Part shown: positions 1 through 64,000 of the stretch, piece after piece
Numbering within the stretch: position 1 is the first letter of the stretch
Layout of the letters: each line of letters opens with the position of its first letter
Source: Prevotellaceae bacterium UBA2448
GTDB taxonomy: Bacteria; Bacteroidota; Bacteroidia; Bacteroidales; Bacteroidaceae
Reading direction: 5' to 3'
Assembly: GCA_002342585.1 (NCBI GenBank)
Contig: DDQG01000007.1
Coordinates: 11,120 to 75,119, forward strand
Length of the DNA stretch: 64,000 nucleotides
Notes under the pieces: generated by a model
The model's database searches: none
Seen by the model: only the letters and a program-made list of their open reading frames with translations
What the model was told of the DNA's origin: nothing
Position numbers and translations under genes: made by a program

Positions 1-283
1 CTTGGATAAAAGTCATCGTTTCGCGGATATTCTCCACATTACTATTACCCTCTGCTGACTGAGAAAGCATATTTACACGCCCCTCAGCTTCATTTATTTC
101 TTTAAAGCCCGATTGGATTTCATTCAAGGCTCCCATCATCTCATTTATAGCAAAATCTTTTTCGTTTACAAGATTTTGTAATGAATCAATCTCTGAATTA
201 GCTTCATTAGAATTTGACTTATTTCCATTACATGAAACAAGCAATGCGACACCTACAGTCGCAATGAATAAAATCTTCTTCAT
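1..283 (-). CDS. hypothetical lipoprotein, N-terminal 94 codons; the gene runs past the window start
   Basis: The reverse-strand ATG is at 283-281. Hand translation gives MKKILFIATVGVALLVSCNGNKSNSNEANSEIDSLQNLV..., a signal peptide plus lipobox Cys (LLVSC). The frame stays open to position 1. No family recognised. Confidence 0.55.
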   Translation of the reverse strand, partial: MKKILFIATVGVALLVSCNGNKSNSNEANSEIDSLQNLVNEKDFAINEMMGALNEIQSGFKEINEAEGRVNMLSQSAEGNSNVENIRETMTFIQ

Positions 284-289
284 ATTCTT

Positions 290-1033
290 TCAGTTTTTAT
301 ATTTATTTTTAGATTTTCCTTTTCCCATTATCATTTCTTCATCAGCACTTTCTTCCACCTTTGGTTTAGATAATGCTGGTCCCAATATGATTACAATCTC
401 GCCCAAAGGTTCATGCTGAGAAAAATAATCCACCACCTCACGCAAAGTACCACGTATATGCGATTCATGCACCTTGGAAATCTCCCTTGACACACACACC
501 AGACGGTCTTCACCATACACCTGTATAAACTGCTCAAGAGTTTTCAGTAATCGCCGTGGAGACTCATAAAACACAACAGAGCGATCTTCGTCCCTATATA
601 ATTTTAGACGTGTCTGACGTCCCTTCTTCTGTGGCAAGAAACCTTCGAAGATAAACTTATCGCATGGCAGTCCGCTACTAACCAAAGAAGGCACAAAAGC
701 AGTTGCGCCAGGCAGCGTCTGTACTTCCACACCATTCTTAACAGCTTCACGCACCAACAGGAATCCTGGGTCGCTAATACCAGGTGTGCCTGCATCACTT
801 ATAAGCGCTATAGTCGTACCCGCCTGCAATCTACCTACAAATTCATTAACACTCTCATGCTCATTATACTTATGATGAGACAAAACAGGTGTATGAATAT
901 CATAGTGGGAAAGTAAGACGCCAGATGTTCTAGTGTCTTCAGCGAGGATCAAATCAGCTTCTTTCAAAACACGAATTGCCCTCAATGTCATATCTTCCAT
1001 ATTCCCTACAGGCGTGGGTACAATGTATAACAT
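290..1033 (-). CDS. rsmI: 16S rRNA (cytidine1402-2'-O)-methyltransferase RsmI
   Basis: ORF 290-1144 trimmed to Met38 (ATG rc at 1033-1031). This gives MLYIVPTPVGNMEDMTLRAIRVLKEADLILAEDTR..., the canonical RsmI N-terminus, and the SDAGTPGISDPG motif is present. The upstream 37 codons are AT-rich promoter sequence. Confidence 0.85.
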   Translation of the reverse strand: MLYIVPTPVGNMEDMTLRAIRVLKEADLILAEDTRTSGVLLSHYDIHTPVLSHHKYNEHESVNEFVGRLQAGTTIALISDAGTPGISDPGFLLVREAVKNGVEVQTLPGATAFVPSLVSSGLPCDKFIFEGFLPQKKGRQTRLKLYRDEDRSVVFYESPRRLLKTLEQFIQVYGEDRLVCVSREISKVHESHIRGTLREVVDYFSQHEPLGEIVIILGPALSKPKVEESADEEMIMGKGKSKNKYKN

Positions 1034-1119
1034 GCGGCAAAGGTATAGCAATACAGACATATTACAAAGCAAAAATAATTTTTTAGCTTTATTTTTGATT
1101 ATTTTAAATTTAAAACATC

Positions 1120-1127
1120 TATTTTTG
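1120..1127 (+). promoter_or_regulatory. putative Bacteroidota -7 box (TAnnTTTG)
   Basis: TATTTTTG ends 17 nt before ATG 1144. A second copy lies at 1090-1097. The consensus is from Bacteroides promoter studies (-33 TTTG / -7 TAnnTTTG). Confidence 0.4.
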
Positions 1128-1143
1128 CAAAAAATATAACACA

Positions 1144-2247
1144 ATGAGAAACAAAGAAATCACATTTGACCGTTTCATTCGTATGATATTGGTAGCAGCA
1201 GTACTTGTTGTTGCTTACCTTTTACTGAAGAAACTCAGTAGCGTACTCATTCCATTTTTAGTAGCATGGCTCATTGCCTACCTGCTATATCCTATCGTAT
1301 GTTTCTTTCAATACAAATGCCATCTTAAAAACAGGATTCTCAGCATCATCGTCACACTTCTTGCAATTATAGGTGTGATAGCCGGTTCGCTCCATTTCAT
1401 CATTCCTCCGGTAACATCAGAAATAGCAAGACTAAAAGACTTGATAATCAATTTCTACCACACTGACAGCACCGTCAACCTTCTTATTTTCGAAATACAA
1501 CAATACGCCAAAAACACTATAGACATCAACAAGATAGTCCAGGCGCTGAGCATAAGTGACATCTCTGCCTTTGTAAAACAAGGTATCACCCCTTTATTGG
1601 CATTCATGTATAGTTCCGTATCTGCACTAATCGGTTTTATTGCATCACTTATTGCAATACTCTACATGTTCTTTATTCTGATGGACTACGAAAAACTAAG
1701 TCAAGGTGTGATTAAAATGATTCCTCAAGGGCAACGCAGTATAGTTTCTAATATAATTAAAGATGTGGAAAGTGGAATGTCAAGCTATTTTCGTGGTCAA
1801 AGTTTGGTAGCACTATGCGTAGGCATCCTATTTTCCATCGGTTTTTTAATCATCGACTTCCCACTTGCCATTCCATTAGGTTTATTCATTGGCTTTCTGA
1901 ACCTTATCCCATACATGCAAACCCTTGGATTCATTCCAACTTTGATACTTTCTCTGCTGAAAGCACACGATACTGGAGACAGTTTTTGGATGATATTCTT
2001 GAGCGCCTGCATAGTCTTCGCTATCGTTCAAACAATTCAAGATACGATTATTGTTCCTAAGATAATGGGACATGTCACAGGATTGAATGCCGCTGTCATT
2101 CTTCTAAGTTTATCCGTTTGGGGCTCACTTCTTGGTTTAGTGGGACTTATCATAGCACTACCACTTACCACAATCCTTATTTCATATTATAAACGTTACA
2201 TATTGGATAAGGAGGAAAAACAGAATACTGAACAACGACATTTTTGA
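1144..2247 (+). CDS. AI-2E (PerM/UPF0118) family transporter
   Basis: 367 aa and very hydrophobic, with about 8 TM segments. The ...GFLNLIPYMQTLG... and ...IVPKIMGHVTGLN... stretches are typical of the family. Confidence 0.7.
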   Translation: MRNKEITFDRFIRMILVAAVLVVAYLLLKKLSSVLIPFLVAWLIAYLLYPIVCFFQYKCHLKNRILSIIVTLLAIIGVIAGSLHFIIPPVTSEIARLKDLIINFYHTDSTVNLLIFEIQQYAKNTIDINKIVQALSISDISAFVKQGITPLLAFMYSSVSALIGFIASLIAILYMFFILMDYEKLSQGVIKMIPQGQRSIVSNIIKDVESGMSSYFRGQSLVALCVGILFSIGFLIIDFPLAIPLGLFIGFLNLIPYMQTLGFIPTLILSLLKAHDTGDSFWMIFLSACIVFAIVQTIQDTIIVPKIMGHVTGLNAAVILLSLSVWGSLLGLVGLIIALPLTTILISYYKRYILDKEEKQNTEQRHF

Positions 2248-2340
2248 AATTAAATATCCGAAAAGGTGTCTAACAGAGAAAAAAAATATGTTATCCAACA
2301 TTTTTTTATATTCGCAGACACATATTAATTTAAAACAGTG

Positions 2341-2348
2341 TATCTTTG
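2341..2348 (+). promoter_or_regulatory. putative -7 box (TAnnTTTG)
   Basis: TATCTTTG (context tatctttgcaac) ends 102 nt before ATG 2450. Confidence 0.4.
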
Positions 2349-2449
2349 CAACAGTTTTGAAAGCCCTAACATTCAATTACCGATCAAAAAAATAGCATAA
2401 ATAAATGTATAGAAAATCAATTATTATCAAACACATAAACTTATTACAC

Positions 2450-4951
2450 ATGAAGAAATTATTTTTATTCGGAACACTTGCAGTATTTATGGCTGCATGT
2501 TCAAGCAATGATGATCTTCAGGGCAACGAGTCCTATCAGCCAAATCTGACATCTTCATCTGACTATGCATTCGTAAAGGGTGATAGCCGTATTGTCATTG
2601 GCGGTGGTGAAACAAAAAGCACTCGTGGTGCTTGGGTAACAACTCCTCAGCCAGAGATTCCTGCTGATGCTAAGAAACTCGAAGTTGGTAGTTGGGGAGG
2701 TTTCTATGTTTACGAAGGTAACGAATGGTGGAACAACGGCGGTACACTTGACGCAAATGTAACTGAATACTACGTTCCTGCAGGTGAATCTGTTCATGCT
2801 ACCAATGCACAGTTTAACACTCTTTCAAGCCTTACTCTTTATGTAGCCGGAGACTTGATTATTGACTACTTCGACAACTATCCATCTAAAGTAACTATCA
2901 ACATTCTCAACGGTGGTTCATTCAACACCAACCTCAGCAATGGTGGAACTGTCTCAAATGATATCACAAAGTGGGAAACTGGTATGTTCCAGATTCCTGC
3001 AGGTTGGACAATCAACGTTTGGGGTAAGTTCGACACAGGTTACTATCCAAACATCTCTGTAACTCCAGGTGCTACATTGAATTACTTCGAAGGAGCAGAA
3101 GATGTTGTATTCGGTACTGAGCAAACCGAAAACTACGAGCTCTGGAAAAACGATGCAAACCCTGTACTTTCTGTATCTGGCACATTCTACTCAGAAGTTC
3201 CTGTTCGCGTTAAGGGTAATGCTAACTTTACTGGCGGTACTTCTACATTCTATGCAGGTGTTCACATCGACAAGAATGTTACCGTCAAAAATGACCCAAG
3301 TGTTCCAGTAGTTAACATCTATGAGTGTTCTTACATTGATGGTCAGTTCTCAATGACTTCAAATTCAGAGAAAGCAACATTCAACATTTATGACTATCTG
3401 TATTGCGGTTCTATGCATTGCAACAGTGCAGCAGTATATATCAACCTGTACGATGCACTTCTCGATGTTGACAATAACTTCTCAACTGTATCAAACGACT
3501 TCTACAAGAACAACCTCCTTGTTGACAAAGGCGCTGGCATCCAAATTAAGGGTGACACTGAAGGTACTTACGCAAGCATAGTACGTTTCCTCAACAACGA
3601 CCTGCACATTGACAAGGGCAACAACTATGATGTAGTAGAGGGAACAGGAGTTCCAACATCATTCTACGTGGAAAACACATTCTCTGGTAACCTCGTAGTT
3701 CTTTCTAAGAAAGTAACCATCGAATATCCAAAGATTGCAGGTCAGGATGATGCTACAGAAGTTATTACTTTCAAGGATGGCAATGTAGCTCTCAACGCAG
3801 AAAACGCATACCTCCCAGGTAAGGGTGAATGCCGTCCACAGATTGGTGAGGTTCCAGTAACTGTTATTCCTCCAGTGCACAAGTATTCTGCAACAGCTCT
3901 CGATTTCGGTCCTAACGGAGAACTCTACCTCTGCTGGCACTCAAATATCGGTAACGGAGAAGGTGGAAATGGTACAAACATGTACGTAACTAACGAAGAT
4001 GGTTCAAGTGTTTCTGTTGACGGAATCAATGACTGGGGTGGTATCATCGACGTTATCAACACTAACAACTATGGTGATCCTCAGACTTACCTCTTCGATC
4101 AGACTCTCATTCAGAATGAGCACAAGTACAACCACGTAGTTTACTACAGCGGAAAACTTTACCTCGCTGGTACAAGCAACAAGGTAGGTGCAGCTCTTCA
4201 CGAGATCGAACTGAACGCAGACGGAACTATCAACGAATCTGAATTCGCTGAAAAGAATATCCGTGTTAACCTGACTGGTTCTTCTGCAAATAGCAGCATT
4301 ATCAACAATGGCGAAATCATCACAATCTCAGGTTTCAACAATGGTGGTATCAACAAGTTTGCTCTAGACGATTACAGCAATCAGGAACAGAAGTCTATCT
4401 ATAGCAGTACTGAATATACCGGTAAATACCTCTACAACGACGGTACATATATCATCGGTCTTAACGATGTGAACAATGGTACTGTTACACTCTACGACCA
4501 GAACATGAACTATGTTAAGTCGTTCAACGTAGGTTCTCTCTTCCCAACTGACGGTAAGAACGTAGTTGTAGGTGATGGTTCTAAGATTTACGTTTGCCGT
4601 GGCAACAATGGTTTCGAAGTATATGACTACAATGGACAGCGCGTAGGTGGTTCTAAGAAGTCTGCTAACGGTGTAGATGTTGACGACAAGTACATCTATG
4701 TAGCAACAGGTCTTGGTCTTGTTGTTCTCGACAAGAATGAAACTTACACTGACGGTGAGGTTACATACAATAAGACTGTTAAGCGTTTCACATACACAGG
4801 TACAGGTAACTCCCGTTACAACGGCATCATCACAACAGATGCTTCTAAGCAGTCAGCTAACTTCGTTAAGGTTCGCAACGGAAAGGCATACGTAGCATAC
4901 GGTATGTATGGTCTGCAGATCTACGACGTTTCTAACCTCGCAAACAATTAA
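2450..4951 (+). CDS. large surface lipoprotein with a beta-rich N-terminal half and a C-terminal LVIVD-type beta-propeller
   Basis: ORF 2405-4951 trimmed to Met16, giving MKKLFLFGTLAVFMAACSSND (lipobox). The C-terminal half has LVIVD-like blades (GLGLVVLD, YGLQIYDVS, KIYVCRGNNGFEVYD). Confidence 0.6.
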   Translation: MKKLFLFGTLAVFMAACSSNDDLQGNESYQPNLTSSSDYAFVKGDSRIVIGGGETKSTRGAWVTTPQPEIPADAKKLEVGSWGGFYVYEGNEWWNNGGTLDANVTEYYVPAGESVHATNAQFNTLSSLTLYVAGDLIIDYFDNYPSKVTINILNGGSFNTNLSNGGTVSNDITKWETGMFQIPAGWTINVWGKFDTGYYPNISVTPGATLNYFEGAEDVVFGTEQTENYELWKNDANPVLSVSGTFYSEVPVRVKGNANFTGGTSTFYAGVHIDKNVTVKNDPSVPVVNIYECSYIDGQFSMTSNSEKATFNIYDYLYCGSMHCNSAAVYINLYDALLDVDNNFSTVSNDFYKNNLLVDKGAGIQIKGDTEGTYASIVRFLNNDLHIDKGNNYDVVEGTGVPTSFYVENTFSGNLVVLSKKVTIEYPKIAGQDDATEVITFKDGNVALNAENAYLPGKGECRPQIGEVPVTVIPPVHKYSATALDFGPNGELYLCWHSNIGNGEGGNGTNMYVTNEDGSSVSVDGINDWGGIIDVINTNNYGDPQTYLFDQTLIQNEHKYNHVVYYSGKLYLAGTSNKVGAALHEIELNADGTINESEFAEKNIRVNLTGSSANSSIINNGEIITISGFNNGGINKFALDDYSNQEQKSIYSSTEYTGKYLYNDGTYIIGLNDVNNGTVTLYDQNMNYVKSFNVGSLFPTDGKNVVVGDGSKIYVCRGNNGFEVYDYNGQRVGGSKKSANGVDVDDKYIYVATGLGLVVLDKNETYTDGEVTYNKTVKRFTYTGTGNSRYNGIITTDASKQSANFVKVRNGKAYVAYGMYGLQIYDVSNLANN

Positions 4952-4968
4952 TCAAACCAATTCATAAC

Positions 4969-5008
4969 TATGGGAATGTCACAACAATGGCATTCCCATA
5001 ATTTTCTT
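4969..5008 (+). terminator. rho-independent terminator hairpin
   Basis: tatgggaatg (4969-4978) pairs perfectly with cattcccata (4991-5000). It is followed by attttcttt. Confidence 0.6.
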
Positions 5009-5019
5009 TATATTCTATC

Positions 5020-6411
5020 TTGGATACTTTAGAAAAATATATCGCATTAACTTTCACACTCTTTTTCCTCCTTACATTTGGAGCCTTCGCGAAGACTGAC
5101 ACAATAAATGTGCCAGTCAAAATGCTTGTATATGAGAATCTGAAAAACGAGGATGTTTTGAAACAGTTTGAGAAGCGTTTCGAGGAGATGGACAAATTGT
5201 TACGAAACAAGATAAGAGTGGAGGGACCAAACCTCACATTTGGTGATGACGCACTGACTCCGAACACAACGATTGACTCGCTTTACAAAGCAAAAGAAAT
5301 TTGGGAGACCAAATCGTTTAAGCGAAGAACAGGACTGGAAATAACAGGACAAGCATATGGTCGCTTAGACAAAGCTACACAAATCTCTCACGACGACGAC
5401 GACCCTTACTCCTCCTATTTTGCAAAGTTTAATGCAGAATTAGGATGGAACTTCTTTAATAGTGCATTCTATCAAAGGAAAGCAGGGCTTGCTAAGATAA
5501 AATATGCTAATGAGTTAGAGCATATCAAAACAAGCAAAGACAAGAACAAGGCAATATATGAAGCAGCAGAAAATCTGCTTACAATGGAATACAACTATTA
5601 TATAGCTATTGTGCTATATCACGAACTGCAGAATATTGACATTCTGAATCAGGCATATCAATATATGCTTGAACAAGATAAGGTAAGCAATGAAGACTTG
5701 CTTGACAATATAAATAATAAGATGCAGCTCGAATACGAACTTGCACAGACCTACGATTTAAAGGACATAGAGAATGAACCTCTTTACGTTCTGAATCCAT
5801 CTATAGTTACTATTGATTCTGTCAGGCTTTTTGAAGAAATCGAAAAATATAATCCTGATTTAAGAGCAAGCTACGTAGAAGAACAACTACTCGATACAGA
5901 ACGCAAACTCACGAATTACGGCCACAACATGAGACTAACACCGTTTTTTCGTGCGTCAACGTATTTGCGTCGCAACTTATCACCATCTACAAATCTTGAC
6001 TTAGGTGTAAGATTCACATTTCCATTATATGACGAATCAGCGCCCAAACGCAGAGCTATTGAAACTCAAAAGTGGATTTTAGTTGAAAACAGGGATAAGT
6101 TAAGCGAACAGATGAAATCGTTTTGCAGTTTAATGCTTGACCGTGTAGAACGACTAAACAGAGCCATCAAGACAGAAGCATACCATATTGAACAACTTGG
6201 AAAATACATAGATATTCGTAAAAACGCATATCTCAAACAACCTAAAGGATACAACTTTATTCTCCGACTAGAAGAATACAATGAATACCTCAAGAGTATG
6301 GAACGTATGTACAAGTTGATGCTCAACCGCACACTCACACTTTTGGAAATACAAAAGACTACGAATTTCAACAATTTACAATCTCTTATTATTGAAACGC
6401 CTGTCAAATGA
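5020..6411 (+). CDS. TolC-like outer-membrane efflux/duct protein
   Basis: 463 aa with a TTG start, which is needed to include the signal peptide ALTFTLFFLLTFGAFA|KTD. It has two helix-rich repeats, each ending in beta-strand motifs (AELGWNFFNSAFY; LGVRFTFPLYDES) like the TolC/OEP family. The stop overlaps the next start (ATGA). Confidence 0.6.
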   Translation: MDTLEKYIALTFTLFFLLTFGAFAKTDTINVPVKMLVYENLKNEDVLKQFEKRFEEMDKLLRNKIRVEGPNLTFGDDALTPNTTIDSLYKAKEIWETKSFKRRTGLEITGQAYGRLDKATQISHDDDDPYSSYFAKFNAELGWNFFNSAFYQRKAGLAKIKYANELEHIKTSKDKNKAIYEAAENLLTMEYNYYIAIVLYHELQNIDILNQAYQYMLEQDKVSNEDLLDNINNKMQLEYELAQTYDLKDIENEPLYVLNPSIVTIDSVRLFEEIEKYNPDLRASYVEEQLLDTERKLTNYGHNMRLTPFFRASTYLRRNLSPSTNLDLGVRFTFPLYDESAPKRRAIETQKWILVENRDKLSEQMKSFCSLMLDRVERLNRAIKTEAYHIEQLGKYIDIRKNAYLKQPKGYNFILRLEEYNEYLKSMERMYKLMLNRTLTLLEIQKTTNFNNLQSLIIETPVK

Positions 6412-7637
6412 ACAACTTCAGTTATAATTCACAACCACAGGAACAAGATATAAATGACCTTCTGAATTATCAGAATAAGAAACTTGCCAAGCAACAGAAT
6501 GTTTACGCAATAGTATTCACTATTATTTTGATTCTGTTGTTAATATTCGCATATAGACGAGTTTTCTACACATATTATGATGGATATGTCAATTTGGAGC
6601 AAAATAACTTACGTGCTATTGACGACTTATATATTCTAGACATATATAAAAACGTTGGAGATGTAGTACAACCAGGTGATACTTTATACTCATATATCCT
6701 TTTGGAAAACCTGCTTGGACAATTCAATGTTAATACTGTTCCATCAATTATACTTGACCACGCAAACATGAAGCTTCGCGCTGCTTTAGCAAAGCAAGAA
6801 TTGCCTGTTATCCAAACCAAGATTAACGAAATACAGAAGCAATTGAAAAGCGAACAGAACGACATTTTTTATGGTCTTACAGATAACACTAAGCGTATGG
6901 CATTAGAAGCTGAACTGAACGAATACAGAGAAAAGTTATCGGAATTACGCAACAAGATACAAATCTATGAGAGCATGGCAGGTAACTCATCACGTTACAT
7001 CGTAAATTCTGGTTATGGACACAATCGCCTACCATATTCTCCAGGAAGTTTATATTACGAAAATGGTGTGATTCAATATTGTTGTGCACCAGAAGAAGCC
7101 ATTGTAACAGATATTAAAGTAGCCAAAAACACAGTTGTCTTCGAAAAGGAAAACATTATTGACCTTCAGCATACAGACTACAAAGGTTCTCACATCGGAG
7201 TAATGGCATACATTCCTGCACATCAAGTAAAATATATTAACAACCAGAAACAAGTCGATGTAATTGTCAATGATGACATAATCCTTCATGCTCATATGTC
7301 ATTACTAGGACTACGTGTAGAAGACATTCCTAAGCACTTACTCAGTAACTTTAGTCATGACATTGACGCTGTTATAGCTTATTTCCTCTTCGACAAGGAC
7401 CAATACGTACCATTTTGGGTACTCAACAATCACTTACCAGTACGAGTACGTGTTCGCAACGATGTATTCCACGAGGCATTCTATAACTCCTTTGGCGGTA
7501 TTTTCAATGGACTTTTCTCAGAACCCGACTCTTTGAAATATAGCCCACGCCGTATATTTGAGATAAAGGAAGATCAGAAATTCGTCCCTGTTGACACAAC
7601 AACATTCCGTGAACTTACTAAAGACCACAATTTCTAA
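6408..7637 (+). CDS. HlyD-family periplasmic adaptor (membrane fusion protein)
   Basis: 409 aa with a single N-terminal TM helix (VYAIVFTIILILLLIFAY). It has a lipoyl-like motif (GDVVQPGDTLYSY), a long coiled coil (KQELPVIQTKINEIQKQLKSEQ...ELNEYREKLSELRNKIQIYE), and a C-terminal beta domain. Confidence 0.7.
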   Translation: MNNFSYNSQPQEQDINDLLNYQNKKLAKQQNVYAIVFTIILILLLIFAYRRVFYTYYDGYVNLEQNNLRAIDDLYILDIYKNVGDVVQPGDTLYSYILLENLLGQFNVNTVPSIILDHANMKLRAALAKQELPVIQTKINEIQKQLKSEQNDIFYGLTDNTKRMALEAELNEYREKLSELRNKIQIYESMAGNSSRYIVNSGYGHNRLPYSPGSLYYENGVIQYCCAPEEAIVTDIKVAKNTVVFEKENIIDLQHTDYKGSHIGVMAYIPAHQVKYINNQKQVDVIVNDDIILHAHMSLLGLRVEDIPKHLLSNFSHDIDAVIAYFLFDKDQYVPFWVLNNHLPVRVRVRNDVFHEAFYNSFGGIFNGLFSEPDSLKYSPRRIFEIKEDQKFVPVDTTTFRELTKDHNF

Positions 7638-7639
7638 TC

Positions 7640-9271
7640 ATGATAACAATACAAAATAACAATAACGAACGTCGAATACTGCTATTGGACAGTCAGTTTA
7701 ATCTTGAAGAATCACCTGACTTTCCAGAATACCTGTTTGATGCAATTTTTATATACAACGATTCTGTAGAACAGACTCAAAATATACTAAATGACATCAA
7801 CCCTATAACATCACAAAAATGTTGTTACAAACCTCTTTTCGTAGCACGTTCATTAGAAGGAAAAATGGGAGACTACGCCTCAGTCATTGACGGATACATC
7901 GATGACTGGAACGACAAGGACGCTTTGAATAAAGTCGAGGATATCATCAACAGGCGAAACGAACTGGGACTAAACGCCCCAGAGGAGAAGATTCTCTCAT
8001 CCAACCAGTTGTTCGTACGTCTGACGCGTTTCCTCATCATACGCAACAACCTGATAATGCATCCGGTATTGGAGAACGGCTCTTCTTCAGGATACGTCAT
8101 ACCGATATATAATCTGTTCTATAAACTGGGATGGTACAAATTGAGCGAGAGTTTCGTCTTCGTACAGTCTATGATTGAAAAGGGATATTTCCGCACGACC
8201 CAATTCCTCAACCGTATTTACCTGTGTCCCAAATGCCAGCATTCTCACCTTCTCTATATAGAGAGTTGTCCGAAGTGCAACAATTCGATGATTCACAGCG
8301 AAGAGGTTATCCACCACTTCCGCTGCGCCAACATCACTCCGGAACATACTTACAACTTTGGCGGACAGCTCAGATGTCCAAAATGTCACCAGATGCTTCA
8401 CCACATAGGTGTGGACTACGACCGTCCTGCAACAGTATTCACATGCGATGTGTGCAACAACTCATTCCTGCAGGCAAAGATGCAGGCTCTGTGTTCTAAC
8501 TGCCAATCAGTGTCTGACGTAAAATCACTCGTTCCTATTAATGTTTACGTTTACGAGATTACGAAAGAGGGTATCTATGCAATCACATCTCTCAACATAG
8601 GCTTCTCTATTTACACTGAGTTCCATGACAACTTCCTTGAATTTAACCGGTTTGTCAATCGAATTCGCCTGTTGGCAGAACAGAAATTCTCAGGTCGGAT
8701 ACTCGGAGACGTACTTGTCGGTAAGATTTGGATTATCGACTCCACATCCGCAACGGTGAGAAACCGCGCCGAACTGCTTGCACAGGTATGCCAATACTTC
8801 CCTAATAACAAGGTGTCAGCAGCTAATAACATCACATACATCAATGCTATTGCTACAGACTATAAAGGCGATCAGGAACAGGCAGTACTCGACTTCCAGA
8901 TAATGCTATCGGAAGCCATCCGTGCCGCGGCATACGTACTGCGCCCCGGGGAAAAGATCTGTTACACATACATGAAACTGGAAGGAAACGGTTCAAATAT
9001 CGACGATTTCCTGAATGACCTCAACTTTGTGGCTACTAACCCTGACGACAGCGTTGACTACGATCCCAATGCCATCAATCCGAATGCAGATAGAAACGTG
9101 GATTCTCCATTGCTTAATGACGATGGAACAGTAGAAACAACACTAGAAGTAACCCCACAAACCGATGTTGCAGAGACACCTGAAAATACAGAAGATATTC
9201 AAGTACCCGAAAATACAAACCTCTTCACCAAGTTAAAAGACTCTATATGTCGTATATTTTCGATTCATTAG
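7640..9271 (+). CDS. cytoplasmic multi-zinc-ribbon protein of unknown function, possibly TackOD1-like
   Basis: 543 aa with no TM segment. Five CxxC pairs lie within about 95 aa: CPKC-x11-CPKC, CPKC, CDVC-x12-CSNC. An N-terminal module of about 120 aa is receiver-like but degenerate (RILLLDSQ...). The C-terminal tail is acidic and P/N/T-rich. The gene overlaps the GT2 gene by 25 nt. Confidence 0.5.
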   Translation: MITIQNNNNERRILLLDSQFNLEESPDFPEYLFDAIFIYNDSVEQTQNILNDINPITSQKCCYKPLFVARSLEGKMGDYASVIDGYIDDWNDKDALNKVEDIINRRNELGLNAPEEKILSSNQLFVRLTRFLIIRNNLIMHPVLENGSSSGYVIPIYNLFYKLGWYKLSESFVFVQSMIEKGYFRTTQFLNRIYLCPKCQHSHLLYIESCPKCNNSMIHSEEVIHHFRCANITPEHTYNFGGQLRCPKCHQMLHHIGVDYDRPATVFTCDVCNNSFLQAKMQALCSNCQSVSDVKSLVPINVYVYEITKEGIYAITSLNIGFSIYTEFHDNFLEFNRFVNRIRLLAEQKFSGRILGDVLVGKIWIIDSTSATVRNRAELLAQVCQYFPNNKVSAANNITYINAIATDYKGDQEQAVLDFQIMLSEAIRAAAYVLRPGEKICYTYMKLEGNGSNIDDFLNDLNFVATNPDDSVDYDPNAINPNADRNVDSPLLNDDGTVETTLEVTPQTDVAETPENTEDIQVPENTNLFTKLKDSICRIFSIH

Positions 9272-10563
9272 ATACATTTGTGACATGGTTCCAGCACCTG
9301 TCGATATCCAGTATAATCAATACATACTGGTTTATCTTCTTTATCGAAATACCTCGATACTATCTGCTTGAAATCATAATTGTATCGTATAATGTACTTA
9401 CATATAAACGTCAGGACAAAAAACGGTTCTATGCACATTATAGACTGCTTAAAGAAAATCCCCTCATAACCATACTCGTACCTGGAAAGAATGAAGGAAA
9501 AAACATTTACAAACTTGTAAAATCCCTTGCAGAACAGACCTACAAAAATTATGAAATCATAATTGTTGATGACGGGTCTGACGATTATACTCCACTAATC
9601 TGTTCTGACTTGGAAAAGCATGGTTATATAGACCTGTACCTGCGCTGTGGAGTACGTGGTGGAAAAGCTTCGGCAGCCAATTATGGCGCATATCATGCAA
9701 AAGGAAAATACATTGTACATCTCGATGCCGATTCGTCACTTGACCGCGATGCAATTGAAAACATACTTCTGCCCTTCTATCTTGACCCTAAAATCAAAGC
9801 CGTAGGAGGCACAGTAAAAGTGCGTAACTACAAGGATTCTATTTGTGCTTCAATGCAGGCAATAGAATATCTTAAAACTATCATGATAGGACGTAAGGTA
9901 ACCGATACTCTAGGAATCCTGCATATCATCTCAGGAGCTTTTGGCGCATTTGAAGTAGAAACTCTGAAGAAAATCGGATACTGGGACATCGGTCCAGGAC
10001 TTGACGGAGACATCACTCAGAAGATACGCAAAGCCGGTTGGAAGGTGGCACACACCTCAGAAGCAGTGTGTCTTACAAATGTGCCTGTTAAATGGAAGGT
10101 GCTTTTCAAGCAAAGACTCAGATGGTCCAAGTCGCTCGTGCGATTCAGAATACGTAAACATCGTGACATCCTTTATCCAAACCGCAACTGGTCACTGAGC
10201 AACTTCGTTTCTAACATGGAGAGTATCATTTATGACTGCGTTTTCAACTATATATGGTTATTCTATTTCATAGGACTTATTGCAAACTTCAGCAACCATA
10301 TATTTGAAGTCATGCTACTCGACTTCCTAATCCGATTATGCCTTGCATGCGTTGCATTCGCTGTGATAATGACAGTAACCGAACGCAGGCGAGAAGAGCT
10401 ATTCCTTATACGATTCTTGCCGTTGACGTCACTCTACACAGGATATTTCATGCGCATCGTACGTTTACTTGCACATACGAAAGAGCTTTTCTTCTTCTCT
10501 TCGTACAAAGACCCATGGAATCCTGAAAAAACATCAAGATATGCACAACTTGAACGAGCATAA
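9247..10563 (+). CDS. membrane-embedded processive family-2 glycosyltransferase (PgaC/IcaA/NodC/BcsA-like polysaccharide synthase)
   Basis: 438 aa with TM helices at both ends. Motifs: ILVPGKNEG..., DDGSDD, HLDADS (DxD), LDGDIT (TED-like) and QRLRW (QxxRW). Confidence 0.8.
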   Translation: MSYIFDSLDTFVTWFQHLSISSIINTYWFIFFIEIPRYYLLEIIIVSYNVLTYKRQDKKRFYAHYRLLKENPLITILVPGKNEGKNIYKLVKSLAEQTYKNYEIIIVDDGSDDYTPLICSDLEKHGYIDLYLRCGVRGGKASAANYGAYHAKGKYIVHLDADSSLDRDAIENILLPFYLDPKIKAVGGTVKVRNYKDSICASMQAIEYLKTIMIGRKVTDTLGILHIISGAFGAFEVETLKKIGYWDIGPGLDGDITQKIRKAGWKVAHTSEAVCLTNVPVKWKVLFKQRLRWSKSLVRFRIRKHRDILYPNRNWSLSNFVSNMESIIYDCVFNYIWLFYFIGLIANFSNHIFEVMLLDFLIRLCLACVAFAVIMTVTERRREELFLIRFLPLTSLYTGYFMRIVRLLAHTKELFFFSSYKDPWNPEKTSRYAQLERA

Positions 10564-10596
10564 AAACAATATATAATAACAAAAACATTAGCAATT

Positions 10597-11013
10597 ATGA
10601 ACGCACTTATCAATCCAGGTATTGATGTTGACAAGCTTACCGTCCTCGTAGTAGACGATGTGCCACTAAATGTGTTGCTCATCAAAAAAATGCTTTCTCA
10701 GTACACATTCCAACTGAAAACTGCCAACAGTGGACAAGCAGCGCTAGACATCATCGCACAATCAATGCCCGATCTTCTCCTTCTCGATCTTATGATGCCA
10801 GGCATCGATGGATTCGAGGTTATTCGTCGTCTTCGTGCCGATGAGAAGACAAAGAAGTTACCTATTATTATCCTCTCTGCCCTCAACTCAGAAGCAGACA
10901 TAGTAAAAGGATTTAAGCTGGGAGCTAACGATTTCATAAACAAGCCGATTATTATGGAAAAGTTAATCAGCAGTGTAACAACCCAAATTAATCTTGCAGC
11001 AGCAACAAAATAG
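10597..11013 (+). CDS. stand-alone CheY-like response regulator receiver
   Basis: 138 aa with VLVVDDVPLN, LLLLDLMMPGIDG (phospho-Asp context), ILSAL and NKP. There is no output domain. Confidence 0.85.
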   Translation: MNALINPGIDVDKLTVLVVDDVPLNVLLIKKMLSQYTFQLKTANSGQAALDIIAQSMPDLLLLDLMMPGIDGFEVIRRLRADEKTKKLPIIILSALNSEADIVKGFKLGANDFINKPIIMEKLISSVTTQINLAAATK

Positions 11014-11034
11014 GTAATTTTATTATAAATAAAA

Positions 11035-11067
11035 AGTCCTTACAGTCAACGTAAGGACTTTTTTTTA
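11035..11067 (+). terminator. rho-independent terminator
   Basis: agtccttac (11035-11043) pairs with gtaaggact (11051-11059). An 8-T tract follows. Confidence 0.8.
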
Positions 11068-11096
11068 TTGAAAACGTAATTTTTATTTTATTTTTG

Positions 11097-11104
11097 TATC
11101 TTTG
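11097..11104 (+). promoter_or_regulatory. putative -7 box (TAnnTTTG)
   Basis: TATCTTTG (context gtatctttgcacc) ends 43 nt before the thiD ATG. Confidence 0.45.
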
Positions 11105-11146
11105 CACCGTTTGGCAGATATATGATTCCGTCATACAACTATAGAT

Positions 11147-11977
11147 ATGAAAAAAACACTCAATACAGTATTTCTGATAGCAGGTAGCGAGCCACTGGGA
11201 AGTGCTGGTATGCAAGCAGACATTAAAGCTATCACGGCATGTGGAGGATATGCTGCATGTGCCGTAACAAGCATTGTGGATGAAGATACGAGAAGGATAA
11301 AGAATATCTTTCATATGCCGACGGAACTGATTGTTTCGCAGGCAGAATCTTTTTTGGGCGACATAGAGACAGGATGTATAAAGACAGGCGTATTGCCAAG
11401 CGAGGAAATAATCAGAGGTGTAGCAGGTGTACTGCGCCGTTTCAAACAAATTCCACTCGTAGTAGATCCTGTAATAGTAAACTCACTTGGGGTACAACTC
11501 GTAACAGACAGTGCAATAGATGCATATAAAAACGAGCTCTTTCCTCTTGCCACACTCATAACCCCGAATTGGCGTGAAGCAGAAGTGCTGCTCGGACATA
11601 AATTGGGAGACATAGAAAAGGACATAAGAGAATTAGGACGTTGGGGATGTTCCGTAATCATTAAATCTATAGAAAGCGGCAAAGGATGGTTGAGCGACTA
11701 TCTCTACGACATCAGTACTGATAAAGTACGTGAGTTTAAAAAGCATCGCATCATCACTCGAAACGTAAACGGCACAGGTGATTCTTTCTCCTCAGCCATT
11801 GCGACATATATCGCTACAAAGTACAGTCTTGAAGAGGCTGTTGAAAAAGGAGAAGAATTCATCAGCAGAGCTATAAGTCTTGGAGCTGAATACGAATTCG
11901 GACATGGTTTCGGACCTGTTCATCCATGTTTTATGGAAGACAAAATCACCCATCAGAGAATTTACAACGAACAATAA
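11147..11977 (+). CDS. thiD: hydroxymethylpyrimidine/phosphomethylpyrimidine kinase
   Basis: 276 aa. VFLIAGSEPLGSAGMQADIKAITACGGYAACAVTSIV and the ...GTGDSFSSAIA... anion-hole motif are typical of ThiD in the ribokinase superfamily. Confidence 0.8.
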   Translation: MKKTLNTVFLIAGSEPLGSAGMQADIKAITACGGYAACAVTSIVDEDTRRIKNIFHMPTELIVSQAESFLGDIETGCIKTGVLPSEEIIRGVAGVLRRFKQIPLVVDPVIVNSLGVQLVTDSAIDAYKNELFPLATLITPNWREAEVLLGHKLGDIEKDIRELGRWGCSVIIKSIESGKGWLSDYLYDISTDKVREFKKHRIITRNVNGTGDSFSSAIATYIATKYSLEEAVEKGEEFISRAISLGAEYEFGHGFGPVHPCFMEDKITHQRIYNEQ

Positions 11978-11995
11978 CCAAATACAATTCATACC

Positions 11996-14947
11996 ATGAG
12001 AAAAATTTTATTTACTTTACTTACATTGGTGGCAATGCATTGTCATGCGGCAAAAGAACGCCTTATAAAGACCGTTGAGTCAATAAATATTGAATCACCA
12101 GTAGGCACTGTTCCCCGCCTACCCTATCAAGTGTATGTAACATACTCCGATGGTACCAAAGAGTGGCGACAGGTAAAATGGGAAAATTCCCTACTCTCTA
12201 CTGAACAACAGGAAGCTAACGCAACTCTTTATCCCGCTGGAAAAGAATATACGATTAATGGATATATTATCGGAGATAATACAACCGACAACGGATACCC
12301 ATTAAAGGCAAATATCAAGGTAGTATCAGGAGCATACAACACTCCTACAAATAAGTTCAAAGCCTGTCCACTTCCACTTTCAGACGTAAAGATAACAGGC
12401 AGAAACCGTCTGACTAACAACCGCGATTTGGACATACGGACTATACTCTCTTGGGACATTACCCAGCAGTTGTATAATTATCGTGACACATACGGACTCC
12501 CAACAGAGGGATACACAGTAGCAGACGGTTGGGACTCCCCCACTACAAAACTGAAAGGACATGGTTCCGGACATTACATGAGTGCCTTGGCATTTGCCTA
12601 TGCTTCTGCCGAGGATGAAAGCCAAAAGGCAGAACTGCACAAGCGCATAGAACGTATGGTTAACGAACTGCGTATGTGCCAAGAACGCACATTTGTATGG
12701 GACAGCACTCTCAATCGCTATTGGGAAGCACGTGATTATGCCCCAGAAGAGGAACTCAAACACATGAAAGGTACATGGACTGCATTCAACGAATATAAAA
12801 AGGACTATAAGCACTACGGATATGGGTATCTGAATGCCATTCCAGCTGCCCATCCGGCACTGATTGAATACTACCGTGCTTACAACAACGAAGACTGGGT
12901 ATGGGCTCCTTATTATACCATACACAAACAACTGGCGGGTCTTATCGACATCGCCAACGTAATGAATCAGTCATCCGCAAACAAAAACAACGGTTCCGAC
13001 TCAGCCATCGCAGCCAAAGCCCTTCTCATTGCAAAGGACATGGGACTTTGGGTATGGAATCGAATGCACTATCGCACATATATAAAGAAAGACGGAAACA
13101 AAGCAGAACGCCAAGCACGTCCAGGCAACCGTTACGAGATGTGGAACATGTACATTGCAGGTGAAGTAGGAGGAATGGCAGAATCCCTGTCACGACTCAG
13201 CGAAATGGTTAGCAACCCTACAGAGAAAGCACGTCTGCTCGAAGCTGCCAACTGCTTCGATGCTCCAGCATTCTTCGACCCTGTAGCAACTAATATCGAT
13301 GACATACGCACTCGTCATGCCAATCAGCATATACCGATGATTACGGGAGCCCTGCGTTCATACTTAGGCAATGGCAACCCATACTATTACAACCTTGCAC
13401 AGAACTTCTGGACTCTCATTCAAGGACGCTACGCTTATGCGATGGGAAGTGTAGGCAACGGTGAAATGTGGCGTCAGCCCTACTCTCAGATTCTGAGTAT
13501 GAACACCAACGTTCAGTCAGACCATAACGGAAACATATATCCCAATCCGGACATCAACGAAACCTGTTGTGCATATAACCTTGCAAAACTGACAAAAGAC
13601 TTGAACTGTTTCGACCCAGACAACGCAGCCTACATGGACTATTATGAACGAGTACTCTACAATCAGATAGTTGGCTCTGTACATCCGGAACATTGGGCAG
13701 TCACATATCAATATGCTGTTGGAATGAATGCCCGCAAACCTTACGGCAACGAAACTCCTCAGAGCACTTGCTGTGGTGGTACAGGAGCAGAGAACCACGT
13801 AAAATACCAAGAAGCAGCATATTTTGCGAATGAAAATACCCTTTGGGTCGCACTCTACATACCGTCAATTGCCCGATGGAATGGCACAAAAATCATTCAA
13901 GACTGTCAATGGCCTGCCGACCGCAGCACCATCACTGTGCAATCCGATGGCAAACCCGTTCGATTCGCCATGAAACTGCGTGTTCCTTATTGGGCAACAA
14001 AAGGATTTGACATACGACTAAACGGCAAGTCCATTGCAAAAACATACCGTCCAAGTTCATACGTTGAAATAGCAGAACGTCAATGGAACAGCAGTGACAA
14101 AATAGAAATCATAATGCCATTCACAATCCACATTTTCTGGGGACCCGACAAGATGGATGTCGCAGCTACTGGCAAGAATGAAAGTCGCACTGCCTTTCCT
14201 CCTATGTGGGTCGGCACCATCATGTACGGACCATTAGCAATGGCAACTACAGACATACACCACTGGAAAGATGCAGACATAAACCTGTCGTCAACCTTAG
14301 AAGAAATTCAGACTCAGAATCCAACAGGCACAGACGGAACTGGTGGCACACTATATTCTCTGTCAATTCCTTCTCGCAACATACAATTCACTCCAGATTA
14401 TTTCCAAACAGACAATGCAACCCACTACCTGCGTCTGAACGTAAAAGCTCAGAAAAAACAGACTCGCAACGGCAAAATAGACAAGACCAACCTCGAACAT
14501 GCTATCCAGATAGCAAAAGAACGAGTAAAGAGTCAACAAGAATGGAATGCTCTCACAGTAAAAGTACCGAACTTCTCTCCTTGGGCTCCATATGGTTATC
14601 AGCGTTTGGTACAACAGCTTAACATAGCAGACTCACTCTCTAATGCCATACCTGCCGGAAGCAAAGACAAACAAGGTAAACTGCAAGAAGAAATCAACAA
14701 CACCACATCGTCTCTCAACGTAGCTATCAACTCAATGCGTCCGGGTAACCTTGCCGAACCTGAAGACCTTGCCGAACTGCTCGTATTGGAAACCAGTCTG
14801 AAAGAAAACATACCAAATAAAAGCAACGAACTGCGTGCAGCCCTTCGTTATGCAGACATGGTCGTAAGGTATGTAAATGACGGTTCTGGCACCCACGACC
14901 TCATCGAGAAAGCCATCACTCGTCTTAAAGAATTCCAAAACAAATAA
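11996..14947 (+). CDS. GH127/GH146-like (DUF1680) beta-L-arabinofuranosidase-family glycoside hydrolase with an N-terminal Ig-like domain
   Basis: 983 aa with a signal peptide. It has an Ig-like module (VPRLPYQVYVTYSDGTKEWRQVKWEN). The Cys-containing motifs ETCCAYNL and STCCGGTGAENH resemble the Zn/Cys centre of HypBA1-type enzymes. Confidence 0.6.
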   Translation: MRKILFTLLTLVAMHCHAAKERLIKTVESINIESPVGTVPRLPYQVYVTYSDGTKEWRQVKWENSLLSTEQQEANATLYPAGKEYTINGYIIGDNTTDNGYPLKANIKVVSGAYNTPTNKFKACPLPLSDVKITGRNRLTNNRDLDIRTILSWDITQQLYNYRDTYGLPTEGYTVADGWDSPTTKLKGHGSGHYMSALAFAYASAEDESQKAELHKRIERMVNELRMCQERTFVWDSTLNRYWEARDYAPEEELKHMKGTWTAFNEYKKDYKHYGYGYLNAIPAAHPALIEYYRAYNNEDWVWAPYYTIHKQLAGLIDIANVMNQSSANKNNGSDSAIAAKALLIAKDMGLWVWNRMHYRTYIKKDGNKAERQARPGNRYEMWNMYIAGEVGGMAESLSRLSEMVSNPTEKARLLEAANCFDAPAFFDPVATNIDDIRTRHANQHIPMITGALRSYLGNGNPYYYNLAQNFWTLIQGRYAYAMGSVGNGEMWRQPYSQILSMNTNVQSDHNGNIYPNPDINETCCAYNLAKLTKDLNCFDPDNAAYMDYYERVLYNQIVGSVHPEHWAVTYQYAVGMNARKPYGNETPQSTCCGGTGAENHVKYQEAAYFANENTLWVALYIPSIARWNGTKIIQDCQWPADRSTITVQSDGKPVRFAMKLRVPYWATKGFDIRLNGKSIAKTYRPSSYVEIAERQWNSSDKIEIIMPFTIHIFWGPDKMDVAATGKNESRTAFPPMWVGTIMYGPLAMATTDIHHWKDADINLSSTLEEIQTQNPTGTDGTGGTLYSLSIPSRNIQFTPDYFQTDNATHYLRLNVKAQKKQTRNGKIDKTNLEHAIQIAKERVKSQQEWNALTVKVPNFSPWAPYGYQRLVQQLNIADSLSNAIPAGSKDKQGKLQEEINNTTSSLNVAINSMRPGNLAEPEDLAELLVLETSLKENIPNKSNELRAALRYADMVVRYVNDGSGTHDLIEKAITRLKEFQNK

Positions 14948-15009
14948 CGAAAAACGAAAGACGAAAAACCACCTCCCCAATTATGCATTATGCATAATGA
15001 ATTATAATT
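14948..15009. repeat. two adjacent tandem arrays with a 7-bp period
   Basis: cgaaaaa|cgaaaga|cgaaaaa (14948-14968) starts directly after the stop codon. It is followed by tatgcat|tatgcat|aatgaat|tataatt (14982-15009). Confidence 0.75.
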
Positions 15010-15029
15010 TATCTAACTCCTAACTAAAT

Positions 15030-17849
15030 ATGAAATTAAAAAGCCTCCTTCTCTCATGTGCTCTTATAGCATCTACAGGAATATCAGCTCAGGTTCCAGC
15101 ATGGCCTGAAACAAACACACTGACCAAACCCGGTGCTCGTTGGTGGTGGCTTGGTTCAGCCGTAGATGAAACCAATCTCCAGTCGCTCATGGCAGAATAT
15201 GCAAATAAGGGTATTGGAACTCTCGAAATCACCCCAATCTATGGTGTACAATCAAAATATATGTCAGGAAAGCCTGCCAACATCACCTTCCTCACATCCA
15301 AATGGATGAATATGCTCAAGAAGGTAGAAGAACTCGGAAATGAACATGGAATCCAGATTGATATGAACATGGGAACAGGATGGCCTTATGGTGGTCCGTC
15401 AGTTACTCTTGAAGAGGCTGCCGGCAAACTGGAATATAAAGAATCCGGTTATATAACCATTTCTGAAACTAATCCTACCATAATCTTTGACGTAACACCA
15501 CCCACAAGCAGTACATTAAACTGCGTAATGGCATACCCACGCACGAAAGGTGTAGACACAGTGGATGTAACAAGTTTTGTAACAGGCAACACTCTTACAT
15601 GGACACCCGAGGCTCAAGGACGCTGGCGTGTCATAGCAATTTACAATGGTCATACCAGACAAATGGTTAAACGTCCTGCGCCAGGAGGTGAAGGATACGT
15701 ACTTGACCATCTTGACAAGACTGCTGTCGAAAATTATATAAAAGTATTCGAAGATGCCTTCAACAAAGCTGGCACTCCATACCCAACCACGTTCTTTAAC
15801 GACTCTTACGAGATATTCGGAGCCGACTGGTCACGCAATTTCTTTGAAGAGTTTGAAGCACGGCGCGGCTACAAACTGCAGAAACACATGCAGGAACTGC
15901 TCGGTCTTTCAGCAGACGCAAACACTCAGGTACGTTCCGACTATCGAGAAACGATGGCTGATATGTATATCGATAATTTCATAAAACCATGGAACGAATT
16001 TGCACACCGCCACGGAGTAATCACCCGCAACCAATCGCATGGTTCCCCATCGAACCTTATCGACACATACGCATCGGTTGACATTCCCGAGATAGAAGGT
16101 TACGGTCGTACTAAATCATTACTTGATATCAAAGGAATACGCAAAGACGAAGGTTTTTACAACGTAAACTCCAGCGATTTTGCCACACTGAAACTTGCTG
16201 CCTCAGCAGCTCATGTAACAGGAAAAAAACTTACCTCAAGCGAGACCTTTACATGGTTTACAGAACACTTCCGCACCTCTCTCTCGCAGATGAAACCAGA
16301 AATGGATCTTATGTTCCTTGCCGGTGTAAACCGCATGTTCTTCCACGGAACTACCTACTCTCCACAGTCCATCGCTTGGCCAGGATATAAATTCTATGCA
16401 AGCATCGACATGTCACCAACAAACAGCATTTGGGCAGATGCTGGTGAATTCATGACCTACGTAAACCGTTGTCAAAGTTTCCTGCAATGGGGAAATATTG
16501 ACAACGACATCCTCGTATATTTCCCATGCTACAATTCATGGCATACTGCCGGAACCAACTGGTTGCGTCTATGCCCAATAGATGAATTTCCTAATCAGTA
16601 TAAAGCATTGGATCGAGTAGCAGACTCACTCGACGTATATGGCTATGGCAGCGACTACATTACTGACAAAATGATTCAGAACCTCAGTTTCGAAGGAGGC
16701 TACATTGTGACAGAAGGCGGAGCAAGATACAAAGCACTACATGTACCAACAAAAAACTACATGCCAGAAGCTACAGCCGCAAAGTTGGAAACTCTCAAAA
16801 ATCAAGGAGCTAAAATTATAGAGACAACACGCGACGAAGCAACTATCAATGCAGCATGCGCTCCTGAACCGATGCGCCGTCAGTTAGGTCTGCGTTTCAT
16901 ACGTCGTTCTAATCCTACTGGCTACCATTACTTCATCAGCAATTTATCAGAAAATGATATTGCAGACTATACAGCTCTATCTGTAAACTTCAAGTCTGCA
17001 GCAATCTTCAACCCACTTGATGGCAGCATCCGTCAGGCACTCGTTAACGACGAAGGCAAGGTGTATATCAACTTGCACTCAGGAGAATCAATGATTCTGC
17101 AAACATACGACACCGATATTTCAAGCAGTGAATTGCCTGTCGATAACGAAGAAACAGACTTCACAGTTACTGACATCCCACTTAAAGGCAGCTGGACACT
17201 TGCATTTAACAATGCCCTTTTGGCAGACGGCACAACATTCACCAACAGCTATGTTCTCGACAATCTTAAAACATGGGAAGGTATCGATGCCAACACAGCC
17301 CAGCTTATGGGTACAGGTTCGTACGAGACAACCATAACACTTACAGAGGACCAAATTAAAACTGCCTACAGATTCGAAATTGACCTTGGTGATGTTCGTG
17401 AATCAGCCAAAGTATTTATAAACGATGAGTGCATCGGTACCGCATGGAGCGTACCTTTCCGACTCGACTGCAACAAGACACTCAAAGCAGGCTCAAACAC
17501 GATCCGCATCGAAGTAACCAACCTGCCTGCAAACCGCATCCGCCAATTGGACAAAAACGGCACAGTATGGAGAATCTTCGATGACATCAACTTCAGTGTC
17601 ATCTCAAGTGCAGAGGGTACGACCAAAGACTCCTTCGCCTCATGGAACCTCGTTCCGTCCGGATTAAACTCCACAGTAACACTCCGTGCATTAAGTTCCG
17701 TTTCCACAAGCATCGGTAACATCGTACCGCAAAGTGACTCCAACGCCACAGAAGAGAAATGGTACACCCTCCAAGGCATCCGAATTGAGCACCCTACCAC
17801 CCCAGGTATCTACATAAATGGAGCAGGACAGAAAGTTATTATCAGATAA
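15030..17849 (+). CDS. large secreted glycoside hydrolase (GH106-like, rhamnosidase-type; family uncertain) with a T9SS-type C-terminal tail
   Basis: 939 aa with a signal peptide. N-terminal KPGARWWWLGSAV and GEGYVLDHLDK are as I recall for GH106-type proteins. The C-terminus WYTLQGIRIEHPTTPGIYINGAGQKVIIR resembles a Por/T9SS sorting domain. Confidence 0.5.
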   Translation: MKLKSLLLSCALIASTGISAQVPAWPETNTLTKPGARWWWLGSAVDETNLQSLMAEYANKGIGTLEITPIYGVQSKYMSGKPANITFLTSKWMNMLKKVEELGNEHGIQIDMNMGTGWPYGGPSVTLEEAAGKLEYKESGYITISETNPTIIFDVTPPTSSTLNCVMAYPRTKGVDTVDVTSFVTGNTLTWTPEAQGRWRVIAIYNGHTRQMVKRPAPGGEGYVLDHLDKTAVENYIKVFEDAFNKAGTPYPTTFFNDSYEIFGADWSRNFFEEFEARRGYKLQKHMQELLGLSADANTQVRSDYRETMADMYIDNFIKPWNEFAHRHGVITRNQSHGSPSNLIDTYASVDIPEIEGYGRTKSLLDIKGIRKDEGFYNVNSSDFATLKLAASAAHVTGKKLTSSETFTWFTEHFRTSLSQMKPEMDLMFLAGVNRMFFHGTTYSPQSIAWPGYKFYASIDMSPTNSIWADAGEFMTYVNRCQSFLQWGNIDNDILVYFPCYNSWHTAGTNWLRLCPIDEFPNQYKALDRVADSLDVYGYGSDYITDKMIQNLSFEGGYIVTEGGARYKALHVPTKNYMPEATAAKLETLKNQGAKIIETTRDEATINAACAPEPMRRQLGLRFIRRSNPTGYHYFISNLSENDIADYTALSVNFKSAAIFNPLDGSIRQALVNDEGKVYINLHSGESMILQTYDTDISSSELPVDNEETDFTVTDIPLKGSWTLAFNNALLADGTTFTNSYVLDNLKTWEGIDANTAQLMGTGSYETTITLTEDQIKTAYRFEIDLGDVRESAKVFINDECIGTAWSVPFRLDCNKTLKAGSNTIRIEVTNLPANRIRQLDKNGTVWRIFDDINFSVISSAEGTTKDSFASWNLVPSGLNSTVTLRALSSVSTSIGNIVPQSDSNATEEKWYTLQGIRIEHPTTPGIYINGAGQKVIIR

Positions 17850-17857
17850 TTTATAAG

Positions 17858-20047
17858 ATGGGAATCACCCAGAAAACTTGGAAGGAACAACTGGGGAACT
17901 CTGGTACCAGTTTGACAGTCATCATCTCTGCAGTATTATTATTGGAGTTGATGATGGGAGTCATGTTCTATTCCGCACAGAACTTTATACAAAAGACCAT
18001 GGAACGGATGGTAGGCGTTGAGATGAACTCCATCTATCTTCGTATCCGCAACAAACTATCCGATGTCGAAGTGACTATAGATAATATGTCATGGGTTGTC
18101 AGTGAAGGTCTGGATGAGCCAAGTTGGATGTTTGACATAACACGGAGAATGGTTAAGAACAATCCAATTGTCTGGGGTTGTGGCGTTGCTTTTGTACCGG
18201 ACTACTATCCGAAATGGGGTACGTTTTTTGAGCCATATGCTGTACGCAGGGATCAGGACTCCATAATGTCAATGCAAATAGGACATTACAAAATCGACCA
18301 TACAAAAAAAGAATATTTTCGCATACCTGTTTCACAAGGGAAATCACATTGGAGCGAGCCGTACATAGATCTTGTTGGCGCTAAATCAGTCATAACAACC
18401 TATAGTACTCCTATACACAACAGTTCAAACCATATTGTAGGAGTTGTATTTGCTGATATCACAACAGATTTGCTGAAGAACATTATGGAAGAGGAGAGAA
18501 TCTATAAATCTACTCAGCGTATTCTGGTAACAGGAAAATGCAACATATTGGCAGGTAACGATACTCCTTTATTCAGGGATATACTTGAACGACTGAAAAA
18601 AGACCACGATAAAACCGAATATTTTGCAATAAGGGATAAAGACGGCAGGAAACACCACGTGTTCTACACCGACGTTGGCGGAAAAACAGACTGGTTGCTC
18701 ATAAATATTCTGGATGACAGTGAGGTATTCGGCAGATTACGAATAATGCGTATGATGCTGATGCTTCCTGTGGTAATCGGTCTGCTCTTTGCATGGCTCA
18801 TCGTATGGCGTAGTTCAAACAATTTGAAACGTCTGAATGAGGTTAATGCCGAAAAAGAGCGCATAGACAGCGAGTTGCAAGTTGCAAGTCACATACAGCA
18901 AAGCATGTTGCCTCATAGAGAGTTGAACACTAAAAACTTTGAGCTAAAAGGGTTTTTGAAACCGGCCCGTGAGGTTGGCGGTGATTTATACGACTACTTC
19001 ATACGTGATGGAAAGTTGTATTTCTGTATTGGTGATGTCAGCGGGAAAGGGGCTCCTTCTGCAATACTTATGGCAGTCATCCATACATTGTTCCGTTCAG
19101 TATCAACACATGAGAGTAATCCAGCCCGCATTATGCAGTCCATCAATCTTTTCGCCTGTCAGGAAAACGACTCTAACATGTTTGTAACAATGTTTATCGG
19201 TGTGCTTGATTTGCCAACAGGACACATGCGTTATTGCGATGCTGGACATGACGCACCATTTATCATTTCCAATACATCAACACATGCTGACACGCCCGCA
19301 GATGGTCAGTGGTCAATGATTAATGTCAACCCCAATCTTCCCATTGGTGTGTTTGATGACACAAAATATAAAGTTCAGGAAACAACATTGCAACCATATA
19401 GTACCCTTTTCCTTTATACAGACGGATTAACAGAGGCAAAAAACGCGAACCGCAAGCAGTTTGGTTTGAAGCGAATAGAGGATGTACTTACTACCTGCAC
19501 CAATAATGAACCAAAGGAGATTATTGAGAAAATAGTTAAAACTATAGATAATTTTGTAAAGGATGCCAAACAGAGTGACGACTTAACTATGTTGGCTATC
19601 AAATATACTCCTGTACAGTTTGAAAGTACTTGGACCGATACATTAACCATAAAAAATGATGTGCATGAAGTAAAGCGTTTCAGCAACTTCATAAAAACGG
19701 CAACCGAAAACCTTAACATTGACACATCACTGGCTCGCCAGTTGCGTCTGGCAGTAGAGGAAGCTGTGGTCAACGTGATAGACTATGCATATCCGATAGA
19801 TACCAAAGGTAACATTACTATTAACATGATGTTTGACGGCAATAGTCTTCGTTTCCAGATTATTGACTCAGGTGCAGCATTTGATCCTACTACGATACAG
19901 AAATCTGACACAACGCTCTCTGCAGAAGACCGCCAGATTGGCGGACTTGGCATTTTGCTGGTTCGGGAACTTATGGACAGTATCAACTATGAACGAACAG
20001 ACGGAAAGAATATATTGACACTTATAAAGAATATAACAAATAATTAA
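17858..20047 (+). CDS. membrane sensor PP2C (SpoIIE/RsbU-type) phosphatase fused to an RsbW-like HATPase kinase domain
   Basis: 729 aa. Layout: TM, Cache-like periplasmic domain (...HWSEPYIDLVGAKSVITTYSTPI...GVVFADIT), TM, PP2C motifs (GGDLYDY, GDVSGKGAPSA, YTDGLTEA, DDLTMLAI), then an HATPase_c-like end (EEAVVNVIDYAY, GGLGILLVRELMD). Confidence 0.75.
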   Translation: MGITQKTWKEQLGNSGTSLTVIISAVLLLELMMGVMFYSAQNFIQKTMERMVGVEMNSIYLRIRNKLSDVEVTIDNMSWVVSEGLDEPSWMFDITRRMVKNNPIVWGCGVAFVPDYYPKWGTFFEPYAVRRDQDSIMSMQIGHYKIDHTKKEYFRIPVSQGKSHWSEPYIDLVGAKSVITTYSTPIHNSSNHIVGVVFADITTDLLKNIMEEERIYKSTQRILVTGKCNILAGNDTPLFRDILERLKKDHDKTEYFAIRDKDGRKHHVFYTDVGGKTDWLLINILDDSEVFGRLRIMRMMLMLPVVIGLLFAWLIVWRSSNNLKRLNEVNAEKERIDSELQVASHIQQSMLPHRELNTKNFELKGFLKPAREVGGDLYDYFIRDGKLYFCIGDVSGKGAPSAILMAVIHTLFRSVSTHESNPARIMQSINLFACQENDSNMFVTMFIGVLDLPTGHMRYCDAGHDAPFIISNTSTHADTPADGQWSMINVNPNLPIGVFDDTKYKVQETTLQPYSTLFLYTDGLTEAKNANRKQFGLKRIEDVLTTCTNNEPKEIIEKIVKTIDNFVKDAKQSDDLTMLAIKYTPVQFESTWTDTLTIKNDVHEVKRFSNFIKTATENLNIDTSLARQLRLAVEEAVVNVIDYAYPIDTKGNITINMMFDGNSLRFQIIDSGAAFDPTTIQKSDTTLSAEDRQIGGLGILLVRELMDSINYERTDGKNILTLIKNITNN

Positions 20048-20063
20048 TTAAATCATAATAGTC

Positions 20064-20366
20064 ATGAATGCAAAATTTGAAGAAATCGATGGCAAGTATA
20101 TTGCTACATTACAAGGAGAAATGGACACAGCTGCTGCTGTAGAGGCTGAGGAAATTTTGAAACCATTATATACCAGCAATGGCAAGGATGTTATTATCGA
20201 TTGCAAAGACTTAGAATATATCGCTTCCAGTGGATTACGTATTTTACTTGGCATATTGAAAGGTGCTAAATCTTCTGGTAGTAAAGTTACATTACGTGAC
20301 GTAAACGAAGATATCAAGACGGTATTTAAACTAACAGGATTCATTAGCATCTTCGAATTCGAATAA
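20064..20366 (+). CDS. STAS-domain anti-sigma-factor antagonist (RsbV/SpoIIAA-like)
   Basis: 100 aa. DLEYIASSGLRILL contains the conserved phosphorylatable Ser context. It lies 16 nt downstream of the phosphatase-kinase gene. Confidence 0.8.
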   Translation: MNAKFEEIDGKYIATLQGEMDTAAAVEAEEILKPLYTSNGKDVIIDCKDLEYIASSGLRILLGILKGAKSSGSKVTLRDVNEDIKTVFKLTGFISIFEFE

Positions 20367-20695
20367 GCACATAACAACATAAAAGAGTGGACAAGGAATT
20401 AAGAGAACATATTATAGCGATGTTTGCCCATTGCCATCGCCCTTGGTGCACTCATAGGTAAAAGTGCATACCAACTTGAAGTTATCAAGGATTTAACTCC
20501 AGAATCGCTTGAAGAAGGAAAAAAATAAGTATTCACAACTTAACAAGTATCGGTGCCGATGCCATGTGTAAAACTGATGACATGATACTCAACATCATGA
20601 CGCCGAAGGATAATCCTCCAAAATAATCGAGTGAACATCCATTACAAAATGTAATTTACATACCTTGAAAAAAACTTTTTAATAACTAATACGAT

Positions 20696-22051
20696 ATGAG
20701 TTCTTTTTCATCAAAGATCGGAGTTTTGTTAGCTGCAGCTGGTAGCGCAGTCGGATTGGGTAGTATCTGGAAATTCCCATATGTAGTAGGTGAGAACGGC
20801 GGTGGTGCGTTCATCATACTATATGTAGTTTGTTCATTGGTATTCGGTCTGCCTTTGGTAATGAACGATTTCCTGATAGGAAAGCTGTCAGGCAAGAGTG
20901 CCTACGGAGCCTTCCGCACCCTATCTGGTAATAACCGATGGCAATGGCTATCATGTTTAATGATTATTACAGTAACACTGCTCACTAGTTTCTACTTCGT
21001 AGTGACCGGATGGTGTTTCTACTACATGGTCGAAGCTGCAATGAACACTTTTGCAGGCATGGATGCAGAAGCACTGACAAATTTCTTCCATACTTTTGAA
21101 CACCAGCCTACAACGATGATAATCTATGCCTTCATTGCAATATTTCTGACAGCAGCAGTATTGTGGTTTGACGTCAATAAAGGTATAGAACGTTTGAGCA
21201 AGATACTGATGCCTATGTTATTCCTGATGTTGATAGCAATGGCTTTCCATATGGCATTCCTTGACGGCGGTACTAAGGGGTTGCGGTTTTTGTTTGAACC
21301 AGACTTATCGAAACTTACACCCAAGGTAATCCTTGAGGCTATAGGATTGAGTTTCTTTACATTGTCTATAGGATTAGGTATTCTTATCACTTATGGAGGC
21401 TATATGCCAAAGGAACAGGATGAGTCAATGCTTTCTCAAGAGAAAAATGTGGTAAGTACGTCGGTACAGATGATAGTTCTGGTTCTATTCGTATCGTTAT
21501 TAGCAGGCATGATCGTATTCCCTGCGGTGTTCGCATATGGGTTTAGCCCGGCAGAGGGACCTCAATTGACATTTGTCACGCTGCCCAATGTGTTCCAGCA
21601 TATGTTCAGCCCTACCCTGACCAGCGTCTCGTTTTTTGCACTGATGTGTGTGGCAGCCATCACCTCAACCATCTCACTGATGGAGGTAATGGTGGCATTT
21701 ATATGTGAAGCATCAGGGAAGACCAAGCAACCACTCAACAGACATCAAAGTGTGACTATTGTAGGCGTGATACAATTGATTACCAATTCACTATGCATTC
21801 TGTCAATGACAGGTAGTGTCAGTTGGCTTACGATAATGGACAAGAATTTGTTTGACGCAGCCAATAACCTGACCACCAACATTCTGATTCCTATTGGTGC
21901 AATGGGCACTTCCCTGTTCACGGGATGGTTCGTTCCCAAGGCAAGGTATCAAAGTTCACCACTGGTATCATTCATATATCTGATGATGCTGCGATGGATA
22001 GTTCCTATCGTCATTCTTATTATATTCCTTGAATCAATGAATGTATTTTAG
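20696..22051 (+). CDS. sodium-dependent transporter, neurotransmitter:sodium symporter (NSS/SNF) family
   Basis: 451 aa. The N-terminal GSAVGLGSIWKFPYVVGENGGGAFI signature is present, with about 11-12 TM segments. Confidence 0.85.
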   Translation: MSSFSSKIGVLLAAAGSAVGLGSIWKFPYVVGENGGGAFIILYVVCSLVFGLPLVMNDFLIGKLSGKSAYGAFRTLSGNNRWQWLSCLMIITVTLLTSFYFVVTGWCFYYMVEAAMNTFAGMDAEALTNFFHTFEHQPTTMIIYAFIAIFLTAAVLWFDVNKGIERLSKILMPMLFLMLIAMAFHMAFLDGGTKGLRFLFEPDLSKLTPKVILEAIGLSFFTLSIGLGILITYGGYMPKEQDESMLSQEKNVVSTSVQMIVLVLFVSLLAGMIVFPAVFAYGFSPAEGPQLTFVTLPNVFQHMFSPTLTSVSFFALMCVAAITSTISLMEVMVAFICEASGKTKQPLNRHQSVTIVGVIQLITNSLCILSMTGSVSWLTIMDKNLFDAANNLTTNILIPIGAMGTSLFTGWFVPKARYQSSPLVSFIYLMMLRWIVPIVILIIFLESMNVF

Positions 22052-22079
22052 TACACCAACGAAAATTAAATAAAAAAAT

Positions 22080-25000
22080 ATGAAAAATACAGCACCATTA
22101 TCAAAAACACAGTATGGCATATATGTAGAGTGCGTCCAGCACTTAGGAGAATACTGTTATAATATAACCTATTTATATACGCTTGATGGCAGTTTGGATG
22201 AAGAAAAGCTTAAAGAAGCGATAGAGTCTGTTGTAGCCGCACATCCTACGTTGTTTACACGCATTGAACTGAACGAACAAGGCGAACCAATGCAAAGCAT
22301 CGATGACAGTGAGACGTTCTCTCTGGAGGTGGAGCACATCAACGATATAGAAGAGGAAAAGAAGGGGATGGTGAAAGCATTTGACATATTTAACGACAGG
22401 CTGTTCCGCATTCGTCTTCTGAAGGACAGCAAGTGTCTTTATCTCCTTGTTGATATTCACCATATCATCGGCGACGGCACGACAATGAAGGTAATACTCA
22501 ACGACATTGATGTTGCCTATAGTGGCAAGACTTTAGAGGCAGAGGGCAAGACCCAGGCAGACGTTGTACGTGAGGAAGCTGAAATGCGTCAGTCGCCAGC
22601 CTTTGAGGAAGACAAACAGTGGTATGCCCAGAACTTCGACTGCAGCGATACCTTTAGCCAGCTAATACCCGACTTGGAAGGAACGGAGTCGGAAATAGGC
22701 GCTTTTAAGCGAAAAATGAGTGTTAGGCTTGAGGATATTGATGCCTTCTGCAAGACACATGGCGTTTTCAAAAGCACTTTCTTTACCGGCGCATATAGCT
22801 ATCTGTTGACAAAATACAACAACGACCAAGAGGTACTGTTCAATACAGTATATAGCGGTCGTGCGGACAAACAACTGGCACGTACTGTTGCCATGTTGGT
22901 AAAGACAGTACCAGTATATGCAAAATTCAACGATGATACTACGGTGCTCGATTTTCTGAAGTCAGGAGAGGAGCAGATGAAGGGGTGTCGGGAACATGAA
23001 ACCTATTCATATGTCGATGTGGTAAGTGATCTGAAGTTGCAAGTTGATTCATTCTTCGCTTGGCACGGAACGGTATGGGACAATGTTGAGATAGGCGGCA
23101 GTCCGACAACTGCTGTCAAATTAGATCACACGACGTTGGAAGTGCCACTGTATGTGAATGCAGCCATCGTTGACGGGCATTGCTATGTGAATGCAGAGTA
23201 CAAGACCGATGTCTATTCCGAGCAGATGATAAGTCAATTTTTAGAGAGCTATGAAGCTGTGGTGGAGAGTTTTCTCAAGGAGGAATACCTGCGTGATATC
23301 AATATAGCTACAAAGTCACAGGTGGAACTGCTCGACAGTTTCAACCAGACTGATTTACCATACGATGACACTCAGACAATTGTTTCTCTGTTTTGTCAGC
23401 AGGCAAAGGCAACACCCGATAATATTGCTGTTGCCTTCAAAGATAAGAAATACACCTATAAGCAGGTGGACGAGATATCCGACAGGATTGCAGGATATAT
23501 AAGTTCAAGGTCCAAGGTTCAAGGTTCAAGTGAGGAGCCTGTTGTTTCTATCCTAATTCCTCGTAGCGAGTGGATGGCTATTGCTTCTTTGGGTGTTCTG
23601 AAGGCCGGATGTGCTTACCAGCCACTTGATCCAAGCTATCCGAAGGAGCGCCTGAACTTCATGATGCAGGATGCTTCGGCAAAGTTGCTTATAGCAGACG
23701 AGGAACTGCGAGGTGTTGTAGATGAATATCAGGGTGAGGTTCTTTTGACAAAGGATATCGAGAAACTTCCTGCCCTTACAGAAGAAGGCAAATCTCAATT
23801 GTCAATTGTCAATTGTCAATTAAAGCCCGACAGGCTTTTCATACTGCTCTACACCTCAGGTTCTACGGGTGTGCCAAAGGGTTGTCAGTTGGAGCATGGT
23901 AACCTCGTAAGTTTCTGCCATTGGTATCAGCGTTACTACGACCTCAAGCCTGAGCATAATGTGGCTGCATATGCCAGCTATGGTTTCGATGCCTGCATGA
24001 TGGATATGTATCCAGCACTGACTTGCGGCGCTTCGGTATATATTATTCCAGAGGAACTGCGTTTGGACCTTATCGCTCTGAACGAATACTTTGAGCAAAA
24101 CAACATCACGCATTCGTTCATGACGACTCAGGTGGGTTATCAGTTTGCAACCAGCATAGAGAATCATTCGTTAAAGCATCTCTCTGTTGGTGGTGAGAAA
24201 CTGGCTACTTTGACTCCGCCAACGGATTATCGGTTCCATAATGCCTACGGACCAACGGAGTGTACTATCTTCACTACGACATATCCTGTTGACAAGAAAC
24301 AGAAAGAGATACCTATCGGCAAGCCGACCGACAATACACATCTATACATTGTAGATTCACATGGTCATCGTATGCCTGTAGGTGCTGCAGGAGAATTATG
24401 GATTAGCGGTCCGCAGGTGGGTCGTGGTTATCTGAACCGTCCGGAAAAGACAGCAGAGGTGTATATCAAGAATCCATTCTCTGATGATGAAAAACATTCC
24501 AATGTTTATCGTTCCGGCGACATAGTGCGCTATCTACCTGACGGCAATATTCAGTTTGTGGGCCGTCGTGACGGACAGGTGAAAATTCGCGGTTTCCGCA
24601 TAGAACTGAAAGAGGTTGAGGCCGTCATTCGCGAGTTCCCTGGTATCAAGGATGCTACCGTGCAAGCTTTCGACGAAGAAGGTGGCGGAAAGTTTATTGC
24701 TGCATACATCGTTGGTGATCAGGAGATAGATATTGAGGCACTGAACAATTTCATCCTCGACCAAAAGCCACCATACATGGTGCCTGCCGTAACTATGCAG
24801 ATAGAGGCTATTCCGCTGAACCAGAATCAGAAGGTGAACAAGAAGGCTCTTCCGAAACCGGAGAAGAAGTCAGATGGAAGAAATCAGATGGAAGAGTCTG
24901 CGGCTCCTCTCAATGTATTGGAACAGGAAATTCATAGCATCATTGCAGAGATTATCAATACCGAGGACTTTGGTGTGACTACCATACTGGGGTATGTGGG

Positions 25001-28000
25001 TCTGACGTCTATTATGTCTATCAAGCTGGCGATACAAATAAATAAGCGTTTTGGCGTAATGCTGGATTCGAAGGCTTTGGCTAAGACAGGTAGTGTGCAG
25101 AGCATTGAGAACGAGATTCTGAAGGTAATGATGAGCGGAAGTGGAGCTGCCAATAAGGAAGTTGATGAGGTGAAGCATGCGGATATGAGCAACATCCCGC
25201 TGTCATACGCACAGATGGGTGTCTATGTGGATTGCATGAAGCAACCGACTTCTACGGTGTACAATATTCCCGCGGCAATACGTTTCCCAAAGGGAACTGA
25301 TGTGCAGTTGTTCTGCAAGTCGGTAGAAACTATTATTAAAGCTCACCCGCAGTTCCACGTGCATTTCGATAGCCAGGGAGGTGATATTATACAAATTATT
25401 GATGAAAACCAACCTGTTGTCATTGCACAAAGCAAGTTAGACGAAGCAGAGATAAAGAAATATATGGTTGAGTTCGTCAAGCCATTTAATCTGAGACAAG
25501 GACCTTTGTATCGCATGGAGATTGTCAGCACCGAGGAATATGTTTATCTATTAGCGGATGTGCATCACCTGATATTTGACGGTGCTTCGTTCAACCTGTT
25601 CTTGGACCAGTTGTGTGATTTGATGAATGGTAAAGATATAGAGCCTGAGAGCTTTACTTATGCTGACTTCGTGGCTGCACAGAAAGCAGCAGAGAATAGT
25701 GAGGAATATGCAGAAGCACGTGATTTCTTCCAGGAGCGACTGGGTAAGATTGAAGGTGTTACGGAAGTTCCTGCAGACCTTACCAATCCTCTGGAACAAG
25801 GTGTTGTGGAAACTTTGTATTGTCCACTAAACTTCGATGAAATAGACAGCTTCTGTCGTCAGCGCAATATCTCTCCAGCACATCATATCCTTGCTGCCAC
25901 TTTCTATGCGTTGTCACGATTCACTAACAATGAGCAGTTGTGCATAACCACAATCAGTAACGGACGTTCCGACTTGCGCATCAGCAATACTGTAGGTATG
26001 TTTGTCAACACGCTGGCATTAAGTGCTTTCATTGAGGAACAAAGCGTGATGGATTTCATTAATGAAACCAGCAAAAACTTCGATGAGACATTGCGCCACG
26101 AGAGTTATCCGTTTGCACGTGTTGCTGCCGACTATGATCTTTCAGCAGAGATAATGTTCGCCTACCAAATGGGTGTCTTGGAAGGCCATGAGTACAAGGG
26201 ACAACCAGTAACTATGGAATTGTTTGAGTCGGATGCGCCAAAATTCCGAATTGCTTTTTATATCCAGAATAATCCTGAAGGTAGGCCGAGCATCTGCTTG
26301 CAATACGACAACGGACGCTACAGTCAGGAACTCATGCAGAGCCTGGCACAGTCAATCAGTAATGCTGCAAATGCTTTCATCGCCAATCCTGATGCTAAAC
26401 TTAAGAGTGTTTCGCTGCTTGACGAAAAGCAGACAACTTTGCTTGACAGTTTCAACAATACTGATGTACCTTACGACAACACACAGACCGTCATTTCCCT
26501 GTTCCGCAAGCAGGTAGAGAGTGTGCCTGACAATATTGCTGTGATTTTTCACGATGTGCGACTGACCTATAAGCAAGTGGATGAGATGTCAGACCGCATT
26601 GCTGCATACCTTATTCAAAAAGGACTCAAGAGCGAAGATGTTGTTTCTATCATCATTCCTCGTAGCGAGTGGATGGTTATTGCTTCTTTAGGTGTATTGA
26701 AAGCAGGATGCGCTTATCAGCCACTCGATCCAAGTTATCCGAAGGAGCGCCTGAACTTCATGATGCAGGATGCTTCGGCAAAGTTACTTATTGCAGATGA
26801 GGAATTGCGAGGTGTTGTAGATGAATATCAGGGTGAGGTTCTTTTGACAAAGGATATCGAAAAACTTCCGGATCTTACAGAGGAAGGCAAATCTCAATTG
26901 TCAATTGTCAACTCTCAACTAAAGCCCGACAGTCTTTTCATCCTGCTATACACCTCTGGTTCTACTGGTGTGCCAAAGGGTTGTCAGTTGGAGCACGGTA
27001 ATCTTGTTTGTTTCTGCCATTGGTATCAGCGTTACTACGACCTCAAACCTGGCGACAAGGTTGCTGCATATGCCAGCTATGGTTTCGATGCCTGCATGAT
27101 GGATATGTATCCAGCCCTTACCACAGGTGCTACTGTAGTGATTGTTGGAGAGGACATTCGTCTGAACCTTCCTGACTTGAATAATTATTTCAATGAAGTG
27201 GGTGTGACTCATTCGTTTATGACAACACAGGTAGGATGCCAGTTTGCGATGAACTGCGATAATCATTCGCTGCGCCACCTCTCTGTCGGAGGCGAAAAGA
27301 TTCTGCCGCTTACCCCGCCAAAAGGTTATAAGCTTCATAATGGTTATGGACCTACCGAGTGTACTATCTTTACGACCACCTATCAACAGACGGAGTTTGA
27401 GCAGAATGCTCCTATCGGCAAACCGCTGGACAACTTGCAACTCTTTATTGTAGATAAGGACATGAACCGTCTTCCACTTGGAGCTGCCGGAGAAATGTTG
27501 GTGGCAGGCCCGCAGGTAAGCCGAGGCTACCTGAACCTGCCTGAGAAGACAGCTGAAACCTACATACAATGGAATGGGAAGCGCTGCTACCGCACAGGTG
27601 ATGTGGTGCGCTATCTGGCTGACGGAAATATCCAGTTTGTAGGACGTCGAGATGGTCAGGTGAAGATTCGTGGTTTCCGAATCGAGCTGAAAGAGGTGGA
27701 ATCTGTGATTCGCGAATTCCCAGGCATAAAGGATGCTACTGTTCAGGCATTTGACTATGAGAATGGCGGTAAGTTCATTGCAGCTTATATCGTTAGCGAT
27801 GAGCAGATAGACATAAAAGAATTGAACGATTTCATTGGTAAGCAGAAACCTTCATATATGATTCCTGCTGCCACGATGCAGATTGATAGCATTCCGCTGA
27901 ACCAGAACCAGAAAGTGAATAAGAAGGCGCTGCCTGCTCCTGTTGTTCAGGCTGTAGATCACAAGTATGTGGAGCCAGCAAACGATACAGAGAAACTCTT

Positions 28001-29414
28001 CTGCAGTATTTTCGGCGAAGTATTGTCTATGGACAAGATTGGTGCTACCGACAACTTCTTCGAACTTGGCGGAACATCACTCATGGTTACTAAAGTTATT
28101 ATCGAAGCCGACAAGGCTGGTCACCATGTAGCTTATGGTGATGTCTTCACACATGCCACACCACGTTTGCTGGCACAGCTTTTAACAGGTGATACTCCTG
28201 TAGAGAACGATGATGACGAAGTAACTAATTTCGATTACTCAGGCATCAATGCCATCTTGCAACAAAACAATGCGGAATCATTCCGTAAGGGTGAACTGCA
28301 AAAGTTAGGCAATGTGCTTCTTACTGGTGCTACCGGTTATCTGGGTATCCACGTTTTGCGCGAACTCATCGATTCTGATGCTCCTACAATCACATGTCTT
28401 GTGCGTGCTCAAGATCAGCCTGCAGCAGAAAGGCGATTGAAGAATTTACTGTTCTACTATTTCGAAACATCATTCAAGGAACTTTTCGGCACACGTCTCT
28501 TCGTCATCAATGGCGATGTGACACAAGATATGACAAAGGTGGTTGGTGATTCCATCGTCAACATCAACACCGTCTTCAACTGTGCTGCCAATGTAAAACA
28601 CTTCTCTAAGACTTCAGACATTGAAGATGTAAATATTGGCGGGGCACAACGTTGTGTGGAGTTCTGTCTGCAGACTGGTGCCAAACTAGTACATATATCT
28701 ACTACTTCCGTTGGTGAGATGTGGGTAATACGCAATAATGGCGAAGAGATACCTAAACTTGACGAGCGCAAGTTCTGGTTCGGACAGTTCCTGGATAACC
28801 GTTATATCCACTCTAAGTTCCTTGCTGAACGAATAGTTCTCGATGCTGTTGCCCATCACGGTCTTAATGGTAAGGTGATGCGTGTGGGCAATCTGGCACC
28901 ACGAAGCTATGATGGTGAGTTCCAGGTCAACTTCAACAGCAACAGTTATATGGGACGACTCAAGGTTTTCTCTACACTTGGTTGTTGTCCTTACGACAGT
29001 TATGACGAAAGCATTGAGATGTCGCCTATCAACGAGACGGCAAAAGCTGTGGTTCTCCTTGCATCTACACCAAAGGAGTGTACAGTCTTCCAGCCGTTCA
29101 ACAACCACACGGAACTCCTTGGCGACATTCTTCAACTTTTGAGCAAAGTGGAAAGAAATATAAACTTTGTAGAAAATGAAGAATTCGAGAAGGCTCTTGC
29201 TGAAGCCGGTCAAGACCAAGAGAAGGCAAAATTGCTCTCTGCAATGATGGCTTATCAGGATATGGCTCACGGACAGAAGGCTGTCTTCATAAATCGTGAC
29301 AACCGATACACCTGCTCTGTTCTGCATCGTCTCGGATTCCATTGGAGCGACACAGCTTGGGATTATGTAGAGCGAATGCTTACAGCAATCAGCGGCTTTG
29401 GATACTTCGAATAA
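22080..29414 (+). CDS. bimodular non-ribosomal peptide synthetase, C-A-T-C-A-T-R (terminal thioester reductase)
   Basis: 2444 aa. C1 has HHIIGDG (nt 22458-22478). A1 has LYTSGSTGVPKG, YGPTE and QVKIRGFRIEL. T1 has GLTSI (about nt 25000). C2 has HHLIFDG (about nt 25563). A2 repeats the A1 motifs. T2 has LGGTSL (about nt 28070). The R domain has TGATGYLG (about nt 28325) and YIHSK. Confidence 0.92.
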   Translation: MKNTAPLSKTQYGIYVECVQHLGEYCYNITYLYTLDGSLDEEKLKEAIESVVAAHPTLFTRIELNEQGEPMQSIDDSETFSLEVEHINDIEEEKKGMVKAFDIFNDRLFRIRLLKDSKCLYLLVDIHHIIGDGTTMKVILNDIDVAYSGKTLEAEGKTQADVVREEAEMRQSPAFEEDKQWYAQNFDCSDTFSQLIPDLEGTESEIGAFKRKMSVRLEDIDAFCKTHGVFKSTFFTGAYSYLLTKYNNDQEVLFNTVYSGRADKQLARTVAMLVKTVPVYAKFNDDTTVLDFLKSGEEQMKGCREHETYSYVDVVSDLKLQVDSFFAWHGTVWDNVEIGGSPTTAVKLDHTTLEVPLYVNAAIVDGHCYVNAEYKTDVYSEQMISQFLESYEAVVESFLKEEYLRDINIATKSQVELLDSFNQTDLPYDDTQTIVSLFCQQAKATPDNIAVAFKDKKYTYKQVDEISDRIAGYISSRSKVQGSSEEPVVSILIPRSEWMAIASLGVLKAGCAYQPLDPSYPKERLNFMMQDASAKLLIADEELRGVVDEYQGEVLLTKDIEKLPALTEEGKSQLSIVNCQLKPDRLFILLYTSGSTGVPKGCQLEHGNLVSFCHWYQRYYDLKPEHNVAAYASYGFDACMMDMYPALTCGASVYIIPEELRLDLIALNEYFEQNNITHSFMTTQVGYQFATSIENHSLKHLSVGGEKLATLTPPTDYRFHNAYGPTECTIFTTTYPVDKKQKEIPIGKPTDNTHLYIVDSHGHRMPVGAAGELWISGPQVGRGYLNRPEKTAEVYIKNPFSDDEKHSNVYRSGDIVRYLPDGNIQFVGRRDGQVKIRGFRIELKEVEAVIREFPGIKDATVQAFDEEGGGKFIAAYIVGDQEIDIEALNNFILDQKPPYMVPAVTMQIEAIPLNQNQKVNKKALPKPEKKSDGRNQMEESAAPLNVLEQEIHSIIAEIINTEDFGVTTILGYVGLTSIMSIKLAIQINKRFGVMLDSKALAKTGSVQSIENEILKVMMSGSGAANKEVDEVKHADMSNIPLSYAQMGVYVDCMKQPTSTVYNIPAAIRFPKGTDVQLFCKSVETIIKAHPQFHVHFDSQGGDIIQIIDENQPVVIAQSKLDEAEIKKYMVEFVKPFNLRQGPLYRMEIVSTEEYVYLLADVHHLIFDGASFNLFLDQLCDLMNGKDIEPESFTYADFVAAQKAAENSEEYAEARDFFQERLGKIEGVTEVPADLTNPLEQGVVETLYCPLNFDEIDSFCRQRNISPAHHILAATFYALSRFTNNEQLCITTISNGRSDLRISNTVGMFVNTLALSAFIEEQSVMDFINETSKNFDETLRHESYPFARVAADYDLSAEIMFAYQMGVLEGHEYKGQPVTMELFESDAPKFRIAFYIQNNPEGRPSICLQYDNGRYSQELMQSLAQSISNAANAFIANPDAKLKSVSLLDEKQTTLLDSFNNTDVPYDNTQTVISLFRKQVESVPDNIAVIFHDVRLTYKQVDEMSDRIAAYLIQKGLKSEDVVSIIIPRSEWMVIASLGVLKAGCAYQPLDPSYPKERLNFMMQDASAKLLIADEELRGVVDEYQGEVLLTKDIEKLPDLTEEGKSQLSIVNSQLKPDSLFILLYTSGSTGVPKGCQLEHGNLVCFCHWYQRYYDLKPGDKVAAYASYGFDACMMDMYPALTTGATVVIVGEDIRLNLPDLNNYFNEVGVTHSFMTTQVGCQFAMNCDNHSLRHLSVGGEKILPLTPPKGYKLHNGYGPTECTIFTTTYQQTEFEQNAPIGKPLDNLQLFIVDKDMNRLPLGAAGEMLVAGPQVSRGYLNLPEKTAETYIQWNGKRCYRTGDVVRYLADGNIQFVGRRDGQVKIRGFRIELKEVESVIREFPGIKDATVQAFDYENGGKFIAAYIVSDEQIDIKELNDFIGKQKPSYMIPAATMQIDSIPLNQNQKVNKKALPAPVVQAVDHKYVEPANDTEKLFCSIFGEVLSMDKIGATDNFFELGGTSLMVTKVIIEADKAGHHVAYGDVFTHATPRLLAQLLTGDTPVENDDDEVTNFDYSGINAILQQNNAESFRKGELQKLGNVLLTGATGYLGIHVLRELIDSDAPTITCLVRAQDQPAAERRLKNLLFYYFETSFKELFGTRLFVINGDVTQDMTKVVGDSIVNINTVFNCAANVKHFSKTSDIEDVNIGGAQRCVEFCLQTGAKLVHISTTSVGEMWVIRNNGEEIPKLDERKFWFGQFLDNRYIHSKFLAERIVLDAVAHHGLNGKVMRVGNLAPRSYDGEFQVNFNSNSYMGRLKVFSTLGCCPYDSYDESIEMSPINETAKAVVLLASTPKECTVFQPFNNHTELLGDILQLLSKVERNINFVENEEFEKALAEAGQDQEKAKLLSAMMAYQDMAHGQKAVFINRDNRYTCSVLHRLGFHWSDTAWDYVERMLTAISGFGYFE
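23503..23530 (+). repeat. heptanucleotide tandem repeat inside the NRPS CDS
   Basis: gttcaag|gtccaag|gttcaag|gttcaag encodes part of ...SSRSKVQGSS.... It is absent from the equivalent position in module 2. Confidence 0.8.
23795..23822 (+). repeat. heptanucleotide tandem repeat (TCAATTG x3 plus TCAATTA) inside the NRPS CDS
   Basis: tcaattg|tcaattg|tcaattg|tcaatta encodes SQLSIVNCQLK in A-domain 1. Confidence 0.85.
26894..26921 (+). repeat. degenerate copy of the same heptanucleotide array in NRPS module 2
   Basis: tcaattg|tcaattg|tcaactc|tcaacta encodes SQLSIVNSQLK. It sits exactly 3099 nt (1033 codons) downstream of the module-1 array. Confidence 0.8.
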
Positions 29415-29428
29415 AGCTAACTAAAAAG

Positions 29429-29458
29429 TCAAGGGTCGGGAGATTTCCCGACCCTTGA
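29429..29458. terminator. bidirectional terminator hairpin between the convergent NRPS and LuxR-type regulator genes
   Basis: The 13-bp perfect stem tcaagggtcggga / tcccgacccttga has a 4-nt loop. An A-run lies on the left (a T-run for the minus-strand transcript) and ttat on the right. Confidence 0.7.
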
Positions 29459-29479
29459 TTATAACTGCTAACTGCAAAA

Positions 29480-30127
29480 TTAAATATAGTATTCTACGAA
29501 GTTCACTACCCCATTCTTTATAGCCCATTTCGTGGCTTCATAGGTAGTGTTCACATTTAGTTTTCTGAAAATATTCTTCTTGTGGGTAATAATAGTATGA
29601 TTGCTTGAGCAGCGCTCGTTAGCTATCTCCTTAACTGTTTTGCCTGCGGCAATGAGTTTCAGGATTTCTGTCTCGGTATGAGTCAGTTTATCCTGTTTAT
29701 CGGCTTCTGCCTGCGAAGTAAGCAGGATATTGGTTATCTGATGTCCCAAATAGCGTTCGCCTCTAACGGCACATTGCACAGCTGTCTGTATTTCCTGTGC
29801 GCTACTGTCTTTCAGCACCATACTGAACGAAGGTTCTACGCTGAGTCGCCTAATAAGACCTTCTGTCAGGTTGTCGGAAAACATAATCCAATGCACATGA
29901 CTGAAACGCGAACTCATATTCAGGAGTTCGTCCGCATTGTGCATATCGAAAAGTGTCAAGTCAATGATTACAACTGCTTGCTCTTCTTTTTGCAACCAAG
30001 ACATCAAATCCTTGTGAGTTCGCACATCGGCAATCTCATCATATTGAGATTTGTCGAGAGCCATTCTCACCACATAATGCATACCCAAACGGGTTATGTC
30101 CTGATTGTCAGCCAGTAATATATTCAT
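29480..30127 (-). CDS. LuxR/NarL-family response regulator (receiver plus HTH)
   Basis: ORF 29480-30292 trimmed to MNILLADNQDITRLG... (ATG rc at 30127-30125), because the upstream 55 codons are tRNA genes. The C-terminal LTHTETEILKLIAAGKTVKEIANERCSSNHTIITHKKNIFRKLNV is a LuxR HTH. Confidence 0.8.
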   Translation of the reverse strand: MNILLADNQDITRLGMHYVVRMALDKSQYDEIADVRTHKDLMSWLQKEEQAVVIIDLTLFDMHNADELLNMSSRFSHVHWIMFSDNLTEGLIRRLSVEPSFSMVLKDSSAQEIQTAVQCAVRGERYLGHQITNILLTSQAEADKQDKLTHTETEILKLIAAGKTVKEIANERCSSNHTIITHKKNIFRKLNVNTTYEATKWAIKNGVVNFVEYYI

Positions 30128-30140
30128 TTCCAACTCCAAT

Positions 30141-30216
30141 TGGTCGGGATGAGGCGACTCGAACGCCCGACCCCTACGTCCCGAACGTAGTGCGCTACCA
30201 ACTGCGCTACATCCCG
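30141..30216 (-). tRNA. tRNA-Pro (anticodon CGG), CCA encoded
   Basis: Hand-folded cloverleaf, 76 nt: cgggatg ta gcgc agttggta gcgc a ctacg ttCGGga cgtag gggtc gggcg ttcgagt cgcct catcccg a cca. Confidence 0.85.
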
Positions 30217-30233
30217 TAAATAAAAGAAAAAAG

Positions 30234-30307
30234 TCGGGATGACCAGACTCGAACTGGCGACCACACGCCCCCCAGACGTGTACGCTAACCAACTGCGCTA
30301 CATCCCG
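30234..30307 (-). tRNA. tRNA-Pro (anticodon GGG)
   Basis: Hand-folded cloverleaf, 74 nt: cgggatg ta gcgc agttggtta gcgt a cacgt ctGGGgg gcgtg tggtc gccag ttcgagt ctggt catcccg a. No CCA is encoded. Confidence 0.8.
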
Positions 30308-30364
30308 TGTTTCCGAAAAAACTGTGCGAAGGTACGCAAATAAATGCTAATGGAGAAACGAAAC

Positions 30365-30838
30365 TCACTTTTTTTTCAGATAGTTTGCAAAGATGCGGGC
30401 AGCACTTTCCACCTTTGCCACACAGGGACGAGTCTTGTAGTACTCAGCCGTGCGGGCAGAAGCCACATAACTCGATTTGGCTTTCTCAAAGCCCTTCAGT
30501 CCAAGTATCTCGGCACAGATGAGGCTGCCGTTTTCTGCTTCCGACTCAGCCAACAGCTGCTGAACCACCTTGTAGCAGGCGGATTTACCTTCGCGGTCAC
30601 TACCTTCCGTCTGTCCGCAATCGAGTCCTACCAGCATTACGATGCCGGAAACAGCTCCGCACATCATCCTTAGGCGGCCTACTCCACCACCAAAGCCGGC
30701 AGCAATCCGCTTTGCCATCACTTCGTCAAGTCCGTATATATCAGCAAAAGCAGCTACCACACTCTGGCAACAACCATAACCCTGCATAAAGAGTTCTACT
30801 GCTCTGCCTACCCTTTCGTCAATTTCCTGGTCTGTCAT
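30365..30838 (-). CDS. C_GCAxxG_C_C family protein
   Basis: 157 aa with the GYGCCQSV and MMCGAVSG motifs characteristic of the family. Confidence 0.7.
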   Translation of the reverse strand: MTDQEIDERVGRAVELFMQGYGCCQSVVAAFADIYGLDEVMAKRIAAGFGGGVGRLRMMCGAVSGIVMLVGLDCGQTEGSDREGKSACYKVVQQLLAESEAENGSLICAEILGLKGFEKAKSSYVASARTAEYYKTRPCVAKVESAARIFANYLKKK

Positions 30839-30857
30839 ATCTACACATTATATATAA

Positions 30858-31058
30858 TTAAGCATCGAAACCTTCTGGGCGAAACTGTTTTTGTTCCTCG
30901 CTCCACACATATCCTTCTGCTTCGAGCTTGCTCTTAATCTCTTCTGGTTCCCGGTCAAAAGAGTAGCATAGCGACTCGAGCGAATCATACTCCTCGTCAC
31001 GAAGCAGCATATTGATGCTCGACACCAGCATCATCGGGTCATTTGGTAAGTAATCCAT
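30858..31058 (-). CDS. DUF4250-like small protein
   Basis: 66 aa. MDYLPNDPMMLVSSINMLLRDEEYDSLESLCYSFD... matches my memory of DUF4250. Confidence 0.55.
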   Translation of the reverse strand: MDYLPNDPMMLVSSINMLLRDEEYDSLESLCYSFDREPEEIKSKLEAEGYVWSEEQKQFRPEGFDA

Positions 31059-31170
31059 TGGTTTAAATTTCGAATTATGATTTTCGATACAAATTTACTA
31101 AAAAACTTCCAATTCTAATAATTCTGAAATGAATCTGTGCGATAATGGCAAATATAACTTGAATATTGAC

Positions 31171-31178
31171 TAATTTTG
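31171..31178 (+). promoter_or_regulatory. putative -7 box (TAnnTTTG)
   Basis: TAATTTTG (context taattttgcaacc) ends 18 nt before ATG 31196. Confidence 0.45.
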
Positions 31179-31195
31179 CAACCACAACCGAAGGT

Positions 31196-31450
31196 ATGAT
31201 AACAAGATACAGCATAGAGACAGCCTATAGTTTCCTACATCAGAAACGCAACGTTTATATACATTCTTCTCTCGACTGGCAGAAAGATGACATAGAATAT
31301 GCCATCGGTTCCTATGTTGATGAAATGAGCCCGGAACTGTACGACAGTCTTTCCGATGGAAGGACCGATTTCCTACGCGACCACAAAAGATTTCAGGAAG
31401 ACATAACCAAAGCCGTGGAGCAATTAGAAAACATGCTTAAGAGTCTTTGA
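31196..31450 (+). CDS. hypothetical small protein (84 aa)
   Basis: ORF 31166-31450 trimmed to the first ATG, downstream of the -7 box. It is acidic and helical. No family recognised. Confidence 0.5.
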   Translation: MITRYSIETAYSFLHQKRNVYIHSSLDWQKDDIEYAIGSYVDEMSPELYDSLSDGRTDFLRDHKRFQEDITKAVEQLENMLKSL

Positions 31451-31451
31451 A

Positions 31452-31492
31452 AGTCCGTAACCAACGGACTCAGAGTCCGTAACTAGCGGACT
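31452..31492 (+). repeat. direct repeat of two near-identical stem-loops
   Basis: The first is agtccgt-aacca-acggact (31452-31470). The second is agtccg-taactag-cggact (31474-31492). They start immediately after the stop codon at 31448-31450. No T-tract follows. Confidence 0.7.
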
Positions 31493-31533
31493 GAACTTGC
31501 CGCGAAATATTTGGATTTTAACCCCACTTTATT

Positions 31534-31541
31534 TATCTTTG
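31534..31541 (+). promoter_or_regulatory. putative -7 box (TAnnTTTG)
   Basis: TATCTTTG (context tatctttgcaac) ends 21 nt before ATG 31562. Confidence 0.45.
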
Positions 31542-31561
31542 CAACAAAAAGCAAAGAAATT

Positions 31562-32002
31562 ATGACTGAAAAAGAAACGTTTGCAAATAAAGCTTCGGAT
31601 GGTTACACAGTCTGTTACGGAGAAAACTGTCCGAAGAAAGCACAATGTCTGCGATGGTTGGTAGGACAGCAAATGCCTGCCACCAAGAATTTTATCACCA
31701 ATGTCAACCTTCAGAGTAAGGATGTGGCAACGGATAAATGTCCTCACTTCCGCAACCGCAAAAAAGTGAAGATAGCAATAGGAATGACACACATCTTCAA
31801 TGGAGACATGCCTGCCAAAGTAGAACCTTTTGTACGTCAGCGTATTATCAGCAATCATTGCCGAACCTACTACTTCGAGTATCGTAACGGCTCACGCCCC
31901 ATTATGCCAGATGTCCAAGAGGAAATTCGCAGCATCTTCCGCGAAGCCGGATGGAACAAGCCCGTGGAGTTCGACAAGTATATTGAGGATTATGAGTGGT
32001 AG
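31562..32002 (+). CDS. hypothetical Cys-containing protein (146 aa)
   Basis: ORF 31511-32002 trimmed to the first ATG (MTEKETFANK...). It contains C-x5-C-x6-C (CYGENCPKKAQC) plus two later Cys. No family assigned with confidence. Confidence 0.5.
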   Translation: MTEKETFANKASDGYTVCYGENCPKKAQCLRWLVGQQMPATKNFITNVNLQSKDVATDKCPHFRNRKKVKIAIGMTHIFNGDMPAKVEPFVRQRIISNHCRTYYFEYRNGSRPIMPDVQEEIRSIFREAGWNKPVEFDKYIEDYEW

Positions 32003-32063
32003 ATTCTGCGCATATTTGAAACTCCAGAATCCTACACCAGTTTCATTTAAAACTTTGATACAT

Positions 32064-33380
32064 ATGAAGACCACACAATTGAGCTTTGTTTTATGCTTGC
32101 TGACACTTAGCACACATGCACAACAATTCCGTCAGGAATTCGGAAACCCACGTAAACCATTCGTTGAATCCATTGCTGTACCAAATCATCCGGACAGCCA
32201 CTACAGTATAGGGCAGAGTGCCACTCTCCGCATTACGGCACGCGAAGGAGGAGTACCGCTTGAAGGGCGCAAAATCTATTATAAAGTAGGAACAGAAATG
32301 ATGCTGCCCGAAGAAAAAGACTCTACTACCTTCATTGGGGGCGAAGTCATCATACCTATGGGAACAATGCTGACCCCTGGGTTTCTTGCCTGCCAATATG
32401 AGTTTCAGGCTGGAGGACAAAAACAGAGCGACTTAGTCAAGGTAGCCTTCAATCCTGAAGACATCAGTTCGTTTGCCACCCTGCCCAAAGACTTCAAGCA
32501 GTTCTGGCAGAAAGCTTTTGACGAAGCGCGCAAGGTGGATATGCAACCAGAAATCTATCCTGTTCCAGAAGCCTCAAACAAAGAATTTGAGACACGACTC
32601 ATACGCCTGCATGTAGGCAAACAGAAATGGATGTATGGTTATCTGACTTTGCCATGTGACGGCAAACAGCATCCTGTACTGCTCACACCTCCCGGAGCTG
32701 GCAGTTCGAAGATTTACCCCGACGACTATTTCCCTCGTCATGGTTTCATCTACATGAAGATAGAAATACACGACAACGACCCTCGCCTGCCCGACACTGA
32801 ATACAACAACATGCGACATCAGAAGTGCGACGGCTACATGCGCAAAGGCATGGAATCGAAAGACACATATTATTATAAAGATGTATATGTAGGTTGTGCC
32901 CGTGCCATAGACTACCTGTGCAGTTTGCCCGAATGGGATGGACGAAACGTCATCGTTAGCGGAGGCAGTCAGGGCGGAGCTCTCTCTATAGTTACGGCAG
33001 CCCTAAACAGTAAAGTGACTCTTTGTGCACCTTTCTACCCTGCCCTCTGCGACCTGACCGGATTTCTGCATCAGCGAGCAGGCGGCTGGCCAAAGTTCTT
33101 CACCAGCTTCTACAGCGACAGCAAGGTAATCATACCGGAAGAGAAGGCTGTGGCTACTCTTCAGTACTTCGATGTAGTCAACTTTGCTCGCCAGCTCATC
33201 GTTCCGACCTTTATGAGTTGGGGCTATAGCGATGATACCTGTTCGCCTTCATCAGTCTGGGCTGCATGGAACGAGATTCAGGCTCCAAAACAATGTGACA
33301 TCACTCCAACCAGTGCCCATTGGCGTTTTCAGAGTAGTCAAGAGAAATGCCTCGAATGGATAAAACAGCATCTGAAGTGA
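32064..33380 (+). CDS. acetylxylan esterase / cephalosporin-C deacetylase-like (CE7/AXE1) serine hydrolase
   Basis: ORF 31830-33380 trimmed to MKTTQLSFVLCLLTLSTHAQQ (signal peptide, ATG 32064). The nucleophile motif GGSQGGALS is present. Confidence 0.65.
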   Translation: MKTTQLSFVLCLLTLSTHAQQFRQEFGNPRKPFVESIAVPNHPDSHYSIGQSATLRITAREGGVPLEGRKIYYKVGTEMMLPEEKDSTTFIGGEVIIPMGTMLTPGFLACQYEFQAGGQKQSDLVKVAFNPEDISSFATLPKDFKQFWQKAFDEARKVDMQPEIYPVPEASNKEFETRLIRLHVGKQKWMYGYLTLPCDGKQHPVLLTPPGAGSSKIYPDDYFPRHGFIYMKIEIHDNDPRLPDTEYNNMRHQKCDGYMRKGMESKDTYYYKDVYVGCARAIDYLCSLPEWDGRNVIVSGGSQGGALSIVTAALNSKVTLCAPFYPALCDLTGFLHQRAGGWPKFFTSFYSDSKVIIPEEKAVATLQYFDVVNFARQLIVPTFMSWGYSDDTCSPSSVWAAWNEIQAPKQCDITPTSAHWRFQSSQEKCLEWIKQHLK

Positions 33381-33490
33381 CAATCCTCAGATTGACGAAA
33401 CAGGAAATGAATAGCTGCAGAATAAATAAAAGGCATACAAAAAAATAACCCACAAATACCTGATTAACAGCATTTGCGGATTATCGCAAG

Positions 33491-33563
33491 TGATCCGCTT
33501 GGGGCTCGAACCCAAGACCCCAACATTAAAAGTGTTGTGCTCTACCTACTGAGCTAGCGGATC
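33491..33563 (-). tRNA. tRNA-Lys (anticodon TTT)
   Basis: Hand-folded cloverleaf, 73 nt: gatccgc ta gctc agtaggta gagc a caaca ctTTTaa tgttg gggtc ttggg ttcgagc cccaa gcggatc a. Confidence 0.85.
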
Positions 33564-33596
33564 TACCTAAAAAGCTTCCCTTTCGAAAAGCGAGTG

Positions 33597-33604
33597 CAAA
33601 GGTA
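33597..33604 (-). promoter_or_regulatory. putative -7 box for tRNA-Lys
   Basis: The reverse strand reads TACCTTTG (context ccttacctttgcactc). It ends 34 nt upstream of the mature tRNA 5' end. Confidence 0.4.
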
Positions 33605-33677
33605 AGGATAATAAATGAAATTTAGCAAGGAAAATCGAAAAAAATTAAAATGTTGCACAAATAACAAGAAAACTTAG

Positions 33678-33685
33678 TACATTTG
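33678..33685 (+). promoter_or_regulatory. putative -7 box (TAnnTTTG)
   Basis: TACATTTG (context gtacatttgcactc) ends 40 nt before the ilvE ATG. Confidence 0.45.
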
Positions 33686-33724
33686 CACTCGATAGAGAAA
33701 GCACAATTTTAAAAATATACAGAA

Positions 33725-34750
33725 ATGGCAAACAACATTGATTGGTCAAACCTTGGTTTTGGCTACAACAAGACAGATTACAACGTTCGCTGTTATTATC
33801 GTGACGGCAAATGGGGTGAAATTGAAGTATCGTCGGAAGAGACTATTCCGATGCACATGGCAGCAACTTGTCTTCACTATGGACAGGAAGCATTCGAGGG
33901 TCTGAAGGCTTACCGTTGTCCTGACGGCAAAGTACGAGTATTCCGCAGCGATGAGAATGCAGCCCGTCTGCAGTCAACCTGTCGCGGCATCCTTATGCCA
34001 GAACTGCCAACCGAGAAATTCAACGAAATGGTAGATAAGGTAGTTCGTCTGAACGAGCGATTCATTCCACCATATGAGACAGGAGCAACACTCTACATCC
34101 GTCCGCTGCTTATCGGAACCAGCGCTCAGGTAGGTGTTCACCCAGCTTCTGAATATCTGTTCCTCATCTTTGTTACTCCAGTTGGTCCATACTTCAAGGG
34201 CGGATTCAGCTGCAATCCATATGTAATCATCCGCGAATACGATCGTAGTGCTCCTCTCGGCACAGGTATCTATAAGGTAGGTGGAAACTATGCTGCCAGC
34301 CTTCGTGCCAACAAGATGGCTCATGACCTCGGATATGCATGCGAGTTCTACCTCGACGCAAAGGAGAAGAAATACATGGACGAGTGTGGTGCTGCTAACT
34401 TCTTCGGAATCAAGAACAACACTTACGTAACTCCTAAATCTACTTCTATCCTGCCTTCTATCACCAACAAATCGCTGATGCAGTTGGCAGAAGACCTGGG
34501 TCTGAAGGTTGAGCGCCGCCAGATTCCAGAAGAAGAACTGGAAACATTCGAAGAGGCTGGTGCTTGTGGTACAGCAGCAGTTATCTCACCAATCAGCAAG
34601 ATTGACGACTTGGAACTGAAGAAGAGTTTCGTATTCTCAAAGGACGGAAAACCAGGTCCTATTTCTACAAAACTCTACAACCTGCTGCGCGGCATCCAGT
34701 ACGGCACAGAGCCAGACAAGCACGGATGGACTCGAGTTGTGATTGAATAA
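33725..34750 (+). CDS. ilvE: branched-chain-amino-acid aminotransferase
   Basis: 341 aa. ...LHYGQEAFEGLKAYR... and ...GACGTAAVISPI... are typical of fold-type IV BCAT enzymes. Confidence 0.85.
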   Translation: MANNIDWSNLGFGYNKTDYNVRCYYRDGKWGEIEVSSEETIPMHMAATCLHYGQEAFEGLKAYRCPDGKVRVFRSDENAARLQSTCRGILMPELPTEKFNEMVDKVVRLNERFIPPYETGATLYIRPLLIGTSAQVGVHPASEYLFLIFVTPVGPYFKGGFSCNPYVIIREYDRSAPLGTGIYKVGGNYAASLRANKMAHDLGYACEFYLDAKEKKYMDECGAANFFGIKNNTYVTPKSTSILPSITNKSLMQLAEDLGLKVERRQIPEEELETFEEAGACGTAAVISPISKIDDLELKKSFVFSKDGKPGPISTKLYNLLRGIQYGTEPDKHGWTRVVIE

Positions 34751-34764
34751 TTGATATTTAGGAG

Positions 34765-35463
34765 TTGACAACTGAATTTCGGTTCAAACAATTTATAGTG
34801 AAGCACGATCGTTGCGCCATGAAAGTAGGCACAGACGGCGTGCTTCTTGGTTCATGGGTAAGTCCGGAAGGCAATAGAGCCTTCGACATAGGTTGCGGCA
34901 CAGGTCTCATAGCCCTTATGTTGGCACAAAGGAATCCGAACCTCAACATCATCGGTATAGACATTGACGAAGAAGCAGTAGAACAGGCAAAGGAAAATGC
35001 AGAAAACAGTCGGTGGAATGAGCGAATTGAAATAAAAAAGCACGATTTCAACGACGATTTCCTCTCTTCCGAACCTTTTGACCTGATTGTGAGCAACCCA
35101 CCCTTCTACAAAGAAGACACAAATTGTCCGGACCAGACAAGAAACAAAGCCCGCCATTCGTCTTCTTTGCCCATAAGTGTATTGATGGAAAAGAGCAGCA
35201 AACTGCTTTCGCCACAGGGGAAAGTGGCTGTCATAGTGCCCTACTCTGCTGCAACCGACACAATAAGCGAGGCAGCAATTGCAGGACTATACTTGAGACG
35301 ACGAACAGACGTAAAGACTACTCCTCGGAAGGCTGCCATAAGGGTTATGCTGGAATTCAGTCGCGACACAGAACCTGCCACAAGAAACGAGCTCCTGCTG
35401 CGAGATGATACAGGCGAATGGAGTAAAGAGTACAAATTACTCACGCAGGATTTCTATTTATAA
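34765..35463 (+). CDS. tRNA1(Val) (adenine37-N6)-methyltransferase (YfiC/TrmN6-like)
   Basis: 232 aa. TTG is the only possible start, because an in-frame TAG lies 2 codons upstream. Motifs: [32 protein letters not shown], and the NPPFY catalytic motif. Confidence 0.75.
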
Positions 35464-35491
35464 TGAAAAAGTCGTACCTTCGCATCCGTTT

Positions 35492-36253
35492 ATGGGAAAA
35501 GGAAAATTAGCTAAATTTGCAGATGTGGCAGCCAATCCGTTGGTTGTAGAATGTCCGTTCTGGCAATTGCAGAAGGAAGGGTTCGCTCTGAAAGGCAACT
35601 GGCACAAGGACTTCTTCCACAACGACAATCCAATCGTACTGGAACTGGGGTGTGGCAGAGGCGAATACACCTTAGGACTGGCACGCAGATACCCCGACAA
35701 AAACTTCATTGGTGTTGACATAAAGGGTTCGAGAATATGGCACGGAGCACAAGAGGCTCTGCACGAAGACATGAAGAATGTAGGTTTTCTGCGCACAAAC
35801 ATAGAGTGCATAGACGGACTCTTTGGCGAAGCAGAGGTAAGCGAATTGTGGCTTACATTCAGCGACCCACAAATGAAGAAAGCCACAAAACGTCTCACTT
35901 CCACCTTTTTCCTGGAAAGATACCGCAAGTTTCTTATCGATGGCGGAATCATAAACGTGAAGACCGACTCGAACTTCCTTGCCACATATACTAAATACCT
36001 GGTTGAGAAGAATAACCTGCCGCTAAAAGCTTTTACAGAAGACCTGTATGCAGCAAAGGGAATGGACGAAGCACTTACAAGCATCCAGACCTACTACGAA
36101 GGCATGTGGCTGGAGAGAGGCATAGCTATAAAATACATACAGTTCCAGTTGCCAAAAGAAGGAGAACTACAGGAACCAGACGTAGAAATCCCTGTAGATG
36201 GCTACCGTTCCTACGGACACGAGGTGGTGAGTACAAAGGCGATGAGGAAGTGA
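35492..36253 (+). CDS. trmB: tRNA (guanine46-N7)-methyltransferase
   Basis: ORF 35405-36253 trimmed to [12 protein letters not shown]... (ATG 35492). Supporting stretches: [15 protein letters not shown] and [13 protein letters not shown]. Confidence 0.8.
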
Positions 36254-36309
36254 ACTGAGAGTTTAGAGTTTATAGATAATAGATAATAGTTGAAAGTTGA
36301 GAGTTAAGA
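36254..36309. repeat. tandem array of eight units with a 7-bp period
   Basis: actgaga|gtttaga|gtttata|gataata|gataata|gttgaaa|gttgaga|gttaaga starts at the base after the trmB stop codon. Confidence 0.75.
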
Positions 36310-36325
36310 AATATTTTAAACAGAA

Positions 36326-37390
36326 ATGACAATATATCCACAACTTATAATAGATGCGCTGAAAACGGTGCGTTATCCAGGCAACGGAAAAAACCTGGTG
36401 GAGGCAGAGATGGTAGAGGACGACATCCGTATCGACGGAATGAAGGTGTCCTTTTCCATAATTTTTCCTAAAGCTACAGACCCTTTCCGTAAATCTGTGA
36501 TGAAGGCAGCAGAAGCTGCTGTGAAACTATATGTTTCGAAAGAGTGTGAAGTAACTGTAAAGGAAAAGGTTGTAGAACAGCCCGATGCTGAAGAGGAACG
36601 AGTGCTGAAAAACGTAAAACACATCATTGCCGTAAGTTCGGGCAAAGGTGGTGTGGGCAAAAGTACAGTTACAGCCAACCTCGCCATTGGTTTGGCAAAA
36701 ATGGGACACAGAGTAGGTCTGCTCGACTGCGACATATTCGGTCCGTCGATGCCTAAGATGTTTCAAGTTGAGGATGCCCGTCCTTACGCAGAAAATGTAA
36801 ACGGGAAAGACCTCATTGCCCCTATCGAGAAATATGGTGTAAAACTGTTGTCCATCGGATTCTTCGTAGATCCTGCTCAAGCTACACTATGGCGTGGAGC
36901 TATGGCTTGCAATGCAATAAAACAACTCATCGAGGAAGCCAACTGGGGCGAACTGGATTATATGATTCTGGACACTCCTCCTGGCACAAGCGACATACAC
37001 CTCACATTAATACAAACCCTGCAGCTGACTGGAGCAGTAATCGTTTCCACTCCACAGGAAGTGGCACTTGCAGATGCACGAAAGGGTGTGAATATGTATA
37101 TGAACGAAAAGGTGAATGTACCTATTCTCGGACTTGTGGAAAACATGGCTTGGTTCACTCCTGCCCAGCATCCGGACGAGAAATACTATATCTTTGGCAA
37201 AGAAGGCGCAAAACGACTGGCAGAAGAACTGAATGTACCCCTGTTGGGACAGATTCCACTTATCCAAGACATCTGTGAAGGCTGCGACAACGGACTTCCA
37301 GCCGTTCTTGACCCGGCATCGCCACAAGGAATGGCTCTCATGAGTCTGGCTGCCAAAGTAGTAACAAGAGTTGACGGACTAACTCAATAA
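36326..37390 (+). CDS. Mrp/NBP35 (ApbC) family iron-sulfur cluster carrier ATPase
   Basis: 354 aa with an N-terminal DUF59-like region. It has the deviant Walker A SGKGGVGKST and the CDIFGPS and ENMAWF motifs. Confidence 0.85.
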   Translation: MTIYPQLIIDALKTVRYPGNGKNLVEAEMVEDDIRIDGMKVSFSIIFPKATDPFRKSVMKAAEAAVKLYVSKECEVTVKEKVVEQPDAEEERVLKNVKHIIAVSSGKGGVGKSTVTANLAIGLAKMGHRVGLLDCDIFGPSMPKMFQVEDARPYAENVNGKDLIAPIEKYGVKLLSIGFFVDPAQATLWRGAMACNAIKQLIEEANWGELDYMILDTPPGTSDIHLTLIQTLQLTGAVIVSTPQEVALADARKGVNMYMNEKVNVPILGLVENMAWFTPAQHPDEKYYIFGKEGAKRLAEELNVPLLGQIPLIQDICEGCDNGLPAVLDPASPQGMALMSLAAKVVTRVDGLTQ

Positions 37391-37431
37391 CCTATAACCT
37401 CAAAGTTCAATAACCCATAACCAATAACCTA
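37387..37431. repeat. tandem array with a 7-bp period (ATAACCN-type)
   Basis: aataacc|tataacc|tcaaagt|tcaataa|cccataa|ccaataa|cct... spans the Mrp stop codon through to the next start codon. Confidence 0.7.
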
Positions 37432-37433
37432 AA

Positions 37434-39992
37434 ATGAACTACAAGAAGATTTTGCCAGATGTGCTTTGCATAGTACTGTTCGCAGTAATTTCATTTGCCT
37501 ACTTCTACCCTGCTGTAACAGAGGGAAGACGCATAGAGCAGCACGATAGCAACGCCAATGACGGCATAAACGTGGTCATAAACCAATACAGAGCAACTCA
37601 CAACGGGGAAACTCCACGATGGAACAATTCCCTGTTTGGTGGTATGCCTACATATCAGATTGCCCCGTCATATGACTCAATGGAGTCTATGTCGTTTATA
37701 GAGAAAGCCTACCACCTATGGCTTCCCGACTACGTTTGGTATATCTTCGCATCTATGCTCGGATTCTATATCCTGCTCCGTGCATTCGACTTCAAACAAT
37801 GGATGGCGGCATTGGGCGCTATCATCTGGGCATTCTCTTCATATTTCTTTATCATCATTGCTGCAGGACACATATGGAAGGTGATGACTCTGGCATACAT
37901 TCCTCCTACAATTGCAGGAATGGTTCTCTGCTACAGAAAGAAATATATCTGGGGATGTGTGCTCACCACCCTATTTGCCGCACTTCAGGTAAAGTCCAAC
38001 CACGTACAGATGACTTATTATTTCCTCTTGCCGGAAATAATGATTGTACTCGCCTTTCTCATTGATGCTGTACTGAAAAAAGAGATCGCAGCCTTTCTCA
38101 AGGCATCAGCAGCAGTTCTGATTGCAGCAGTTCTGGCTATCGGAATGAATGTGTCGAACCTTTACCACACATATGAATATCAGAAGGAAACTATGCGCGG
38201 AAAGTCGGAACTGGTAAAAGCCACAAAGACAGAAGACCAAACTGATACAGGACTGGAGCGCTCTTACATAACTGCATGGAGTTACGGAATAGACGAGACT
38301 ATGACTTTCATTATTCCTAACTACAGAGGTGGAGCAAGCATGCCACTTTCGATGAACCAGACAGCTATGAAAAAAGCCGACCTGAGACTGGCAAATGCAG
38401 GCATCTACGGAGCATTCAGTCAGTACTGGGGTGAACAGCCTGGCACAAGCGGACCTGTCTATCTTGGTGCTATTGTCTGCATGCTTTTCATACTGAGCCT
38501 CATCGTTATTCCAAATAAAAATCCGATGAAATGGGCTCTTCTCATAGCTACAGCCATCACTCTGATGCTGAGTTGGGGACACAATTTCATGTCTTTCACC
38601 GACTTCTTCATCGATAATGTTCCGATGTATGCTAAGTTCCGAACTGTCGCAAGCATTCTGGTTGTAGTAGAATTCACCGTTCCGCTGATGGCTATGTGGG
38701 GACTGAAACTCTGGATGGAAAAGCCGAACAGACTTCAATTACTCATTGCCACAGGCATAACGGTTTTAGTAGTACTCCTGCTTATGTTTACAGCAGACGA
38801 GTGCCTAAGTACAAACGATGTAATGTCTATAAAGAGCTATGTGGCACAGGAATATTTCGATGCCAATACAGGTCAGCAAATACTTGATAGCATTAGCACT
38901 ATGCGTAAAGCCATGCTGATGTCTGACGGCTGGCGCTCTATGATATTCATTCTGATAGCAGCCGTAGCTTTGTTCTACTATGCTTCAAATAAGAAAGATG
39001 AAAACAATATAAAACTGACAAACGGAATCGTAATTGTTCTCATGATACTGTGTCTTGTAGATATGTGGCAAGTAAACAAACGTTATCTGAACGACGGATT
39101 CTTCGTTAAACCACAGGGATTGGCTCGTATTCAGAAGACAGAAGCCGATGATTACATCCTGACAAAGAGTGGAACAGGCAGAGACTACAGAGTGCTAAAC
39201 CTTACCGTATCTACTTTCAACGACAACACCACAAGTGCCTTCTATAGTTCAGTTGGCGGATATCATGCAGCAAAACTGAGAAGATACCAGGAACTCATAG
39301 AGACTCATATTGCACAAGAGATAAACAATATCTATGTAGCACTAAGGAATGCACCTATGGATACTGTCAGGATGGCTGAAGAACAGTCACCATACCCGAT
39401 ATACGACCTGTCGACTCAAAACACAGATTCACTCTACCCAGTCATAAACATGCTCAATACCCGCTGGTTCATACTGGCCGCAGGCGAAGGTGGCAAGATA
39501 AAACTCCCCGTTGAAAACACAGGAGCTGACGGCAATGCATGGTTCGTAAAGGATGCAGTTTATGCACACAACGCCAACGAAGAACTCGACCTTGTGGGTA
39601 AGGTAAATCCTAAACATACAGCTGTGGTGGCTCAAAAAGACTTTGGTTTCTTGCAAGCCGGAGGCAAGGGAGAAGTTCGTATGACAGACTATTCAACCAC
39701 AGAAGCTACATACGAAACAGAATCAGCTGAGGGCGGATTGGTAGTATTCTCAGAAGTTTATTACCCTGGATGGAATGCAACCATAGACGGCAAACCCACA
39801 GAAATAGGTCGGGCAGACTATGTACTCAGAGCTATGAATGTGCCAGCAGGAAAGCACGTGATAAAATTCTCGTACGACCCACAATCGGTTCACACAACCG
39901 AAGCTATAGCCTACTCCGCATTAGCTATATTCCTGTTCATGGTGGCACTTTCGATAGCGATGACATACAGAAAGAGAAAGCAGAAGAACTGA
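37434..39992 (+). CDS. YfhO-family integral membrane protein (putative glycosyl-transfer/lipid-linked sugar utilisation)
   Basis: 852 aa with many TM helices in the first about 560 aa, a soluble C-terminal domain, and a final TM. The overall layout and the N-terminal FAYFYPAV... match YfhO-like proteins of Bacteroidota. Confidence 0.6.
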   Translation: MNYKKILPDVLCIVLFAVISFAYFYPAVTEGRRIEQHDSNANDGINVVINQYRATHNGETPRWNNSLFGGMPTYQIAPSYDSMESMSFIEKAYHLWLPDYVWYIFASMLGFYILLRAFDFKQWMAALGAIIWAFSSYFFIIIAAGHIWKVMTLAYIPPTIAGMVLCYRKKYIWGCVLTTLFAALQVKSNHVQMTYYFLLPEIMIVLAFLIDAVLKKEIAAFLKASAAVLIAAVLAIGMNVSNLYHTYEYQKETMRGKSELVKATKTEDQTDTGLERSYITAWSYGIDETMTFIIPNYRGGASMPLSMNQTAMKKADLRLANAGIYGAFSQYWGEQPGTSGPVYLGAIVCMLFILSLIVIPNKNPMKWALLIATAITLMLSWGHNFMSFTDFFIDNVPMYAKFRTVASILVVVEFTVPLMAMWGLKLWMEKPNRLQLLIATGITVLVVLLLMFTADECLSTNDVMSIKSYVAQEYFDANTGQQILDSISTMRKAMLMSDGWRSMIFILIAAVALFYYASNKKDENNIKLTNGIVIVLMILCLVDMWQVNKRYLNDGFFVKPQGLARIQKTEADDYILTKSGTGRDYRVLNLTVSTFNDNTTSAFYSSVGGYHAAKLRRYQELIETHIAQEINNIYVALRNAPMDTVRMAEEQSPYPIYDLSTQNTDSLYPVINMLNTRWFILAAGEGGKIKLPVENTGADGNAWFVKDAVYAHNANEELDLVGKVNPKHTAVVAQKDFGFLQAGGKGEVRMTDYSTTEATYETESAEGGLVVFSEVYYPGWNATIDGKPTEIGRADYVLRAMNVPAGKHVIKFSYDPQSVHTTEAIAYSALAIFLFMVALSIAMTYRKRKQKN

Positions 39993-40032
39993 TTTTTGCA
40001 TATTCCTTTTTCACAATTCACTTTATTATTCG

Positions 40033-40040
40033 TACCTTTG
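40033..40040 (+). promoter_or_regulatory. putative -7 box (TAnnTTTG)
   Basis: TACCTTTG (context gtacctttgcaac) ends 22 nt before ATG 40062. Confidence 0.45.
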
Positions 40041-40061
40041 CAACGTTTTTGACAAACAACT

Positions 40062-40607
40062 ATGACAACAGAAGAACAATTCAAATTGGCTATGGCAGGA
40101 TGTCGCGAAGTATTCTTCAAGAAACTTCACGACTATGGAGCAGCATGGAGAATAATGCGACCAGCCAGTGTGACTGATCAGATATTCATCAAAGCCAATA
40201 GGATAAGAAGCCTTGAAGTAAAAGGCGAATCGTGGGTTGGCGAAGGCATCTATCCTGAATTTCAAGCCATAGTAAACTACGGTATTGTAGGACTAATCCA
40301 GTTGGAACTGGGATACGCAGAGACAGAGGACATAAACGTGGAAAAAGCTATGAAACTGTACGACAAGTATGCTGACTCTGCACTAAAACTGATGATAAAG
40401 AAGAATCACGATTACGACGAGGCTTGGCGTTCAATGCGCATCAGTTCCTACACAGATCTGATTCTGATGAAGTTGAACCGCACAAAACAAATCGAAGGAA
40501 ATGACGGCAAGACTCTCATCTCGGAGGGTATCGATGCCAATTACCTCGATATGATAAACTATTCCGTGTTCGGACTGATTAAGTTGGACGAAGCAGGGGA
40601 TAAATAA
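40062..40607 (+). CDS. DUF1599 domain protein
   Basis: 181 aa made of two internal repeats (KLHDYGAAWRIMR... / KNHDYDEAWRSMR...). It sits before the DoxX-like gene and tpiA, as in other Bacteroidales. Confidence 0.6.
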   Translation: MTTEEQFKLAMAGCREVFFKKLHDYGAAWRIMRPASVTDQIFIKANRIRSLEVKGESWVGEGIYPEFQAIVNYGIVGLIQLELGYAETEDINVEKAMKLYDKYADSALKLMIKKNHDYDEAWRSMRISSYTDLILMKLNRTKQIEGNDGKTLISEGIDANYLDMINYSVFGLIKLDEAGDK

Positions 40608-41803
40608 TGAACGAACAGAAAAAGATAACAATAGAAAAGGTTCTGACGAATATCAGCCGATTTCTGCTGGCAGGAGTGTTTATATTCTCAGGATTCATCA
40701 AAGCGAACGACCCATACGGCACTGTGTTCAAACTACACGAGTATGCCACGGCGTTCGGACTGGAAGGCATACCTTTTCTGACGCTAGTGATTATAGCGTT
40801 AATGCTGGCGATACTTGAATTCTCTGTTGGTGTACATATGCTCTTTGGCATGAGCCGCGTCATCATAGCAAAGCTCACCCTCTTATTTATGATGGTAATG
40901 ACTTTGCTGACAGCTTACATCTGGTGGGGCGACCCTGTTCCCGACTGCGGATGTTTTGGTGATGTGATAATCCTGAGCAATGGGATGACCTTCGTAAAAA
41001 ACATAGTGCTACTGGCTGCGGCAATAATGAATTATAAATTCAGCCACCTGCACATAAAAATAGTAGGTCACAACACCCAATGGCTGATAACGCTCTTCTG
41101 CGTAATATACATATTTGTATATTCACTTATATGTTTCTACGCCTTACCTTGGATGGACACAAGTCCATATAAAATAGGTACAGACATGAGAAGTGCCGAG
41201 GGCAGGAAAGCCACAGCCGGTTTCTATGTAGTAGATTCCGAAAGTGGAGAAGAAGTAACCGACGAGATAATCGACAGAGATGGTTATACGTTCATACTTT
41301 CTATTGCCAATCTGCGCAGAGCCGACGAGGGATGCGTTGATTTGGTAAATGATATATATGAATACAGTCAGGCAAACGGATATAAGTTTTACTGTCTGAC
41401 ATCATCAACCGACCAGGAGACGCAAGACTACTGGAGAGACCATACAGGTGCTGAATACCCATTCTACGAAAGCGACGAAACGGAACTTAAAATGGTTGTT
41501 CGCACATCGCCAGGACTACTCCTAATGAAGGACGGAGTTATCATCGGAAAATGGAGCAACTACATGATGCCAACAGAGGAACGATTAAACGGCAGACTGG
41601 AAGACCTTCCGATAGGACAGCTCCACGATGTAGAAGGCAGGAAACTACTTGACTGGCTACTCTACTTCCTCATGCCGCTGATACTGATAATCCTCATCGA
41701 CCGCATTGGTTCCGGATTCTCATGGTATCGACACTGGCGTCAAAAATCGCGTAAGTTGCAGTTGGAAAAATTACAAGAACAGATAAGTAATCAAATAAAA
41801 TAA
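40607..41803 (+). CDS. DoxX-like membrane protein with a C-terminal thioredoxin-fold-like domain (BT_3928-like)
   Basis: 398 aa. The N-terminal four or so TM helices contain a DCGCFG motif. A soluble domain follows, then a terminal TM. Confidence 0.55.
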   Translation: MNEQKKITIEKVLTNISRFLLAGVFIFSGFIKANDPYGTVFKLHEYATAFGLEGIPFLTLVIIALMLAILEFSVGVHMLFGMSRVIIAKLTLLFMMVMTLLTAYIWWGDPVPDCGCFGDVIILSNGMTFVKNIVLLAAAIMNYKFSHLHIKIVGHNTQWLITLFCVIYIFVYSLICFYALPWMDTSPYKIGTDMRSAEGRKATAGFYVVDSESGEEVTDEIIDRDGYTFILSIANLRRADEGCVDLVNDIYEYSQANGYKFYCLTSSTDQETQDYWRDHTGAEYPFYESDETELKMVVRTSPGLLLMKDGVIIGKWSNYMMPTEERLNGRLEDLPIGQLHDVEGRKLLDWLLYFLMPLILIILIDRIGSGFSWYRHWRQKSRKLQLEKLQEQISNQIK

Positions 41804-41860
41804 ATTATTAACAACGCCTTGTTCCTTAATGAGAGGATATAGGCACAAAACGAAATTATT

Positions 41861-42619
41861 ATGGCAAAGAAAATTGTTGCAGGCAACTGGAAGATGAACA
41901 AGAATCTTCAGGAAGGTATTGAATTGGCACAGGGTCTTAAGGATGCTCTTGCTGCTGACAAACCAAATTGTGATGTAATCATTTGTACTCCTTTTATCCA
42001 CCTCGCTAAGGTTTCTGACCTTCTCGACCACAACACAATTAAGTTGGGCGCTGAGAACTGTGCAGACAAGGCTTCTGGTGCTTTCACAGGTGAAGTTTCA
42101 GCAGAAATGGTTAAGTCAACAGGTGCTGAATATGTAATTCTCGGTCACTCTGAGCGCCGCGAATACTACAACGAGACTCCAGCAATCTTGAAGGAGAAGG
42201 TTGACCTCGCTCTGGCAAACGGTCTGAAAGTTATCTTCTGTATCGGTGAATCTCTCCAGAAACGTGAAGCAAACAAACAGGAAGCTGTATGTAAGGCTGA
42301 ACTCGAAGGTAGCGTATTCCACCTGACAGCAGAACAGTTTGCAAACGTAGTTATCGCATACGAGCCAATCTGGGCTATTGGTACTGGCAAGACAGCTACA
42401 GCAGAGCAGGCTGAAGAAATCCACTCATACATCCGTTCTGTAATCGCAAAGAAGTATGGCGACAAGGTTGCAGCTGACACTTCAATCCTCTACGGAGGTT
42501 CTTGCAAAGCAAGCAATGCTCCTGAACTCTTCGCTAAGCCAGACATCGATGGCGGACTCATCGGCGGTGCTTCTCTGAAGGTAGCAGACTTCAAGGGCAT
42601 CATCGACGCTTGGAAATAA
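41861..42619 (+). CDS. tpiA: triose-phosphate isomerase
   Basis: 252 aa with [26 protein letters not shown] and GGASLK motifs. Confidence 0.95.
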
Positions 42620-42644
42620 GAAAATAAACTAAGCACAGCAGAGT

Positions 42645-43175
42645 ATGAAAAGACTCGCACATATCTTCATTCTTCTTTTATTCACCTGTTTGGCAAGTGC
42701 ACAGATTCGTTTTATGGACAATCTTACACGTGTAGTCGCGGGTCAAGGTAAGGTAACCGTCAGTCAAGACGAACGCCTCACTCAGATTATCAATGGCGAA
42801 AAGCCAAAAGAGGTCGACAACGACAAGGATAAAGACAAAGAGGTTGATAAGGAGAAGGAAGAAGAAAACATCGATAACCCAGCCTTGGTCACTCCCGTAG
42901 GGAAGAAGACCAAGGTAAGGGGCTATCGTGTTCAAATTTATTGGGGAGGAAGCACTCGCTCAGACCAGAGCAGGGCTCAGCAAGCAGCTAATCAGTCCAT
43001 GTCGCTCTTCCCTCAGTACAATGCCTACACATCGTTCGAATCACCTCACTGGAGATGTCGCGTGGGTGACTTCAAAGAAAGACATGAAGCCGTCGAAGCA
43101 CTCCGAGAGTTGAAGAAAGCCGGAATTGCCCGCGAAGCAATGATTGTGCGTTCCGAAATCTTCATCTACCAGTAG
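42645..43175 (+). CDS. SPOR domain-containing protein
   Basis: 176 aa with a signal peptide and a K/D/E-rich linker. The C-terminal GYRVQIYWGG...WRCRVGDFKERHEA matches the SPOR fold pattern. Confidence 0.7.
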   Translation: MKRLAHIFILLLFTCLASAQIRFMDNLTRVVAGQGKVTVSQDERLTQIINGEKPKEVDNDKDKDKEVDKEKEEENIDNPALVTPVGKKTKVRGYRVQIYWGGSTRSDQSRAQQAANQSMSLFPQYNAYTSFESPHWRCRVGDFKERHEAVEALRELKKAGIAREAMIVRSEIFIYQ

Positions 43176-43233
43176 CAGGACGCAATTTAGGTAAAAGGGT
43201 TCTATCACCCCTTCAAAAAAAATAATCTATTTA

Positions 43234-43803
43234 ATGGAAGAAAAGAAACAAATCGAGGCTATCGAAGAGATAGTCCGCAGAAATCTTGAAGTCATAGGAG
43301 AGGACGCAAACCGTGAAGGTCTGTTGAAGACTCCCCACCGAGTAGCACGTTCAATGCTAGCACTCACCAGCGGATATAATCAGGATGCCGCCCAAGTGCT
43401 CAACTCAGCTAAGTTTGCTGAGACCAGCAACAAGATGATTATTGTAAAGGATATTGAATTCTACTCGCTTTGTGAGCACCATATCCTGCCGTTTTTTGGC
43501 AAAGCTCACATAGCATATATTCCAAACGGATACATTGTAGGACTGAGTAAATTACCACGCGTAGTGAATGTATTTTCACGACGTTTGCAAGTGCAGGAAC
43601 GCTTGACTCGTGAAATATGCCACTGCATTCAAGATACCCTCAACGCAAAAGGAGTAATGGTAGTACTCGAAGCACAACACCTCTGTATGCAGATGCGAGG
43701 TGTGGAAAAGCAGGGAGCTATCACTGTGACTCGTGAATACACAGGACAGTTTGCAGAAGACTCATCACTCCGACAAGAATTTCTCGACATGATCAGGCAA
43801 TAA
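43234..43803 (+). CDS. folE: GTP cyclohydrolase I
   Basis: 189 aa with [22 protein letters not shown] and [11 protein letters not shown] motifs. Confidence 0.92.
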
Positions 43804-43805
43804 TT

Positions 43806-45863
43806 TTGATAGATCAAATTACCATAGACCGAATAATTGATGCTGCAAATATAGTTGATGTAGTATCAGAATATGTTACCTTGCGCCGTGCAGGTGCAAA
43901 CTACAAAGGTCTGTGTCCATTTCACGACGATAAAACCCCATCGTTTCACGTATCTCCAGCCAAAGGTATCTGCAAGTGTTTTGCCTGTGGCGAAGGCGGT
44001 AATGCTGTTCACTTCATCATGAAGATAGAACAACTCAACTATTTCGATGCCTTGAAGTTCTTAGGAAAAAAATACGGCATTGAGGTAGAGGAGAAAGACA
44101 TCACACCAGAACAGCGTATTCAGTTGAATGAACGCGAGGCTATGTTCAACACCAACGAGTGGGCAAGTCAGTATTACCATAAGATTCTGAAAGAAAATCC
44201 TGACGGCATCGCCATCGGTATGGCATACTTTCGTTCACGAGGTTTCCGTGATGACATCATCGAAAAGTTCCGTCTTGGTTTTTCGCTAGACCAGTACGAA
44301 GCACTCTCCAAAACAGCACAGGCAGAAGGATACAATACCGACTACCTTATCAAAACTGGACTTTGTTTTCGCAGAGATAACGGTCAGATTACAGACCGCT
44401 ATCGTGGTCGAGTCATGTTCCCATGGTTCAACGTAAGTGGTAAGGTAGTAGCTTTTGGAGGACGCGTACTTGACTCACGCACTAAGGGAGTGAGTCAGAA
44501 ATACATCAACTCTCCTGAATCAGATATCTACAACAAAGGACGTGAGCTCTACGGTATATATCAGGCAAAGAAACAGATTGCCAAGGACGACCGTGTATAT
44601 ATGGTTGAAGGATATACCGATGTCATCTCCATGCACCAGTGTGGCATAGAGAATGTGGTAGCTAACTCCGGTACAGCACTTACAGAGGCTCAGATACGCC
44701 TACTCCACCGTTATACAAACAACATCACACTATTATACGACGGGGATGAGGCAGGCATCCATGCTGCTCTGCGTGGAACAGACATGTTGCTTGCAGAGGG
44801 TATGAACGTAAAAATACTCCTTCTGCCTGATGGAGATGATCCAGACAGTTTTGCACGAAAACACAATGCTACAGAATTCCGACAGTATGTAGAGCAACAC
44901 CAGACTGACTTTATCATCTTCAAGACGAACCTCCTGTTAAAAGACGCAGGTCGCGACCCACTCAAACGGGCACAGCTCACACAGAGCATCGTATATAGCA
45001 TTTCTGTGATTCCAGACGAAATTCTGCGAGCAGCCTATGTACATGAGTGTGCAGAATTGCTGCAGCAAAACGAAGCTCTTCTCTTACGCGAGATAGCCAA
45101 GAACAAACAGGCAGCACTCGAACAATTGAAGAAGCAGCAGATTATAGAATTGGATCGTCAGCGTCGCATTGAAGAAGGGAAAGTAGAGGGAGAAGAGAAA
45201 AACGAGGGGAATGAGGGGAATAATGAGAACGATAAGAATGATCGAAATGATACACGTTCTGATTCTGTCGAACCTACTGAACAGACCAATCAAGTAGAGA
45301 CATCTGCCCCTACGCAGTTGCAAACACAAGTGCCTAGTCGCTATCATGGGATAGAGCGTATGATTATGACTCTGATAGTGCGTTATGGAGAACAATCTAT
45401 TAACGTGGAGACTAACGATAATACCACGCAAAAAGAACCATTGGTGCAGTATGTCAGTACAGACTTAAAGAACGATGGCATTTCCTTGCGCACACCACTA
45501 TACGATAGAATGCTGAACGAAGTAGTACAACACATAAATGATGAAAAATTCGTTTGCAGTCGTTTCTTTTTGAACAATCCCGACATAGAAATAAGCCGTG
45601 AAGCAGCAAACCTGATGACAGAACGCTACCAACTGGCAAAAAACAACCAGATGACTGTAGATGAGAAGACAATGGTGCCGGAATACATCTCCCATCTGCT
45701 TCTCGACTATAAATTCATGGTTATCGACGACGAACTGAAAGAGTGCCAAAAGCGCATGAGCGATCCTCTACTCTGCACAGAAGCCATGAAACAATATATG
45801 GAACTGAGTGAGATTCGCCGCGAATTGGCACGAAGACTTGGTGACCGCATATTCATACAGTGA
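43806..45863 (+). CDS. dnaG: DNA primase
   Basis: 685 aa with a TTG start. It has the zinc ribbon CPFHDDKTPSFHV...CFAC and a TOPRIM domain (VEGYTDVIS, YDGDEAG). Confidence 0.9.
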   Translation: MIDQITIDRIIDAANIVDVVSEYVTLRRAGANYKGLCPFHDDKTPSFHVSPAKGICKCFACGEGGNAVHFIMKIEQLNYFDALKFLGKKYGIEVEEKDITPEQRIQLNEREAMFNTNEWASQYYHKILKENPDGIAIGMAYFRSRGFRDDIIEKFRLGFSLDQYEALSKTAQAEGYNTDYLIKTGLCFRRDNGQITDRYRGRVMFPWFNVSGKVVAFGGRVLDSRTKGVSQKYINSPESDIYNKGRELYGIYQAKKQIAKDDRVYMVEGYTDVISMHQCGIENVVANSGTALTEAQIRLLHRYTNNITLLYDGDEAGIHAALRGTDMLLAEGMNVKILLLPDGDDPDSFARKHNATEFRQYVEQHQTDFIIFKTNLLLKDAGRDPLKRAQLTQSIVYSISVIPDEILRAAYVHECAELLQQNEALLLREIAKNKQAALEQLKKQQIIELDRQRRIEEGKVEGEEKNEGNEGNNENDKNDRNDTRSDSVEPTEQTNQVETSAPTQLQTQVPSRYHGIERMIMTLIVRYGEQSINVETNDNTTQKEPLVQYVSTDLKNDGISLRTPLYDRMLNEVVQHINDEKFVCSRFFLNNPDIEISREAANLMTERYQLAKNNQMTVDEKTMVPEYISHLLLDYKFMVIDDELKECQKRMSDPLLCTEAMKQYMELSEIRRELARRLGDRIFIQ

Positions 45864-47977
45864 TGTTTAATCCCCAGACCGAAATAAAATACCTGACCGG
45901 CGTGGGTCCGCAGCGAGCCGAACTTCTGGAAAAGGAGATTGGTGTACACACCTTTGGCGATATGCTCACTTACTATCCCTACCGATATGTAGATCGTAGC
46001 AAGGTGTATCGCATAGCAGAAATCGATGGCAACATGCCATACGTTCAACTCGTAGGTCAGATTGTATCGATGGAACCCATTGGTGAAGGTAGAAGCCGCA
46101 GACTTGTAGGCAGGTTCTCTGACGGCACAGGATTTATTGACCTTGTATGGTTTCAGGGGTTAAAATTTGTAGGCAAAGCCTATAAAGTGCGTACCCGATA
46201 CCTGATTTTCGGAAAGCCAACTGTATTCAACGGCAAACTGCAAATTAACCACCCTGACATAGAGACCGTAGAGGAAAACGTTGACATACCGGAGATTCAG
46301 GGCAATACATTCCGACCACATTACCACACTACCGACCGCATGAAGAAAGGATTTCTTGCTTCAGCAGCAGTAGCAAAACTTATCGGGAACCTTTTCAAAC
46401 TCATCACAGAACCATTACCAGAAACACTTTCTCAATGGATTGTAGATGAATATCACCTCATGCCTTATGATGAGGCGATGCACAATATACACTTCCCCAC
46501 CTCAGCCGATTCCTTACGTCGAGCCCAGGCACGACTGAAGTTCGACGAACTCTTTTACATTCAGTTGGGCATATTGCGCTATGCCATGAATCGCAAGCAG
46601 AAACAAGGTGGACTAGTATTCCAAACCGTAGGAGCCAACTTCAACACTTTCTACCACGACCACCTGCCATTCTCACTAACCGAAGCACAAAAACGTGTAA
46701 TTCGAGAAATTCGACAGGATATGCGTGCCGGATTCCAAATGAACCGTCTTCTGCAAGGCGACGTAGGTTCAGGCAAAACACTTGTGGCTCTACTATGTTC
46801 ACTCATTGCCATTGACAACGGCTACCAAGTAGTCATCATGGCACCTACTGAAATTCTTGCCGAACAACATTTAGAAACAATACGAGGTCTGCTTAGCGGC
46901 ATGCCACAACTACGCATCGAACTGCTTACTGGTTCTGTAAAGGGTAAACGCAGGAAAGAGATATTGGATAGCCTTATTGAGGGCAAAGTACATATACTTA
47001 TAGGCACACATGCCGTCATCGAAGACAATGTGCAATTCCGTAATCTCGGTCTCGCAATCATCGACGAACAGCATCGTTTCGGAGTGGCACAAAGAGCAAA
47101 ACTCTGGGACAAAAGAACAGGCATGAAAACTCCGCCTCATGTACTAGTCATGACAGCCACACCGATTCCACGCACCCTTGCCATGACGCTCTATGGTGAC
47201 CTTGACGTATCAGTCATAGACCAACTGCCTCCAGGTCGTAAACCCATACACACCATCCACCAGTTCCTAAAACACATGGATCGCATCCACGAAGCAATGC
47301 GTACCGAACTGAAGAAAGGCAGACAAATTTACGTTGTATTCCCACTTATTGAAGACACAGAGAAGATGGACCTCGAAAATCTTGAAGAGGGTTATCAACA
47401 AATGCGTGAAGCATTTCCAGAATATAAAGTTAGTCGTGTACACGGAAAACTGAAATCAGCGGAGAAGGATGCAGAGATGAGTCGCTTTGCCAGCGGAGAA
47501 ACCCAAATACTCGTTGCAACTACCGTTATAGAAGTAGGCGTTAACGTACCCAATGCCTCCGTTATGATAATAATGAATGCGGAGCGTTTCGGACTCTCCC
47601 AACTCCATCAGCTTCGCGGGCGAGTAGGTCGTGGTGCAGAACAGTCCTACTGCGTACTCGTCACGAAATACGAACTCTCCGAAACAACCCGTAAACGCAT
47701 TCAAATAATGGTCGATAGTACCGATGGATTCGAGATTGCAGAGGCAGACCTGAAATTACGCGGTCCTGGCGACTTGGAAGGCACACAACAGTCCGGTATG
47801 GCTTTCGACTTGAAGATAGCCAACATAGCCCGCGACGGACAAATCCTTACCTATGCCCGAACAGCAGCTCAGCATCTGCTTGATACCGACCCGACTGAAT
47901 CACTACCCGAAAACCTTACGTGTTGGAAACACCTCTCGCAACTTCACAGTGACATCAATTGGGGAGCAATAAGTTAG
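45863..47977 (+). CDS. recG: ATP-dependent DNA helicase RecG
   Basis: About 704 aa. ATG 45863 overlaps the dnaG TGA by 1 nt (a GTG at 45860 is also possible). It has a wedge domain, Walker A GDVGSGKT, DEQH, and helicase C motifs. Confidence 0.9.
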   Translation: MFNPQTEIKYLTGVGPQRAELLEKEIGVHTFGDMLTYYPYRYVDRSKVYRIAEIDGNMPYVQLVGQIVSMEPIGEGRSRRLVGRFSDGTGFIDLVWFQGLKFVGKAYKVRTRYLIFGKPTVFNGKLQINHPDIETVEENVDIPEIQGNTFRPHYHTTDRMKKGFLASAAVAKLIGNLFKLITEPLPETLSQWIVDEYHLMPYDEAMHNIHFPTSADSLRRAQARLKFDELFYIQLGILRYAMNRKQKQGGLVFQTVGANFNTFYHDHLPFSLTEAQKRVIREIRQDMRAGFQMNRLLQGDVGSGKTLVALLCSLIAIDNGYQVVIMAPTEILAEQHLETIRGLLSGMPQLRIELLTGSVKGKRRKEILDSLIEGKVHILIGTHAVIEDNVQFRNLGLAIIDEQHRFGVAQRAKLWDKRTGMKTPPHVLVMTATPIPRTLAMTLYGDLDVSVIDQLPPGRKPIHTIHQFLKHMDRIHEAMRTELKKGRQIYVVFPLIEDTEKMDLENLEEGYQQMREAFPEYKVSRVHGKLKSAEKDAEMSRFASGETQILVATTVIEVGVNVPNASVMIIMNAERFGLSQLHQLRGRVGRGAEQSYCVLVTKYELSETTRKRIQIMVDSTDGFEIAEADLKLRGPGDLEGTQQSGMAFDLKIANIARDGQILTYARTAAQHLLDTDPTESLPENLTCWKHLSQLHSDINWGAIS

Positions 47978-48039
47978 GGGTAGTCACGTCACCTCGACGG
48001 AACTGCCCTTTCATTATAATTACTTATGATTTAAAACAA

Positions 48040-50307
48040 TTACTTTATCTGTTTCTTTACCACACTACTGCCATCAGCATTGATAATGCGTTCTATGTAA
48101 ATACCTGTTGTCGGTTCAGTACTAAGCCGCTGCCCCGAAGTACCAAAATACTGACGTTCGGCAACAACAGAATTCTGTGTTTCAAGAGTAGTGACACAAT
48201 CAGGAATATCATCTGCCACACCCCGGAACGACTCAATCCAGTCGGGCAAGTAATAGCTAATGTGAGGAGGTTGGTTATAACCAGTTTGCTGCCATGCAAT
48301 AGCCATACGGTAATTATGGTCATACATAAGACAAGGCACGCGGTAGCTGGTACCCTGAGTAGATGTAAAGAGTATGAGTTGCGACGGATCGCTGGCATTA
48401 TACCAGATTACTTCCTCTCGCCAGTCTCCAAGAATATCGGCCTGCAGACAAGGAGTTGCCTTTGTGCTGTTGCAAGACGATAGCGTGAATCCTCCAGCCT
48501 GAGCTATTTCTGCAAACTTCTTCATTGCTGTTTTCGATGTATATACTCCCATGTCTGCACGATCAATGCTCGTCTTGCTGGTGTTATATGTGCATTTCTG
48601 AATATTGGTACCATCGAGCAGTTCATCGAGAGCATCTCCGTCCCAGAAAATACGGAAATTCATCGATAGTTTCGTCGAACTCACAATCGACGTTTTGCTT
48701 TCATCTACAGCACGAGTATTATCAACTTTTGCCGACCAGAACTCATAACCACGGTTTTTATCAAGGATATTAGCTGCCAGACCGCGACCATTATCCTCAC
48801 TGCCGATTGACGACCAGATAACCTTTCCGGTCTCAGCCTCTATGAGATGGGCTCCATAAGGGCTTTCTTCATGTACCATGAATATCTCCATACCGGGACG
48901 GTCAGGGTCTAGGTCGCCCAAGTGTTCTGCATCACCATGTCCGAAACCGGTAGAATAGAGCATCCAACCATCATTGTCAACTGTAGCACTACCATAAATT
49001 ATCTCGTCGCACCCATCACCGTCTACATCTCCGATAGTCAGACTATGAGCTCCCTGTCCGTAAGCATTATATCGGGGATGAGAGTTAGTACCGCCTGTCT
49101 GCTTGGTATATGTCCTTGTAGTAGTAGTTCCATTGCCGTCTGTCAGTTGCACGGTATTATCTTCAAGTGAAGCATGAATCCACTTGGTACTCAGTTTTTC
49201 ACCATCGAAATTCACAGCCCACAGATAAGAGCGTGTGTACATTCCGCGACACATCACTGCAGAAGGATTCTTGTCTGGACCGTCAAGGAAAGCTACTCCA
49301 GCCAGATAGCGTTCACCACGATTACCGTACGAACCAGTATCGCTTTTGCTACTGCTCATATACCAGTTGAAAGTACCTTTTGCATCACTCAGTTCATATT
49401 TAGTATTGCGGTTTGGCATATAAGGAATAGTATGGATGGCAGCACCCGTTTCACCGTTAAACACAGTCAAGTACTCGTGTCCGCCGTTTATGCGACCACC
49501 ACTTACACGATAATCAGCTCCGTTGCTAACATTCTTTATAGCATCAAGAGTTGCAGCTTCACTAACGTATTGTCCCTTGCCGTCCCTCGAACCCGGAGCA
49601 GTCTTACAGATAAGTTCTGCCTTGCCGTCTCCATCAAAGTCATATACCAAGAACTGGTTATAGTGAGCTCCAGCGCGTATATTCTTGCCTAACTGGATAC
49701 GCCACAGACGTTCGCCTGTGAAAATCTTATAACAGTCGAAAATGATATACCCAGTATATCCGTTTTGTGAATTATCCTTCGCATTTGTCGGATACCACTT
49801 CACAATAAGTTCGTACTCGCCGTCACCATCCACATCACCTACCGAACAGTCGTTTGGGGTGTATGTATAATCATTAGCCTCGCTGCCTGTACCCGCCGTT
49901 CCTCCACTTGGTTGCTTAAGTTGAATAACATGATGAGTAGCGTCATTGAACAACTTTGGTTCAATAGTATCTATCGGTTCGCCGTTTTGCAGAGTAACCA
50001 GTTTCAGCACATCAGTTGGTTTAGCTAAAGTTGGGCGGTAACTAGTGGCATTACGCAGAGGAGCCGTATTAACAGGAACTTCATTTTTAAGAATGACAAA
50101 CGAGGTATGTTCATCGTCTGTAGCCTGCAAACGCCAGGAAAGGAATGCACTGACAGCACTCGTCTGAACACGAATGAAACCACGATCTAACTTCTCCTGC
50201 TGACTCAACGGAGTATCTGCCGGGCTTGGTTTTTCCCTACCTTCTGCCGGTATAGTGACACTGCACAAAACAAGGACACTCAGTAAGAATAAGTTTAGCT
50301 TTTTCAT
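48040..50307 (-). CDS. rhamnogalacturonan lyase-like (PL11) beta-propeller enzyme with a T9SS-type C-terminal tail
   Basis: 755 aa with a signal peptide. It has repeated Ca-binding FG-GAP-like motifs (GDVDGDGEYELIVKW, YDFDGDGKAELI, GDVDGDGCDEIIYG). The C-terminus is ...YFGTSGQRLSTEPTTGIYIERI...VVKKQIK. Confidence 0.65.
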   Translation of the reverse strand: MKKLNLFLLSVLVLCSVTIPAEGREKPSPADTPLSQQEKLDRGFIRVQTSAVSAFLSWRLQATDDEHTSFVILKNEVPVNTAPLRNATSYRPTLAKPTDVLKLVTLQNGEPIDTIEPKLFNDATHHVIQLKQPSGGTAGTGSEANDYTYTPNDCSVGDVDGDGEYELIVKWYPTNAKDNSQNGYTGYIIFDCYKIFTGERLWRIQLGKNIRAGAHYNQFLVYDFDGDGKAELICKTAPGSRDGKGQYVSEAATLDAIKNVSNGADYRVSGGRINGGHEYLTVFNGETGAAIHTIPYMPNRNTKYELSDAKGTFNWYMSSSKSDTGSYGNRGERYLAGVAFLDGPDKNPSAVMCRGMYTRSYLWAVNFDGEKLSTKWIHASLEDNTVQLTDGNGTTTTRTYTKQTGGTNSHPRYNAYGQGAHSLTIGDVDGDGCDEIIYGSATVDNDGWMLYSTGFGHGDAEHLGDLDPDRPGMEIFMVHEESPYGAHLIEAETGKVIWSSIGSEDNGRGLAANILDKNRGYEFWSAKVDNTRAVDESKTSIVSSTKLSMNFRIFWDGDALDELLDGTNIQKCTYNTSKTSIDRADMGVYTSKTAMKKFAEIAQAGGFTLSSCNSTKATPCLQADILGDWREEVIWYNASDPSQLILFTSTQGTSYRVPCLMYDHNYRMAIAWQQTGYNQPPHISYYLPDWIESFRGVADDIPDCVTTLETQNSVVAERQYFGTSGQRLSTEPTTGIYIERIINADGSSVVKKQIK

Positions 50308-50359
50308 AACACATTATTATAATTATTAAACTACTGGCGCAAAGGTAAAGATTTTTTTC

Positions 50360-50367
50360 TTATATTT
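50360..50367 (+). promoter_or_regulatory. putative -7 box (TAnnTTTG)
   Basis: TATATTTG (context ttatatttgcaacc) ends 12 nt before ATG 50379. This implies a near-leaderless mRNA. Confidence 0.4.
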
Positions 50368-50378
50368 GCAACCATATC

Positions 50379-51065
50379 ATGAATTATCTGAATCAGACTA
50401 TCCTCGAAGGTAACTGGCAACAGCTCACCAATTCACTGAACTCAATGAACAATATGGAGTTCCGTCGCACTGAGTCATATATCAGAGCCACCATCCTGCC
50501 AACATTACCCAACGACACATTTTGGGATGCCCTTTTCCATCTCATCGAATATAGGCATCAAGCTTTTCTCAGCGGCATCTGCGCCATAGAACACTTAGTA
50601 AGTGACGATAGTCTTGATTTCAGTTGCACAGGTGCTCGCGAACTGGCTCAGTTGCTACATGACAAGCATCCAGAAGCAGTGAACAAAGTTATAAACATAG
50701 CACTACCATTGCTTAAAACAGAAGAACAGGTCGATGCACTCCTGAACACTTTTGCACCAAATGACGAAAATGCCCGTATCGCAGCCTTACTAAAGGTCGA
50801 ATCACCACTGACATATTACAAATTATTCACCACCCTATGTCACATGCCCGAAGGGAAACAATTGGCTCTCCGATGCACTCAGTTCATCATGAAACACGGA
50901 AACGATATGGCATTCAATATGGCTGCAATCATGAAAGCATACTTCGGACTTGAAGAACTCCATGCTCGATTTTCACTCCACATCGAGCCCTATGAACTAT
51001 CGCAACTCGACAGTGGCAGCGATGCCTTCTACCACCTGTTGACAGGGCGTCGCCCGAAACTTTAA
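50379..51065 (+). CDS. hypothetical protein (228 aa, helical)
   Basis: A clean ORF with no overlap, sitting upstream of xseA. No family recognised. Confidence 0.55.
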   Translation: MNYLNQTILEGNWQQLTNSLNSMNNMEFRRTESYIRATILPTLPNDTFWDALFHLIEYRHQAFLSGICAIEHLVSDDSLDFSCTGARELAQLLHDKHPEAVNKVINIALPLLKTEEQVDALLNTFAPNDENARIAALLKVESPLTYYKLFTTLCHMPEGKQLALRCTQFIMKHGNDMAFNMAAIMKAYFGLEELHARFSLHIEPYELSQLDSGSDAFYHLLTGRRPKL

Positions 51066-51102
51066 GGGGTTTAATTACAACCATAACATCAGAACAAGAC
51101 TA

Positions 51103-52416
51103 ATGCCTACTGCTATCACTTTATATGAACTGAACAATATAGTTCGTGGAGTCCTTGAACACTCCATATCAGATACCTATTGGATTCAGGCCGAGCTAAG
51201 CGAAGTAAATGAACGGCATGGCCATTGTTTTTTGGAATTTATACAGAAAGGTGACACGAATGAAAGTCTCATTGCCAAAGCTCGCGGACAAATATGGGCA
51301 AGTCGATGGGCGTTACTCAGCCCCTACTTCAGTCATACTACAGGGCAACCCTTGCAAGCAGGAATGCAAGTGCTCGTAGAAGTAAGCATCACTTTCCACG
51401 AACTCTACGGCTACTCACTCAATGTAGTAGATATTGACCCTACATATACCCTTGGCGACATAGCCCGTAAACGCAGGGAAATACTGCAAACACTGCAAGA
51501 AGAAGGAGTTGATACGATGAACAAAGAACTCTCCCTTCCCCTGCTTCTCAACCGCATAGCAGTAATCTCCTCGCCCACCGCAGCAGGTTATGGCGACTTC
51601 TGCAACCAGTTGAAAGACAATACATACAAACTCGCATTCGACGTAAAACTCTTTCCTGCTATCATGCAAGGTGATGCAGTGGAAAGCAGCATCATAGCAG
51701 CACTCGAACAGATTGCCTCAGAAGAAGATCGATGGGATGCAGTAGTTATCATCAGAGGTGGAGGAGCTGCAGCTGACCTCTCTGGATTCGACACCCTCCG
51801 ACTGGCAGAAAACGTAGCACAATTTCCCCTTCCCATCATCACAGGCATCGGACACGACCGCGACGACACAGTCATCGACATGGTCTCACACACCAGAGTC
51901 AAGACCCCTACCGCAGCAGCAGAATTCCTCATTCAACACGGAGCCGAACAACTATTCATACTCGACGACTGCCAGTCAGAACTCAAATCGCAGCTGGACA
52001 AAATCCTTTCTACCGAGAAAATACGTCTGCAAATGATTACACAAAAACTGCCAGCACTCGTAGCATCATACCACAATAAGGAAAACATCATTCTGGAACG
52101 CATCAACTCGGCACTTAGCACCACCATCATCAGCAAGTTGACCGAAGAAAAAGGCAAAATGGAACTTTTCCTGCACCGTTTAGACTCCTCAGCCAGTCTG
52201 GCTATACATCAGAGACAAAACATCCTCGACAATCTCACCACTCGCATTGAGAGTTCCGACCCGAAACGAATCCTCAAACTCGGATTCAGCATAACCCGAG
52301 TAAACGGCAAAGCAATCACAACGGCGAAAAACCTCTCTACAGGAACCACCATAGAAACTACCCTTGCCGACGGAATAATACACTCAACCATAACAGACAA
52401 ACAACAACAATCATAA
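51103..52416 (+). CDS. xseA: exodeoxyribonuclease VII large subunit
   Basis: 437 aa. It has an N-terminal OB fold (...YWIQAELSEVNERHGHCFLEF...), IRGGGAAADL and TGIGHDRDDT. Confidence 0.9.
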   Translation: MPTAITLYELNNIVRGVLEHSISDTYWIQAELSEVNERHGHCFLEFIQKGDTNESLIAKARGQIWASRWALLSPYFSHTTGQPLQAGMQVLVEVSITFHELYGYSLNVVDIDPTYTLGDIARKRREILQTLQEEGVDTMNKELSLPLLLNRIAVISSPTAAGYGDFCNQLKDNTYKLAFDVKLFPAIMQGDAVESSIIAALEQIASEEDRWDAVVIIRGGGAAADLSGFDTLRLAENVAQFPLPIITGIGHDRDDTVIDMVSHTRVKTPTAAAEFLIQHGAEQLFILDDCQSELKSQLDKILSTEKIRLQMITQKLPALVASYHNKENIILERINSALSTTIISKLTEEKGKMELFLHRLDSSASLAIHQRQNILDNLTTRIESSDPKRILKLGFSITRVNGKAITTAKNLSTGTTIETTLADGIIHSTITDKQQQS

Positions 52417-52422
52417 CCAGAT

Positions 52423-52611
52423 ATGAAAAAAGAACTTAAATACGAAGATGCCGTAAAGCGCCTCAAAACCATCGTGGCAGAGATGGAAAACGGAGACACC
52501 GACATTGACAAACTAACCGACAACCTCAAAGAAGCAAAGGAACTGATCGCTTTTTGCAGAAACAAACTGCAAAAAGTAGAATCAGACATCAAAAATATTC
52601 TTGATGATTAA
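52423..52611 (+). CDS. xseB: exodeoxyribonuclease VII small subunit
   Basis: 62 aa, helical (YEDAVKRLKTIVAEMENG...). It lies 6 nt after xseA. Confidence 0.85.
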   Translation: MKKELKYEDAVKRLKTIVAEMENGDTDIDKLTDNLKEAKELIAFCRNKLQKVESDIKNILDD

Positions 52612-52683
52612 GTGGAATTGCAATAAAATGCAAAAAAAGTTTAATAATCAAGTAGATTACTTGGTCATTAGAACAAAAACCCT

Positions 52684-52691
52684 TACCTTTG
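52684..52691 (+). promoter_or_regulatory. putative -7 box (TAnnTTTG)
   Basis: TACCTTTG ends 56 nt before the ndk ATG. Confidence 0.4.
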
Positions 52692-52746
52692 CCGCGATTT
52701 GGCGTGTCATGCGCTCTGCATTAAACCCGTCGAAACTATAGACTAA

Positions 52747-53208
52747 ATGGAGAAAACTCTCGTAATACTCAAGCCTGGTGCCGTACAAAGAGCACTTGTA
52801 GGAGAAGTGACAGCACGCTTCGAACGTAAAGGATTGCGCCTTGCTGGAATGAAGATGATGCAGCTCACCGACGAATTGCTTAACGAGCACTATGCACACT
52901 TGGCTGGCAAACCATTCTTTCAGCGCATCAAAAACTCAATGATGGCATCGCCAGTAGTTTGTTGTTGTTACGAAGGTGTTGACGCAGTAGAAACCGTGCG
53001 CAGCATGACAGGTTCTACCAACTCACGCAAAGCAGCTCCTGGCACCATTCGTGGTGACTTTGGTATGTCATTCCAAGAAAACATCATACACACTTCAGAC
53101 TCGCCTGAAAACGCAATCATAGAGCTCAATCGATTCTTCCGTCCCGACGAAATATTCGATTACGTACCAGGAGTATTCCAGTACCTCTATGCCAATGATG
53201 AATATTAA
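52747..53208 (+). CDS. ndk: nucleoside-diphosphate kinase
   Basis: 153 aa with EKTLVILKPGAVQR, GTIRGDFG and NIIHTSDS (active-site His). Confidence 0.92.
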   Translation: MEKTLVILKPGAVQRALVGEVTARFERKGLRLAGMKMMQLTDELLNEHYAHLAGKPFFQRIKNSMMASPVVCCCYEGVDAVETVRSMTGSTNSRKAAPGTIRGDFGMSFQENIIHTSDSPENAIIELNRFFRPDEIFDYVPGVFQYLYANDEY

Positions 53209-53348
53209 GGTTGTCAACCCACAACCTGCCCTCGATTATCTTAAAAGAATCAGCCGAGCCACGATTGGTTCAGCACCCCAAATTACATGGAAAATAAGAT
53301 AGTATAAAGATAGTAATAAATTATAGAAAAGGAAGTAATTATATTAGT

Positions 53349-54284
53349 ATGAACGCACTTAAAACACTTGTATTAGCAGCTCTAAGTCTGACGAGTATGT
53401 CTATGTCTGCACAAGACCTCATAGCTCGCCAAGCCCCAGCTGACACAAAACTCAAGGATGTACAACTCATACAGTTTACTACATTCAGCACATCAAGAGC
53501 TGACCTGGAAAACCCGGCAGCTAACATATATTCCAACTGGACTCGTACCATTTCTGACGCACAGGGTGTAGTTCCGTCAAACTACCATGTTGACCTTCGC
53601 GGTTTCCACATGCCTACTCCAAGTCGTCAGATCAACTCTCCATATGGAAAGCGTTGGGGTCGTCTGCATGCAGGACTCGATATCAAGGTATATCTTGGCG
53701 ACACAATCCGTGCAGCATTCGATGGCAAGGTACGTATCGTAGATTATAACGCACGTGGATATGGTTACTATGTAGTGATTCGTCATCCAAACGGACTTGA
53801 AACACTCTACGGTCACCTCTCACGCCAGCTCGTAAGAGAAGACCAGATAGTTCGTGCTGGTGATGTCATCGGACTTGGTGGCAACACAGGTCGATCATTC
53901 GGTTCTCACCTTCACTTCGAGACTCGTCTGCTCGGACAACCAATCAACCCAGCCCTTATGTTCGACTTCGTTAATCAGGACGTAACAAACGACTACTATG
54001 TTGTAAAACGTTCTATGCAGAAGGGCAACACAAACGTACTGGCAAACCAGCAGAAACAGGAAAACATGATTGAGACCACAGCAAGTACACCAAGTTACAA
54101 TGTATTTGCATCTCAGCAAAACACTACTACAACCGAAGAACCAAAGACTCACACCGTTCAGCGTGGAGAAACAATCTACTCCATCGCCAAGCGTTACGGT
54201 ATTTCAGTAGATGAACTTCGTAAAATCAACGGACTTCGTCGTTACGCAGTTCTCCGCGTAGGTCAGGTTCTGAAATGTTCATAA
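53349..54284 (+). CDS. M23 family metallopeptidase with a C-terminal LysM domain
   Basis: 311 aa with a signal peptide. M23 motifs: HAGLDI and GSHLHFE. The LysM domain is HTVQRGETIYSIAKRYGISVDELRKINGL. Confidence 0.85.
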   Translation: MNALKTLVLAALSLTSMSMSAQDLIARQAPADTKLKDVQLIQFTTFSTSRADLENPAANIYSNWTRTISDAQGVVPSNYHVDLRGFHMPTPSRQINSPYGKRWGRLHAGLDIKVYLGDTIRAAFDGKVRIVDYNARGYGYYVVIRHPNGLETLYGHLSRQLVREDQIVRAGDVIGLGGNTGRSFGSHLHFETRLLGQPINPALMFDFVNQDVTNDYYVVKRSMQKGNTNVLANQQKQENMIETTASTPSYNVFASQQNTTTTEEPKTHTVQRGETIYSIAKRYGISVDELRKINGLRRYAVLRVGQVLKCS

Positions 54285-54312
54285 CCCACTAGAATACAGA
54301 TTCACAAATATA

Positions 54313-54347
54313 AAGAAGAGCTGACATTAGTTTGTCAGCTCTTCTTG
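54313..54347. terminator. bidirectional terminator hairpin between convergent genes
   Basis: The 14-bp perfect stem aagaagagctgaca / tgtcagctcttctt has a 7-nt loop. Confidence 0.7.
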
Positions 54348-54374
54348 TTGTTCAACACTTCTGTTGCGCCTGCA

Positions 54375-56105
54375 CTATTTCTGTTCGTTCATTCTTTCAC
54401 GGGCACTGAGGTTTTCAGTGAAATTCTGAACAAGCTTATTACTGTCTTTCTGCAAGTGCGGAGAGAAGAAAATGAAGATGAGAACACCTACAAGGGCAAA
54501 CATTCCAAGCCAGCTACTCCAAGGCACTGCATAGTCAACGATGTAGCTGACGAATACTGCTGCTATAAACAAGCGCAACACAGAATGAGCTGTAAGTCGT
54601 ACGCGCCAACGGGCACCTGCCTCCCACAGTTTATCCACTTCAGGACGGTCAGCTCCTCCGCGCATAAGCATCCAGAGGAACGGAGAACAGAAAATGAGTG
54701 CTGCGAGAGCCAAGACTGTATGCGACCACTCTTCAGACACCAAAGCATTGACAATCGGTTTGCCAAAATGGAGCATGATGGACATGATGGCTATGCAGAG
54801 CACACTGGTGATAAGTGTAGTAAAGACAAAGCGCTTTACATATGCCTTCCAAGTCTGCTGTAACTCGTTTGGCGCCTTGCTGTCCTCTTCGTCGGTGTTG
54901 CGTTCCAGTTTTTCTACCCACTTGGCTGGCAGGATACGAGTAATCAGGTTGTATGTAGGTTCTGCCAGACGAATCATGTAAGGTGTTGTAAAGGTAGTGA
55001 ATACCGACACTGCCACTACTATCGGGTAGAGGTAGTCACTGGTAACATGAAGCGAAGTGCCAAGTGTGGCGAGTATGAATGCAAATTCACCTATCTGAGT
55101 GAGCGAGAAGGAACACTGCATAGAAGTCTTCAGCGACTGACCAGAGAGGAGGAATCCTCCTGTACTCAGTATGGTCTGACCTAAGATGACTGCTGCAATG
55201 ATGCTAACAATAGGTACTATGTACTCGATGATGAGGTTTACATCTACCATCATACCTACGGAGACGAAGAAGATGGCTCCGAAGAGGTTTTTCACTGGAG
55301 CTACAAGGTGTTCTATCTGTTCTGCCTCGACGGTCTCTGCGAGGATGCTACCCATTACGAATGCGCCGAAAGCTGCTGAGAATCCAGCATAAGAAGCTGC
55401 GACTACCATTCCGAAGCAGAGCGCCAGAGCTGTGATGAGCAGAGTTTCGTTGTTCATCAGCGGTTTCAGTTTGCGAAGTGCCATAGGGATGAAGTAAAGT
55501 CCTACTGTAAACCAGAGTACAAGGTAAAGTCCAAGTGTTACGATAGATTTAATCATCTGCGAACCTTCGAACTCTTTGCTGACTGCCATAGTGGAGAGCA
55601 TCACCATGAGCACGATGGCGAGGATGTCTTCAAGAATCAGTACGCTCAGCACGAGACTGGCAAAGCGTTCCTTACGCAGTCCCATGTCATCGAAGGCTTT
55701 AAAGATGATAGTAGTCGAGGACATAGCAAGCATACCACCCAGGAAAATGCAGTCCATCTGCTTCCAACCGAAGAGTTCGCCTACACACGCACCTACATAC
55801 ATCATACAAAGGATGATGGCGAGGGCGGCAATGATGGGGGCAGCTCCCATCTTCAGTATTTTCTTGAATGAAAATTCGAGTCCGAGTGCAAAGAGAAGGA
55901 AGATAACACCTATCTCACTCCAGATGTGGATGCCGTGTCCGTCAGCAACACTGGGCATGTATGGCATATTGGGAGATGCAAGAAATCCCGCAACGATATA
56001 ACCAAGTACTATTGGTTGTTTAAGAGCCTTGAAAAGGAGTGTCATAACTCCTGCACATATGAGTATTAGTGCAAGGTCACTAATTAATGGTTCAAGATTT
56101 GACAT
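54375..56105 (-). CDS. cation:proton antiporter (CPA2/Kef-like) with an extra C-terminal membrane domain
   Basis: 576 aa and polytopic. N-terminal LILICAGVMTLLFKALKQPIVLGYIVAGFLASP is typical of Na+/H+-exchanger-family proteins. Confidence 0.75.
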   Translation of the reverse strand: MSNLEPLISDLALILICAGVMTLLFKALKQPIVLGYIVAGFLASPNMPYMPSVADGHGIHIWSEIGVIFLLFALGLEFSFKKILKMGAAPIIAALAIILCMMYVGACVGELFGWKQMDCIFLGGMLAMSSTTIIFKAFDDMGLRKERFASLVLSVLILEDILAIVLMVMLSTMAVSKEFEGSQMIKSIVTLGLYLVLWFTVGLYFIPMALRKLKPLMNNETLLITALALCFGMVVAASYAGFSAAFGAFVMGSILAETVEAEQIEHLVAPVKNLFGAIFFVSVGMMVDVNLIIEYIVPIVSIIAAVILGQTILSTGGFLLSGQSLKTSMQCSFSLTQIGEFAFILATLGTSLHVTSDYLYPIVVAVSVFTTFTTPYMIRLAEPTYNLITRILPAKWVEKLERNTDEEDSKAPNELQQTWKAYVKRFVFTTLITSVLCIAIMSIMLHFGKPIVNALVSEEWSHTVLALAALIFCSPFLWMLMRGGADRPEVDKLWEAGARWRVRLTAHSVLRLFIAAVFVSYIVDYAVPWSSWLGMFALVGVLIFIFFSPHLQKDSNKLVQNFTENLSARERMNEQK

Positions 56106-56114
56106 AATATTCTG

Positions 56115-56954
56115 TTAGAAAATCTTGTAAGCAACACGAATCTGTAAATTTGGCCATGCCTTCAACCAAGAGATAGCACTACCGATACCTGAGTTTTTAC
56201 CTGAAGTTTTAACCTCTGTATCGTTGTTCAACACTAACTTAGGAGTACCCCAGAACATAAGACCGAAGTCAACAGCAAGGCTGACACGATGCTTCTGAGC
56301 GAGGTGCTGACCGAAACCAATGCCGATATATGGTTTGATAGCATTAGTCTTCATGCGAACATCGATGTTACCACGCTCGTCAGCAGTGAACACATAGTCG
56401 CCGAACTTCAGACCTATAGGGTCGTAGTTAGTGTGGAAAATACGGTTGTAGTCCTCCACTTTCTGATTTGCATCATAGAGGAAGCCAAGACCGCCGTCGT
56501 TGGTATTGCTGAAGTGAAGGAAGTTCTTGCTACCCATGAAAAGACCGGCAGCGAAATAAAAAGGAACGTTCTTAAACGGATGCACCTCTGCCAGTACGTA
56601 GAAATTCCAGAAGTTTGGTTCGATAGCCAGTTCTACCTTATCTACCCTCTGTGCCTGTTTTACAGCATCGTCTTCAACTGTCTGTGAAGGGCCCATATCA
56701 GCTGCTGTATTGATAGCCTTAAACTTGTAATTACCTACGCCCCATCCTGAGAATCCTCCTCTGAGAGTCACTATCTTACAAACTGGCATTGCTGCATCAA
56801 TACCGAAGCCTGTCAATCCTGCGTTCAAGCCAACAGAAAGGTGATTGAAACAGCCGTCTTGAGCATGATACTTATCAACTGTCTGGGCATCAGCTCCAGC
56901 AGCCGCAAACATAATTGCGAAAAGAATTATGATTTTGTGAATATTGTGTTTCAT
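56115..56954 (-). CDS. outer-membrane beta-barrel protein (unknown family)
   Basis: 279 aa with a signal peptide (...AAAGADA|Q). It shows an alternating beta-strand pattern and a C-terminal ...RVAYKIF with terminal Phe. Confidence 0.6.
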   Translation of the reverse strand: MKHNIHKIIILFAIMFAAAGADAQTVDKYHAQDGCFNHLSVGLNAGLTGFGIDAAMPVCKIVTLRGGFSGWGVGNYKFKAINTAADMGPSQTVEDDAVKQAQRVDKVELAIEPNFWNFYVLAEVHPFKNVPFYFAAGLFMGSKNFLHFSNTNDGGLGFLYDANQKVEDYNRIFHTNYDPIGLKFGDYVFTADERGNIDVRMKTNAIKPYIGIGFGQHLAQKHRVSLAVDFGLMFWGTPKLVLNNDTEVKTSGKNSGIGSAISWLKAWPNLQIRVAYKIF

Positions 56955-56973
56955 ATATTTTATGTCTTAGGAA

Positions 56974-58260
56974 TTATTTGAAGTATGGTTTGTTAGACTT
57001 GATAAGCAGGTTTGTGAGCGACTGGCTCAATGGGTGGAAACCATAAAGGTAGTCACTAGTGTATGGAGTACCACCATTGATGATACAGTGAATGTAGTCG
57101 TGGCAAGCCATATCTATTGGCATGATTCCCACAGTACCTGTATTTTCCTGCAGATTCTTGATAACTAATGGATGTATGATACAAGCGTTAGTGAGGTATC
57201 CACGTGGAGATACTTCTGTATAAGCAGAACAGTGGTTGATAATCCAAGTGTTGTTACCAGCAGCGATTTCTGTACGAGCATCGTTCATCATGTCGATAAC
57301 AGTCTTCTTCTTGTTCTCCAAACGTACATTCTTGTTAGTCTTGAAGTAGTCTTGAACCCAAAGTTTTGCATCTGGTACAGCTGGAGTAGCCGGTGTAGTA
57401 GATGTATCGTCCTCATTATTCATTTTAAACAAACCACAATCCTTCTGTGCTGTAGGGTCAAGAGCTTCTTTGATGTCAGCATCTTCGTCAGTCCAAGTGC
57501 AATAAACTCCAGGCATGGACATAGTTGAACCTGATTTATCACGCAGGTCGAAGCGGTTCAGCACCAGAATCTTACTACGCATATCACCTACTGTAATACC
57601 TGGAGTCCATGCTGAGCTAGGAATGAACAGGCTTGCATACTTTGGTTTTGATACTACATCAGCATACAGACCAGCCCAAGTGCTCTGGTTTTCTATACCG
57701 TTGTCGCACTGTATCTTAACAATGAAAAACTCTGAAGGATGGTTGTTCAGGTACTTCTGCATCATATCAAGCGACTCCTCGAAAGTTACGTTGATTTCGC
57801 TGATACCATGAGCCAGACGCAAAATCTTCTTCTTTTTCGGATCTGTCTGTAAAGTGTCAATGCTTACTACAGGACGAAGGTCGAAGAAACGGATACCCAT
57901 TTCCATCTGAGCCTGAAACGTATTCAACTGACTGATTGCAGTAATATTAAAGATGTAGTTCAGTGTTGGCTGGTAGAAGCCCATACCAGTCATAGTGTCG
58001 TGAGTACCTGGAATGCTCAACTGGCACACAGGAGTTTCATCCTTCACCATGCTCAACCATGAAGCTGCAGGAGTAGCCAGGTCGTAAGGATAAGAAATAC
58101 TGTCACGATAACCCTCTGAGAAGAGGTAAGGAGAGTCGAGGGAGGTCTTCTCGTCGTAAGCTTTATTGAAGTCCTCTTCCTCGCAACTGCTTAGTGCTCC
58201 CATAGCCACTACAGCCATGATAGCATACATAAGTTTTCTTTTCATAAATTCTTTATACAT
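56974..58260 (-). CDS. PI-PLC X-domain-like phosphodiesterase lipoprotein
   Basis: 428 aa with a lipobox (GALSSCEEE). It has LSIPGTHDTMTG (catalytic His context), RFFDLRPV and LAHGIS, as in bacterial phosphatidylinositol-specific phospholipase C. Confidence 0.6.
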   Translation of the reverse strand: MYKEFMKRKLMYAIMAVVAMGALSSCEEEDFNKAYDEKTSLDSPYLFSEGYRDSISYPYDLATPAASWLSMVKDETPVCQLSIPGTHDTMTGMGFYQPTLNYIFNITAISQLNTFQAQMEMGIRFFDLRPVVSIDTLQTDPKKKKILRLAHGISEINVTFEESLDMMQKYLNNHPSEFFIVKIQCDNGIENQSTWAGLYADVVSKPKYASLFIPSSAWTPGITVGDMRSKILVLNRFDLRDKSGSTMSMPGVYCTWTDEDADIKEALDPTAQKDCGLFKMNNEDDTSTTPATPAVPDAKLWVQDYFKTNKNVRLENKKKTVIDMMNDARTEIAAGNNTWIINHCSAYTEVSPRGYLTNACIIHPLVIKNLQENTGTVGIMPIDMACHDYIHCIINGGTPYTSDYLYGFHPLSQSLTNLLIKSNKPYFK

Positions 58261-58306
58261 TATTAATTAATCTTAAAATAGAATTTGTTTTATTCGAATT
58301 GACGGG

Positions 58307-58314
58307 CAAATATA
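58307..58314 (-). promoter_or_regulatory. putative -7 box (TAnnTTTG)
   Basis: The reverse strand reads TATATTTG (context catttatatttgcccg). It ends 47 nt upstream of ATG 58260. Confidence 0.4.
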
Positions 58315-58376
58315 AATGTTTTTTTACAAATTACCTATATTTCTATAATATTTTTTTGCAACTCACCTGTCTATTG

Positions 58377-60023
58377 TCAATTCCCCTTAAACACTTCTTC
58401 TCCATCGACAATAGTAGCAACAACGTTTGCCTTTGCTACCTTCTCAATGTCGTCGTGCAGGAAATCACAGTCGAATACTGTCATGTTGGCAATCTTATCG
58501 ACCTCGATAGAACCCAGACGATGCTCCTGATGGAACTGACGTGCAACATTGATGGTCATAGCACGCAGCGACTGTTCGCGGGAGATAGCTTCCTTGGTAT
58601 TGCGTGGAGAGGTGGTGACGCCATCTAATACTCCCTCCGGATAGGTACGCGTTTCTGCAGAATAGAAGCTGAGTTTGATGTCCAACAGCGGTGAAACGGG
58701 ATAGTCAGAGTGGAATACTACGTTTGCTCCTGCATCATAGAATGACTTGATAGGATATGCCTGATCTGCCAATTCCTTACCTACATATGTTATTTCCTGC
58801 TCATAAACACCCGGAACAGCTGGTGACCACAATGGAGGAACTGCTGCTACAGAACCAGTTTCTGCCATGCGACGGACATCCTCGTCGGTTACGAAGTGGA
58901 GGTGAGCCAGAACGTTACGTTGATCTTTATTGCCAGTAAATTTTTCGGCATCTGCGATACAACCTAACATATAATGTGTGGCACCACCACCCTCAGAGTG
59001 AACATGAACGGACATACCTTCCTTGTCAGCCTCTGCAATCAACTGCACCATCTTGTCATGGTCGTTGAAGCGTTCTGCACCGTGATAGCCAGGAGTGTCG
59101 AGGTAATCCTGGTTCTGCCAGCCTGTATGCGCCTCGGTAACACCGTCAAGGAATGCCTTGGCACCGACGATATGGAAATACTCACCACTCATCTCAGCAC
59201 GCAGAGCAGCAATGCGGGAAATCTCTGTCTTTGCATCGGAATTATCTGTCACATACATCCATGCATAGGTGCGCAACTTCAGCTTGCCTTCTTCCTGAAG
59301 CTCATAGTATGCCTTAGGAGCAATGCGATGTATAACATCCGCACCAGCATCACCAACGGTTGTATAACCTTTGCTGAACGCAATCTCCTGCCAAGCGAGC
59401 AGATAATCCTTGACGTCTCTCACTGTAGTAGGCAACTTCGGTACGATTTCGAACAAAGGACCTTCGCAGATATAGCCGTCAGGTTCACCGTTCTTATCTA
59501 CGTGAACCAGGTCATAACCCCATTTCTTGGCATACTCAGCGTCAACACCTGCCCATTCCATCGCCTTTGTATTGAGCAGCATAGAGTGTCCGCCGCCTGT
59601 CTGCATGAAGACCGGCTTGTCAGAACAAATCTCGTCCAAAAAAGACTTGTCAACGTATTCTTCATTTTCAACCCAACCGGCAGCAACGTAGAAATCACGC
59701 TGCGGATTCTTCTCAATGAATTCCTTGATAATCTCGCGATATTTCGGGTAGTTTGTAAGACCTGCTGCCATGAGGTTAGCCTGTCCGATAGCACGTTCTC
59801 CGGCAAAGCTGCCGTGGCAGTGACTTTCGATGAAACCTGGGTAGATGTAGTTGTCACCATAATCCAGAATCTTGGCGTCAGCACCGGCAAGTTTCTTTGC
59901 CTCCTCTGCGCTACCAATGTATGAAAATACACCATTCTTCACTACTGCCGCCTTGGCAAAAGGTCTTTTTTCATCAACTGTAATGATGTTGCCGAGAATA
60001 ACTGTCTGTTTCATATTACTCAA
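58377..60023 (-). CDS. YtcJ-like metal-dependent amidohydrolase (Amidohydro_3)
   Basis: 548 aa with PGFIESHCHG (HxH metal site) and a C-terminal ...HSDYPVSP... plus a D-containing end typical of the family. Confidence 0.7.
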   Translation of the reverse strand: MSNMKQTVILGNIITVDEKRPFAKAAVVKNGVFSYIGSAEEAKKLAGADAKILDYGDNYIYPGFIESHCHGSFAGERAIGQANLMAAGLTNYPKYREIIKEFIEKNPQRDFYVAAGWVENEEYVDKSFLDEICSDKPVFMQTGGGHSMLLNTKAMEWAGVDAEYAKKWGYDLVHVDKNGEPDGYICEGPLFEIVPKLPTTVRDVKDYLLAWQEIAFSKGYTTVGDAGADVIHRIAPKAYYELQEEGKLKLRTYAWMYVTDNSDAKTEISRIAALRAEMSGEYFHIVGAKAFLDGVTEAHTGWQNQDYLDTPGYHGAERFNDHDKMVQLIAEADKEGMSVHVHSEGGGATHYMLGCIADAEKFTGNKDQRNVLAHLHFVTDEDVRRMAETGSVAAVPPLWSPAVPGVYEQEITYVGKELADQAYPIKSFYDAGANVVFHSDYPVSPLLDIKLSFYSAETRTYPEGVLDGVTTSPRNTKEAISREQSLRAMTINVARQFHQEHRLGSIEVDKIANMTVFDCDFLHDDIEKVAKANVVATIVDGEEVFKGN

Positions 60024-61026
60024 GATTATACTTCATTAATAACTCTCTGAAAGCTTTTGCTTCATCTGACTCTTTTACATCTTTTTCAGCTCCAAGCATC
60101 CGAGCCGTCGCATGGTCTCTCAGTTCAAAGAACCTGTGTGCCTGAGGAGTCCAATACAAGTACTCATAAGCATGGGGAACTCCAGGCTCAACATAGAGCT
60201 CCGTGAAAATACCGGCCTCCATAAGCTTCTGAGCATAACTCATGTCTTCATCACAGAAAAGATCTAGGCTACCGACAATCATGAAAGTCTCAGGCAATCC
60301 CTTCAGCTGCTCAACGGTTGCCACTGCCGGTGAGAAATAGATCATTTCCTCATCGGTAAGCTTTTTGTCCTGGCCTTCAATCAGTTTTCCCCATCCAAAG
60401 ACGTTGTTCTCCTTTGTCCATACACAATGCCCGGCATATTCATTCTTGTAAATATCCTTTTCACCGCCGGTACGGTAGTCCAGCATGGGATAGATGAGCA
60501 CCTGGCCCTTCAGGGGAACCTTTCCTTTGTCCTTGTTATAGAGACCCAGACGTGCGGCTAGTCCGCCACCGGCGCTTTCTCCCTCAATGACAATATTATC
60601 CGGATCCACATTCAATTCATCCGCATGCTCATATGCATAAAGAAGTCCTGCATATACTTGCTCCAACTCCATGGGATATTTATAAGAAGGATCCAGAGAA
60701 AGCGTGTAGTCAGGAGCAATCACCGTAGCACCGCTCCCATCTGCTATGCCCTGTATTTTGGGCTCATCCATGCTCACATTGCCAAAATGATAGCCACCGC
60801 CGTGAATGAAATAGACAAGGGGCGTTTTCTCACCCGCTTTGTAACCTGATGGACGGAAAACCCACAAGTTTATCTTCTCATTCCCTACGGCAATGGTCAG
60901 TTTTTTGGCGTTTTGGGGCTCTTTCCCCTCTACGCCCAAATCAACATTTGATGTCCCTACAGGTACCGTGATACCGTCAATCAGTTCATATCCTCTTGCA
61001 AGGAGATTTGCGCTTTTCGTTTTCAT
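60016..61026 (-). CDS. alpha/beta hydrolase, hormone-sensitive-lipase-like esterase
   Basis: 336 aa with an HGGGY oxyanion motif and a GESAGG nucleophile elbow. It overlaps the next gene by 8 nt. Confidence 0.75.
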   Translation of the reverse strand: MKTKSANLLARGYELIDGITVPVGTSNVDLGVEGKEPQNAKKLTIAVGNEKINLWVFRPSGYKAGEKTPLVYFIHGGGYHFGNVSMDEPKIQGIADGSGATVIAPDYTLSLDPSYKYPMELEQVYAGLLYAYEHADELNVDPDNIVIEGESAGGGLAARLGLYNKDKGKVPLKGQVLIYPMLDYRTGGEKDIYKNEYAGHCVWTKENNVFGWGKLIEGQDKKLTDEEMIYFSPAVATVEQLKGLPETFMIVGSLDLFCDEDMSYAQKLMEAGIFTELYVEPGVPHAYEYLYWTPQAHRFFELRDHATARMLGAEKDVKESDEAKAFRELLMKYNLE

Positions 61027-61042
61027 ATATTCATTTTCTTTT

Positions 61043-62707
61043 TTAAATCATTTTCTTCCCGTCAATATACACTTCACTCGGCATGTTGTGGCTAAAGCCT
61101 TCATGCTCTGCCGTCAGCAGGTCGTTGTCGAATACTAGGAAGTCTGCATCCTTGCCTGCCTCGATAGAACCCTTAGAGGCTTCGATGCCGAGCTGCTTGG
61201 CTCCGTTGATGGTATATCCCAGCATCATTTCCTCTATGTTCATCTTCTCTTTGGGAGAAGGGTATGCAGCAACGACTCTGGTCCTTTCAGGGGCTTTCGC
61301 CTTTTCGTTGATATTTCGCGTCATGCCGACTTCCATACCAAGATAGGGACTCCAGGTCAGGAAATCACCATAGATGATGTTATCGCTTGAGAATGTCACA
61401 TTGGCACCTGTGTTCCACATCGTCTTGCTGCGGTACATCTTATTCGCACGCTCCTCACCCAGCAGACTGCGCCATATCTCAAATGGATTGCCACCCGTAC
61501 ATCCGGCATGCCACCAAGGCGTGTAATTGGCTGTAACGCCCAGCTTCGCAAAGCGGTCCATATCTGCGTCATCTTGGATTTCAAGATGTGCACAAGTCAC
61601 CTTCACACGGAAATTTTCGCCAAGTTCCTTCTTGGCCTGCTCCACACCGTCGAGTACCGTGCGGGACGAGCGCTCGCCTACGGTATGTGCATGGAAGTCC
61701 AGTCCAGCCTCGTTGAGCAACTTCATCACCTCTGCCATCTCCTCCTTGCTGTAGGTGGTACCACCTCTCTTGTTGGTATCTACGTATGGCGTCACCTGGG
61801 CAGCCGTCTCGATTCTCAAGGTACCATCCATGAATACCTTAAAGGTATGCACATTCAGGTGCTCGCTGTCGAACTTCTGGCGGAAACGCTTCACGTCCTC
61901 CACCACTTCCTTCGTCTTCTGGGGATTGGTAAGCGCAATGCTTCCGTCGATATAAACTGGCAGCTTGCCTTGTTTGTCCAGTTCGTACAAACGTTCATAG
62001 ATTCGCTCGTGGAGTGCCTCGCCCTCAGGAAAACCTGCGTCGAAGACAACGGTTACACCAGCCTTTACAGAATAATCTATCCAACGCATCAGCTCTGCGT
62101 CAATCTGCTCATCTGTCACAGTCAAGTCATCGAAGAGCATGTGCCAACCCGACGACTCGAATGCATTTCCTGTCACATGGCCGTCTTTACGTACATAATA
62201 ACTCAGCTCGGGCACGCGATCGGGTGTCTCGTCGGTAATGCCATGCCTGTCGAGCACCTTGGAGTTCACCCAGACGCTATGGCCTTCGCCTTCCAGTATC
62301 AGGACTTCGGCATCGGAACAGATGGCATCCAGATCTTCCTTGACGATGTCATCCCCATTCAGGTATTTACGCTCCAGTATAAATCTATGACGTTTCAAAC
62401 CTGGATTGTTCTTGATACTTTGCGCCATAAAGTCCAGGGCTTCCTTTTTGCTGGCGCAAAAAATGTATTCCCCCGGATCCATATAGGCGAATCCGATGCT
62501 TGTGGTCACATGCACATGGCTGTCGATAATACCCGGCATGATGAATTTCCCGCCCATATCAGTTACTTCTCCCTCATAGGCTGAAAGTCCTGCTTCATCA
62601 CCTACATACACAAACTTACCATCCTTAACTGCCAGAGCAGTTGCCTGCAGCTGGTTCTTGTTCGAAGTGAAAATCTTCGCGTTTTTTATTATCTTATCTA
62701 CTTTCAT
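61043..62707 (-). CDS. YtcJ-like metal-dependent amidohydrolase (Amidohydro_3), second copy
   Basis: 554 aa with PGIIDSHVHV, HAHTVGERS and FSSDN. It is a divergent paralogue of 58377-60023. Confidence 0.7.
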   Translation of the reverse strand: MKVDKIIKNAKIFTSNKNQLQATALAVKDGKFVYVGDEAGLSAYEGEVTDMGGKFIMPGIIDSHVHVTTSIGFAYMDPGEYIFCASKKEALDFMAQSIKNNPGLKRHRFILERKYLNGDDIVKEDLDAICSDAEVLILEGEGHSVWVNSKVLDRHGITDETPDRVPELSYYVRKDGHVTGNAFESSGWHMLFDDLTVTDEQIDAELMRWIDYSVKAGVTVVFDAGFPEGEALHERIYERLYELDKQGKLPVYIDGSIALTNPQKTKEVVEDVKRFRQKFDSEHLNVHTFKVFMDGTLRIETAAQVTPYVDTNKRGGTTYSKEEMAEVMKLLNEAGLDFHAHTVGERSSRTVLDGVEQAKKELGENFRVKVTCAHLEIQDDADMDRFAKLGVTANYTPWWHAGCTGGNPFEIWRSLLGEERANKMYRSKTMWNTGANVTFSSDNIIYGDFLTWSPYLGMEVGMTRNINEKAKAPERTRVVAAYPSPKEKMNIEEMMLGYTINGAKQLGIEASKGSIEAGKDADFLVFDNDLLTAEHEGFSHNMPSEVYIDGKKMI

Positions 62708-62745
62708 ATTGTTTTTCTTTTTAAATGAACGTTATGATGAACCCA

Positions 62746-64000
62746 TCAGAGCATGTAATACTTGGTTAGGAAGTATGTCTTCTCCCAATCCACAATCTTT
62801 ACTTCGGATTCCTTTGCAGAATGGATGTCGAACTCGTCAAACACCATGACCTTCTTGTCTTTCAGGTCATAGAGTGGCCATTCTGGTGACGGGCAACCGG
62901 TCCTTGCAAACTGGACCCACATCTGACGCATAGCCTTTGAGAAGGCGGGGTCATAGGGTCTTCCATCAACAAATTCTGGATGAGCGAAGACGATTGGCAC
63001 TTCTTCAAAATGTGCACTCTTGCGGATCGGGTCTGAAGACTCCACCCTATAGAAATAGGTGTAGGACTTACCGCCGCCTATGGCCTGGCTCTCCGCCAGC
63101 TTTATGGAGCCGTCGATAAACCAGCTATGGCTGAAAAGACGGCTGTCCGGCTCCCAGTCCTCTACGGCCCCTTCCTTGCAGTAGCTTTCGATCTTCGCTT
63201 TCTCCTCATCTGAGAGCAGATGGGCGTACTTCTTCGTCTTGCGGTTTGCGGCCCATACCTTGAAGTTTTCCACTTGCCAATCCGCCACGAAGCAGTTCAT
63301 CTCATCCTTGTTGCAACCCTGCAGGAAGGTGATATCCTTAGCCACGCCGTTTTCATATTCCTTCCAGGGTTCCAGGGGCAGGATGCGTCCGTCGCGCTCG
63401 GGGAAAAGGCGCAGGGTAACCGATTCGGCTGCAGCAGCGATAAGCTCATCGGCCGAGAACTTCATCATGTCAGCGACAGTCTTGCAGCCAAGGGCCTCAA
63501 TAAAATCATTCGCTGCCTCGATAGCTTCTTCCCGGGAATTGGTCTGGCAGGGGGCGCCGCTCTGAGCGATAACCTTCTTGAAGTTCTGCTGCGAGCCCTT
63601 GATAAGAGGCTGCATCGTCACACTTCCTGCGCCGGCCGATTCACCCCAGATGGTCACGTTGCCGGGGTCTCCGCCAAAGGCTGCGATGTTCTCATGAACC
63701 CACTTCAGCGCCACATTCTGGTCCAGCAGTCCAAGGTTCTGAGAGTCAGGATAATCCTTGCCGTCCGGGAGGTGCGACAGGTGGAGGAAGCCAAGGGGTC
63801 CAAGCCTGTACTGGACGGTAACAAAGATCACATCCGGATTCTCTTTTGCCAGGTTAGCACAGTCAAACAGCTCGATATTTGTTCCTCCAGCAGCAAAAGC
63901 ACCGCCATGAATCCACACCATGACTGGTTTCTTCTTCCCCGGCTCATCATCCGACCGCCATACGTTCAGATACAGACAGTCTTCACCCTGATACGGAATG
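62746..64000 (-). CDS. type-B carboxylesterase (para-nitrobenzyl-esterase-like); the N-terminus lies beyond the window end
   Basis: VWIHGGAFAAGG and GESAGA motifs are present. The reading frame stays open upstream of the Met at 63921 to position 64000, so the true start is outside the window. Confidence 0.75.
   Translation of the reverse strand, partial: IPYQGEDCLYLNVWRSDDEPGKKKPVMVWIHGGAFAAGGTNIELFDCANLAKENPDVIFVTVQYRLGPLGFLHLSHLPDGKDYPDSQNLGLLDQNVALKWVHENIAAFGGDPGNVTIWGESAGAGSVTMQPLIKGSQQNFKKVIAQSGAPCQTNSREEAIEAANDFIEALGCKTVADMMKFSADELIAAAAESVTLRLFPERDGRILPLEPWKEYENGVAKDITFLQGCNKDEMNCFVADWQVENFKVWAANRKTKKYAHLLSDEEKAKIESYCKEGAVEDWEPDSRLFSHSWFIDGSIKLAESQAIGGGKSYTYFYRVESSDPIRKSAHFEEVPIVFAHPEFVDGRPYDPAFSKAMRQMWVQFARTGCPSPEWPLYDLKDKKVMVFDEFDIHSAKESEVKIVDWEKTYFLTKYYML

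Follow-up and report, generated by a model that had tools for sequence, protein, structure and literature searches.

The window analysed here, a stretch of 64,000 nucleotides from a rumen Prevotella-type bacterium, carries an operon for a membrane-bound sugar-polymer synthase together with an adaptor in efflux-pump style and a TolC-like outer-membrane duct of its own. Five tightly coupled plus-strand open reading frames lie between two strong hairpins, and a lipoprotein gene precedes them:

2405–4951, plus strand: associated lipoprotein gene, likely start about 2450, with an MKKLF...AAC/S lipobox
4969–5000, plus strand: hairpin and T-run (13-bp stem with 5 GC pairs, then ATTTTCTTTA) between the lipoprotein gene and gene 1
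5020–6411, plus strand: gene 1, 463 aa, TTG start
6408–7637, plus strand: gene 2, 409 aa
7640–9271, plus strand: gene 3, 543 aa
9247–10563, plus strand: gene 4, 438 aa
10597–11013, plus strand: gene 5, 138 aa
11031–11063, both strands: bidirectional hairpin terminator at the operon end (13–14 bp stem, A and T runs either side)

Successive genes are joined by an ATGA overlap (6408–6411), by TAATCATG at 7635–7642, by a 25-nt overlap (9247–9271) and by a 33-nt gap (10564–10596). An earlier note on this DNA had described five coupled, co-directional genes bracketed by hairpins, and all of its junctions and motifs were found again; the hairpin sites it named are real, but its coordinates for them are off by a few bases. 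These hairpins form the two longest stems among nine terminator-like sites in the region, compared with 4.6 ± 2.3 such sites in shuffles. The upstream hairpin, which divides the lipoprotein gene from gene 1, could be a terminator or an attenuator, and no good promoter is evident between it and gene 1.

Outer-membrane duct, adaptor and synthase

Gene 1 is, on its predicted fold, a divergent TolC-like outer-membrane factor (OMF) and the putative dedicated duct of the system. The AF2 model (pLDDT 82.6, pTM 0.71) contains two repeats, each of two strands and a helix of ~66 residues, and its top 40 Foldseek matches in the PDB are all TolC, ST50, CusC, CmeC, OprM, OprN, VceC or MtrE, full length and with E as low as 2.5e-13. 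Sequence searches with gene 1 returned no Pfam OEP match and no PDB sequence match; hhalign joins it to environmental orthologues (98.9%, E 4e-17), of which 17 of 43 match Pfam OEP and 12 of 43 carry a fused GH18-like domain (best E 7e-8). Genes 1 and 2 are thus recognised only through predicted fold and transitive profile links, Pfam recognising neither, and their structural comparisons have monomer TM-scores of 0.25–0.57. A signal peptide is present in gene 1 only with the TTG start at 5020, and several gene callers pick the ATG at 5122, which gives a protein of 429 aa without one. The long form is preferred because it matches the lengths of homologues (about 447–485 aa) and suits the needs of an outer-membrane protein.

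Gene 2 is predicted to be a membrane-fusion or periplasmic adaptor protein (MFP), built from an N-terminal cytoplasmic tail, one transmembrane (TM) helix, a lipoyl domain, an alpha-hairpin with helices of ~40 residues and a beta-barrel. It has one strong TM segment (31–49) and GDVVQPGDTLYSY. Its AF2 model is mediocre (pLDDT 71, pTM 0.39), and the top 50 Foldseek matches in the PDB are all EmrA, ZneB, MacA, AcrA, MexA or CusB (E 2e-12 to 1e-7). The match to Pfam HlyD_3 is sub-threshold (E 0.016), a Plesiomonas HlyD-family adaptor aligns colinearly by hhalign (E 1.2e-4, probability 55%), and a 50%-identical homologue bears the NCBI name 'HlyD family secretion protein'. The earlier note had read gene 1 as a TolC-type protein with a signal peptide and gene 2 as an HlyD-type adaptor with one TM helix; fold supports both, joined for gene 1 by the profile link to OEP-positive orthologues, and the signal peptide holds given the TTG start.

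Gene 4 is a membrane-embedded processive GT2 of the PgaC/IcaA type, as had been proposed, and by its sequence would be both polymerase and inner-membrane translocon of the system. It matches Pfam Glycos_transf_2 (E 6e-28) and Chitin_synth_2 (E 3e-9), has hydrophobic segments at both ends, and carries the motifs DDGSDD at 108, HLDADS at 158, LDGDIT at 252 and QRLRW at 289; D108, D109, D160, D162, D253, D255, Q289, R290, R292 and W293 show no variation among 119 TackOD1-linked GT2s. The best NCBIfam match is PgaC_IcaA (E 1.6e-49, nearly full length), with a score of 169 bits that is far under the cutoff of 422. Because of this score, and because no PgaD/IcaD-like partner is present with gene 4, substrate and linkage are guesses. 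In no locus examined do the annotated or recognised neighbours of the cluster include an ABC, RND or MFS transporter, which leaves the GT2 as the only candidate inner-membrane partner. Most Bacteroidales relatives also carry a gene for a TviB-like UDP-GlcNAc 6-dehydrogenase (393–459 bits, against at most 240 for other subfamilies), which implies a polymer containing N-acetylglucosaminuronic acid. The lineage of the window has lost this gene, and its product is therefore probably un-oxidised, unless a dehydrogenase is encoded elsewhere in the genome.

The gene 3 regulator and its receiver

The earlier note had taken gene 3 for a multi-zinc-ribbon regulator, standing in place of c-di-GMP modules. 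It is instead an N-domain followed by TackOD1 and a degenerate GGDEF domain without I-site:

7640–7993, plus strand: N-terminal domain, residues 1–118, conserved across the family
7997–8560, plus strand: TackOD1 domain, residues 120–307, five CxxC and one HxxC
8561–9049, plus strand: degenerate GGDEF-like domain, residues ~308–470
9050–9271, plus strand: acidic low-complexity tail, from the family alignment

The match to Pfam PF18551 (TackOD1) is strong (E 3.7e-46, 157 bits against a cutoff of 32). The domain is predicted to bind Zn, and the invariant cysteines (C196, C199, C210, C213, C229, C246, C249, C269, C272, C285 and C288) correspond to the 11 with which TackOD1 was described (PMC5847659). 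The C-domain, which has no GG(D/E)EF signature and in which the I-site segment is deleted, is a relic of a c-di-GMP module: it is homologous to the GGDEF-like C-domains of the family (hhalign 94%, E 1.4e-7), which match diguanylate cyclases in the PDB (E 1.9e-10) and, in 4 of 33 members, Pfam GGDEF. None of 265 family proteins has a genuine GG[DE]EF signature, the sole match to the pattern [GAS]G[DE]EF being SGEEF in P0170. The I-site is kept in part of the family, with a strict RxxD in only 31 of 142 representatives; it is deleted in the window's branch, and RxxD is absent throughout the gut branch. Many homologues have a C-terminal TM helix at the position of the tail, sometimes followed by a SPOR-like domain, and the window's tail has neither. 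The N-domain is shared by the gut and environmental branches (hhalign 98.6%, E 8e-16). Some relatives have a true receiver (REC) at its position; a resemblance of the N-domain itself to a receiver was tested and is unsupported.

Gene 5 is a single-domain CheY-like receiver, canonical both by Pfam (Response_reg, E 1.2e-29) and in its conserved residues (DD at 20–21, D64, S94 and K116), in agreement with the earlier reading. Gene neighbourhoods suggest that it is likely the phospho-dependent input to gene 3. A REC gene lies downstream of TackOD1 in 23 of 24 paralogue loci and downstream of the cluster in 35 of 48 core loci, TackOD1 and REC gene pairs are retained apart from secretion genes, and true REC-TackOD1 fusions occur (also PMC5847659). 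A histidine kinase is encoded in cis in relatives and is absent from the window's operon. Among environmental loci, RxxD is found in 33 of 57 without REC or histidine kinase neighbours and in 2 of 14 with them (Fisher p 0.006), an anti-correlation that is confounded by phylogeny. None of 80 gut-branch loci has RxxD, and 70 of those 80 have a REC or histidine kinase nearby; Bacteroidetes encode no diguanylate cyclases (PMC1183210). Genes 3 and 5 apparently switch the synthase machine.

Distribution, precedents and mechanism

In 55 of 80 Bacteroidales genome loci the genes stand colinearly as OMF, MFP, TackOD1, GT2; the cluster is widespread in gut Bacteroidales, Segatella copri among them. MFP, TackOD1 and GT2 also recur in this order across environmental loci, where the GT2 is the next gene after TackOD1 in 64 of 67, the MFP immediately precedes TackOD1 in 50 of 68, and the second gene upstream is OMF-like in 51 of 61. 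TackOD1, GT2 and HlyD follow one another in Plesiomonas, Palleronia, Roseibium and Phyllobacterium, these proteobacterial arrangements being on plasmids and chromids. The neighbourhood survey that the earlier note had called for thus finds the genes together in many genomes.

That note's view of the architecture as unknown among characterised systems was too strong. A GT2-HlyD-TolC tripartite secretion system has been proposed for cyanobacterial cellulose (Maeda 2018, as related in PMC8892547), and TolC has been shown to be required for the Sinorhizobium BgsBA MLG (PMC13438883). The little-studied Mxd biofilm machinery (mxdABCD) of Shewanella follows the same logic, and the window's operon looks like a rewired relative of it. 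MxdA is a c-di-GMP effector with a degenerate GGDEF domain that binds CheY3 (PMC3691769; PMC7666153), MxdB and MxdC are respectively a GT2 and a homologue of MFPs, biofilm requires CheY3 in its phosphorylated form, and mxd mutants form flat biofilms (PMC3691769; PMC3409153; PMC7666153; PMC11395469). A degenerate-GGDEF protein, a GT2 and an MFP form a triad common to mxdABC and the window's operon; the kinship of MxdA with the gene 3 family is drawn only from gene order, annotation and domain descriptions. What is new here is the dedicated duct and, apparently, a phosphorelay input in place of the c-di-GMP input, and the operon provides the first functional context for TackOD1.

There is reasonable, though far from complete, cause to see in these genes a trans-envelope exopolysaccharide machine that is synthase-dependent and laid out like a tripartite efflux pump. 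The GT2 would polymerise a nucleotide sugar, most likely UDP-GlcNAc, and thread the growing chain through the inner membrane; gene 2 adaptors, anchored in the membrane, would form a ring that spans the periplasm to gene 1, and this highly divergent, presumably trimeric TolC-like duct would take the polymer through the outer membrane. The gene 3 protein, a cytoplasmic counterpart of MxdA, would probably control activity at the post-translational level. Its environmental and proteobacterial relatives often retain the c-di-GMP I-site (RxxD); in gut and rumen Bacteroidales, as a group without diguanylate cyclases, this site is deleted and the input would instead be the gene 5 receiver, phosphorylated by a histidine kinase. 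The polymer would probably be un-oxidised in the window's lineage and would contain N-acetylglucosaminuronic acid in most Bacteroidales relatives.

It is possible, if unlikely, that gene 3 acts as scaffold or localisation factor, as a brake, or as a zinc or redox sensor rather than as an activator that receives CheY~P, and that gene 5 has other targets. The C-terminal TM helix and occasional SPOR-like domain of some homologues suggest envelope positioning, the eleven conserved cysteines could sense redox, and the N-domain is not demonstrably receiver-like; however, REC adjacency is kept without secretion genes in the paralogue loci, REC-TackOD1 fusions occur, CheY3 bound MxdA in experiment (PMC7666153), and the overlap of genes 3 and 4 suggests co-translation. 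Slightly less probable again is that the GT2 makes a short oligosaccharide or signalling glycan, akin to the chito-oligomers of NodC, which MFP and OMF export in the manner of an efflux pump. Gene 4 also matches NodC and chitin-synthase models, TolC-type conduits are known best for small molecules and unfolded proteins, and the GH18-like fusions could trim or process oligomers; yet PgaC/IcaA is the best family match, the related Mxd system yields matrix, aggregation and 3-D biofilm phenotypes (PMC3691769), and high-molecular-weight glucans leave the cell by a conduit of this kind in both the BgsBA-TolC and the cyanobacterial Xcs systems (PMC13438883; PMC8892547).

A recent arrival of the block as an accessory island, at which its base composition hinted for the earlier note, seems improbable. 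The drop in GC is real but modest (39.5% in the operon against 44.0% in the window, lowest in genes 1 and 2 at 36–37%), an integrase or resolvase adjoins the cluster in two other lineages, and a mobilizable Aeromonas plasmid bears a TackOD1-GGDEF gene. Nevertheless, in relatives with a gene 1 of about 72% identity the cluster is flanked by the same genes, with TP_methylase, an AI-2E transporter and the lipoprotein to one side and a ThiD-like kinase and GH127 to the other. Among Prevotellaceae/Segatella loci the cluster is close to universal, and no phage match was found for the locus, which is conserved chromosomal synteny and not an island. Least credible, and very much so, is that MFP and OMF serve efflux or type I secretion with a pump encoded elsewhere, the GT2 and regulator being mere neighbours: genes 1 and 2 do have ordinary efflux-pump folds, but the genes are strictly colinear with overlapping stop and start codons, and MFP, TackOD1 and GT2 occur together in well over 100 loci from at least two phyla, with no transporter gene among them.

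The associated lipoprotein

The five genes that the earlier note grouped do co-occur, but the unit of the relatives is larger and includes the lipoprotein, the TviB-like dehydrogenase and the histidine kinase. The lipoprotein gene just 5' of the operon, which that note missed, accompanies the cluster in relatives, with a homologue in 40 of 55 core loci and an invariant lipobox Cys. The N-terminal part of the protein is possibly beta-helix-like and the C-terminal part a beta-propeller, and no enzyme family was recognised among the members. Pfam matches among 31 of them are to PQQ_2/BamB-like (17), LVIVD (11) and PorZ_N (7), and large proteins encoded beside distant clusters are homologues of the C-terminal half (E 8e-21 and 9e-11).

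Operon layout and predicted trans-envelope components

The five open reading frames that the earlier note had drawn on the forward strand, with their coordinates and junctions, are all borne out by re-reading the sequence:

5020-6411, +, gene 1, predicted TolC-like outer-membrane factor (OMF)
6408-6411, +, ATGA overlap of genes 1 and 2
6408-7637, +, gene 2, predicted HlyD-type adaptor (MFP)
7635-7642, +, TAA-TC-ATG junction of genes 2 and 3
7640-9271, +, gene 3, TackOD1 protein with a degenerate GGDEF domain (GGDEF*)
9247-9271, +, 25-nt overlap of genes 3 and 4
9247-10563, +, gene 4, predicted GT2 synthase
33-nt gap ahead of the receiver gene, +, junction of genes 4 and 5
10597-11013, +, gene 5, CheY-like receiver

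Hairpins with T-runs bracket the operon at 4969-5000 and 11031-11063, and their stems are the longest of nine terminator-like sites in the region, for which shuffled sequences give 4.6 +/- 2.3 sites. No convincing Bacteroidetes-type promoter (TAnnTTTG) is seen at 4999-5019, between the upstream hairpin and the TTG of gene 1, the nearest match being 'TAATTTTC', and the operon may be transcribed by read-through from the lipoprotein gene with the upstream hairpin acting as an attenuator. Downstream, at about 17860-20370 (18613-21121 of locus L001), lies a partner-switching-type module in which a 729-aa protein, an MCP-like PDC sensor that also has SpoIIE phosphatase and HATPase_c_2 domains, precedes a 100-aa STAS protein; the module is probably unrelated to the operon.

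Gene 4 matches Pfam GT2 (E 6e-28), and the motifs reported for it earlier (DDGSDD, HLDADS, LDGDIT and QRLRW) are all found, as are the terminal hydrophobic clusters. The GT-A motifs fall at D108/D109, D160xD162, D253xD255 and Q289RLRW293, the stronger hydrophobic segments span residues 29-47, 327-345 and 356-374, other segments being weaker, and all catalytic and processivity residues are invariant in 119 TackOD1-linked GT2s that are well conserved (42-93% identity). By its GT-A motifs the protein is predicted to be a member of the processive membrane GT2 synthases. Its best curated family is PgaC/IcaA (NCBIfam TIGR03937, E 1.6e-49, nearly full-length alignment), with which it shares a comparable size, topology and D,D,D,QxxRW motifs; its score of 169 bits is however far under the curated equivalog cutoff of 422. 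Other components of PgaABCD/IcaADBC are also missing, namely the PgaB/IcaB deacetylase, the PgaA TPR-porin and the small PgaD/IcaD-like partner, for which there is no gene in the operon, and unlike the Pga/Ica PNAG systems this one is predicted to export through an adaptor and an OMF.

Genes 1 and 2 gave nothing significant in Pfam, NCBIfam or PDB sequence searches, whether as single sequences or as profiles, and Pfam OEP (PF02321) was matched by neither the gene 1 protein nor its profile; their identity rests on AF2 models compared by Foldseek and on transitive profiles. The model of gene 1, built from 37 homologues (pLDDT 82.6), has two repeats, each of two strands and one 66-67-residue helix, and its top 40 PDB structure matches are all TolC-family OMF channels (E down to 2.5e-13). 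This internal duplication of strands and long helices is that of a TolC fold. The family profile also aligns with environmental orthologues, specifically with the N-terminal ~460 residues of ~700-aa proteins (hhalign 98.9%, E 4e-17), which hold the operon position of gene 1 and of which 17/43 match Pfam OEP. Gene 1 has a signal peptide only if translation begins with the TTG at 5020; ATG 5122 is the start in several public gene calls, but the lengths of homologues (~447-485 aa) support the long form.

For gene 2, the single TM helix and GDVVQPGDTLYSY motif noticed earlier are both present, and the AF2 model (pLDDT 71) orders a TM helix, lipoyl strands, an alpha-hairpin and a beta-barrel. All of its top 50 PDB matches are periplasmic adaptors, EmrA, MacA, AcrA and MexA among them, and the modeled architecture, with its TM anchor and helical hairpin as well as the lipoyl and beta-barrel domains, is that of an adaptor. 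By sequence, it matches Pfam HlyD_3 below the cutoff (E 0.016, 16.4 bits against 22.2) and a Plesiomonas HlyD-family adaptor by hhalign (E 1.2e-4, probability 55%). Residues 1-30 (window 6408-6500), the cytoplasmic tail before the TM helix, are strongly conserved, with M1, F4, P10, L19, L26, Q29 and Q30 invariant in 33 sequences, and through this tail the adaptor may contact either the GT2 or the TackOD1 protein.

Among the relatives that form the environmental branch, the OMF carries a fused C-terminal GH18-like domain of ~240 aa (L098:3469-5865 and ~50 other loci; alignments A6 and A9). The domain matches Pfam GH18 in 12/43 members (best E 7e-8), gives weak profile matches to PDB and bears the motifs GIHLDIEPH..DW and MAYEN, and some copies of the OMF additionally carry LysM or SPOR domains. 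We know of no earlier description of an OMF-glycosidase fusion.

The TackOD1 protein and its proposed inputs

Gene 3 had been labeled a generic zinc-ribbon protein, a label that can be replaced by a named family: a TackOD1 domain spans residues 120-307 (PF18551, E 4e-46; 157.5 bits against a gathering cutoff of 32). Its 11 conserved cysteines, arranged as five CxxC plus HxxC, fit exactly the pattern described by Galperin et al. (2018; PMC5847659), who called the function of the domain 'obscure', and a literature search for PF18551 or a Prevotella copri module returned that paper only.

The C-terminal domain is a dead GGDEF domain, given that no genuine GG(D/E)EF signature occurs among 265 family proteins, where the sole match to the pattern [GAS]G[DE]EF is SGEEF in family protein P0170. 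A Pfam GGDEF match is found in 4/33 diverse members and none is found directly in gene 3 itself. The profile of the environmental C-terminal domain matches diguanylate cyclases in PDB (E 1.9e-10), an alignment that places the family's 'RssDvvsfkndstf' on the cyclase 'RKSDIISRFGGEEF', and the C-terminal domain of the window's branch is homologous to this GGDEF-like domain (hhalign 94%, E 1.4e-7).

The N-terminal domain of gene 3 is conserved. A pseudo-receiver was considered for it and rejected as unsupported: its profile gave only weak receiver (REC) matches in PDB (E 0.023-1.3), and hhalign to a profile made from the REC proteins of these loci had a probability of 5%. In many homologues the sequence continues beyond the acidic tail as a C-terminal TM helix (alignment A3, columns 600-799; noted in P0170, P0178, P0185, P0196, P0197, P0205, P0212 and P0240), and in some the extension reaches a periplasmic domain of ~90 aa that is SPOR-like by eye. 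The window's gene 3 has neither the helix nor the SPOR-like domain.

Gene 5 matches the Pfam receiver (E 1.2e-29), and its phospho-site residues can be read from the sequence (DD20-21, D64, S94, K116), the set that marks a CheY-like single-domain response regulator. No cognate histidine kinase (HK) lies within the operon. It might be supposed that the c-di-GMP-binding I-site, scored here as strict RxxD, is universal in the TackOD1 family, and this was rejected because the motif is present in only 31/142 representatives, so that no more than a fraction of the family can be expected to bind c-di-GMP. The RxxD segment is deleted in every sequence of the gut branch, the loci of gut and rumen Bacteroidales (present in 0/80), and is found in 35/71 environmental loci. 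Within the latter, strict RxxD occurs in 33/57 loci without REC or HK neighbors versus 2/14 with them (Fisher p 0.006), and REC or HK is nearby in 70/80 gut-branch loci. A trade-off in which c-di-GMP input was exchanged for a phosphorelay is suggested by this pattern, which can be no more than suggestive because the sampled loci are phylogenetically non-independent. The pattern agrees with the absence of diguanylate cyclases from Bacteroidetes, for which a census of sequenced genomes reported many kinases and none of these enzymes (PMC1183210).

Conservation and genomic setting

Metagenome contigs and MAGs from rumen and gut also carry the operon, and among named genomes the closest is Prevotellaceae bacterium UBA2744. 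A scan of one genome per species gave at least 583 TackOD1 loci, the best 80 of which were examined and are all Bacteroidales. In this neighborhood survey, of the kind the earlier note had called for, the order OMF, MFP, TackOD1, GT2 on one strand recurs in 55 of the best 80 loci, many Segatella copri strains with complete genomes included. Among these core loci of the best 80, a gene of the UDPG/GDP-Man-dehydrogenase family directly follows the GT2 in 49/54, the next gene is a receiver in 35/48 and a histidine kinase in 14/48, and a homologue of the window's upstream lipoprotein, for which Pfam and PDB profile searches gave beta-propeller signals only, is present in 40/55.

In one syntenic relative the flanks match those of the window and a dehydrogenase stands between GT2 and REC, which indicates that the locus is chromosomal and stable and that the window lineage has lost the dehydrogenase. 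The operon is lower in GC than the window (39.5% vs 44.0%), and the accessory-island reading, at which the earlier note had hinted, was rejected on the strength of this conserved synteny. The relatives' dehydrogenase is closest to TviB-type UDP-GlcNAc 6-dehydrogenase, and no UGDH homologue occurs anywhere in the 64-kb window. Set against loci L013, L014, L030 and L092 of the nearest relatives, where that gene separates GT2 from REC, window 10563-10597 and the corresponding part of UBA2744 (L012) cleanly lack the TviB-like gene. In the 669-aa protein P0403 a UDPG_MGDP_dh_C domain is fused N-terminally to TackOD1, and in a few environmental loci (L139, L148, L175) a dehydrogenase gene stands directly upstream of the TackOD1 gene; fusion and adjacency hint at a direct link from regulator to precursor supply.

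The other 24 loci of the best 80 hold a paralogous TackOD1 gene with a REC gene directly after it in unrelated housekeeping surroundings. In this pair (L015-L040; e.g. L015:8001-9482 and 9516-9944) the TackOD1 protein has ~485-493 aa and is ~60% identical to gene 3, and the REC has 142 aa. FAD synthetase/DUF3109 lies on one side of the pair and a BspA-type LRR gene on the other, and genes for OMF, MFP and GT2 are all absent from its surroundings.

No phage matches to the operon were found, and plasmid matches were only to distant proteobacterial relatives. Two other lineages have a phage-type integrase or a resolvase directly upstream of their cluster (L008:264-1481; L094:3435-4076), and a TackOD1-GGDEF gene is carried on a 29-kb mobilizable Aeromonas plasmid (L179, Aeromonas caviae pKAM345_3). 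The module may move horizontally in some lineages, though it is syntenic in that of the window.

In the wider family, a TackOD1-protein profile search gave 2,141 clusters at 50% identity. In an environmental sample of 80 loci, centered on a member ~23% identical to gene 3, the GT2 directly follows the TackOD1 gene in 64/67, a recognizable MFP directly precedes it in 50/68, and an OMF-like protein is encoded two genes upstream in 51/61. Plasmids and chromids of Proteobacteria encode the TackOD1 protein first, then the GT2 and then an HlyD-family adaptor, and no OMF gene was seen in the stretches examined; the arrangement with GGDEF* and RxxD is found in Gamma- and Alphaproteobacteria other than Shewanella. 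The Plesiomonas TackOD1 protein is annotated 'diguanylate cyclase' and has a GGDEF domain above the Pfam threshold, in which the RDTD I-site is intact and the signature degenerate. Those of Palleronia and Roseibium are annotated 'response regulator' and have Hpt and kinase genes around them, and the Palleronia protein is a fusion of a true REC with TackOD1.

Relation to known secretion systems

The system closest in logic to that of the window is mxdABCD of Shewanella oneidensis (SO_4180-4177). This biofilm/EPS machinery includes MxdA, a cytoplasmic protein with a degenerate GGDEF domain for which c-di-GMP binding and an interaction with CheY3 are known; biofilm formation needs CheY3 in its phospho-form, mxd mutants form flat biofilms, and an EPS required for three-dimensional biofilm is the presumed product (PMC3691769, PMC3409153, PMC7666153, PMC11395469). 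MxdB is a membrane GT2 and MxdC a homologue of efflux-pump MFPs (PMC3691769, PMC3409153). Compared with these published descriptions, the window operon likewise couples a degenerate-GGDEF effector, a GT2 and an MFP, and the Mxd gene order is the TackOD1, GT2, HlyD order of the proteobacterial relatives; we infer that MxdA belongs to the TackOD1 family. The window differs in its order (OMF, MFP, regulator, GT2), in having a dedicated and very divergent TolC-like OMF in cis, in the deletion of the I-site and in a dedicated cheY-like gene inside the operon, while its relatives add an HK, a TviB-like dehydrogenase and a lipoprotein. No equivalent of MxdD was identified in the window system.

In the machine that these parts would assemble, the GT2 would polymerize and translocate a GlcNAc-type chain, the adaptor and TolC-like duct would carry it over the periplasm and outer membrane, and the phosphorylated receiver would act through the TackOD1-GGDEF* protein to control the synthase. 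What the analysis establishes are the folds, the families, the gene linkage and the losses; how the parts assemble, which polymer they make and in which direction the regulation runs are inferred. Taken jointly, there is some reason to think, with confidence a little short of even, that a TackOD1-GGDEF* effector with GT2 and MFP defines a previously unrecognized cross-phylum family of synthase-dependent EPS secretion with an efflux-pump-like conduit, in which the TackOD1 protein is the universal receptor integrating c-di-GMP (through the I-site) and phospho-CheY. The same reading would have the c-di-GMP input deleted in Bacteroidales of the gut and rumen, Segatella copri included, and the machine hard-wired there to a dedicated two-component phosphorelay and its own TolC-like duct, the product being a GlcNAc/GlcNAcA-type matrix polymer not yet looked for in these organisms. 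The operon places TackOD1 in a concrete, testable bacterial context, as the probable regulator of a GT2 synthase, and the unexpected CheY3-MxdA interaction in Shewanella is generalized and gains independent genomic support from gene fusion, conserved adjacency and the apparent I-site trade-off. The operon also shows how a machine gated by c-di-GMP may have been rewired in a lineage for which no diguanylate cyclases are reported. Work on surface glycans in gut and rumen Bacteroidales has, as far as we know, centered on Wzx/Wzy capsules, and for abundant members such as Segatella copri the operon predicts a synthase-dependent exopolysaccharide that has gone unstudied and that has an outer-membrane duct to itself.

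The interpretation in the earlier note holds in part. The observation itself is confirmed; its remark that it knew of no characterized system with this architecture goes too far, the idea of a GT2 with an HlyD-like adaptor and TolC having already been published (PMC8892547, PMC13438883). Such a conduit was proposed for Thermosynechococcus cellulose (XcsA/Tll0007-Tlr0903-Tlr1605; Maeda 2018, as cited in PMC8892547), and the mixed-linkage glucan of Sinorhizobium BgsBA requires tolC, which was identified apart from the bicistronic bgsBA (PMC13438883). Both resemble the window system in that a processive GT2, an MFP adaptor and a TolC-type duct form a proposed trans-envelope polysaccharide conduit. 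However, theirs are BcsA-like synthases under direct c-di-GMP gating via PilZ or a C-terminal domain, and their TolC is understood to lie outside the synthase operon, whereas the window pairs a PgaC/IcaA-like synthase that has no c-di-GMP domain with a dedicated, very divergent OMF and would assign regulation to a separate TackOD1-GGDEF* protein and CheY. It would add the case of a dedicated, operon-encoded duct to the still-debated export of polysaccharides through TolC-type channels.

The Pel and alginate systems are likewise synthase-dependent with a separate receptor. That of Pel, PelD, has a degenerate GGDEF bearing an I-site. In Alg44 of the alginate system the sensor is cytoplasmic and is joined to a periplasmic domain of MFP-like type (PMC8892547). 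The window system differs from both in its TackOD1 zinc-ribbon domain, in having no GAF or PilZ, in the loss of the I-site across the gut branch and in an outer-membrane step that is predicted to be TolC-like and not a TPR-porin. With EmrAB-TolC, MacAB-TolC and HlyBD-TolC it shares the modeled folds of genes 1 and 2 and, probably, docking of adaptor to duct through a long alpha-hairpin, but unlike these tripartite efflux and type I secretion systems its inner-membrane energizer would be a glycosyltransferase instead of an ABC, MFS or RND transporter.

Follow-up and report, generated by a model that had tools for sequence, protein, structure and literature searches.

The window, that is, the whole 64,000-nt stretch of Prevotellaceae bacterium UBA2448 DNA analyzed here, carries on its plus strand a predicted exopolysaccharide cassette in which a 543-aa protein is encoded between a putative membrane-fusion adaptor and a GT2 synthase. 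The genes of the cassette and the parts of the 543-aa protein are listed below, with the basis of each assignment in parentheses.

2405..4951, plus strand: 848-aa lipoprotein with C-terminal LVIVD repeats (Pfam LVIVD, E=0.0011)
5020..6411, plus strand: putative outer-membrane component (OMP), 463 aa, with a signal-peptide-like N-terminus (position; tentative)
6408..7637, plus strand: HlyD-like membrane-fusion adaptor (MFP), 409 aa (HlyD_3, E=0.016, a weak match)
7640..9271, plus strand: whole gene for the N-domain/TackOD1/GGDEF-like protein, 543 aa (ATG ORF listing)
7640..7993, plus strand: N-terminal alpha/beta domain, aa 1-118, acidic, of no known family (pLDDT 89-95)
7997..8560, plus strand: TackOD1 domain, aa 120-307 (Pfam PF18551)
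8225..8503, plus strand: metal-ligand core with five CxxC pairs and H226-x2-C229 (motif script)
8561..9073, plus strand: degenerate GGDEF-like domain of palm/cyclase fold, aa 308-478 (Foldseek, HHalign)
9074..9220, plus strand: disordered, acidic, T/N/P-rich linker, aa 479-527 (pLDDT 31-42, composition)
9221..9271, plus strand: short terminal helix, aa 528-543, and stop codon (helix 529-542 in the model)
9247..10563, plus strand: partner GT2, 438 aa, membrane-integrated and processive, of the HAS/NodC/PgaC type (Pfam)
10597..11013, plus strand: stand-alone receiver (REC), 138 aa, with complete phospho-acceptor residues (Response_reg, E=1.2e-29)

The neighboring genes were examined by profile and PDB searches. 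The GT2 matched Glycos_transf_2, Glyco_trans_2_3, and Chitin_synth_2 in Pfam, its score against TIGR03937 (PgaC_IcaA) was 169 bits, below the cutoff, and the closest PDB sequences to its core were hyaluronan synthases. The best NCBIfam match of the partner REC was the PleD family, and its DD, D64, S/T, and K positions were conserved in 72 of 72 orthologs. A single-sequence PDB search with the adaptor returned nothing, but its counterpart in the distant cassette L094 matched HlyD_3 with 38 bits, above the cutoff. The 463-aa putative OMP had no Pfam or PDB match; in a Balneolaceae cassette, the gene that immediately precedes the HlyD-like one specifies a 707-aa protein that matched OEP/TolC with 21 bits.

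The initial annotation had placed an ORF at 7640..9271, and its coordinates, plus-strand orientation, and length of 543 aa agreed exactly with the ORF listing. The protein has 331 close homologs, and its family comprises 2,142 clusters at 50% identity. An AF2 model of the full-length protein had a mean pLDDT of 80. The tools used showed three folded domains, namely, a novel N-domain, a TackOD1 domain with three predicted zinc sites, and a GGDEF-like domain that is catalytically dead and has no I-site. Sequence stretches that had drawn attention earlier lie at residues 12-19 (RILLLDSQ), 328-350 (beginning FHDNFLEF), and 362-370 (KIWIIDSTS). The tail had been described as acidic and probably disordered, which was borne out by the T/N/D/E/P-rich composition of aa 479-527 and by their low pLDDT; the sequence and length of this linker differed among homologs. 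When the family profile was searched against all PDB chains, just two low-complexity matches to the tail were obtained, both with E above 3.

We next consider the central domain. The Pfam model PF18551 (TackOD1) aligned to aa 120-307 with an E value of 3.7e-46 and 157.5 bits (cutoff, 32), covering model positions 5-188 of 188, so that the resemblance to TackOD1 proposed earlier from the Cys pattern is confirmed over the full length of the domain. TackOD1 was named by Galperin et al. in 2018 (PMC5847659) as a response-regulator output domain of TACK archaea that occurs by itself, as REC-TackOD1, and as REC-wHTH-TackOD1 in type IV pilus loci and also "in some bacteria," with a function described as "obscure." The domain was defined in that study by 11 Cys residues, arranged as five CxxC motifs plus one HxxC (PMC5847659). 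The window protein contains exactly this set: CPKC at 196-199, 210-213, and 246-249, CDVC at 269-272, and CSNC at 285-288, together with H226-C229 as the HxxC motif, giving Cys at positions 196, 199, 210, 213, 229, 246, 249, 269, 272, 285, and 288. His-rich segments are found at 225-229 (HHFRC) and 250-255 (HQMLHH). Of the spacings given in the initial annotation, CDVC-x12-CSNC was right, while the first pair is spaced CPKC-x10-CPKC rather than x11. The 11 motif Cys residues and H225, H226, and H255 were invariant in 34 homologs, down to 34% identity, and in 139 distant representatives the conservation of these residues was complete or no lower than 90%. The five CxxC pairs are thus real and far beyond chance, given the full-model match and the invariance of the Cys residues in the 34 homologs. 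Judged from sequence, the 12 Cys/His ligands, spaced as three ribbon-like pairs, should be enough for three putative zinc sites.

Beyond the 12 putative zinc ligands, H225, H255, D259, D261, E208, and R135 were invariant or nearly so, and two loops, IHHFxCA (224-230) and HIGxDYD(R/K)P (255-263), were invariant. These loops were the least confidently modeled parts of the domain, which consists of a basic three-helix subdomain with short strands (121-183) followed by a beta-rich, putative tri-zinc module (184-307). A Foldseek search of the PDB with the TackOD1 domain found no structural relative. A transposase or nuclease zinc finger was considered as an unrelated family and rejected: Zn_ribbon_IS1595 (E=0.69) and DZR (18 bits versus a cutoff of 27) were sub-threshold and lay beneath the TackOD1 match, and no confident match to an unrelated family was seen. 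A literature search on the operon or on regulators combining zinc ribbons with a degenerate GGDEF domain returned nothing relevant except PMC5847659.

The N-terminal domain had been read as a degenerate receiver, and this reading was rejected. No Pfam match was obtained for aa 1-118, and a Foldseek search of the PDB with the N-domain model (pLDDT of 90) returned no CheY-like structure, the best probability being 0.28. HHalign of the N-domain against a 77-sequence REC profile gave 0.7%, and an N-domain profile did not pick up the true REC heads of fused relatives in any of five rounds of iteration. In the homolog alignment, the nearly invariant residues were D34, Y63-K64-P65, and D84, whereas D18 was variable; P65 and D84 were also nearly invariant across the 139 distant representatives. 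The acidic pocket, phospho-acceptor Asp, Thr/Ser, and Lys of receivers were not found in canonical order, and since the K-P pair precedes the last conserved Asp, the order of residues is not receiver-like. The N-domain is acidic (median pI, 4.6) and was present in 244 of 253 family heads; in Balneolaceae relatives, a true REC occupies its position.

By contrast, the suggestion that the C-terminal ~170 aa have a GGDEF-like cadence without a GGDEF motif was upheld. The top Foldseek matches of the C-domain were DgcB (probability 1.00, TM score of 0.45 on the target), SiaD (0.99), and WspR (0.97), with DosC and DgcR next, then Cas10 palm domains and class III cyclases; PelD ranked 36th. HHalign of a 214-sequence C-domain profile with a GGDEF profile gave 89.2% (P=2.2e-6, 98 columns), a signal seen in this broadened profile only, as a narrow 34-sequence profile gave 2%. 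Pfam GGDEF matched neither the window protein nor 10 distant members, and HMMER searches against PDB GGDEF chains gave no match. These sequence comparisons indicate remote homology to GGDEF rather than membership in the family. When the profiles of the N- and C-domains were compared by HHalign with the single sequence of BcsE, no signal was obtained, in a comparison in which the positive controls (GGDEF and REC profiles) failed as well.

The catalytic and regulatory sites of GGDEF domains were absent from the C-domain. At the A-site, GGEEF of PleD aligned to (gap)-A-N-N-I; at the I-site, R359-x-x-D362 of PleD aligned to P-N-N-K; and the FKxINDxxGH substrate (guanine-binding) loop was deleted. 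The motif G[GAS][DE]EF occurred in 0 of 254 family tails. No pair of R..D columns reached 80% conservation anywhere in the protein, and the sole RxxD of the window protein, with a conservation of 6%, falls within the disordered tail. Few C-domain residues were invariant across the superfamily (139 distant representatives), which fits a scaffold and provides no positive functional signature. Furthermore, no GGDEF gene was found locally, in the window and 84 related loci (~1.6 Mb). To our knowledge, Bacteroidales genomes contain few or no c-di-GMP enzymes.

To place the gene in its context, 80 Bacteroidales loci were compared. In 41 of them (class A, synthase-linked), the TackOD1 gene lies directly upstream of a ~440-aa GT2 in a cassette with the order OMP-MFP-X-GT2(-dehydrogenase)-REC, where X is the TackOD1 gene. 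The order OMP-MFP-X-GT2 was found in 41 of 41 class A loci, with both the putative OMP gene and the MFP gene present in all of them, a dehydrogenase gene in 40, and a REC gene within 5 kb in 39. Most class A cassettes are preceded by a gene for a homolog of the 848-aa lipoprotein; S. copri has two such copies. Adjacency of X and GT2 extended to homologs of 20-30% identity, in all four informative distant contexts (4/4), often with overlapping stop and start codons. The taxonomy of distant relatives was taken from a housekeeping gene carried by the same contig. When GT2 orthologs were chosen without regard to TackOD1, the gene was again found upstream in three of three. Co-occurrence with the synthase, one of the checks proposed earlier, therefore held for every orthologous GT2 examined, and the absence that would have spoken against it was not seen.

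The remaining pattern was different. In 38 loci of a derived clade (class B), just the TackOD1 protein and a REC are kept among housekeeping genes; no synthase was found within 10 kb in any of these 38 loci, and the REC gene was directly adjacent in 38 of 38. A stand-alone REC was adjacent or within 5 kb in 77 of the 80 loci, and in many cassettes histidine kinases adjoin this REC. No REC was nearby in some of the class A and distant cassettes (L055, L068, L092, L096, and L097). Fusions of REC to TackOD1 were found in five distant representatives, and in Balneolaceae the REC-TackOD1-C-domain fusions are followed by a GT2. Because class B keeps the gene and the REC without the synthase, the TackOD1 protein is a signaling module first and a synthase-operon gene second, and it apparently needs no neighboring synthase to function, acting in trans or on some other target. 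Receiver linkage in loci and fusions qualifies TackOD1 as the output partner of a receiver domain, with phosphotransfer presumed.

The membrane topology of the window protein was atypical. As noted earlier, it has no transmembrane (TM) segment, its maximum 19-residue Kyte-Doolittle hydropathy being 1.24 versus ~3.0 for the TM helices of homologs. However, most class A homologs carry a C-terminal TM helix that anchors them in the inner membrane, and some have a SPOR-like domain beyond it; the window copy and the class B copies lack the C-terminal anchor. Compared with loci L007 and L037, the window lineage has a deletion of ~100 nt that removed the TM-coding segment and spacer and left the short terminal helix (aa 528-543) in the place of the anchor. 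Because of this deletion, the TackOD1 gene (stop at 9271) and the GT2 gene (ATG at 9247) share 25 nt; at the same junction, other lineages overlap by 1-16 nt or have a gap of 12-120 nt. The overlap reported in the initial annotation is thus present, but its use as a hint of stoichiometric production has to be qualified, since it is a by-product of a lineage-specific deletion. The window operon is also without the dehydrogenase gene of other cassettes. The loss of the anchor and of the dehydrogenase could mean that the function is altered or decaying in the window lineage.

The conserved gene order in Bacteroidales and Balneolaceae and the GT2-followed REC-TackOD1 fusions strongly support the earlier proposal that the adjacent CheY-like protein feeds a subunit which regulates or activates the synthase. 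We consider it somewhat better than an even bet that the TackOD1 protein is a cytoplasmic regulatory subunit of a synthase-dependent exopolysaccharide machine, coupling a two-component phosphorelay to the activity or assembly of the synthase, a reading founded on gene context and predicted structure. The machine would consist of a TolC-like OMP, an HlyD-like adaptor, and a processive GT2 of the HAS/PgaC type. Phosphorylated REC, a separate protein in the window (in trans) and part of the same chain in the fused forms (in cis), may bind or reposition the N-domain/TackOD1 module. This would change how the GGDEF-like domain oligomerizes or is oriented, as in the REC-GGDEF proteins PleD and WspR. 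The complex, close to the membrane, would in turn touch the GT2 on its cytosolic side, and polymerization and export would be permitted or blocked. A structural role is expected for the three Zn(Cys/His)4 sites, and the IHHFxCA and HIGxDYD(R/K)P loops would be the likeliest partner- or ligand-binding surface. In physiological terms, the protein is probably a switch that turns sugar-polymer export on and off in gut Bacteroidales, since its gene almost invariably precedes that of a hyaluronan/PNAG-type synthase immediately and has a phospho-receiver gene beside it.

Several other explanations were weighed against that of a phosphorelay-coupled subunit. The protein may instead hold the GT2 and the adaptor together as a constitutive assembly scaffold, with a further link to the cell wall in the SPOR-bearing forms and no signal-dependent switching. 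The fixed place of the gene between those of MFP and GT2, the TM anchors and periplasmic SPOR-like domains of homologs, the scarcity of invariant residues in the C-domain, and the missing REC of some cassettes are all consistent with this idea. A pure scaffold, however, does not explain the class B pairs of TackOD1 protein and REC without secretion genes; the canonical REC linkage is strong (39/41 and 38/38 loci) and is reinforced by REC fusions, and the anchor is missing in the window and class B copies. We regard a scaffold as unlikely.

A role as the DNA-binding half of a split response regulator, in which the helical subdomain and zinc ribbons control the operon or, in class B, other genes, appears quite unlikely. 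TackOD1 was defined as a response-regulator output, and forms with REC-wHTH-TackOD1 exist (PMC5847659). The order of secondary structures in aa 121-209 is winged-helix-like, and with a median pI of 9.1 the subdomain is basic. No synthase lies close to the class B pairs, and Foldseek gave very weak matches to TFIIE, RTP, and Mcm10 (probability below 0.05). These fold matches to DNA-binding proteins were not significant, however, and the putative recognition helix LSESFVFVQSMIE is acidic and hydrophobic. The flanking domains have a pI of ~4.6, and the median pI of the TackOD1 domain of distant relatives is 6.5. Moreover, most class A homologs are tail-anchored in the membrane, and the gene lies between those of MFP and GT2, often with overlapping codons, from Bacteroidales to Balneolaceae, an arrangement unusual for a transcription factor.

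A receptor for c-di-GMP or a related nucleotide second messenger that activates the synthase upon ligand binding, like the degenerate-GGDEF proteins PelD, BcsE, and PssE, is decidedly improbable. A place in the synthase operon, as for receptors of the PelD/BcsE/PssE type, was found in 41 of 41 class A loci and in none of the 38 class B loci. A degenerate GGDEF-like domain within a synthase-dependent exopolysaccharide operon also recalls PelD and BcsE (PMC7439463), PelD was among the fold matches of the C-domain, and the conserved His/Asp/Arg loops of TackOD1 could make a non-canonical ligand pocket. Yet PelD and BcsE bind through a retained RxxD, for which the window protein has P-N-N-K and no conserved RxxD pair; the guanine-binding loop is deleted, and neither the window nor the 84 related loci contain a GGDEF gene. 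Finally, an undescribed metal-dependent enzyme that acts, for example, on the polymer or a nucleotide by priming, modification, or cleavage is very improbable, for although response-regulator outputs are often enzymes and TackOD1 has a conserved His/Asp/Glu/Arg cluster beyond its zinc ligands and a fold without a solved relative, no similarity to catalytic families was found in Pfam, NCBIfam, or the PDB, the conserved loops have the lowest model confidence and look more like an interaction surface than a pre-formed pocket, and polymer modification is usually periplasmic while this protein is cytoplasmic.

Starting from the preferred reading of a phosphorelay-coupled subunit, a broader proposal can be made, which we hold as tentative and rather less than probable. 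Proteins with the architecture [N-domain or REC]-TackOD1-dead-GGDEF may form a new class of phosphorylation-driven, c-di-GMP-independent synthase gates, ancestral to Bacteroidota/Balneolota and related to archaeal pilus-locus regulators, in which TackOD1, a fold not recognized before, directly engages surface-polymer machines (bacterial GT2 and archaeal type IV pili). If true, this would be the first functional assignment for TackOD1, and it would also be a case of a GGDEF domain repurposed without A-site or I-site in clades that largely lack c-di-GMP signaling.

The family is abundant. At least 393 species-level genomes carry it, including many Segatella copri isolates, and one cluster of partner GT2s contains 6,819 metagenomic sequences. 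The controlled polymer is probably rich in GlcNAc and GlcNAc-uronic acid and, in view of the abundance of the family, could matter for biofilm formation, host interaction, or phage defense in the rumen and human gut. With these results, TackOD1, named in 2018, is placed in a functional context for the first time, and two further unannotated domains that travel with it are added; its fold is confidently predicted and has no solved relative.

Synthase-dependent systems such as those for cellulose, PNAG, Pel, and alginate are standard examples of c-di-GMP control. The TackOD1 family offers an answer to how clades low in c-di-GMP, e.g., gut Bacteroidales, may switch such polymer machines, namely, through a subunit that reads a phosphorelay. 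Its role would be equivalent to that of the c-di-GMP receptors BcsE, PelD, and PgaD of Proteobacteria, with phosphorylation as the input instead. BcsE, a regulator of cellulose secretion in E. coli, has a degenerate REC*-GGDEF* "GIL" module (PMC7439463) and, like the TackOD1 protein, is a cytosolic multidomain regulator with a severely degenerate GGDEF domain in a synthase-dependent exopolysaccharide operon. BcsE is recruited to the membrane via BcsF, whereas most homologs of the TackOD1 protein have their own TM helix. In addition, BcsE has kept an RxxD I-site, binds c-di-GMP, and has a true REC fold as its middle domain, while the TackOD1 protein has no I-site, its N-domain is not REC-like in fold or profile, and its putative tri-zinc TackOD1 domain is absent from BcsE. 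PelD of the Pseudomonas Pel system is likewise membrane-anchored, contains a degenerate GGDEF domain, and activates a synthase-dependent polysaccharide system. However, it has an N-terminal anchor and a GAF domain and senses c-di-GMP by a retained I-site, none of which is found in the TackOD1 protein.

With PleD and WspR, the REC-fused relatives share the order of REC, insert, and GGDEF-like domain, and WspR was among the best matches of the C-domain. By contrast, PleD and WspR are active cyclases with a GG[DE]EF motif, absent from all 254 family members, and their output is c-di-GMP; in the TackOD1 proteins, the GGDEF-like domain is separated from the REC position by TackOD1. In the Xcs cellulose system of cyanobacteria and the bgsBA system of rhizobia, which makes mixed-linkage glucan, a GT2 is combined with an MFP and a TolC-like channel, not with parts of the BcsB/BcsC type. 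In these systems, c-di-GMP binds the synthase itself, and no TackOD1 subunit is known. Such tripartite exporters have the same overall layout as the window machine, a likeness taken as a lead only; BgsB and HlyD are not mentioned in the text of PMC5567048. The closest counterparts of the central domain are the archaeal TackOD1 proteins (PMC5847659), with which the window protein shares the Cys/HxxC set, a 157-bit profile match, and the association with receivers. Here, however, the domain is bacterial, lies between a conserved N-domain that is not a REC and a GGDEF-like C-domain, neither of which belongs to the archaeal description, and is encoded inside a polysaccharide synthase cassette rather than in a pilus locus.

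The open reading frame of the TackOD1 protein was confirmed at its annotated location by ORF listing, and a script located all the Cys/His motifs that the initial annotation had reported (five CxxC pairs, HHFRC, and HQMLHH).

7640..9271, + strand: open reading frame of the TackOD1 protein, ATG start, 543 aa
nt 8225-8503: the five CxxC pairs, CPKC at 196-199, CPKC at 210-213, CPKC at 246-249, CDVC at 269-272, and CSNC at 285-288

The sole numerical slip was the spacing between the first two CPKC pairs, which is x10 instead of x11. Residues 120-307 gave a full-length match to Pfam TackOD1 (E=3.7e-46; 157.5 bits versus a cutoff of 32), so the resemblance to this domain noted earlier is correct. 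TackOD1 is defined by 11 Cys in five CxxC motifs and one HxxC (Galperin et al. 2018, PMC5847659); the window protein shows all the testable defining features and, by its sequence, is a member of this family. A literature search found no other paper mentioning TackOD1. The Cys/His pattern was invariant in an alignment of 34 homologs with identity down to 34% and essentially invariant among 139 far more distant representatives, which argues that it is not due to chance. R135, E208, H225, H255, D259, and D261 in the TackOD1 region were also invariant or nearly so.

The N-terminal region (aa 1-118) was modeled very confidently in a second model covering aa 1-310 (pLDDT 90, pTM 0.78). A structure search of the PDB with this model returned no meaningful neighbor (best probability 0.28); the PDB contains thousands of CheY-like structures, and not one was matched. 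HHalign scored the N-domain profile at 0.7% against a REC profile built from 77 sequences, and iterated N-domain profiles covered 244 of the 253 family heads and never recruited a true REC. The degenerate receiver proposed earlier for this region is therefore unsupported and was rejected. A genuine REC occupies the exact position of the N-domain in five distant representatives (~485 aa), where TackOD1 follows it; in at least three of these, the same C-domain comes next. As judged from the models, the N-domain and TackOD1 both seem to adopt folds for which no relative has been solved.

Residues 308-478 had no match in Pfam, NCBIfam, or PDB sequences. In the AlphaFold2 model built from the 34-sequence alignment, this region was confident (pLDDT 84-92), and the top Foldseek matches in the PDB were almost only GGDEF diguanylate cyclases (DgcB, 1.00; SiaD, 0.99; WspR, 0.97; also DosC and DgcR), followed by Cas10 palm domains, class III cyclases, and PelD. 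GGDEF references for HHalign were PleD and a Geobacter diguanylate cyclase from the PDB and DosC, CdgI, DgcJ, DgcP, and DosP of E. coli K-12. The narrow C-domain family profile scored 2% against GGDEF, and a broad profile of 214 sequences from five local iterations reached 89.2% probability (P=2.2e-6, 98 columns). In the alignment to PleD, the I-site R359-x-x-D362 corresponded to P-N-N-K and GGEEF to (gap)-A-N-N-I, and the substrate-binding FKxINDxxGH loop was deleted. The motif G[GAS][DE]EF occurred in none of the 254 family tails, and no conserved RxxD pair was found anywhere along the protein. The faint impression of a GGDEF-like fold lacking its motif was thus borne out. Given the likeness in fold and profile and the loss of the I-site, GGDEF motif, and substrate loop, the C-domain is predicted to be a remote, doubly degenerate GGDEF-like domain. 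Its fold is GGDEF-like and its sequence a remote relative, but, because the defining motifs fail, we do not class it as a GGDEF family member or as an I-site receptor.

A profile search of 1.84 billion representatives recovered 2,142 clusters, 576 of them with E below 1e-30, and a scan of species-representative genomes gave at least 393 loci, all in Bacteroidales. Among the carriers are MAGs of rumen and gut Prevotellaceae/Bacteroidaceae, chicken-gut Bacteroides, and numerous isolates of Segatella copri. Prevotellaceae bacterium UBA2744 shares 94% identity with the window. We compared gene contexts by BLAST of the window operon proteins against all ORFs in 80 loci returned by the genome scan, which split into 41 class A loci, 38 class B loci, and one truncated locus. 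Class A loci encode, in this order, a putative outer-membrane component (OMP), a HlyD-like adaptor (MFP), the TackOD1 protein, and the GT2 synthase. The OMP, MFP, and GT2 were present in all 41, a nucleotide-sugar dehydrogenase in 40, and the stand-alone receiver (REC), often followed by a histidine kinase, within 5 kb in 39. Class B genes encode tail-less proteins of ~485 aa, about 60% identical to the window protein, and are directly followed by a REC about 81% identical to that of the window; no OMP, MFP, or GT2 was found within 10 kb of the pair in any of the 38 loci. This two-gene module is kept across loci spanning L010-L052, and in the sole class B locus annotated (L014, 9950-11950), it lies among the housekeeping genes SufBCD, RibF, DUF3109, HisRS, and SufS. 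Identity to the window protein is higher for class B proteins (60%) than for class A proteins of S. copri (37%), which makes class B look like an offshoot derived from within the clade of the window. Within the same genomes, conservation was much stronger for the GT2 (62-70% identity to its window counterpart) than for the TackOD1 protein (37-50%). A single GT2 cluster, P0500, comprises 6,819 metagenomic sequences, and the system is therefore very common in gut metagenomes.

As annotated, the window protein has no TM segment (maximum 19-residue hydropathy of 1.24, versus about 3.0 in the TM helices of homologs), and its T/N/D/E/P-rich tail is disordered in the predicted model. By hydropathy, most class A homologs carry a clear C-terminal TM helix behind an acidic linker, as do close relatives at 74-79% identity. 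About 8 of 34 homologs have a SPOR-like domain beyond this helix, recognized by the pattern YYVV.G.F...NA...Y..G..Y.VSPF.S.D...C.

Alignment A1, columns ~700-783: SPOR-like domain of ~75 aa, identified by eye in homologs of 680-726 aa (P0050, P0055, P0065, P0071, P0077, P0085, P0092, and P0120)

This domain would lie in the periplasm, where it could link the machine to peptidoglycan. In the window, the stop of the TackOD1 protein overlaps the GT2 ATG (9247) by 25 nt. The overlap is real, being present in three independent assemblies, but the stoichiometric co-production read from it went too far: a deletion of ~100 nt common to the window, L005 (UBA2744), and L009 took out both the stretch coding for the TM helix and the intergenic spacer, joining the ORF end onto the GT2 start, and the overlap is thus lineage specific. 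The deletion was seen by DNA alignment of window 9150-9271 with the related loci L007 (~11560-11680) and L037 (~11560-11700). At other loci, the two genes overlap by 1-16 nt or are separated by 12-120 nt.

The GT2 matched Pfam Glycos_transf_2, Glyco_trans_2_3, and Chitin_synth_2, scored 169 bits on PgaC_IcaA (below the cutoff), and has hyaluronan synthases as the closest solved relatives of its catalytic and membrane core; it is a predicted processive, membrane-integrated synthase. The class A dehydrogenase was most similar to the TviB-type UDP-GlcNAc C-6 dehydrogenase, below the equivalog cutoff. Among class A loci, its gene is missing between GT2 and REC only in the window, where the gap is 33 nt (10563-10597; compare L006, 12957-14255, with the dehydrogenase), and in L005. 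Taken with the lost TM anchor, this absence suggests that the window lineage is remodeling or eroding the system. Downstream of the dehydrogenase, L096 (8634-10547) encodes a 637-aa protein with a Polysacc_deac_1 match of 24.7 bits, just above the cutoff, which hints that the polymer of that lineage is N-acetylated and undergoes a PgaB-like deacetylation step. The TviB-like dehydrogenase of the class A loci and the polysaccharide deacetylase of this one cassette suggest that the polymer may be of the acetamido-sugar or uronic-acid type. The acidic pair, phospho-acceptor Asp, Ser/Thr, and Lys of the partner REC were conserved in all 72 orthologs. In Bacteroides/Phocaeicola cassettes (L003, 12901-13920; L095, 8555-9571), this partner has 338-339 aa, with ~200 aa lacking a Pfam match after the REC, and is followed by a PAS-HK-REC hybrid kinase; the added region is probably a further output domain of this pathway that lacks annotation. 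Most class A cassettes (L053-L084, upstream) are headed by a lipoprotein of ~850 aa with LVIVD repeats at its C terminus (window 2405-4951) and no other family match. S. copri carries it as a tandem duplicate, and it may, for example, bind or process the polymer at the surface.

We also examined the contexts of distant relatives with 20-30% identity to the window protein, leaving out P0160, whose contig is too short. The REC-fused P0224 overlaps a 435-aa GT2 by 8 nt. P0243, also REC-fused, lies upstream of a 396-aa GT2 and downstream of OEP-like and HlyD-like genes, on a contig placed in Balneolaceae because its PEP carboxykinase is 85% identical to that of Fodinibius. P0125 is upstream of a GT2 and a dehydrogenase, and P0182 abuts a 433-aa GT2 behind a HlyD_3-positive gene (38 bits), with HK and RR genes flanking. 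In a search starting from the GT2, the TackOD1 gene was immediately upstream in all three orthologs, picked regardless of TackOD1, so the absence from orthologous GT2 operons envisaged in the initial annotation was not found. These results indicate that, even in very distant lineages, the gene almost obligately adjoins a single GT2 family. The proposed link to the synthase and REC is supported; taken whole, the earlier interpretation is partly supported: it holds for TackOD1, the GGDEF-like fold, and this link and fails for the receiver-like N terminus and the weight placed on the overlap. In the distant representative P0166 (669 aa), a UDPG_MGDP_dh_C fragment (E=1e-9) is joined to the N terminus of the TackOD1 protein; either a gene fusion or a gene-calling artifact could explain this arrangement, which fits the dehydrogenase link. 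Tyrosine-integrase or resolvase genes flank several cassettes (L095, 264-1481; L090, 308-1543; L092, 4435-5076; L096, 546-1754 and 11296-12519, the last locus also with an FtsK-like gene), suggesting that integrative elements can carry the cassette (OMP-MFP-TackOD1-GT2) as a whole.

From the domains, the GT2 adjacency, the REC linkage and fusion, the lost GGDEF sites, and the tethering in most homologs, we lean toward the view that the TackOD1 protein acts in the cytoplasm as a regulatory subunit of an exopolysaccharide machine (OMP-MFP-GT2) under phosphorelay control. Phosphorylated REC would act on the N-domain/TackOD1 module, in trans here and in cis in the REC-fused forms; the GGDEF-like domain would serve as a dimerization or docking platform, as in PleD- and WspR-type regulators; and gating or assembly of the synthase would be the task of the complex. 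Three zinc sites with a structural role are predicted from the twelve Cys/His ligands. The six additional invariant residues sit in the least confidently modeled loops and may be the best candidates for a partner or ligand interface. That the protein is instead a scaffold working independently of any signal seems unlikely to us. We are doubtful, too, of a split DNA-binding response regulator, which the basic charge of the helical subdomain and the gene contexts of class B would favor but which sits poorly with membrane anchoring, a gene placed between structural genes, and acidic flanking domains. A receptor for c-di-GMP or another nucleotide is improbable, since PelD and BcsE, which it would resemble, both depend on a retained RxxD I-site (PMC7439463), absent here, and neither the window nor about 1.6 Mb of related loci contained a GGDEF gene. 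A metalloenzyme of a new kind is very improbable.

Tripartite synthase exporters with a layout like OMP-MFP-GT2 occur in cyanobacteria and rhizobia. A literature search found no link of TackOD1 to polysaccharide synthases, no description of the flanking domains, and no name for the operon. Read as a regulatory subunit, the protein provides the first functional context for TackOD1, a domain of unknown function. Nearest in role are BcsE and PelD, degenerate-GGDEF regulators that are likewise encoded in synthase-dependent secretion operons; unlike them, the TackOD1 protein has a phosphorelay rather than c-di-GMP as its predicted input and carries TackOD1 and its own N-domain. On this reading, it is a degenerate-GGDEF regulatory subunit of a synthase-dependent exopolysaccharide system, with a distinctive and widespread architecture.

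Follow-up and report, generated by a model that had tools for sequence, protein, structure and literature searches.

A reductase-terminated dimodular nonribosomal peptide synthetase of rumen Bacteroidales, encoded beside a conserved partner-switching pair and probably making a short peptide aldehyde

A Prevotella-like bacterium of the sheep rumen encodes a real and intact dimodular nonribosomal peptide synthetase (NRPS) with the domain order C-A-T-C-A-T-R. It lies in the 64,000-nucleotide stretch of DNA that was analysed here (the window), and its probable product, judging from its domains, is a short hydrophobic peptide released as the aldehyde. The model that we prefer, to which we give a probability of about 0.55, is the synthesis of an N-acyl dipeptide aldehyde from two hydrophobic residues, in which the N-terminal condensation domain (C1) would add the cap, the terminal reductase (R) would carry out release, a neighboring transporter would import precursors and a partner switch would control production. 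In the rumen, where Prevotella and its Bacteroidales relatives are dominant, these bacteria account for much of the breakdown of protein and peptides. A maker of peptide aldehydes with hundreds of relatives among species-representative genomes would be a plausible source of a natural protease inhibitor or signal, which would matter for feed efficiency and for the use of nitrogen. Expression of Prevotella NRPS clusters has been reported to be higher in less efficient steers (PMC8241843).

Domain Organization and Conservation

Modular (type I) NRPSs are characterized by the core motifs HHxxxDG, A3 TSGSTGxPKG, the A10 lysine and the carrier serine, and the synthetase of the window (Table 1) has its domains in module order together with these core motifs. 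Its 7.3-kb frame is uninterrupted and all of the catalytic motifs are intact, the best Pfam E-value is 4e-153, and the NCBIfam model TIGR01733 matches with 772 bits against a cut-off of 317. The layout proposed in an initial annotation of this DNA, with two adenylation (A) domains, two carrier serine motifs, two intact HHxxxDG motifs and a terminal reductase of the SDR type, is therefore borne out by Pfam and by the motifs. The N-terminus of the protein (MKNTAPLSKTQ) is kept in orthologues and the GLTSI motif of the first carrier is almost invariant across the family. The HH..D residues of C1 (H127, H128 and D132) and the HH..DG of C2 are invariant in all 65 full-length orthologues and the Tyr and Lys of the R domain are kept in 64 of the 65, and thus the catalytic residues of C1, C2, and R are under purifying selection. 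Asp235 and Lys517 of the adenylation domains, the two carrier serines and the NAD(P)H-binding motif of the reductase are intact as well and are likewise conserved among the 65.

Table 1. Features of the NRPS locus in the window, in order of position; aa, residues of the NRPS.
Feature	Coordinates	Strand	Basis
Sensor phosphatase-kinase fusion, 729 aa: Cache/PDC sensor, PP2C (SpoIIE), RsbW-like HATPase_c_2	17858..20047	+	Pfam SpoIIE 3e-48 and HATPase_c_2 1.5e-25 in one protein
STAS anti-sigma-antagonist-type protein, 100 aa, ASSG phospho-serine motif	20064..20366	+	Pfam STAS 6e-15
SDH_alpha/UPF0597-family gene remnant (pseudogene fragments)	20387..20614	+	tblastn to 431-aa protein of orthologous locus L016
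NSS/SNF-family Na+-coupled transporter, MhsT-like	20696..22051	+	Pfam SNF 4e-44
NRPS gene, C-A-T-C-A-T-R, 2444 aa	22080..29414	+	single ORF, ATG start, stop codon counted in coordinates (ORF list); Pfam domains
C1, N-terminal condensation domain	22083..23282 (aa 2-401)	+	Pfam Condensation 1e-56; HHIIGDG aa 127-133
A1 adenylation domain, DAMFSGAIFK	23397..24833 (aa 440-918)	+	Pfam AMP-binding 9e-73 (aa 440-785) and AMP-binding_C; family alignment
T1 carrier domain, Ser977	24927..25112 (aa 950-1011)	+	Pfam PP-binding; GLTSI at aa 974
C2 condensation domain	25191..26441 (aa 1038-1454)	+	Pfam Condensation; HHLIFDG at aa 1162
A2 adenylation domain, DAMFSGGIFK	26502..27914 (aa 1475-1945)	+	Pfam AMP-binding (aa 1475-1818) and AMP-binding_C; family alignment
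T2 carrier domain, Ser2000	27999..28184 (aa 1974-2035)	+	Pfam PP-binding 1e-14; GGTSL at aa 1997
R, terminal thioester reductase, Y2242/K2246	28320..29411 (aa 2081-2444)	+	Pfam NAD_binding_4 1e-32 (aa 2081-2323); TGATGYLG at aa 2082, YIHSK at aa 2242
G+C-rich hairpin, 13 bp	29429..29458	.	terminator scan: 13 pairs, 8 G-C, called on - strand

Adenylation Domains and Their Substrates

The Stachelhaus specificity codes of A1 and A2 (Table 1) were derived anew by aligning 66 full-length members of the family with MAFFT and anchoring at FDxx, GGE, YGPTE, and the A10 Lys. They are identical to the codes that the initial annotation had read by hand, and the one-residue indel before GGE which it had allowed is also seen in a HMMER alignment to LgrA. 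All residues of the two pockets (DAMFSG[A/G]IFK) are hydrophobic or small apart from the retained Asp235 and Lys517, which mark the substrates as alpha-amino acids, and this supports the view that both modules have near-identical, non-canonical hydrophobic codes. Among solved structures A2 comes nearest to the valine-activating first adenylation domain of LgrA, whose pocket, DGLYIGGIMK, has five positions identical to the NRPS code and three conservative ones. A 120-aa block of A2 is 89–95% identical to A1 at the nucleotide level. To our knowledge neither code matches that of any substrate, and a literature search for the four commonest codes of the family, within which the A-domain codes vary naturally, found no paper. 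In the preferred model A1 and A2 would load two similar hydrophobic amino acids and C2 would join them.

Reductive Release and Related Pathways

As in other reductase-terminated NRPSs, a C-terminal SDR domain with TGxxGxxG and YxxxK follows the last carrier. The T-R didomain (aa 1966-2444) aligns end to end with 6VTJ, the PCP-R didomain of Mru_0351 (313 bits, 4e-92), and likewise with the second-best structure, the PCP-R of AusA (4F6L). Mru_0351, an NRPS of Methanobrevibacter ruminantium M1 (PDB 6VTJ/6VTZ), is thus the closest solved structure and shares the rumen habitat, although it is archaeal and the comparison is one of the terminal didomain only; it has no known product (PMC8024701). Over most of the protein (aa 403-2432) the top match is the NCBIfam model of AusA (NF047350), whose 1535.9 bits fall below the curated equivalog cut-off of 2500, so that the NRPS is not an AusA orthologue. 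AusA (PznA), the aureusimine synthetase of Staphylococcus aureus, has the same dimodular A-T-C-A-T-R core with an SDR thioester reductase at its end, by which it releases a dipeptide aldehyde. The NRPS of the window differs from it in having a further C domain at the N-terminus, whose active site is intact, and in its specificity codes, phylum and gene neighborhood. Among characterized enzymes, this aldehyde-forming synthetase is the nearest in sequence to both the R domain and the A-T-C-A-T-R core, and the R domain would free the dipeptide from T2 by hydride transfer as a C-terminal aldehyde. In the literature searched, no characterized product was found for any member of the NRPS family.

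Several pathways of similar architecture help to place this prediction. The dipeptide-aldehyde NRPS family of gut commensals described by Guo et al. in Cell in 2017 reportedly comprises 47 clusters and includes Bacteroides members, and the rup pathway of R. bromii, studied by Schneider and Balskus, is said to have a C-A-T-C-A-T-R-like synthetase and an N-acylated product, ruminopeptin. Compared by description only, both are like the present NRPS in architecture and gut habitat, whereas they belong to human-gut bacteria, those named in the papers cited below being Firmicutes, and the family studied here to Bacteroidales, mainly of ruminants. The products of short reductase-terminated NRPSs of gut anaerobes have been identified as dipeptide aldehydes (PMC12327764, PMC8210680). 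Within the phylum Bacteroidota, the falcitidin NRPS of Chitinophaga is likewise encoded by a single gene, with a starter C domain at its beginning and a reductase (NAD_binding_4) at its end; the peptide aldehydes that it makes carry an N-acyl group (isovaleryl or phenylacetyl) and act as inhibitors of cysteine proteases, and the pathway, which has no conserved tailoring genes, yields both aldehydes and alcohols (bioRxiv 10.1101/2021.10.30.466580). Here the likeness is one of architecture: the falcitidin NRPS has five modules (18.5 kb) where this one has two, belongs to aerobic Chitinophagia of soil, and has no partner-switch genes reported, unlike the locus described here.

The mixed products of falcitidin biosynthesis point to another possible end of the pathway, a four-electron reduction in which the thioester passes through the aldehyde to the primary alcohol and an N-acyl dipeptidyl alcohol is formed, as in release of the myxalamid/myxochelin type. 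The two kinds of R domain share their motifs and the extent of reduction (two- or four-electron) is unreadable from the R-domain sequence (PMC8024701). We nevertheless regard this outcome as improbable, given that the R domain is far closer to that of AusA (158 bits, 4e-45) than to the alcohol-forming MxaA-R (51 bits, 7e-13).

The N-Terminal Condensation Domain

We infer that C1 may N-acylate the first residue. Standing at the N-terminus, it has no upstream carrier in cis, and its motif is intact where the initial annotation had named a catalytically dead C1 as a reason to give up its reading; the invariance of HH..D among the full-length orthologues argues for retained catalysis. C1 and C2 are only 15–35% identical. 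Among PDB structures C1 is best matched by the LCL domain of TycC (84 bits, 1e-22) and by BacC (77 bits), and weakly by the acyl-accepting C domain of PvdL (48 bits, 1e-11) and the starter C domain of SrfAA (46 bits, 4e-11). C2 is best matched by LCL-type TycC (4e-29) and LgrA and, unlike C1, has no match to the SrfAA starter domain or to the acyl-accepting domain of PvdL. The same NCBIfam models (AusA internal C, MxcG, EntF) match both domains and thus do not tell them apart, and C-domain folds are too alike for their subtypes to be told from structure. With ordinary LCL domains as the best PDB matches of C1, its starter function is putative. Of the N-acyl dipeptide aldehyde predicted initially, then, the dipeptide aldehyde is plausible from the terminal R domain and the AusA-like core, while the N-acyl part is tentative, the matches of C1 to acyl-accepting domains being weak. 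A conserved carrier, ACP or FAAL gene was not found near the NRPS among 80 loci, nor was an acyl-activating enzyme or ACP linked to it at any orthologous locus examined; in the preferred model C1 would most likely acylate the amino end of the first residue, with primary metabolism supplying the acyl-CoA or acyl-ACP.

The choice matters for the final product, because an N-acyl dipeptide aldehyde could not cyclize to a pyrazinone. If C1 were structural, regulatory or inactive in initiation, the outcome would be as with AusA, that is, a free-amine dipeptide aldehyde which goes on spontaneously to a dihydropyrazinone or pyrazinone. The AusA-like core and the LCL-type matches of C1 would fit such an outcome, and so would a subgroup of orthologues (loci L012, L013, L016, and L051) that have lost residues ~1–165 of C1, including HHxxxDG, with the rest intact; from the persistence of this subgroup, the assembly line evidently can last without C1 catalysis. 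On the other side stand the complete C1 of the window and its invariant active site in the 65 full-length orthologues, and we consider free-amine release rather unlikely. An N-acyl tail is known to stabilize some of the gut dipeptide aldehydes (PMC8210680).

Distribution of the Family

Relatives of the NRPS are encoded on 427 stretches of species-representative genomes, and there are more than 100 protein clusters at 70–100% identity. The best 80 of the 427 come nearly all from rumen Prevotella, Prevotellaceae, Bacteroidales or Muribaculaceae (rumen or gut). These numbers, together with a survey that counted 934 NRPS clusters in rumen 'Bacteroidaceae' (PMC8241843), contradict the earlier remark that NRPSs are uncommon in Bacteroidales. 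An orthologue is carried by at least one cultured strain, Prevotella sp. tc2-28, which with the variation of the codes and the subgroup lacking part of C1 makes the family open to experiment.

A Conserved Partner-Switching Pair and Other Neighbors

The NRPS had been called stand-alone, which is wrong, since it sits in a conserved locus with transport genes and a partner-switching pair (the pair at 55–61 of 71 informative loci). The Cache-PP2C-kinase fusion lies upstream of the NRPS on the same strand at 55 of the 71 informative orthologous loci, and the STAS protein (TIGR00377, 71 bits vs. a cut-off of 53) is present at 61 and absent from 10. Their synteny with the NRPS holds while other neighbors vary, an outer-membrane barrel, MATE pump or PPTase often being found as well. 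A PP2C phosphatase and a GHKL serine kinase are thus encoded together with a STAS protein that carries a phosphorylatable Ser, and these are the elements of partner switching. The fusion has weak NCBIfam matches to SiaA and RsbW, and its nearest PDB structures are Rv1364c (3KE6) and SiaA (6K4E). A PP2C and an RsbW-like kinase in one polypeptide acting on STAS are also known from Rv1364c of M. tuberculosis, SypE/SypA of V. fischeri, and SiaABC of P. aeruginosa; in the last two the switch controls a biosynthetic or biofilm function. The fusion at the NRPS locus differs in its order, Cache, PP2C, and then kinase, and in that STAS is a separate gene. SypE/SypA is the subject of PMC10120452, and in the literature searched no published link between partner switching and an NRPS in Bacteroidota was found; the linkage is possibly new.

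In the preferred model, which here draws on synteny, the fusion and the STAS protein would probably act as a partner switch, responsive to a ligand, by which production is turned on or off. A further and more tentative proposal is that rumen Bacteroidales share a conserved and dedicated Cache/PP2C-kinase/STAS circuit whose output is the NRPS. The extracytoplasmic Cache domain would sense a ligand from feed, the host or neighboring cells and set the balance of phosphatase and kinase on STAS, which would gate whether an N-capped hydrophobic peptide aldehyde is made or exported. Were this true, regulation of a nonribosomal peptide pathway by a partner switch would be new, and the product might act widely in the rumen to modulate proteolysis, or serve as a signal. 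Neither the window nor the set of conserved neighbors yielded a sigma factor or another conserved candidate for the output partner. The conserved pair offers a testable handle on induction of the cluster.

The transporter gene ends 28 nt before the NRPS begins. Its product scores above the cut-offs of both Pfam SNF and NCBIfam Na_transp and aligns over its full length with MhsT (PDB 4US3, 1e-77, aa 4-451 to 14-453). An SNF gene is present at 12 of the 71 informative loci and lies directly upstream of the NRPS in closer relatives such as L004, L008, L013, and L016, and this Na+ symporter is a probable importer of the hydrophobic amino-acid precursors.

Activation of the Synthetase and Remaining Features of the Locus

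The initial annotation had seen no PPTase, MbtH or type II thioesterase gene, and this holds for the window: a PPTase was found neither by the family HMM nor by tblastn (nothing below E = 0.5) in the 64 kb, an MbtH signature is likewise absent from it, and no thioesterase, ACP or FAAL occurs among its other ORFs of at least 150 aa, a length limit that a small stand-alone ACP would escape. In the preferred model activation would need a PPTase encoded elsewhere in the genome. The same absence could mean that the NRPS is silent or non-functional here, a relic that is not primed or not expressed, the more so as a PPTase adjoins the NRPS at 14 orthologous loci and a neighboring SDH_alpha gene has decayed, of which some orthologous loci keep an unbroken copy in the same place (the L001 homologue is Pfam-assigned). 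What remains of it in the window matches the L016 protein at aa 73-106 (85% identity, E 6e-13) and 403-431 (93%, E 2e-11), and weakly at aa 2-29 (E 0.065). We think it very unlikely that the pathway is a relic, as the long NRPS frame is unbroken with every catalytic motif in place, most orthologous loci also have no linked PPTase, and a 100% identical protein occurs on sheep-rumen metagenome contigs from three separate sample records. Transcription of Prevotella NRPS clusters in rumen samples (PMC8241843) also speaks against silence.

Other genes of the window were considered as cluster members and rejected. A LuxR-type response regulator (29480-30292, - strand) and a GCAxxG protein occur beside the NRPS only on contigs identical to the window; a class IV aminotransferase (33725-34750), a candidate tailoring enzyme that would convert the aldehyde to an amine, is not conserved beside the NRPS, and neither are the upstream GH127 and GH106 genes. 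A sigma-70 promoter scan gave 37 sites against 28.6 ± 6.5 expected, which is uninformative, the promoters of the tool excluding Bacteroidota. The hairpin of Table 1 begins 15 nt past the NRPS stop codon and is likely a terminator common to the NRPS and the convergent LuxR-type gene.

Architecture and distribution of the NRPS family

The nonribosomal peptide synthetase (NRPS) is encoded in a single uninterrupted frame, and its Pfam domains together with the motifs HHIIGDG (aa 127), GLTSI (974), HHLIFDG (1162), GGTSL (1997), TGATGYLG (2082) and YIHSK (2242) establish, far beyond chance, that the C-A-T-C-A-T-R architecture is real. The domain order in the initial annotation is thus borne out, and every motif quoted there lies at its place in the protein.

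Features of the window, with conservation among the 71 orthologous loci that extend 3 kb or more upstream
Feature	Position	Strand	Remarks
Run of five same-strand genes	2405-10563	+	
Cache/PDC sensor, PP2C (SpoIIE) phosphatase and RsbW-like HATPase_c_2 kinase fusion	17858-20047	+	729 aa; same strand as NRPS; 55/71 loci
STAS protein	20064-20366	+	100 aa; same strand as NRPS; 61/71 loci
SDH_alpha/UPF0597-family fragments	20387-20614	+	
MhsT-like SNF transporter	20696-22051	+	ends 28 nt before NRPS start; MhsT match 1e-77, full length
NRPS ORF	22080-29414	+	2444 aa
Condensation domains	aa 2-401, 1038-1454		Pfam
AMP-binding and AMP-binding_C pairs	aa 440-918, 1475-1945		Pfam
PP-binding domains	aa 950-1011, 1974-2035		Pfam
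C-terminal NAD_binding_4	aa 2081-2323		Pfam
A1 block similar to A2	23619-23978		aa 514-633
A2 block similar to A1	26718-27077		aa 1547-1666
T2-R didomain	27969-29411		
13-bp G+C-rich hairpin	29429-29458		3' of NRPS stop; likely terminator common to NRPS and convergent LuxR/GerE-type gene
LuxR/GerE-type response-regulator gene	29480-30292	-	
Four consecutive hydrolase genes	58377-63921	-	last runs into window end

A search with the protein returned 2195 matches at E < 1e-50; more than 100 protein clusters share its Pfam set and are 70–100% identical to it from end to end, and larger relatives of approximately 3000–3500 and 4100 aa are also present. Relatives are encoded in 427 stretches of species-representative genomes, the best 80 of which belong nearly all to Prevotella, Prevotellaceae, Bacteroidales or Muribaculaceae MAGs from cattle, sheep, goat, yak, buffalo and reindeer, with one cultured isolate, Prevotella sp. 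tc2-28. A 100% identical protein in the same gene order is found on sheep-rumen metagenome contigs (JGI 3300012007; ENA assemblies labelled PRJNA214227). A rumen survey of 8,160 genomes counted 5,346 NRPS clusters, of which 934 belong to GTDB “Bacteroidaceae” (PMC8241843), and together with the 427 stretches this overturns, for the rumen habitat, the earlier statement that NRPSs are uncommon in Bacteroidales. One goat-reticulum Prevotella MAG (RGIG3308) carries two different family members on separate contigs (loci L022 and L061), with best-segment identities to the window protein of 67% and 56% and differing A1 codes, so that genomes can hold paralogous copies.

The enzyme type is already known from gut dipeptide-aldehyde NRPSs and ruminopeptin (PMC8210680, PMC12327764), falcitidin (bioRxiv 10.1101/2021.10.30.466580) and AusA, surveys have already tallied NRPS clusters in rumen Bacteroidota, and the chemistry would not surprise a specialist. 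What is new is the breadth of this family, its conserved pairing with a partner switch, and natural C1-deletion variants. The family occurs widely, may matter to agriculture and can be approached experimentally; our literature search found no paper assigning it a product.

Adenylation specificity

To read the ten Stachelhaus positions (235–517, GrsA numbering), 66 full-length family members were aligned with MAFFT, with FDxx, GGE, YGPTE and the A10 lysine as anchors. The codes, DAMFSGAIFK for A1 and DAMFSGGIFK for A2, are identical to those previously derived by hand, and the one-residue gap then allowed before GGE recurs as the same insertion when HMMER aligns the protein with LgrA. Asp235 and Lys517 are retained in both pockets, the remaining positions being hydrophobic or small. 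The nearest structure is the valine-activating first adenylation domain of LgrA; its pocket, DGLYIGGIMK in the printed alignment, has five identical and three conservative positions. Position 299 is Ser here versus Ile in LgrA, a change that would enlarge the pocket, and A1 and A2 are predicted to take a hydrophobic residue that is probably bulkier than valine.

No code occurs more often in the family than DAMFSGGIFK (A2 in 20/66, A1 in 10/66). A1 is highly variable, with 31 different codes among the 66 members, and A2 reads DAQSRGCVAK in 17 and DAEGTGVDDK, with acidic pocket residues, in two; the family thus diversifies its peptide. Between A1 and A2, a 120-aa block is 90–100% identical in amino acids and 89–95% in nucleotides versus 60–70% identity in the rest of the A domains, and has the look of a recent gene-conversion event between the modules of this one gene.

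Predicted reductive release

The top NCBIfam model is the AusA (aureusimine) equivalog, which matches the A-T-C-A-T-R part (aa 403-2432) at 1536 bits, under its cut-off of 2500 bits, so that the NRPS, although alike in this core, is AusA-like and not an AusA orthologue. Over its whole length, the T-R didomain can be aligned with the Mru_0351 PCP-R structure 6VTJ (4e-92, 313 bits) and with the AusA PCP-R (4e-45); its similarity to the alcohol-forming MxaA-R is much lower (7e-13). The degree of reduction by R domains is not readable from sequence (PMC8024701); these similarities lean toward aldehyde release, and a four-electron reduction to the alcohol appears distinctly unlikely. The full-length likeness of T2-R to an archaeal didomain, that of the rumen methanogen Methanobrevibacter ruminantium, whose Mru_0351 NRPS has no known product (PMC8024701), hints that rumen bacteria and archaea have exchanged portions of their NRPSs.

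The N-terminal condensation domain

C1 is complete, only 15–35% identical to C2, and its His-His-Asp is invariant in 65/65 full-length orthologues, which argues for catalysis. Its best PDB matches are ordinary LCL domains (TycC, 84 bits; BacC, 77). Lower scores are obtained with PvdL's acyl-accepting C domain (48 bits) and with the starter C domain of surfactin (46 bits), the latter not matched by C2. As a rule, an N-terminal C domain without an upstream module N-acylates the first residue. No loading module is linked here, and in the same phylum the falcitidin NRPS, a single enzyme running from starter C to terminal reductase, makes N-acyl peptide aldehydes (bioRxiv 10.1101/2021.10.30.466580); these three points together suggest that C1 N-acylates the first residue. 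An un-acylated pyrazinone route, with which the AusA-like core would agree, is fairly unlikely beside the invariant C1 motif.

C1 residues ~1-165, including HHxxxDG, are cleanly lost in-frame in loci L012, L013, L016 and L051, some of them close orthologues, and in protein clusters P0027, P0032, P0035 and P0036 (2248-2282 aa). These natural variants, which lack C1 catalysis, still begin with the original MKNT/MENT region and retain all other parts of the assembly line, and their products would be expected to be un-capped.

A conserved partner-switch pair and transport genes

The NRPS was initially called stand-alone, a description contradicted by comparison of 80 orthologous loci, since the phosphatase-kinase fusion and the STAS gene are conserved upstream. 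The STAS protein scores above the NCBIfam anti-sigma-antagonist cut-off, and its phospho-serine motif, ASSG, is present. Structurally, the fusion comes nearest to SiaA and Rv1364c, a fused phosphatase-kinase partner-switch protein of M. tuberculosis. A functional analogue that acts on a biosynthetic locus is the Vibrio fischeri pair SypE/SypA (PMC10120452); our literature search found no published description of such a pair with an NRPS.

Transport genes are also linked. Between STAS and NRPS most loci have a ~449-aa gene, whose product is an outer-membrane barrel of the Alginate_exp kind in 41 loci and an SNF transporter in 12, the window among them, and a MATE pump follows the NRPS in ~21. 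The window transporter resembles MhsT, a transporter of hydrophobic amino acids, which fits precursor import and the hydrophobic codes. An Sfp-type PPTase lies near the NRPS in 14 loci.

We propose, with a probability of roughly 0.55 for the mechanism as a whole, that the enzyme would join two similar hydrophobic residues and release them by reduction as an aldehyde, while C1 would cap the amine with an acyl group drawn from primary metabolism. The MhsT-like carrier would feed the pathway, the Cache-PP2C-kinase/STAS pair would switch it in response to an external ligand, and a PPTase encoded elsewhere would prime the carriers. That the gene is silent seems very improbable: the enzyme is intact and conserved, and Prevotella NRPS clusters are transcribed in rumen samples, where they count among the clusters with higher expression in steers of lower feed efficiency (PMC8241843).

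Other features of the window

The apparent 330-nt gap between the STAS and transporter genes contains in-order SDH_alpha/UPF0597 fragments (aa 73-106 and 403-431 of 431, 85–93% identical; aa 2-29 weakly, E 0.065). Loci L016 and L001 have an intact copy in the same place, and the remnant is a pseudogene with many deletions. The LuxR/GerE-type gene, whose receiver domain scores 24.9 bits, under the Pfam cut-off of 30.2, is not conserved beside the NRPS in other genomes. Genes outside the immediate cluster show no conservation among the 80 loci: GH127, GH106, the LuxR-type regulator, a GCAxxG protein, AXE1, an aminotransferase and methyltransferases are confined to contigs that are identical to the window, and the LuxR-type regulator and the GCAxxG protein were therefore rejected as cluster members. 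The remaining genes are housekeeping (primase, RecG, TIM, NDK) or encode plant-cell-wall enzymes (GH127, GH106, RGL11, AXE1), a content considered typical of rumen Prevotella.

The five-gene run includes three large ORFs (848, 463 and 409 aa) without Pfam match and ends with two genes, one for a TackOD1 (Thaumarchaeal output domain 1) protein and, with its start overlapping the former, one for a family-2 glycosyltransferase; the run may be an uncharacterised signalling/polysaccharide operon. The hydrolase genes (Amidohydro_3, Abhydrolase_3, Amidohydro_3, carboxylesterase) have a G+C of 0.48-0.51 versus ~0.44 elsewhere in the window.
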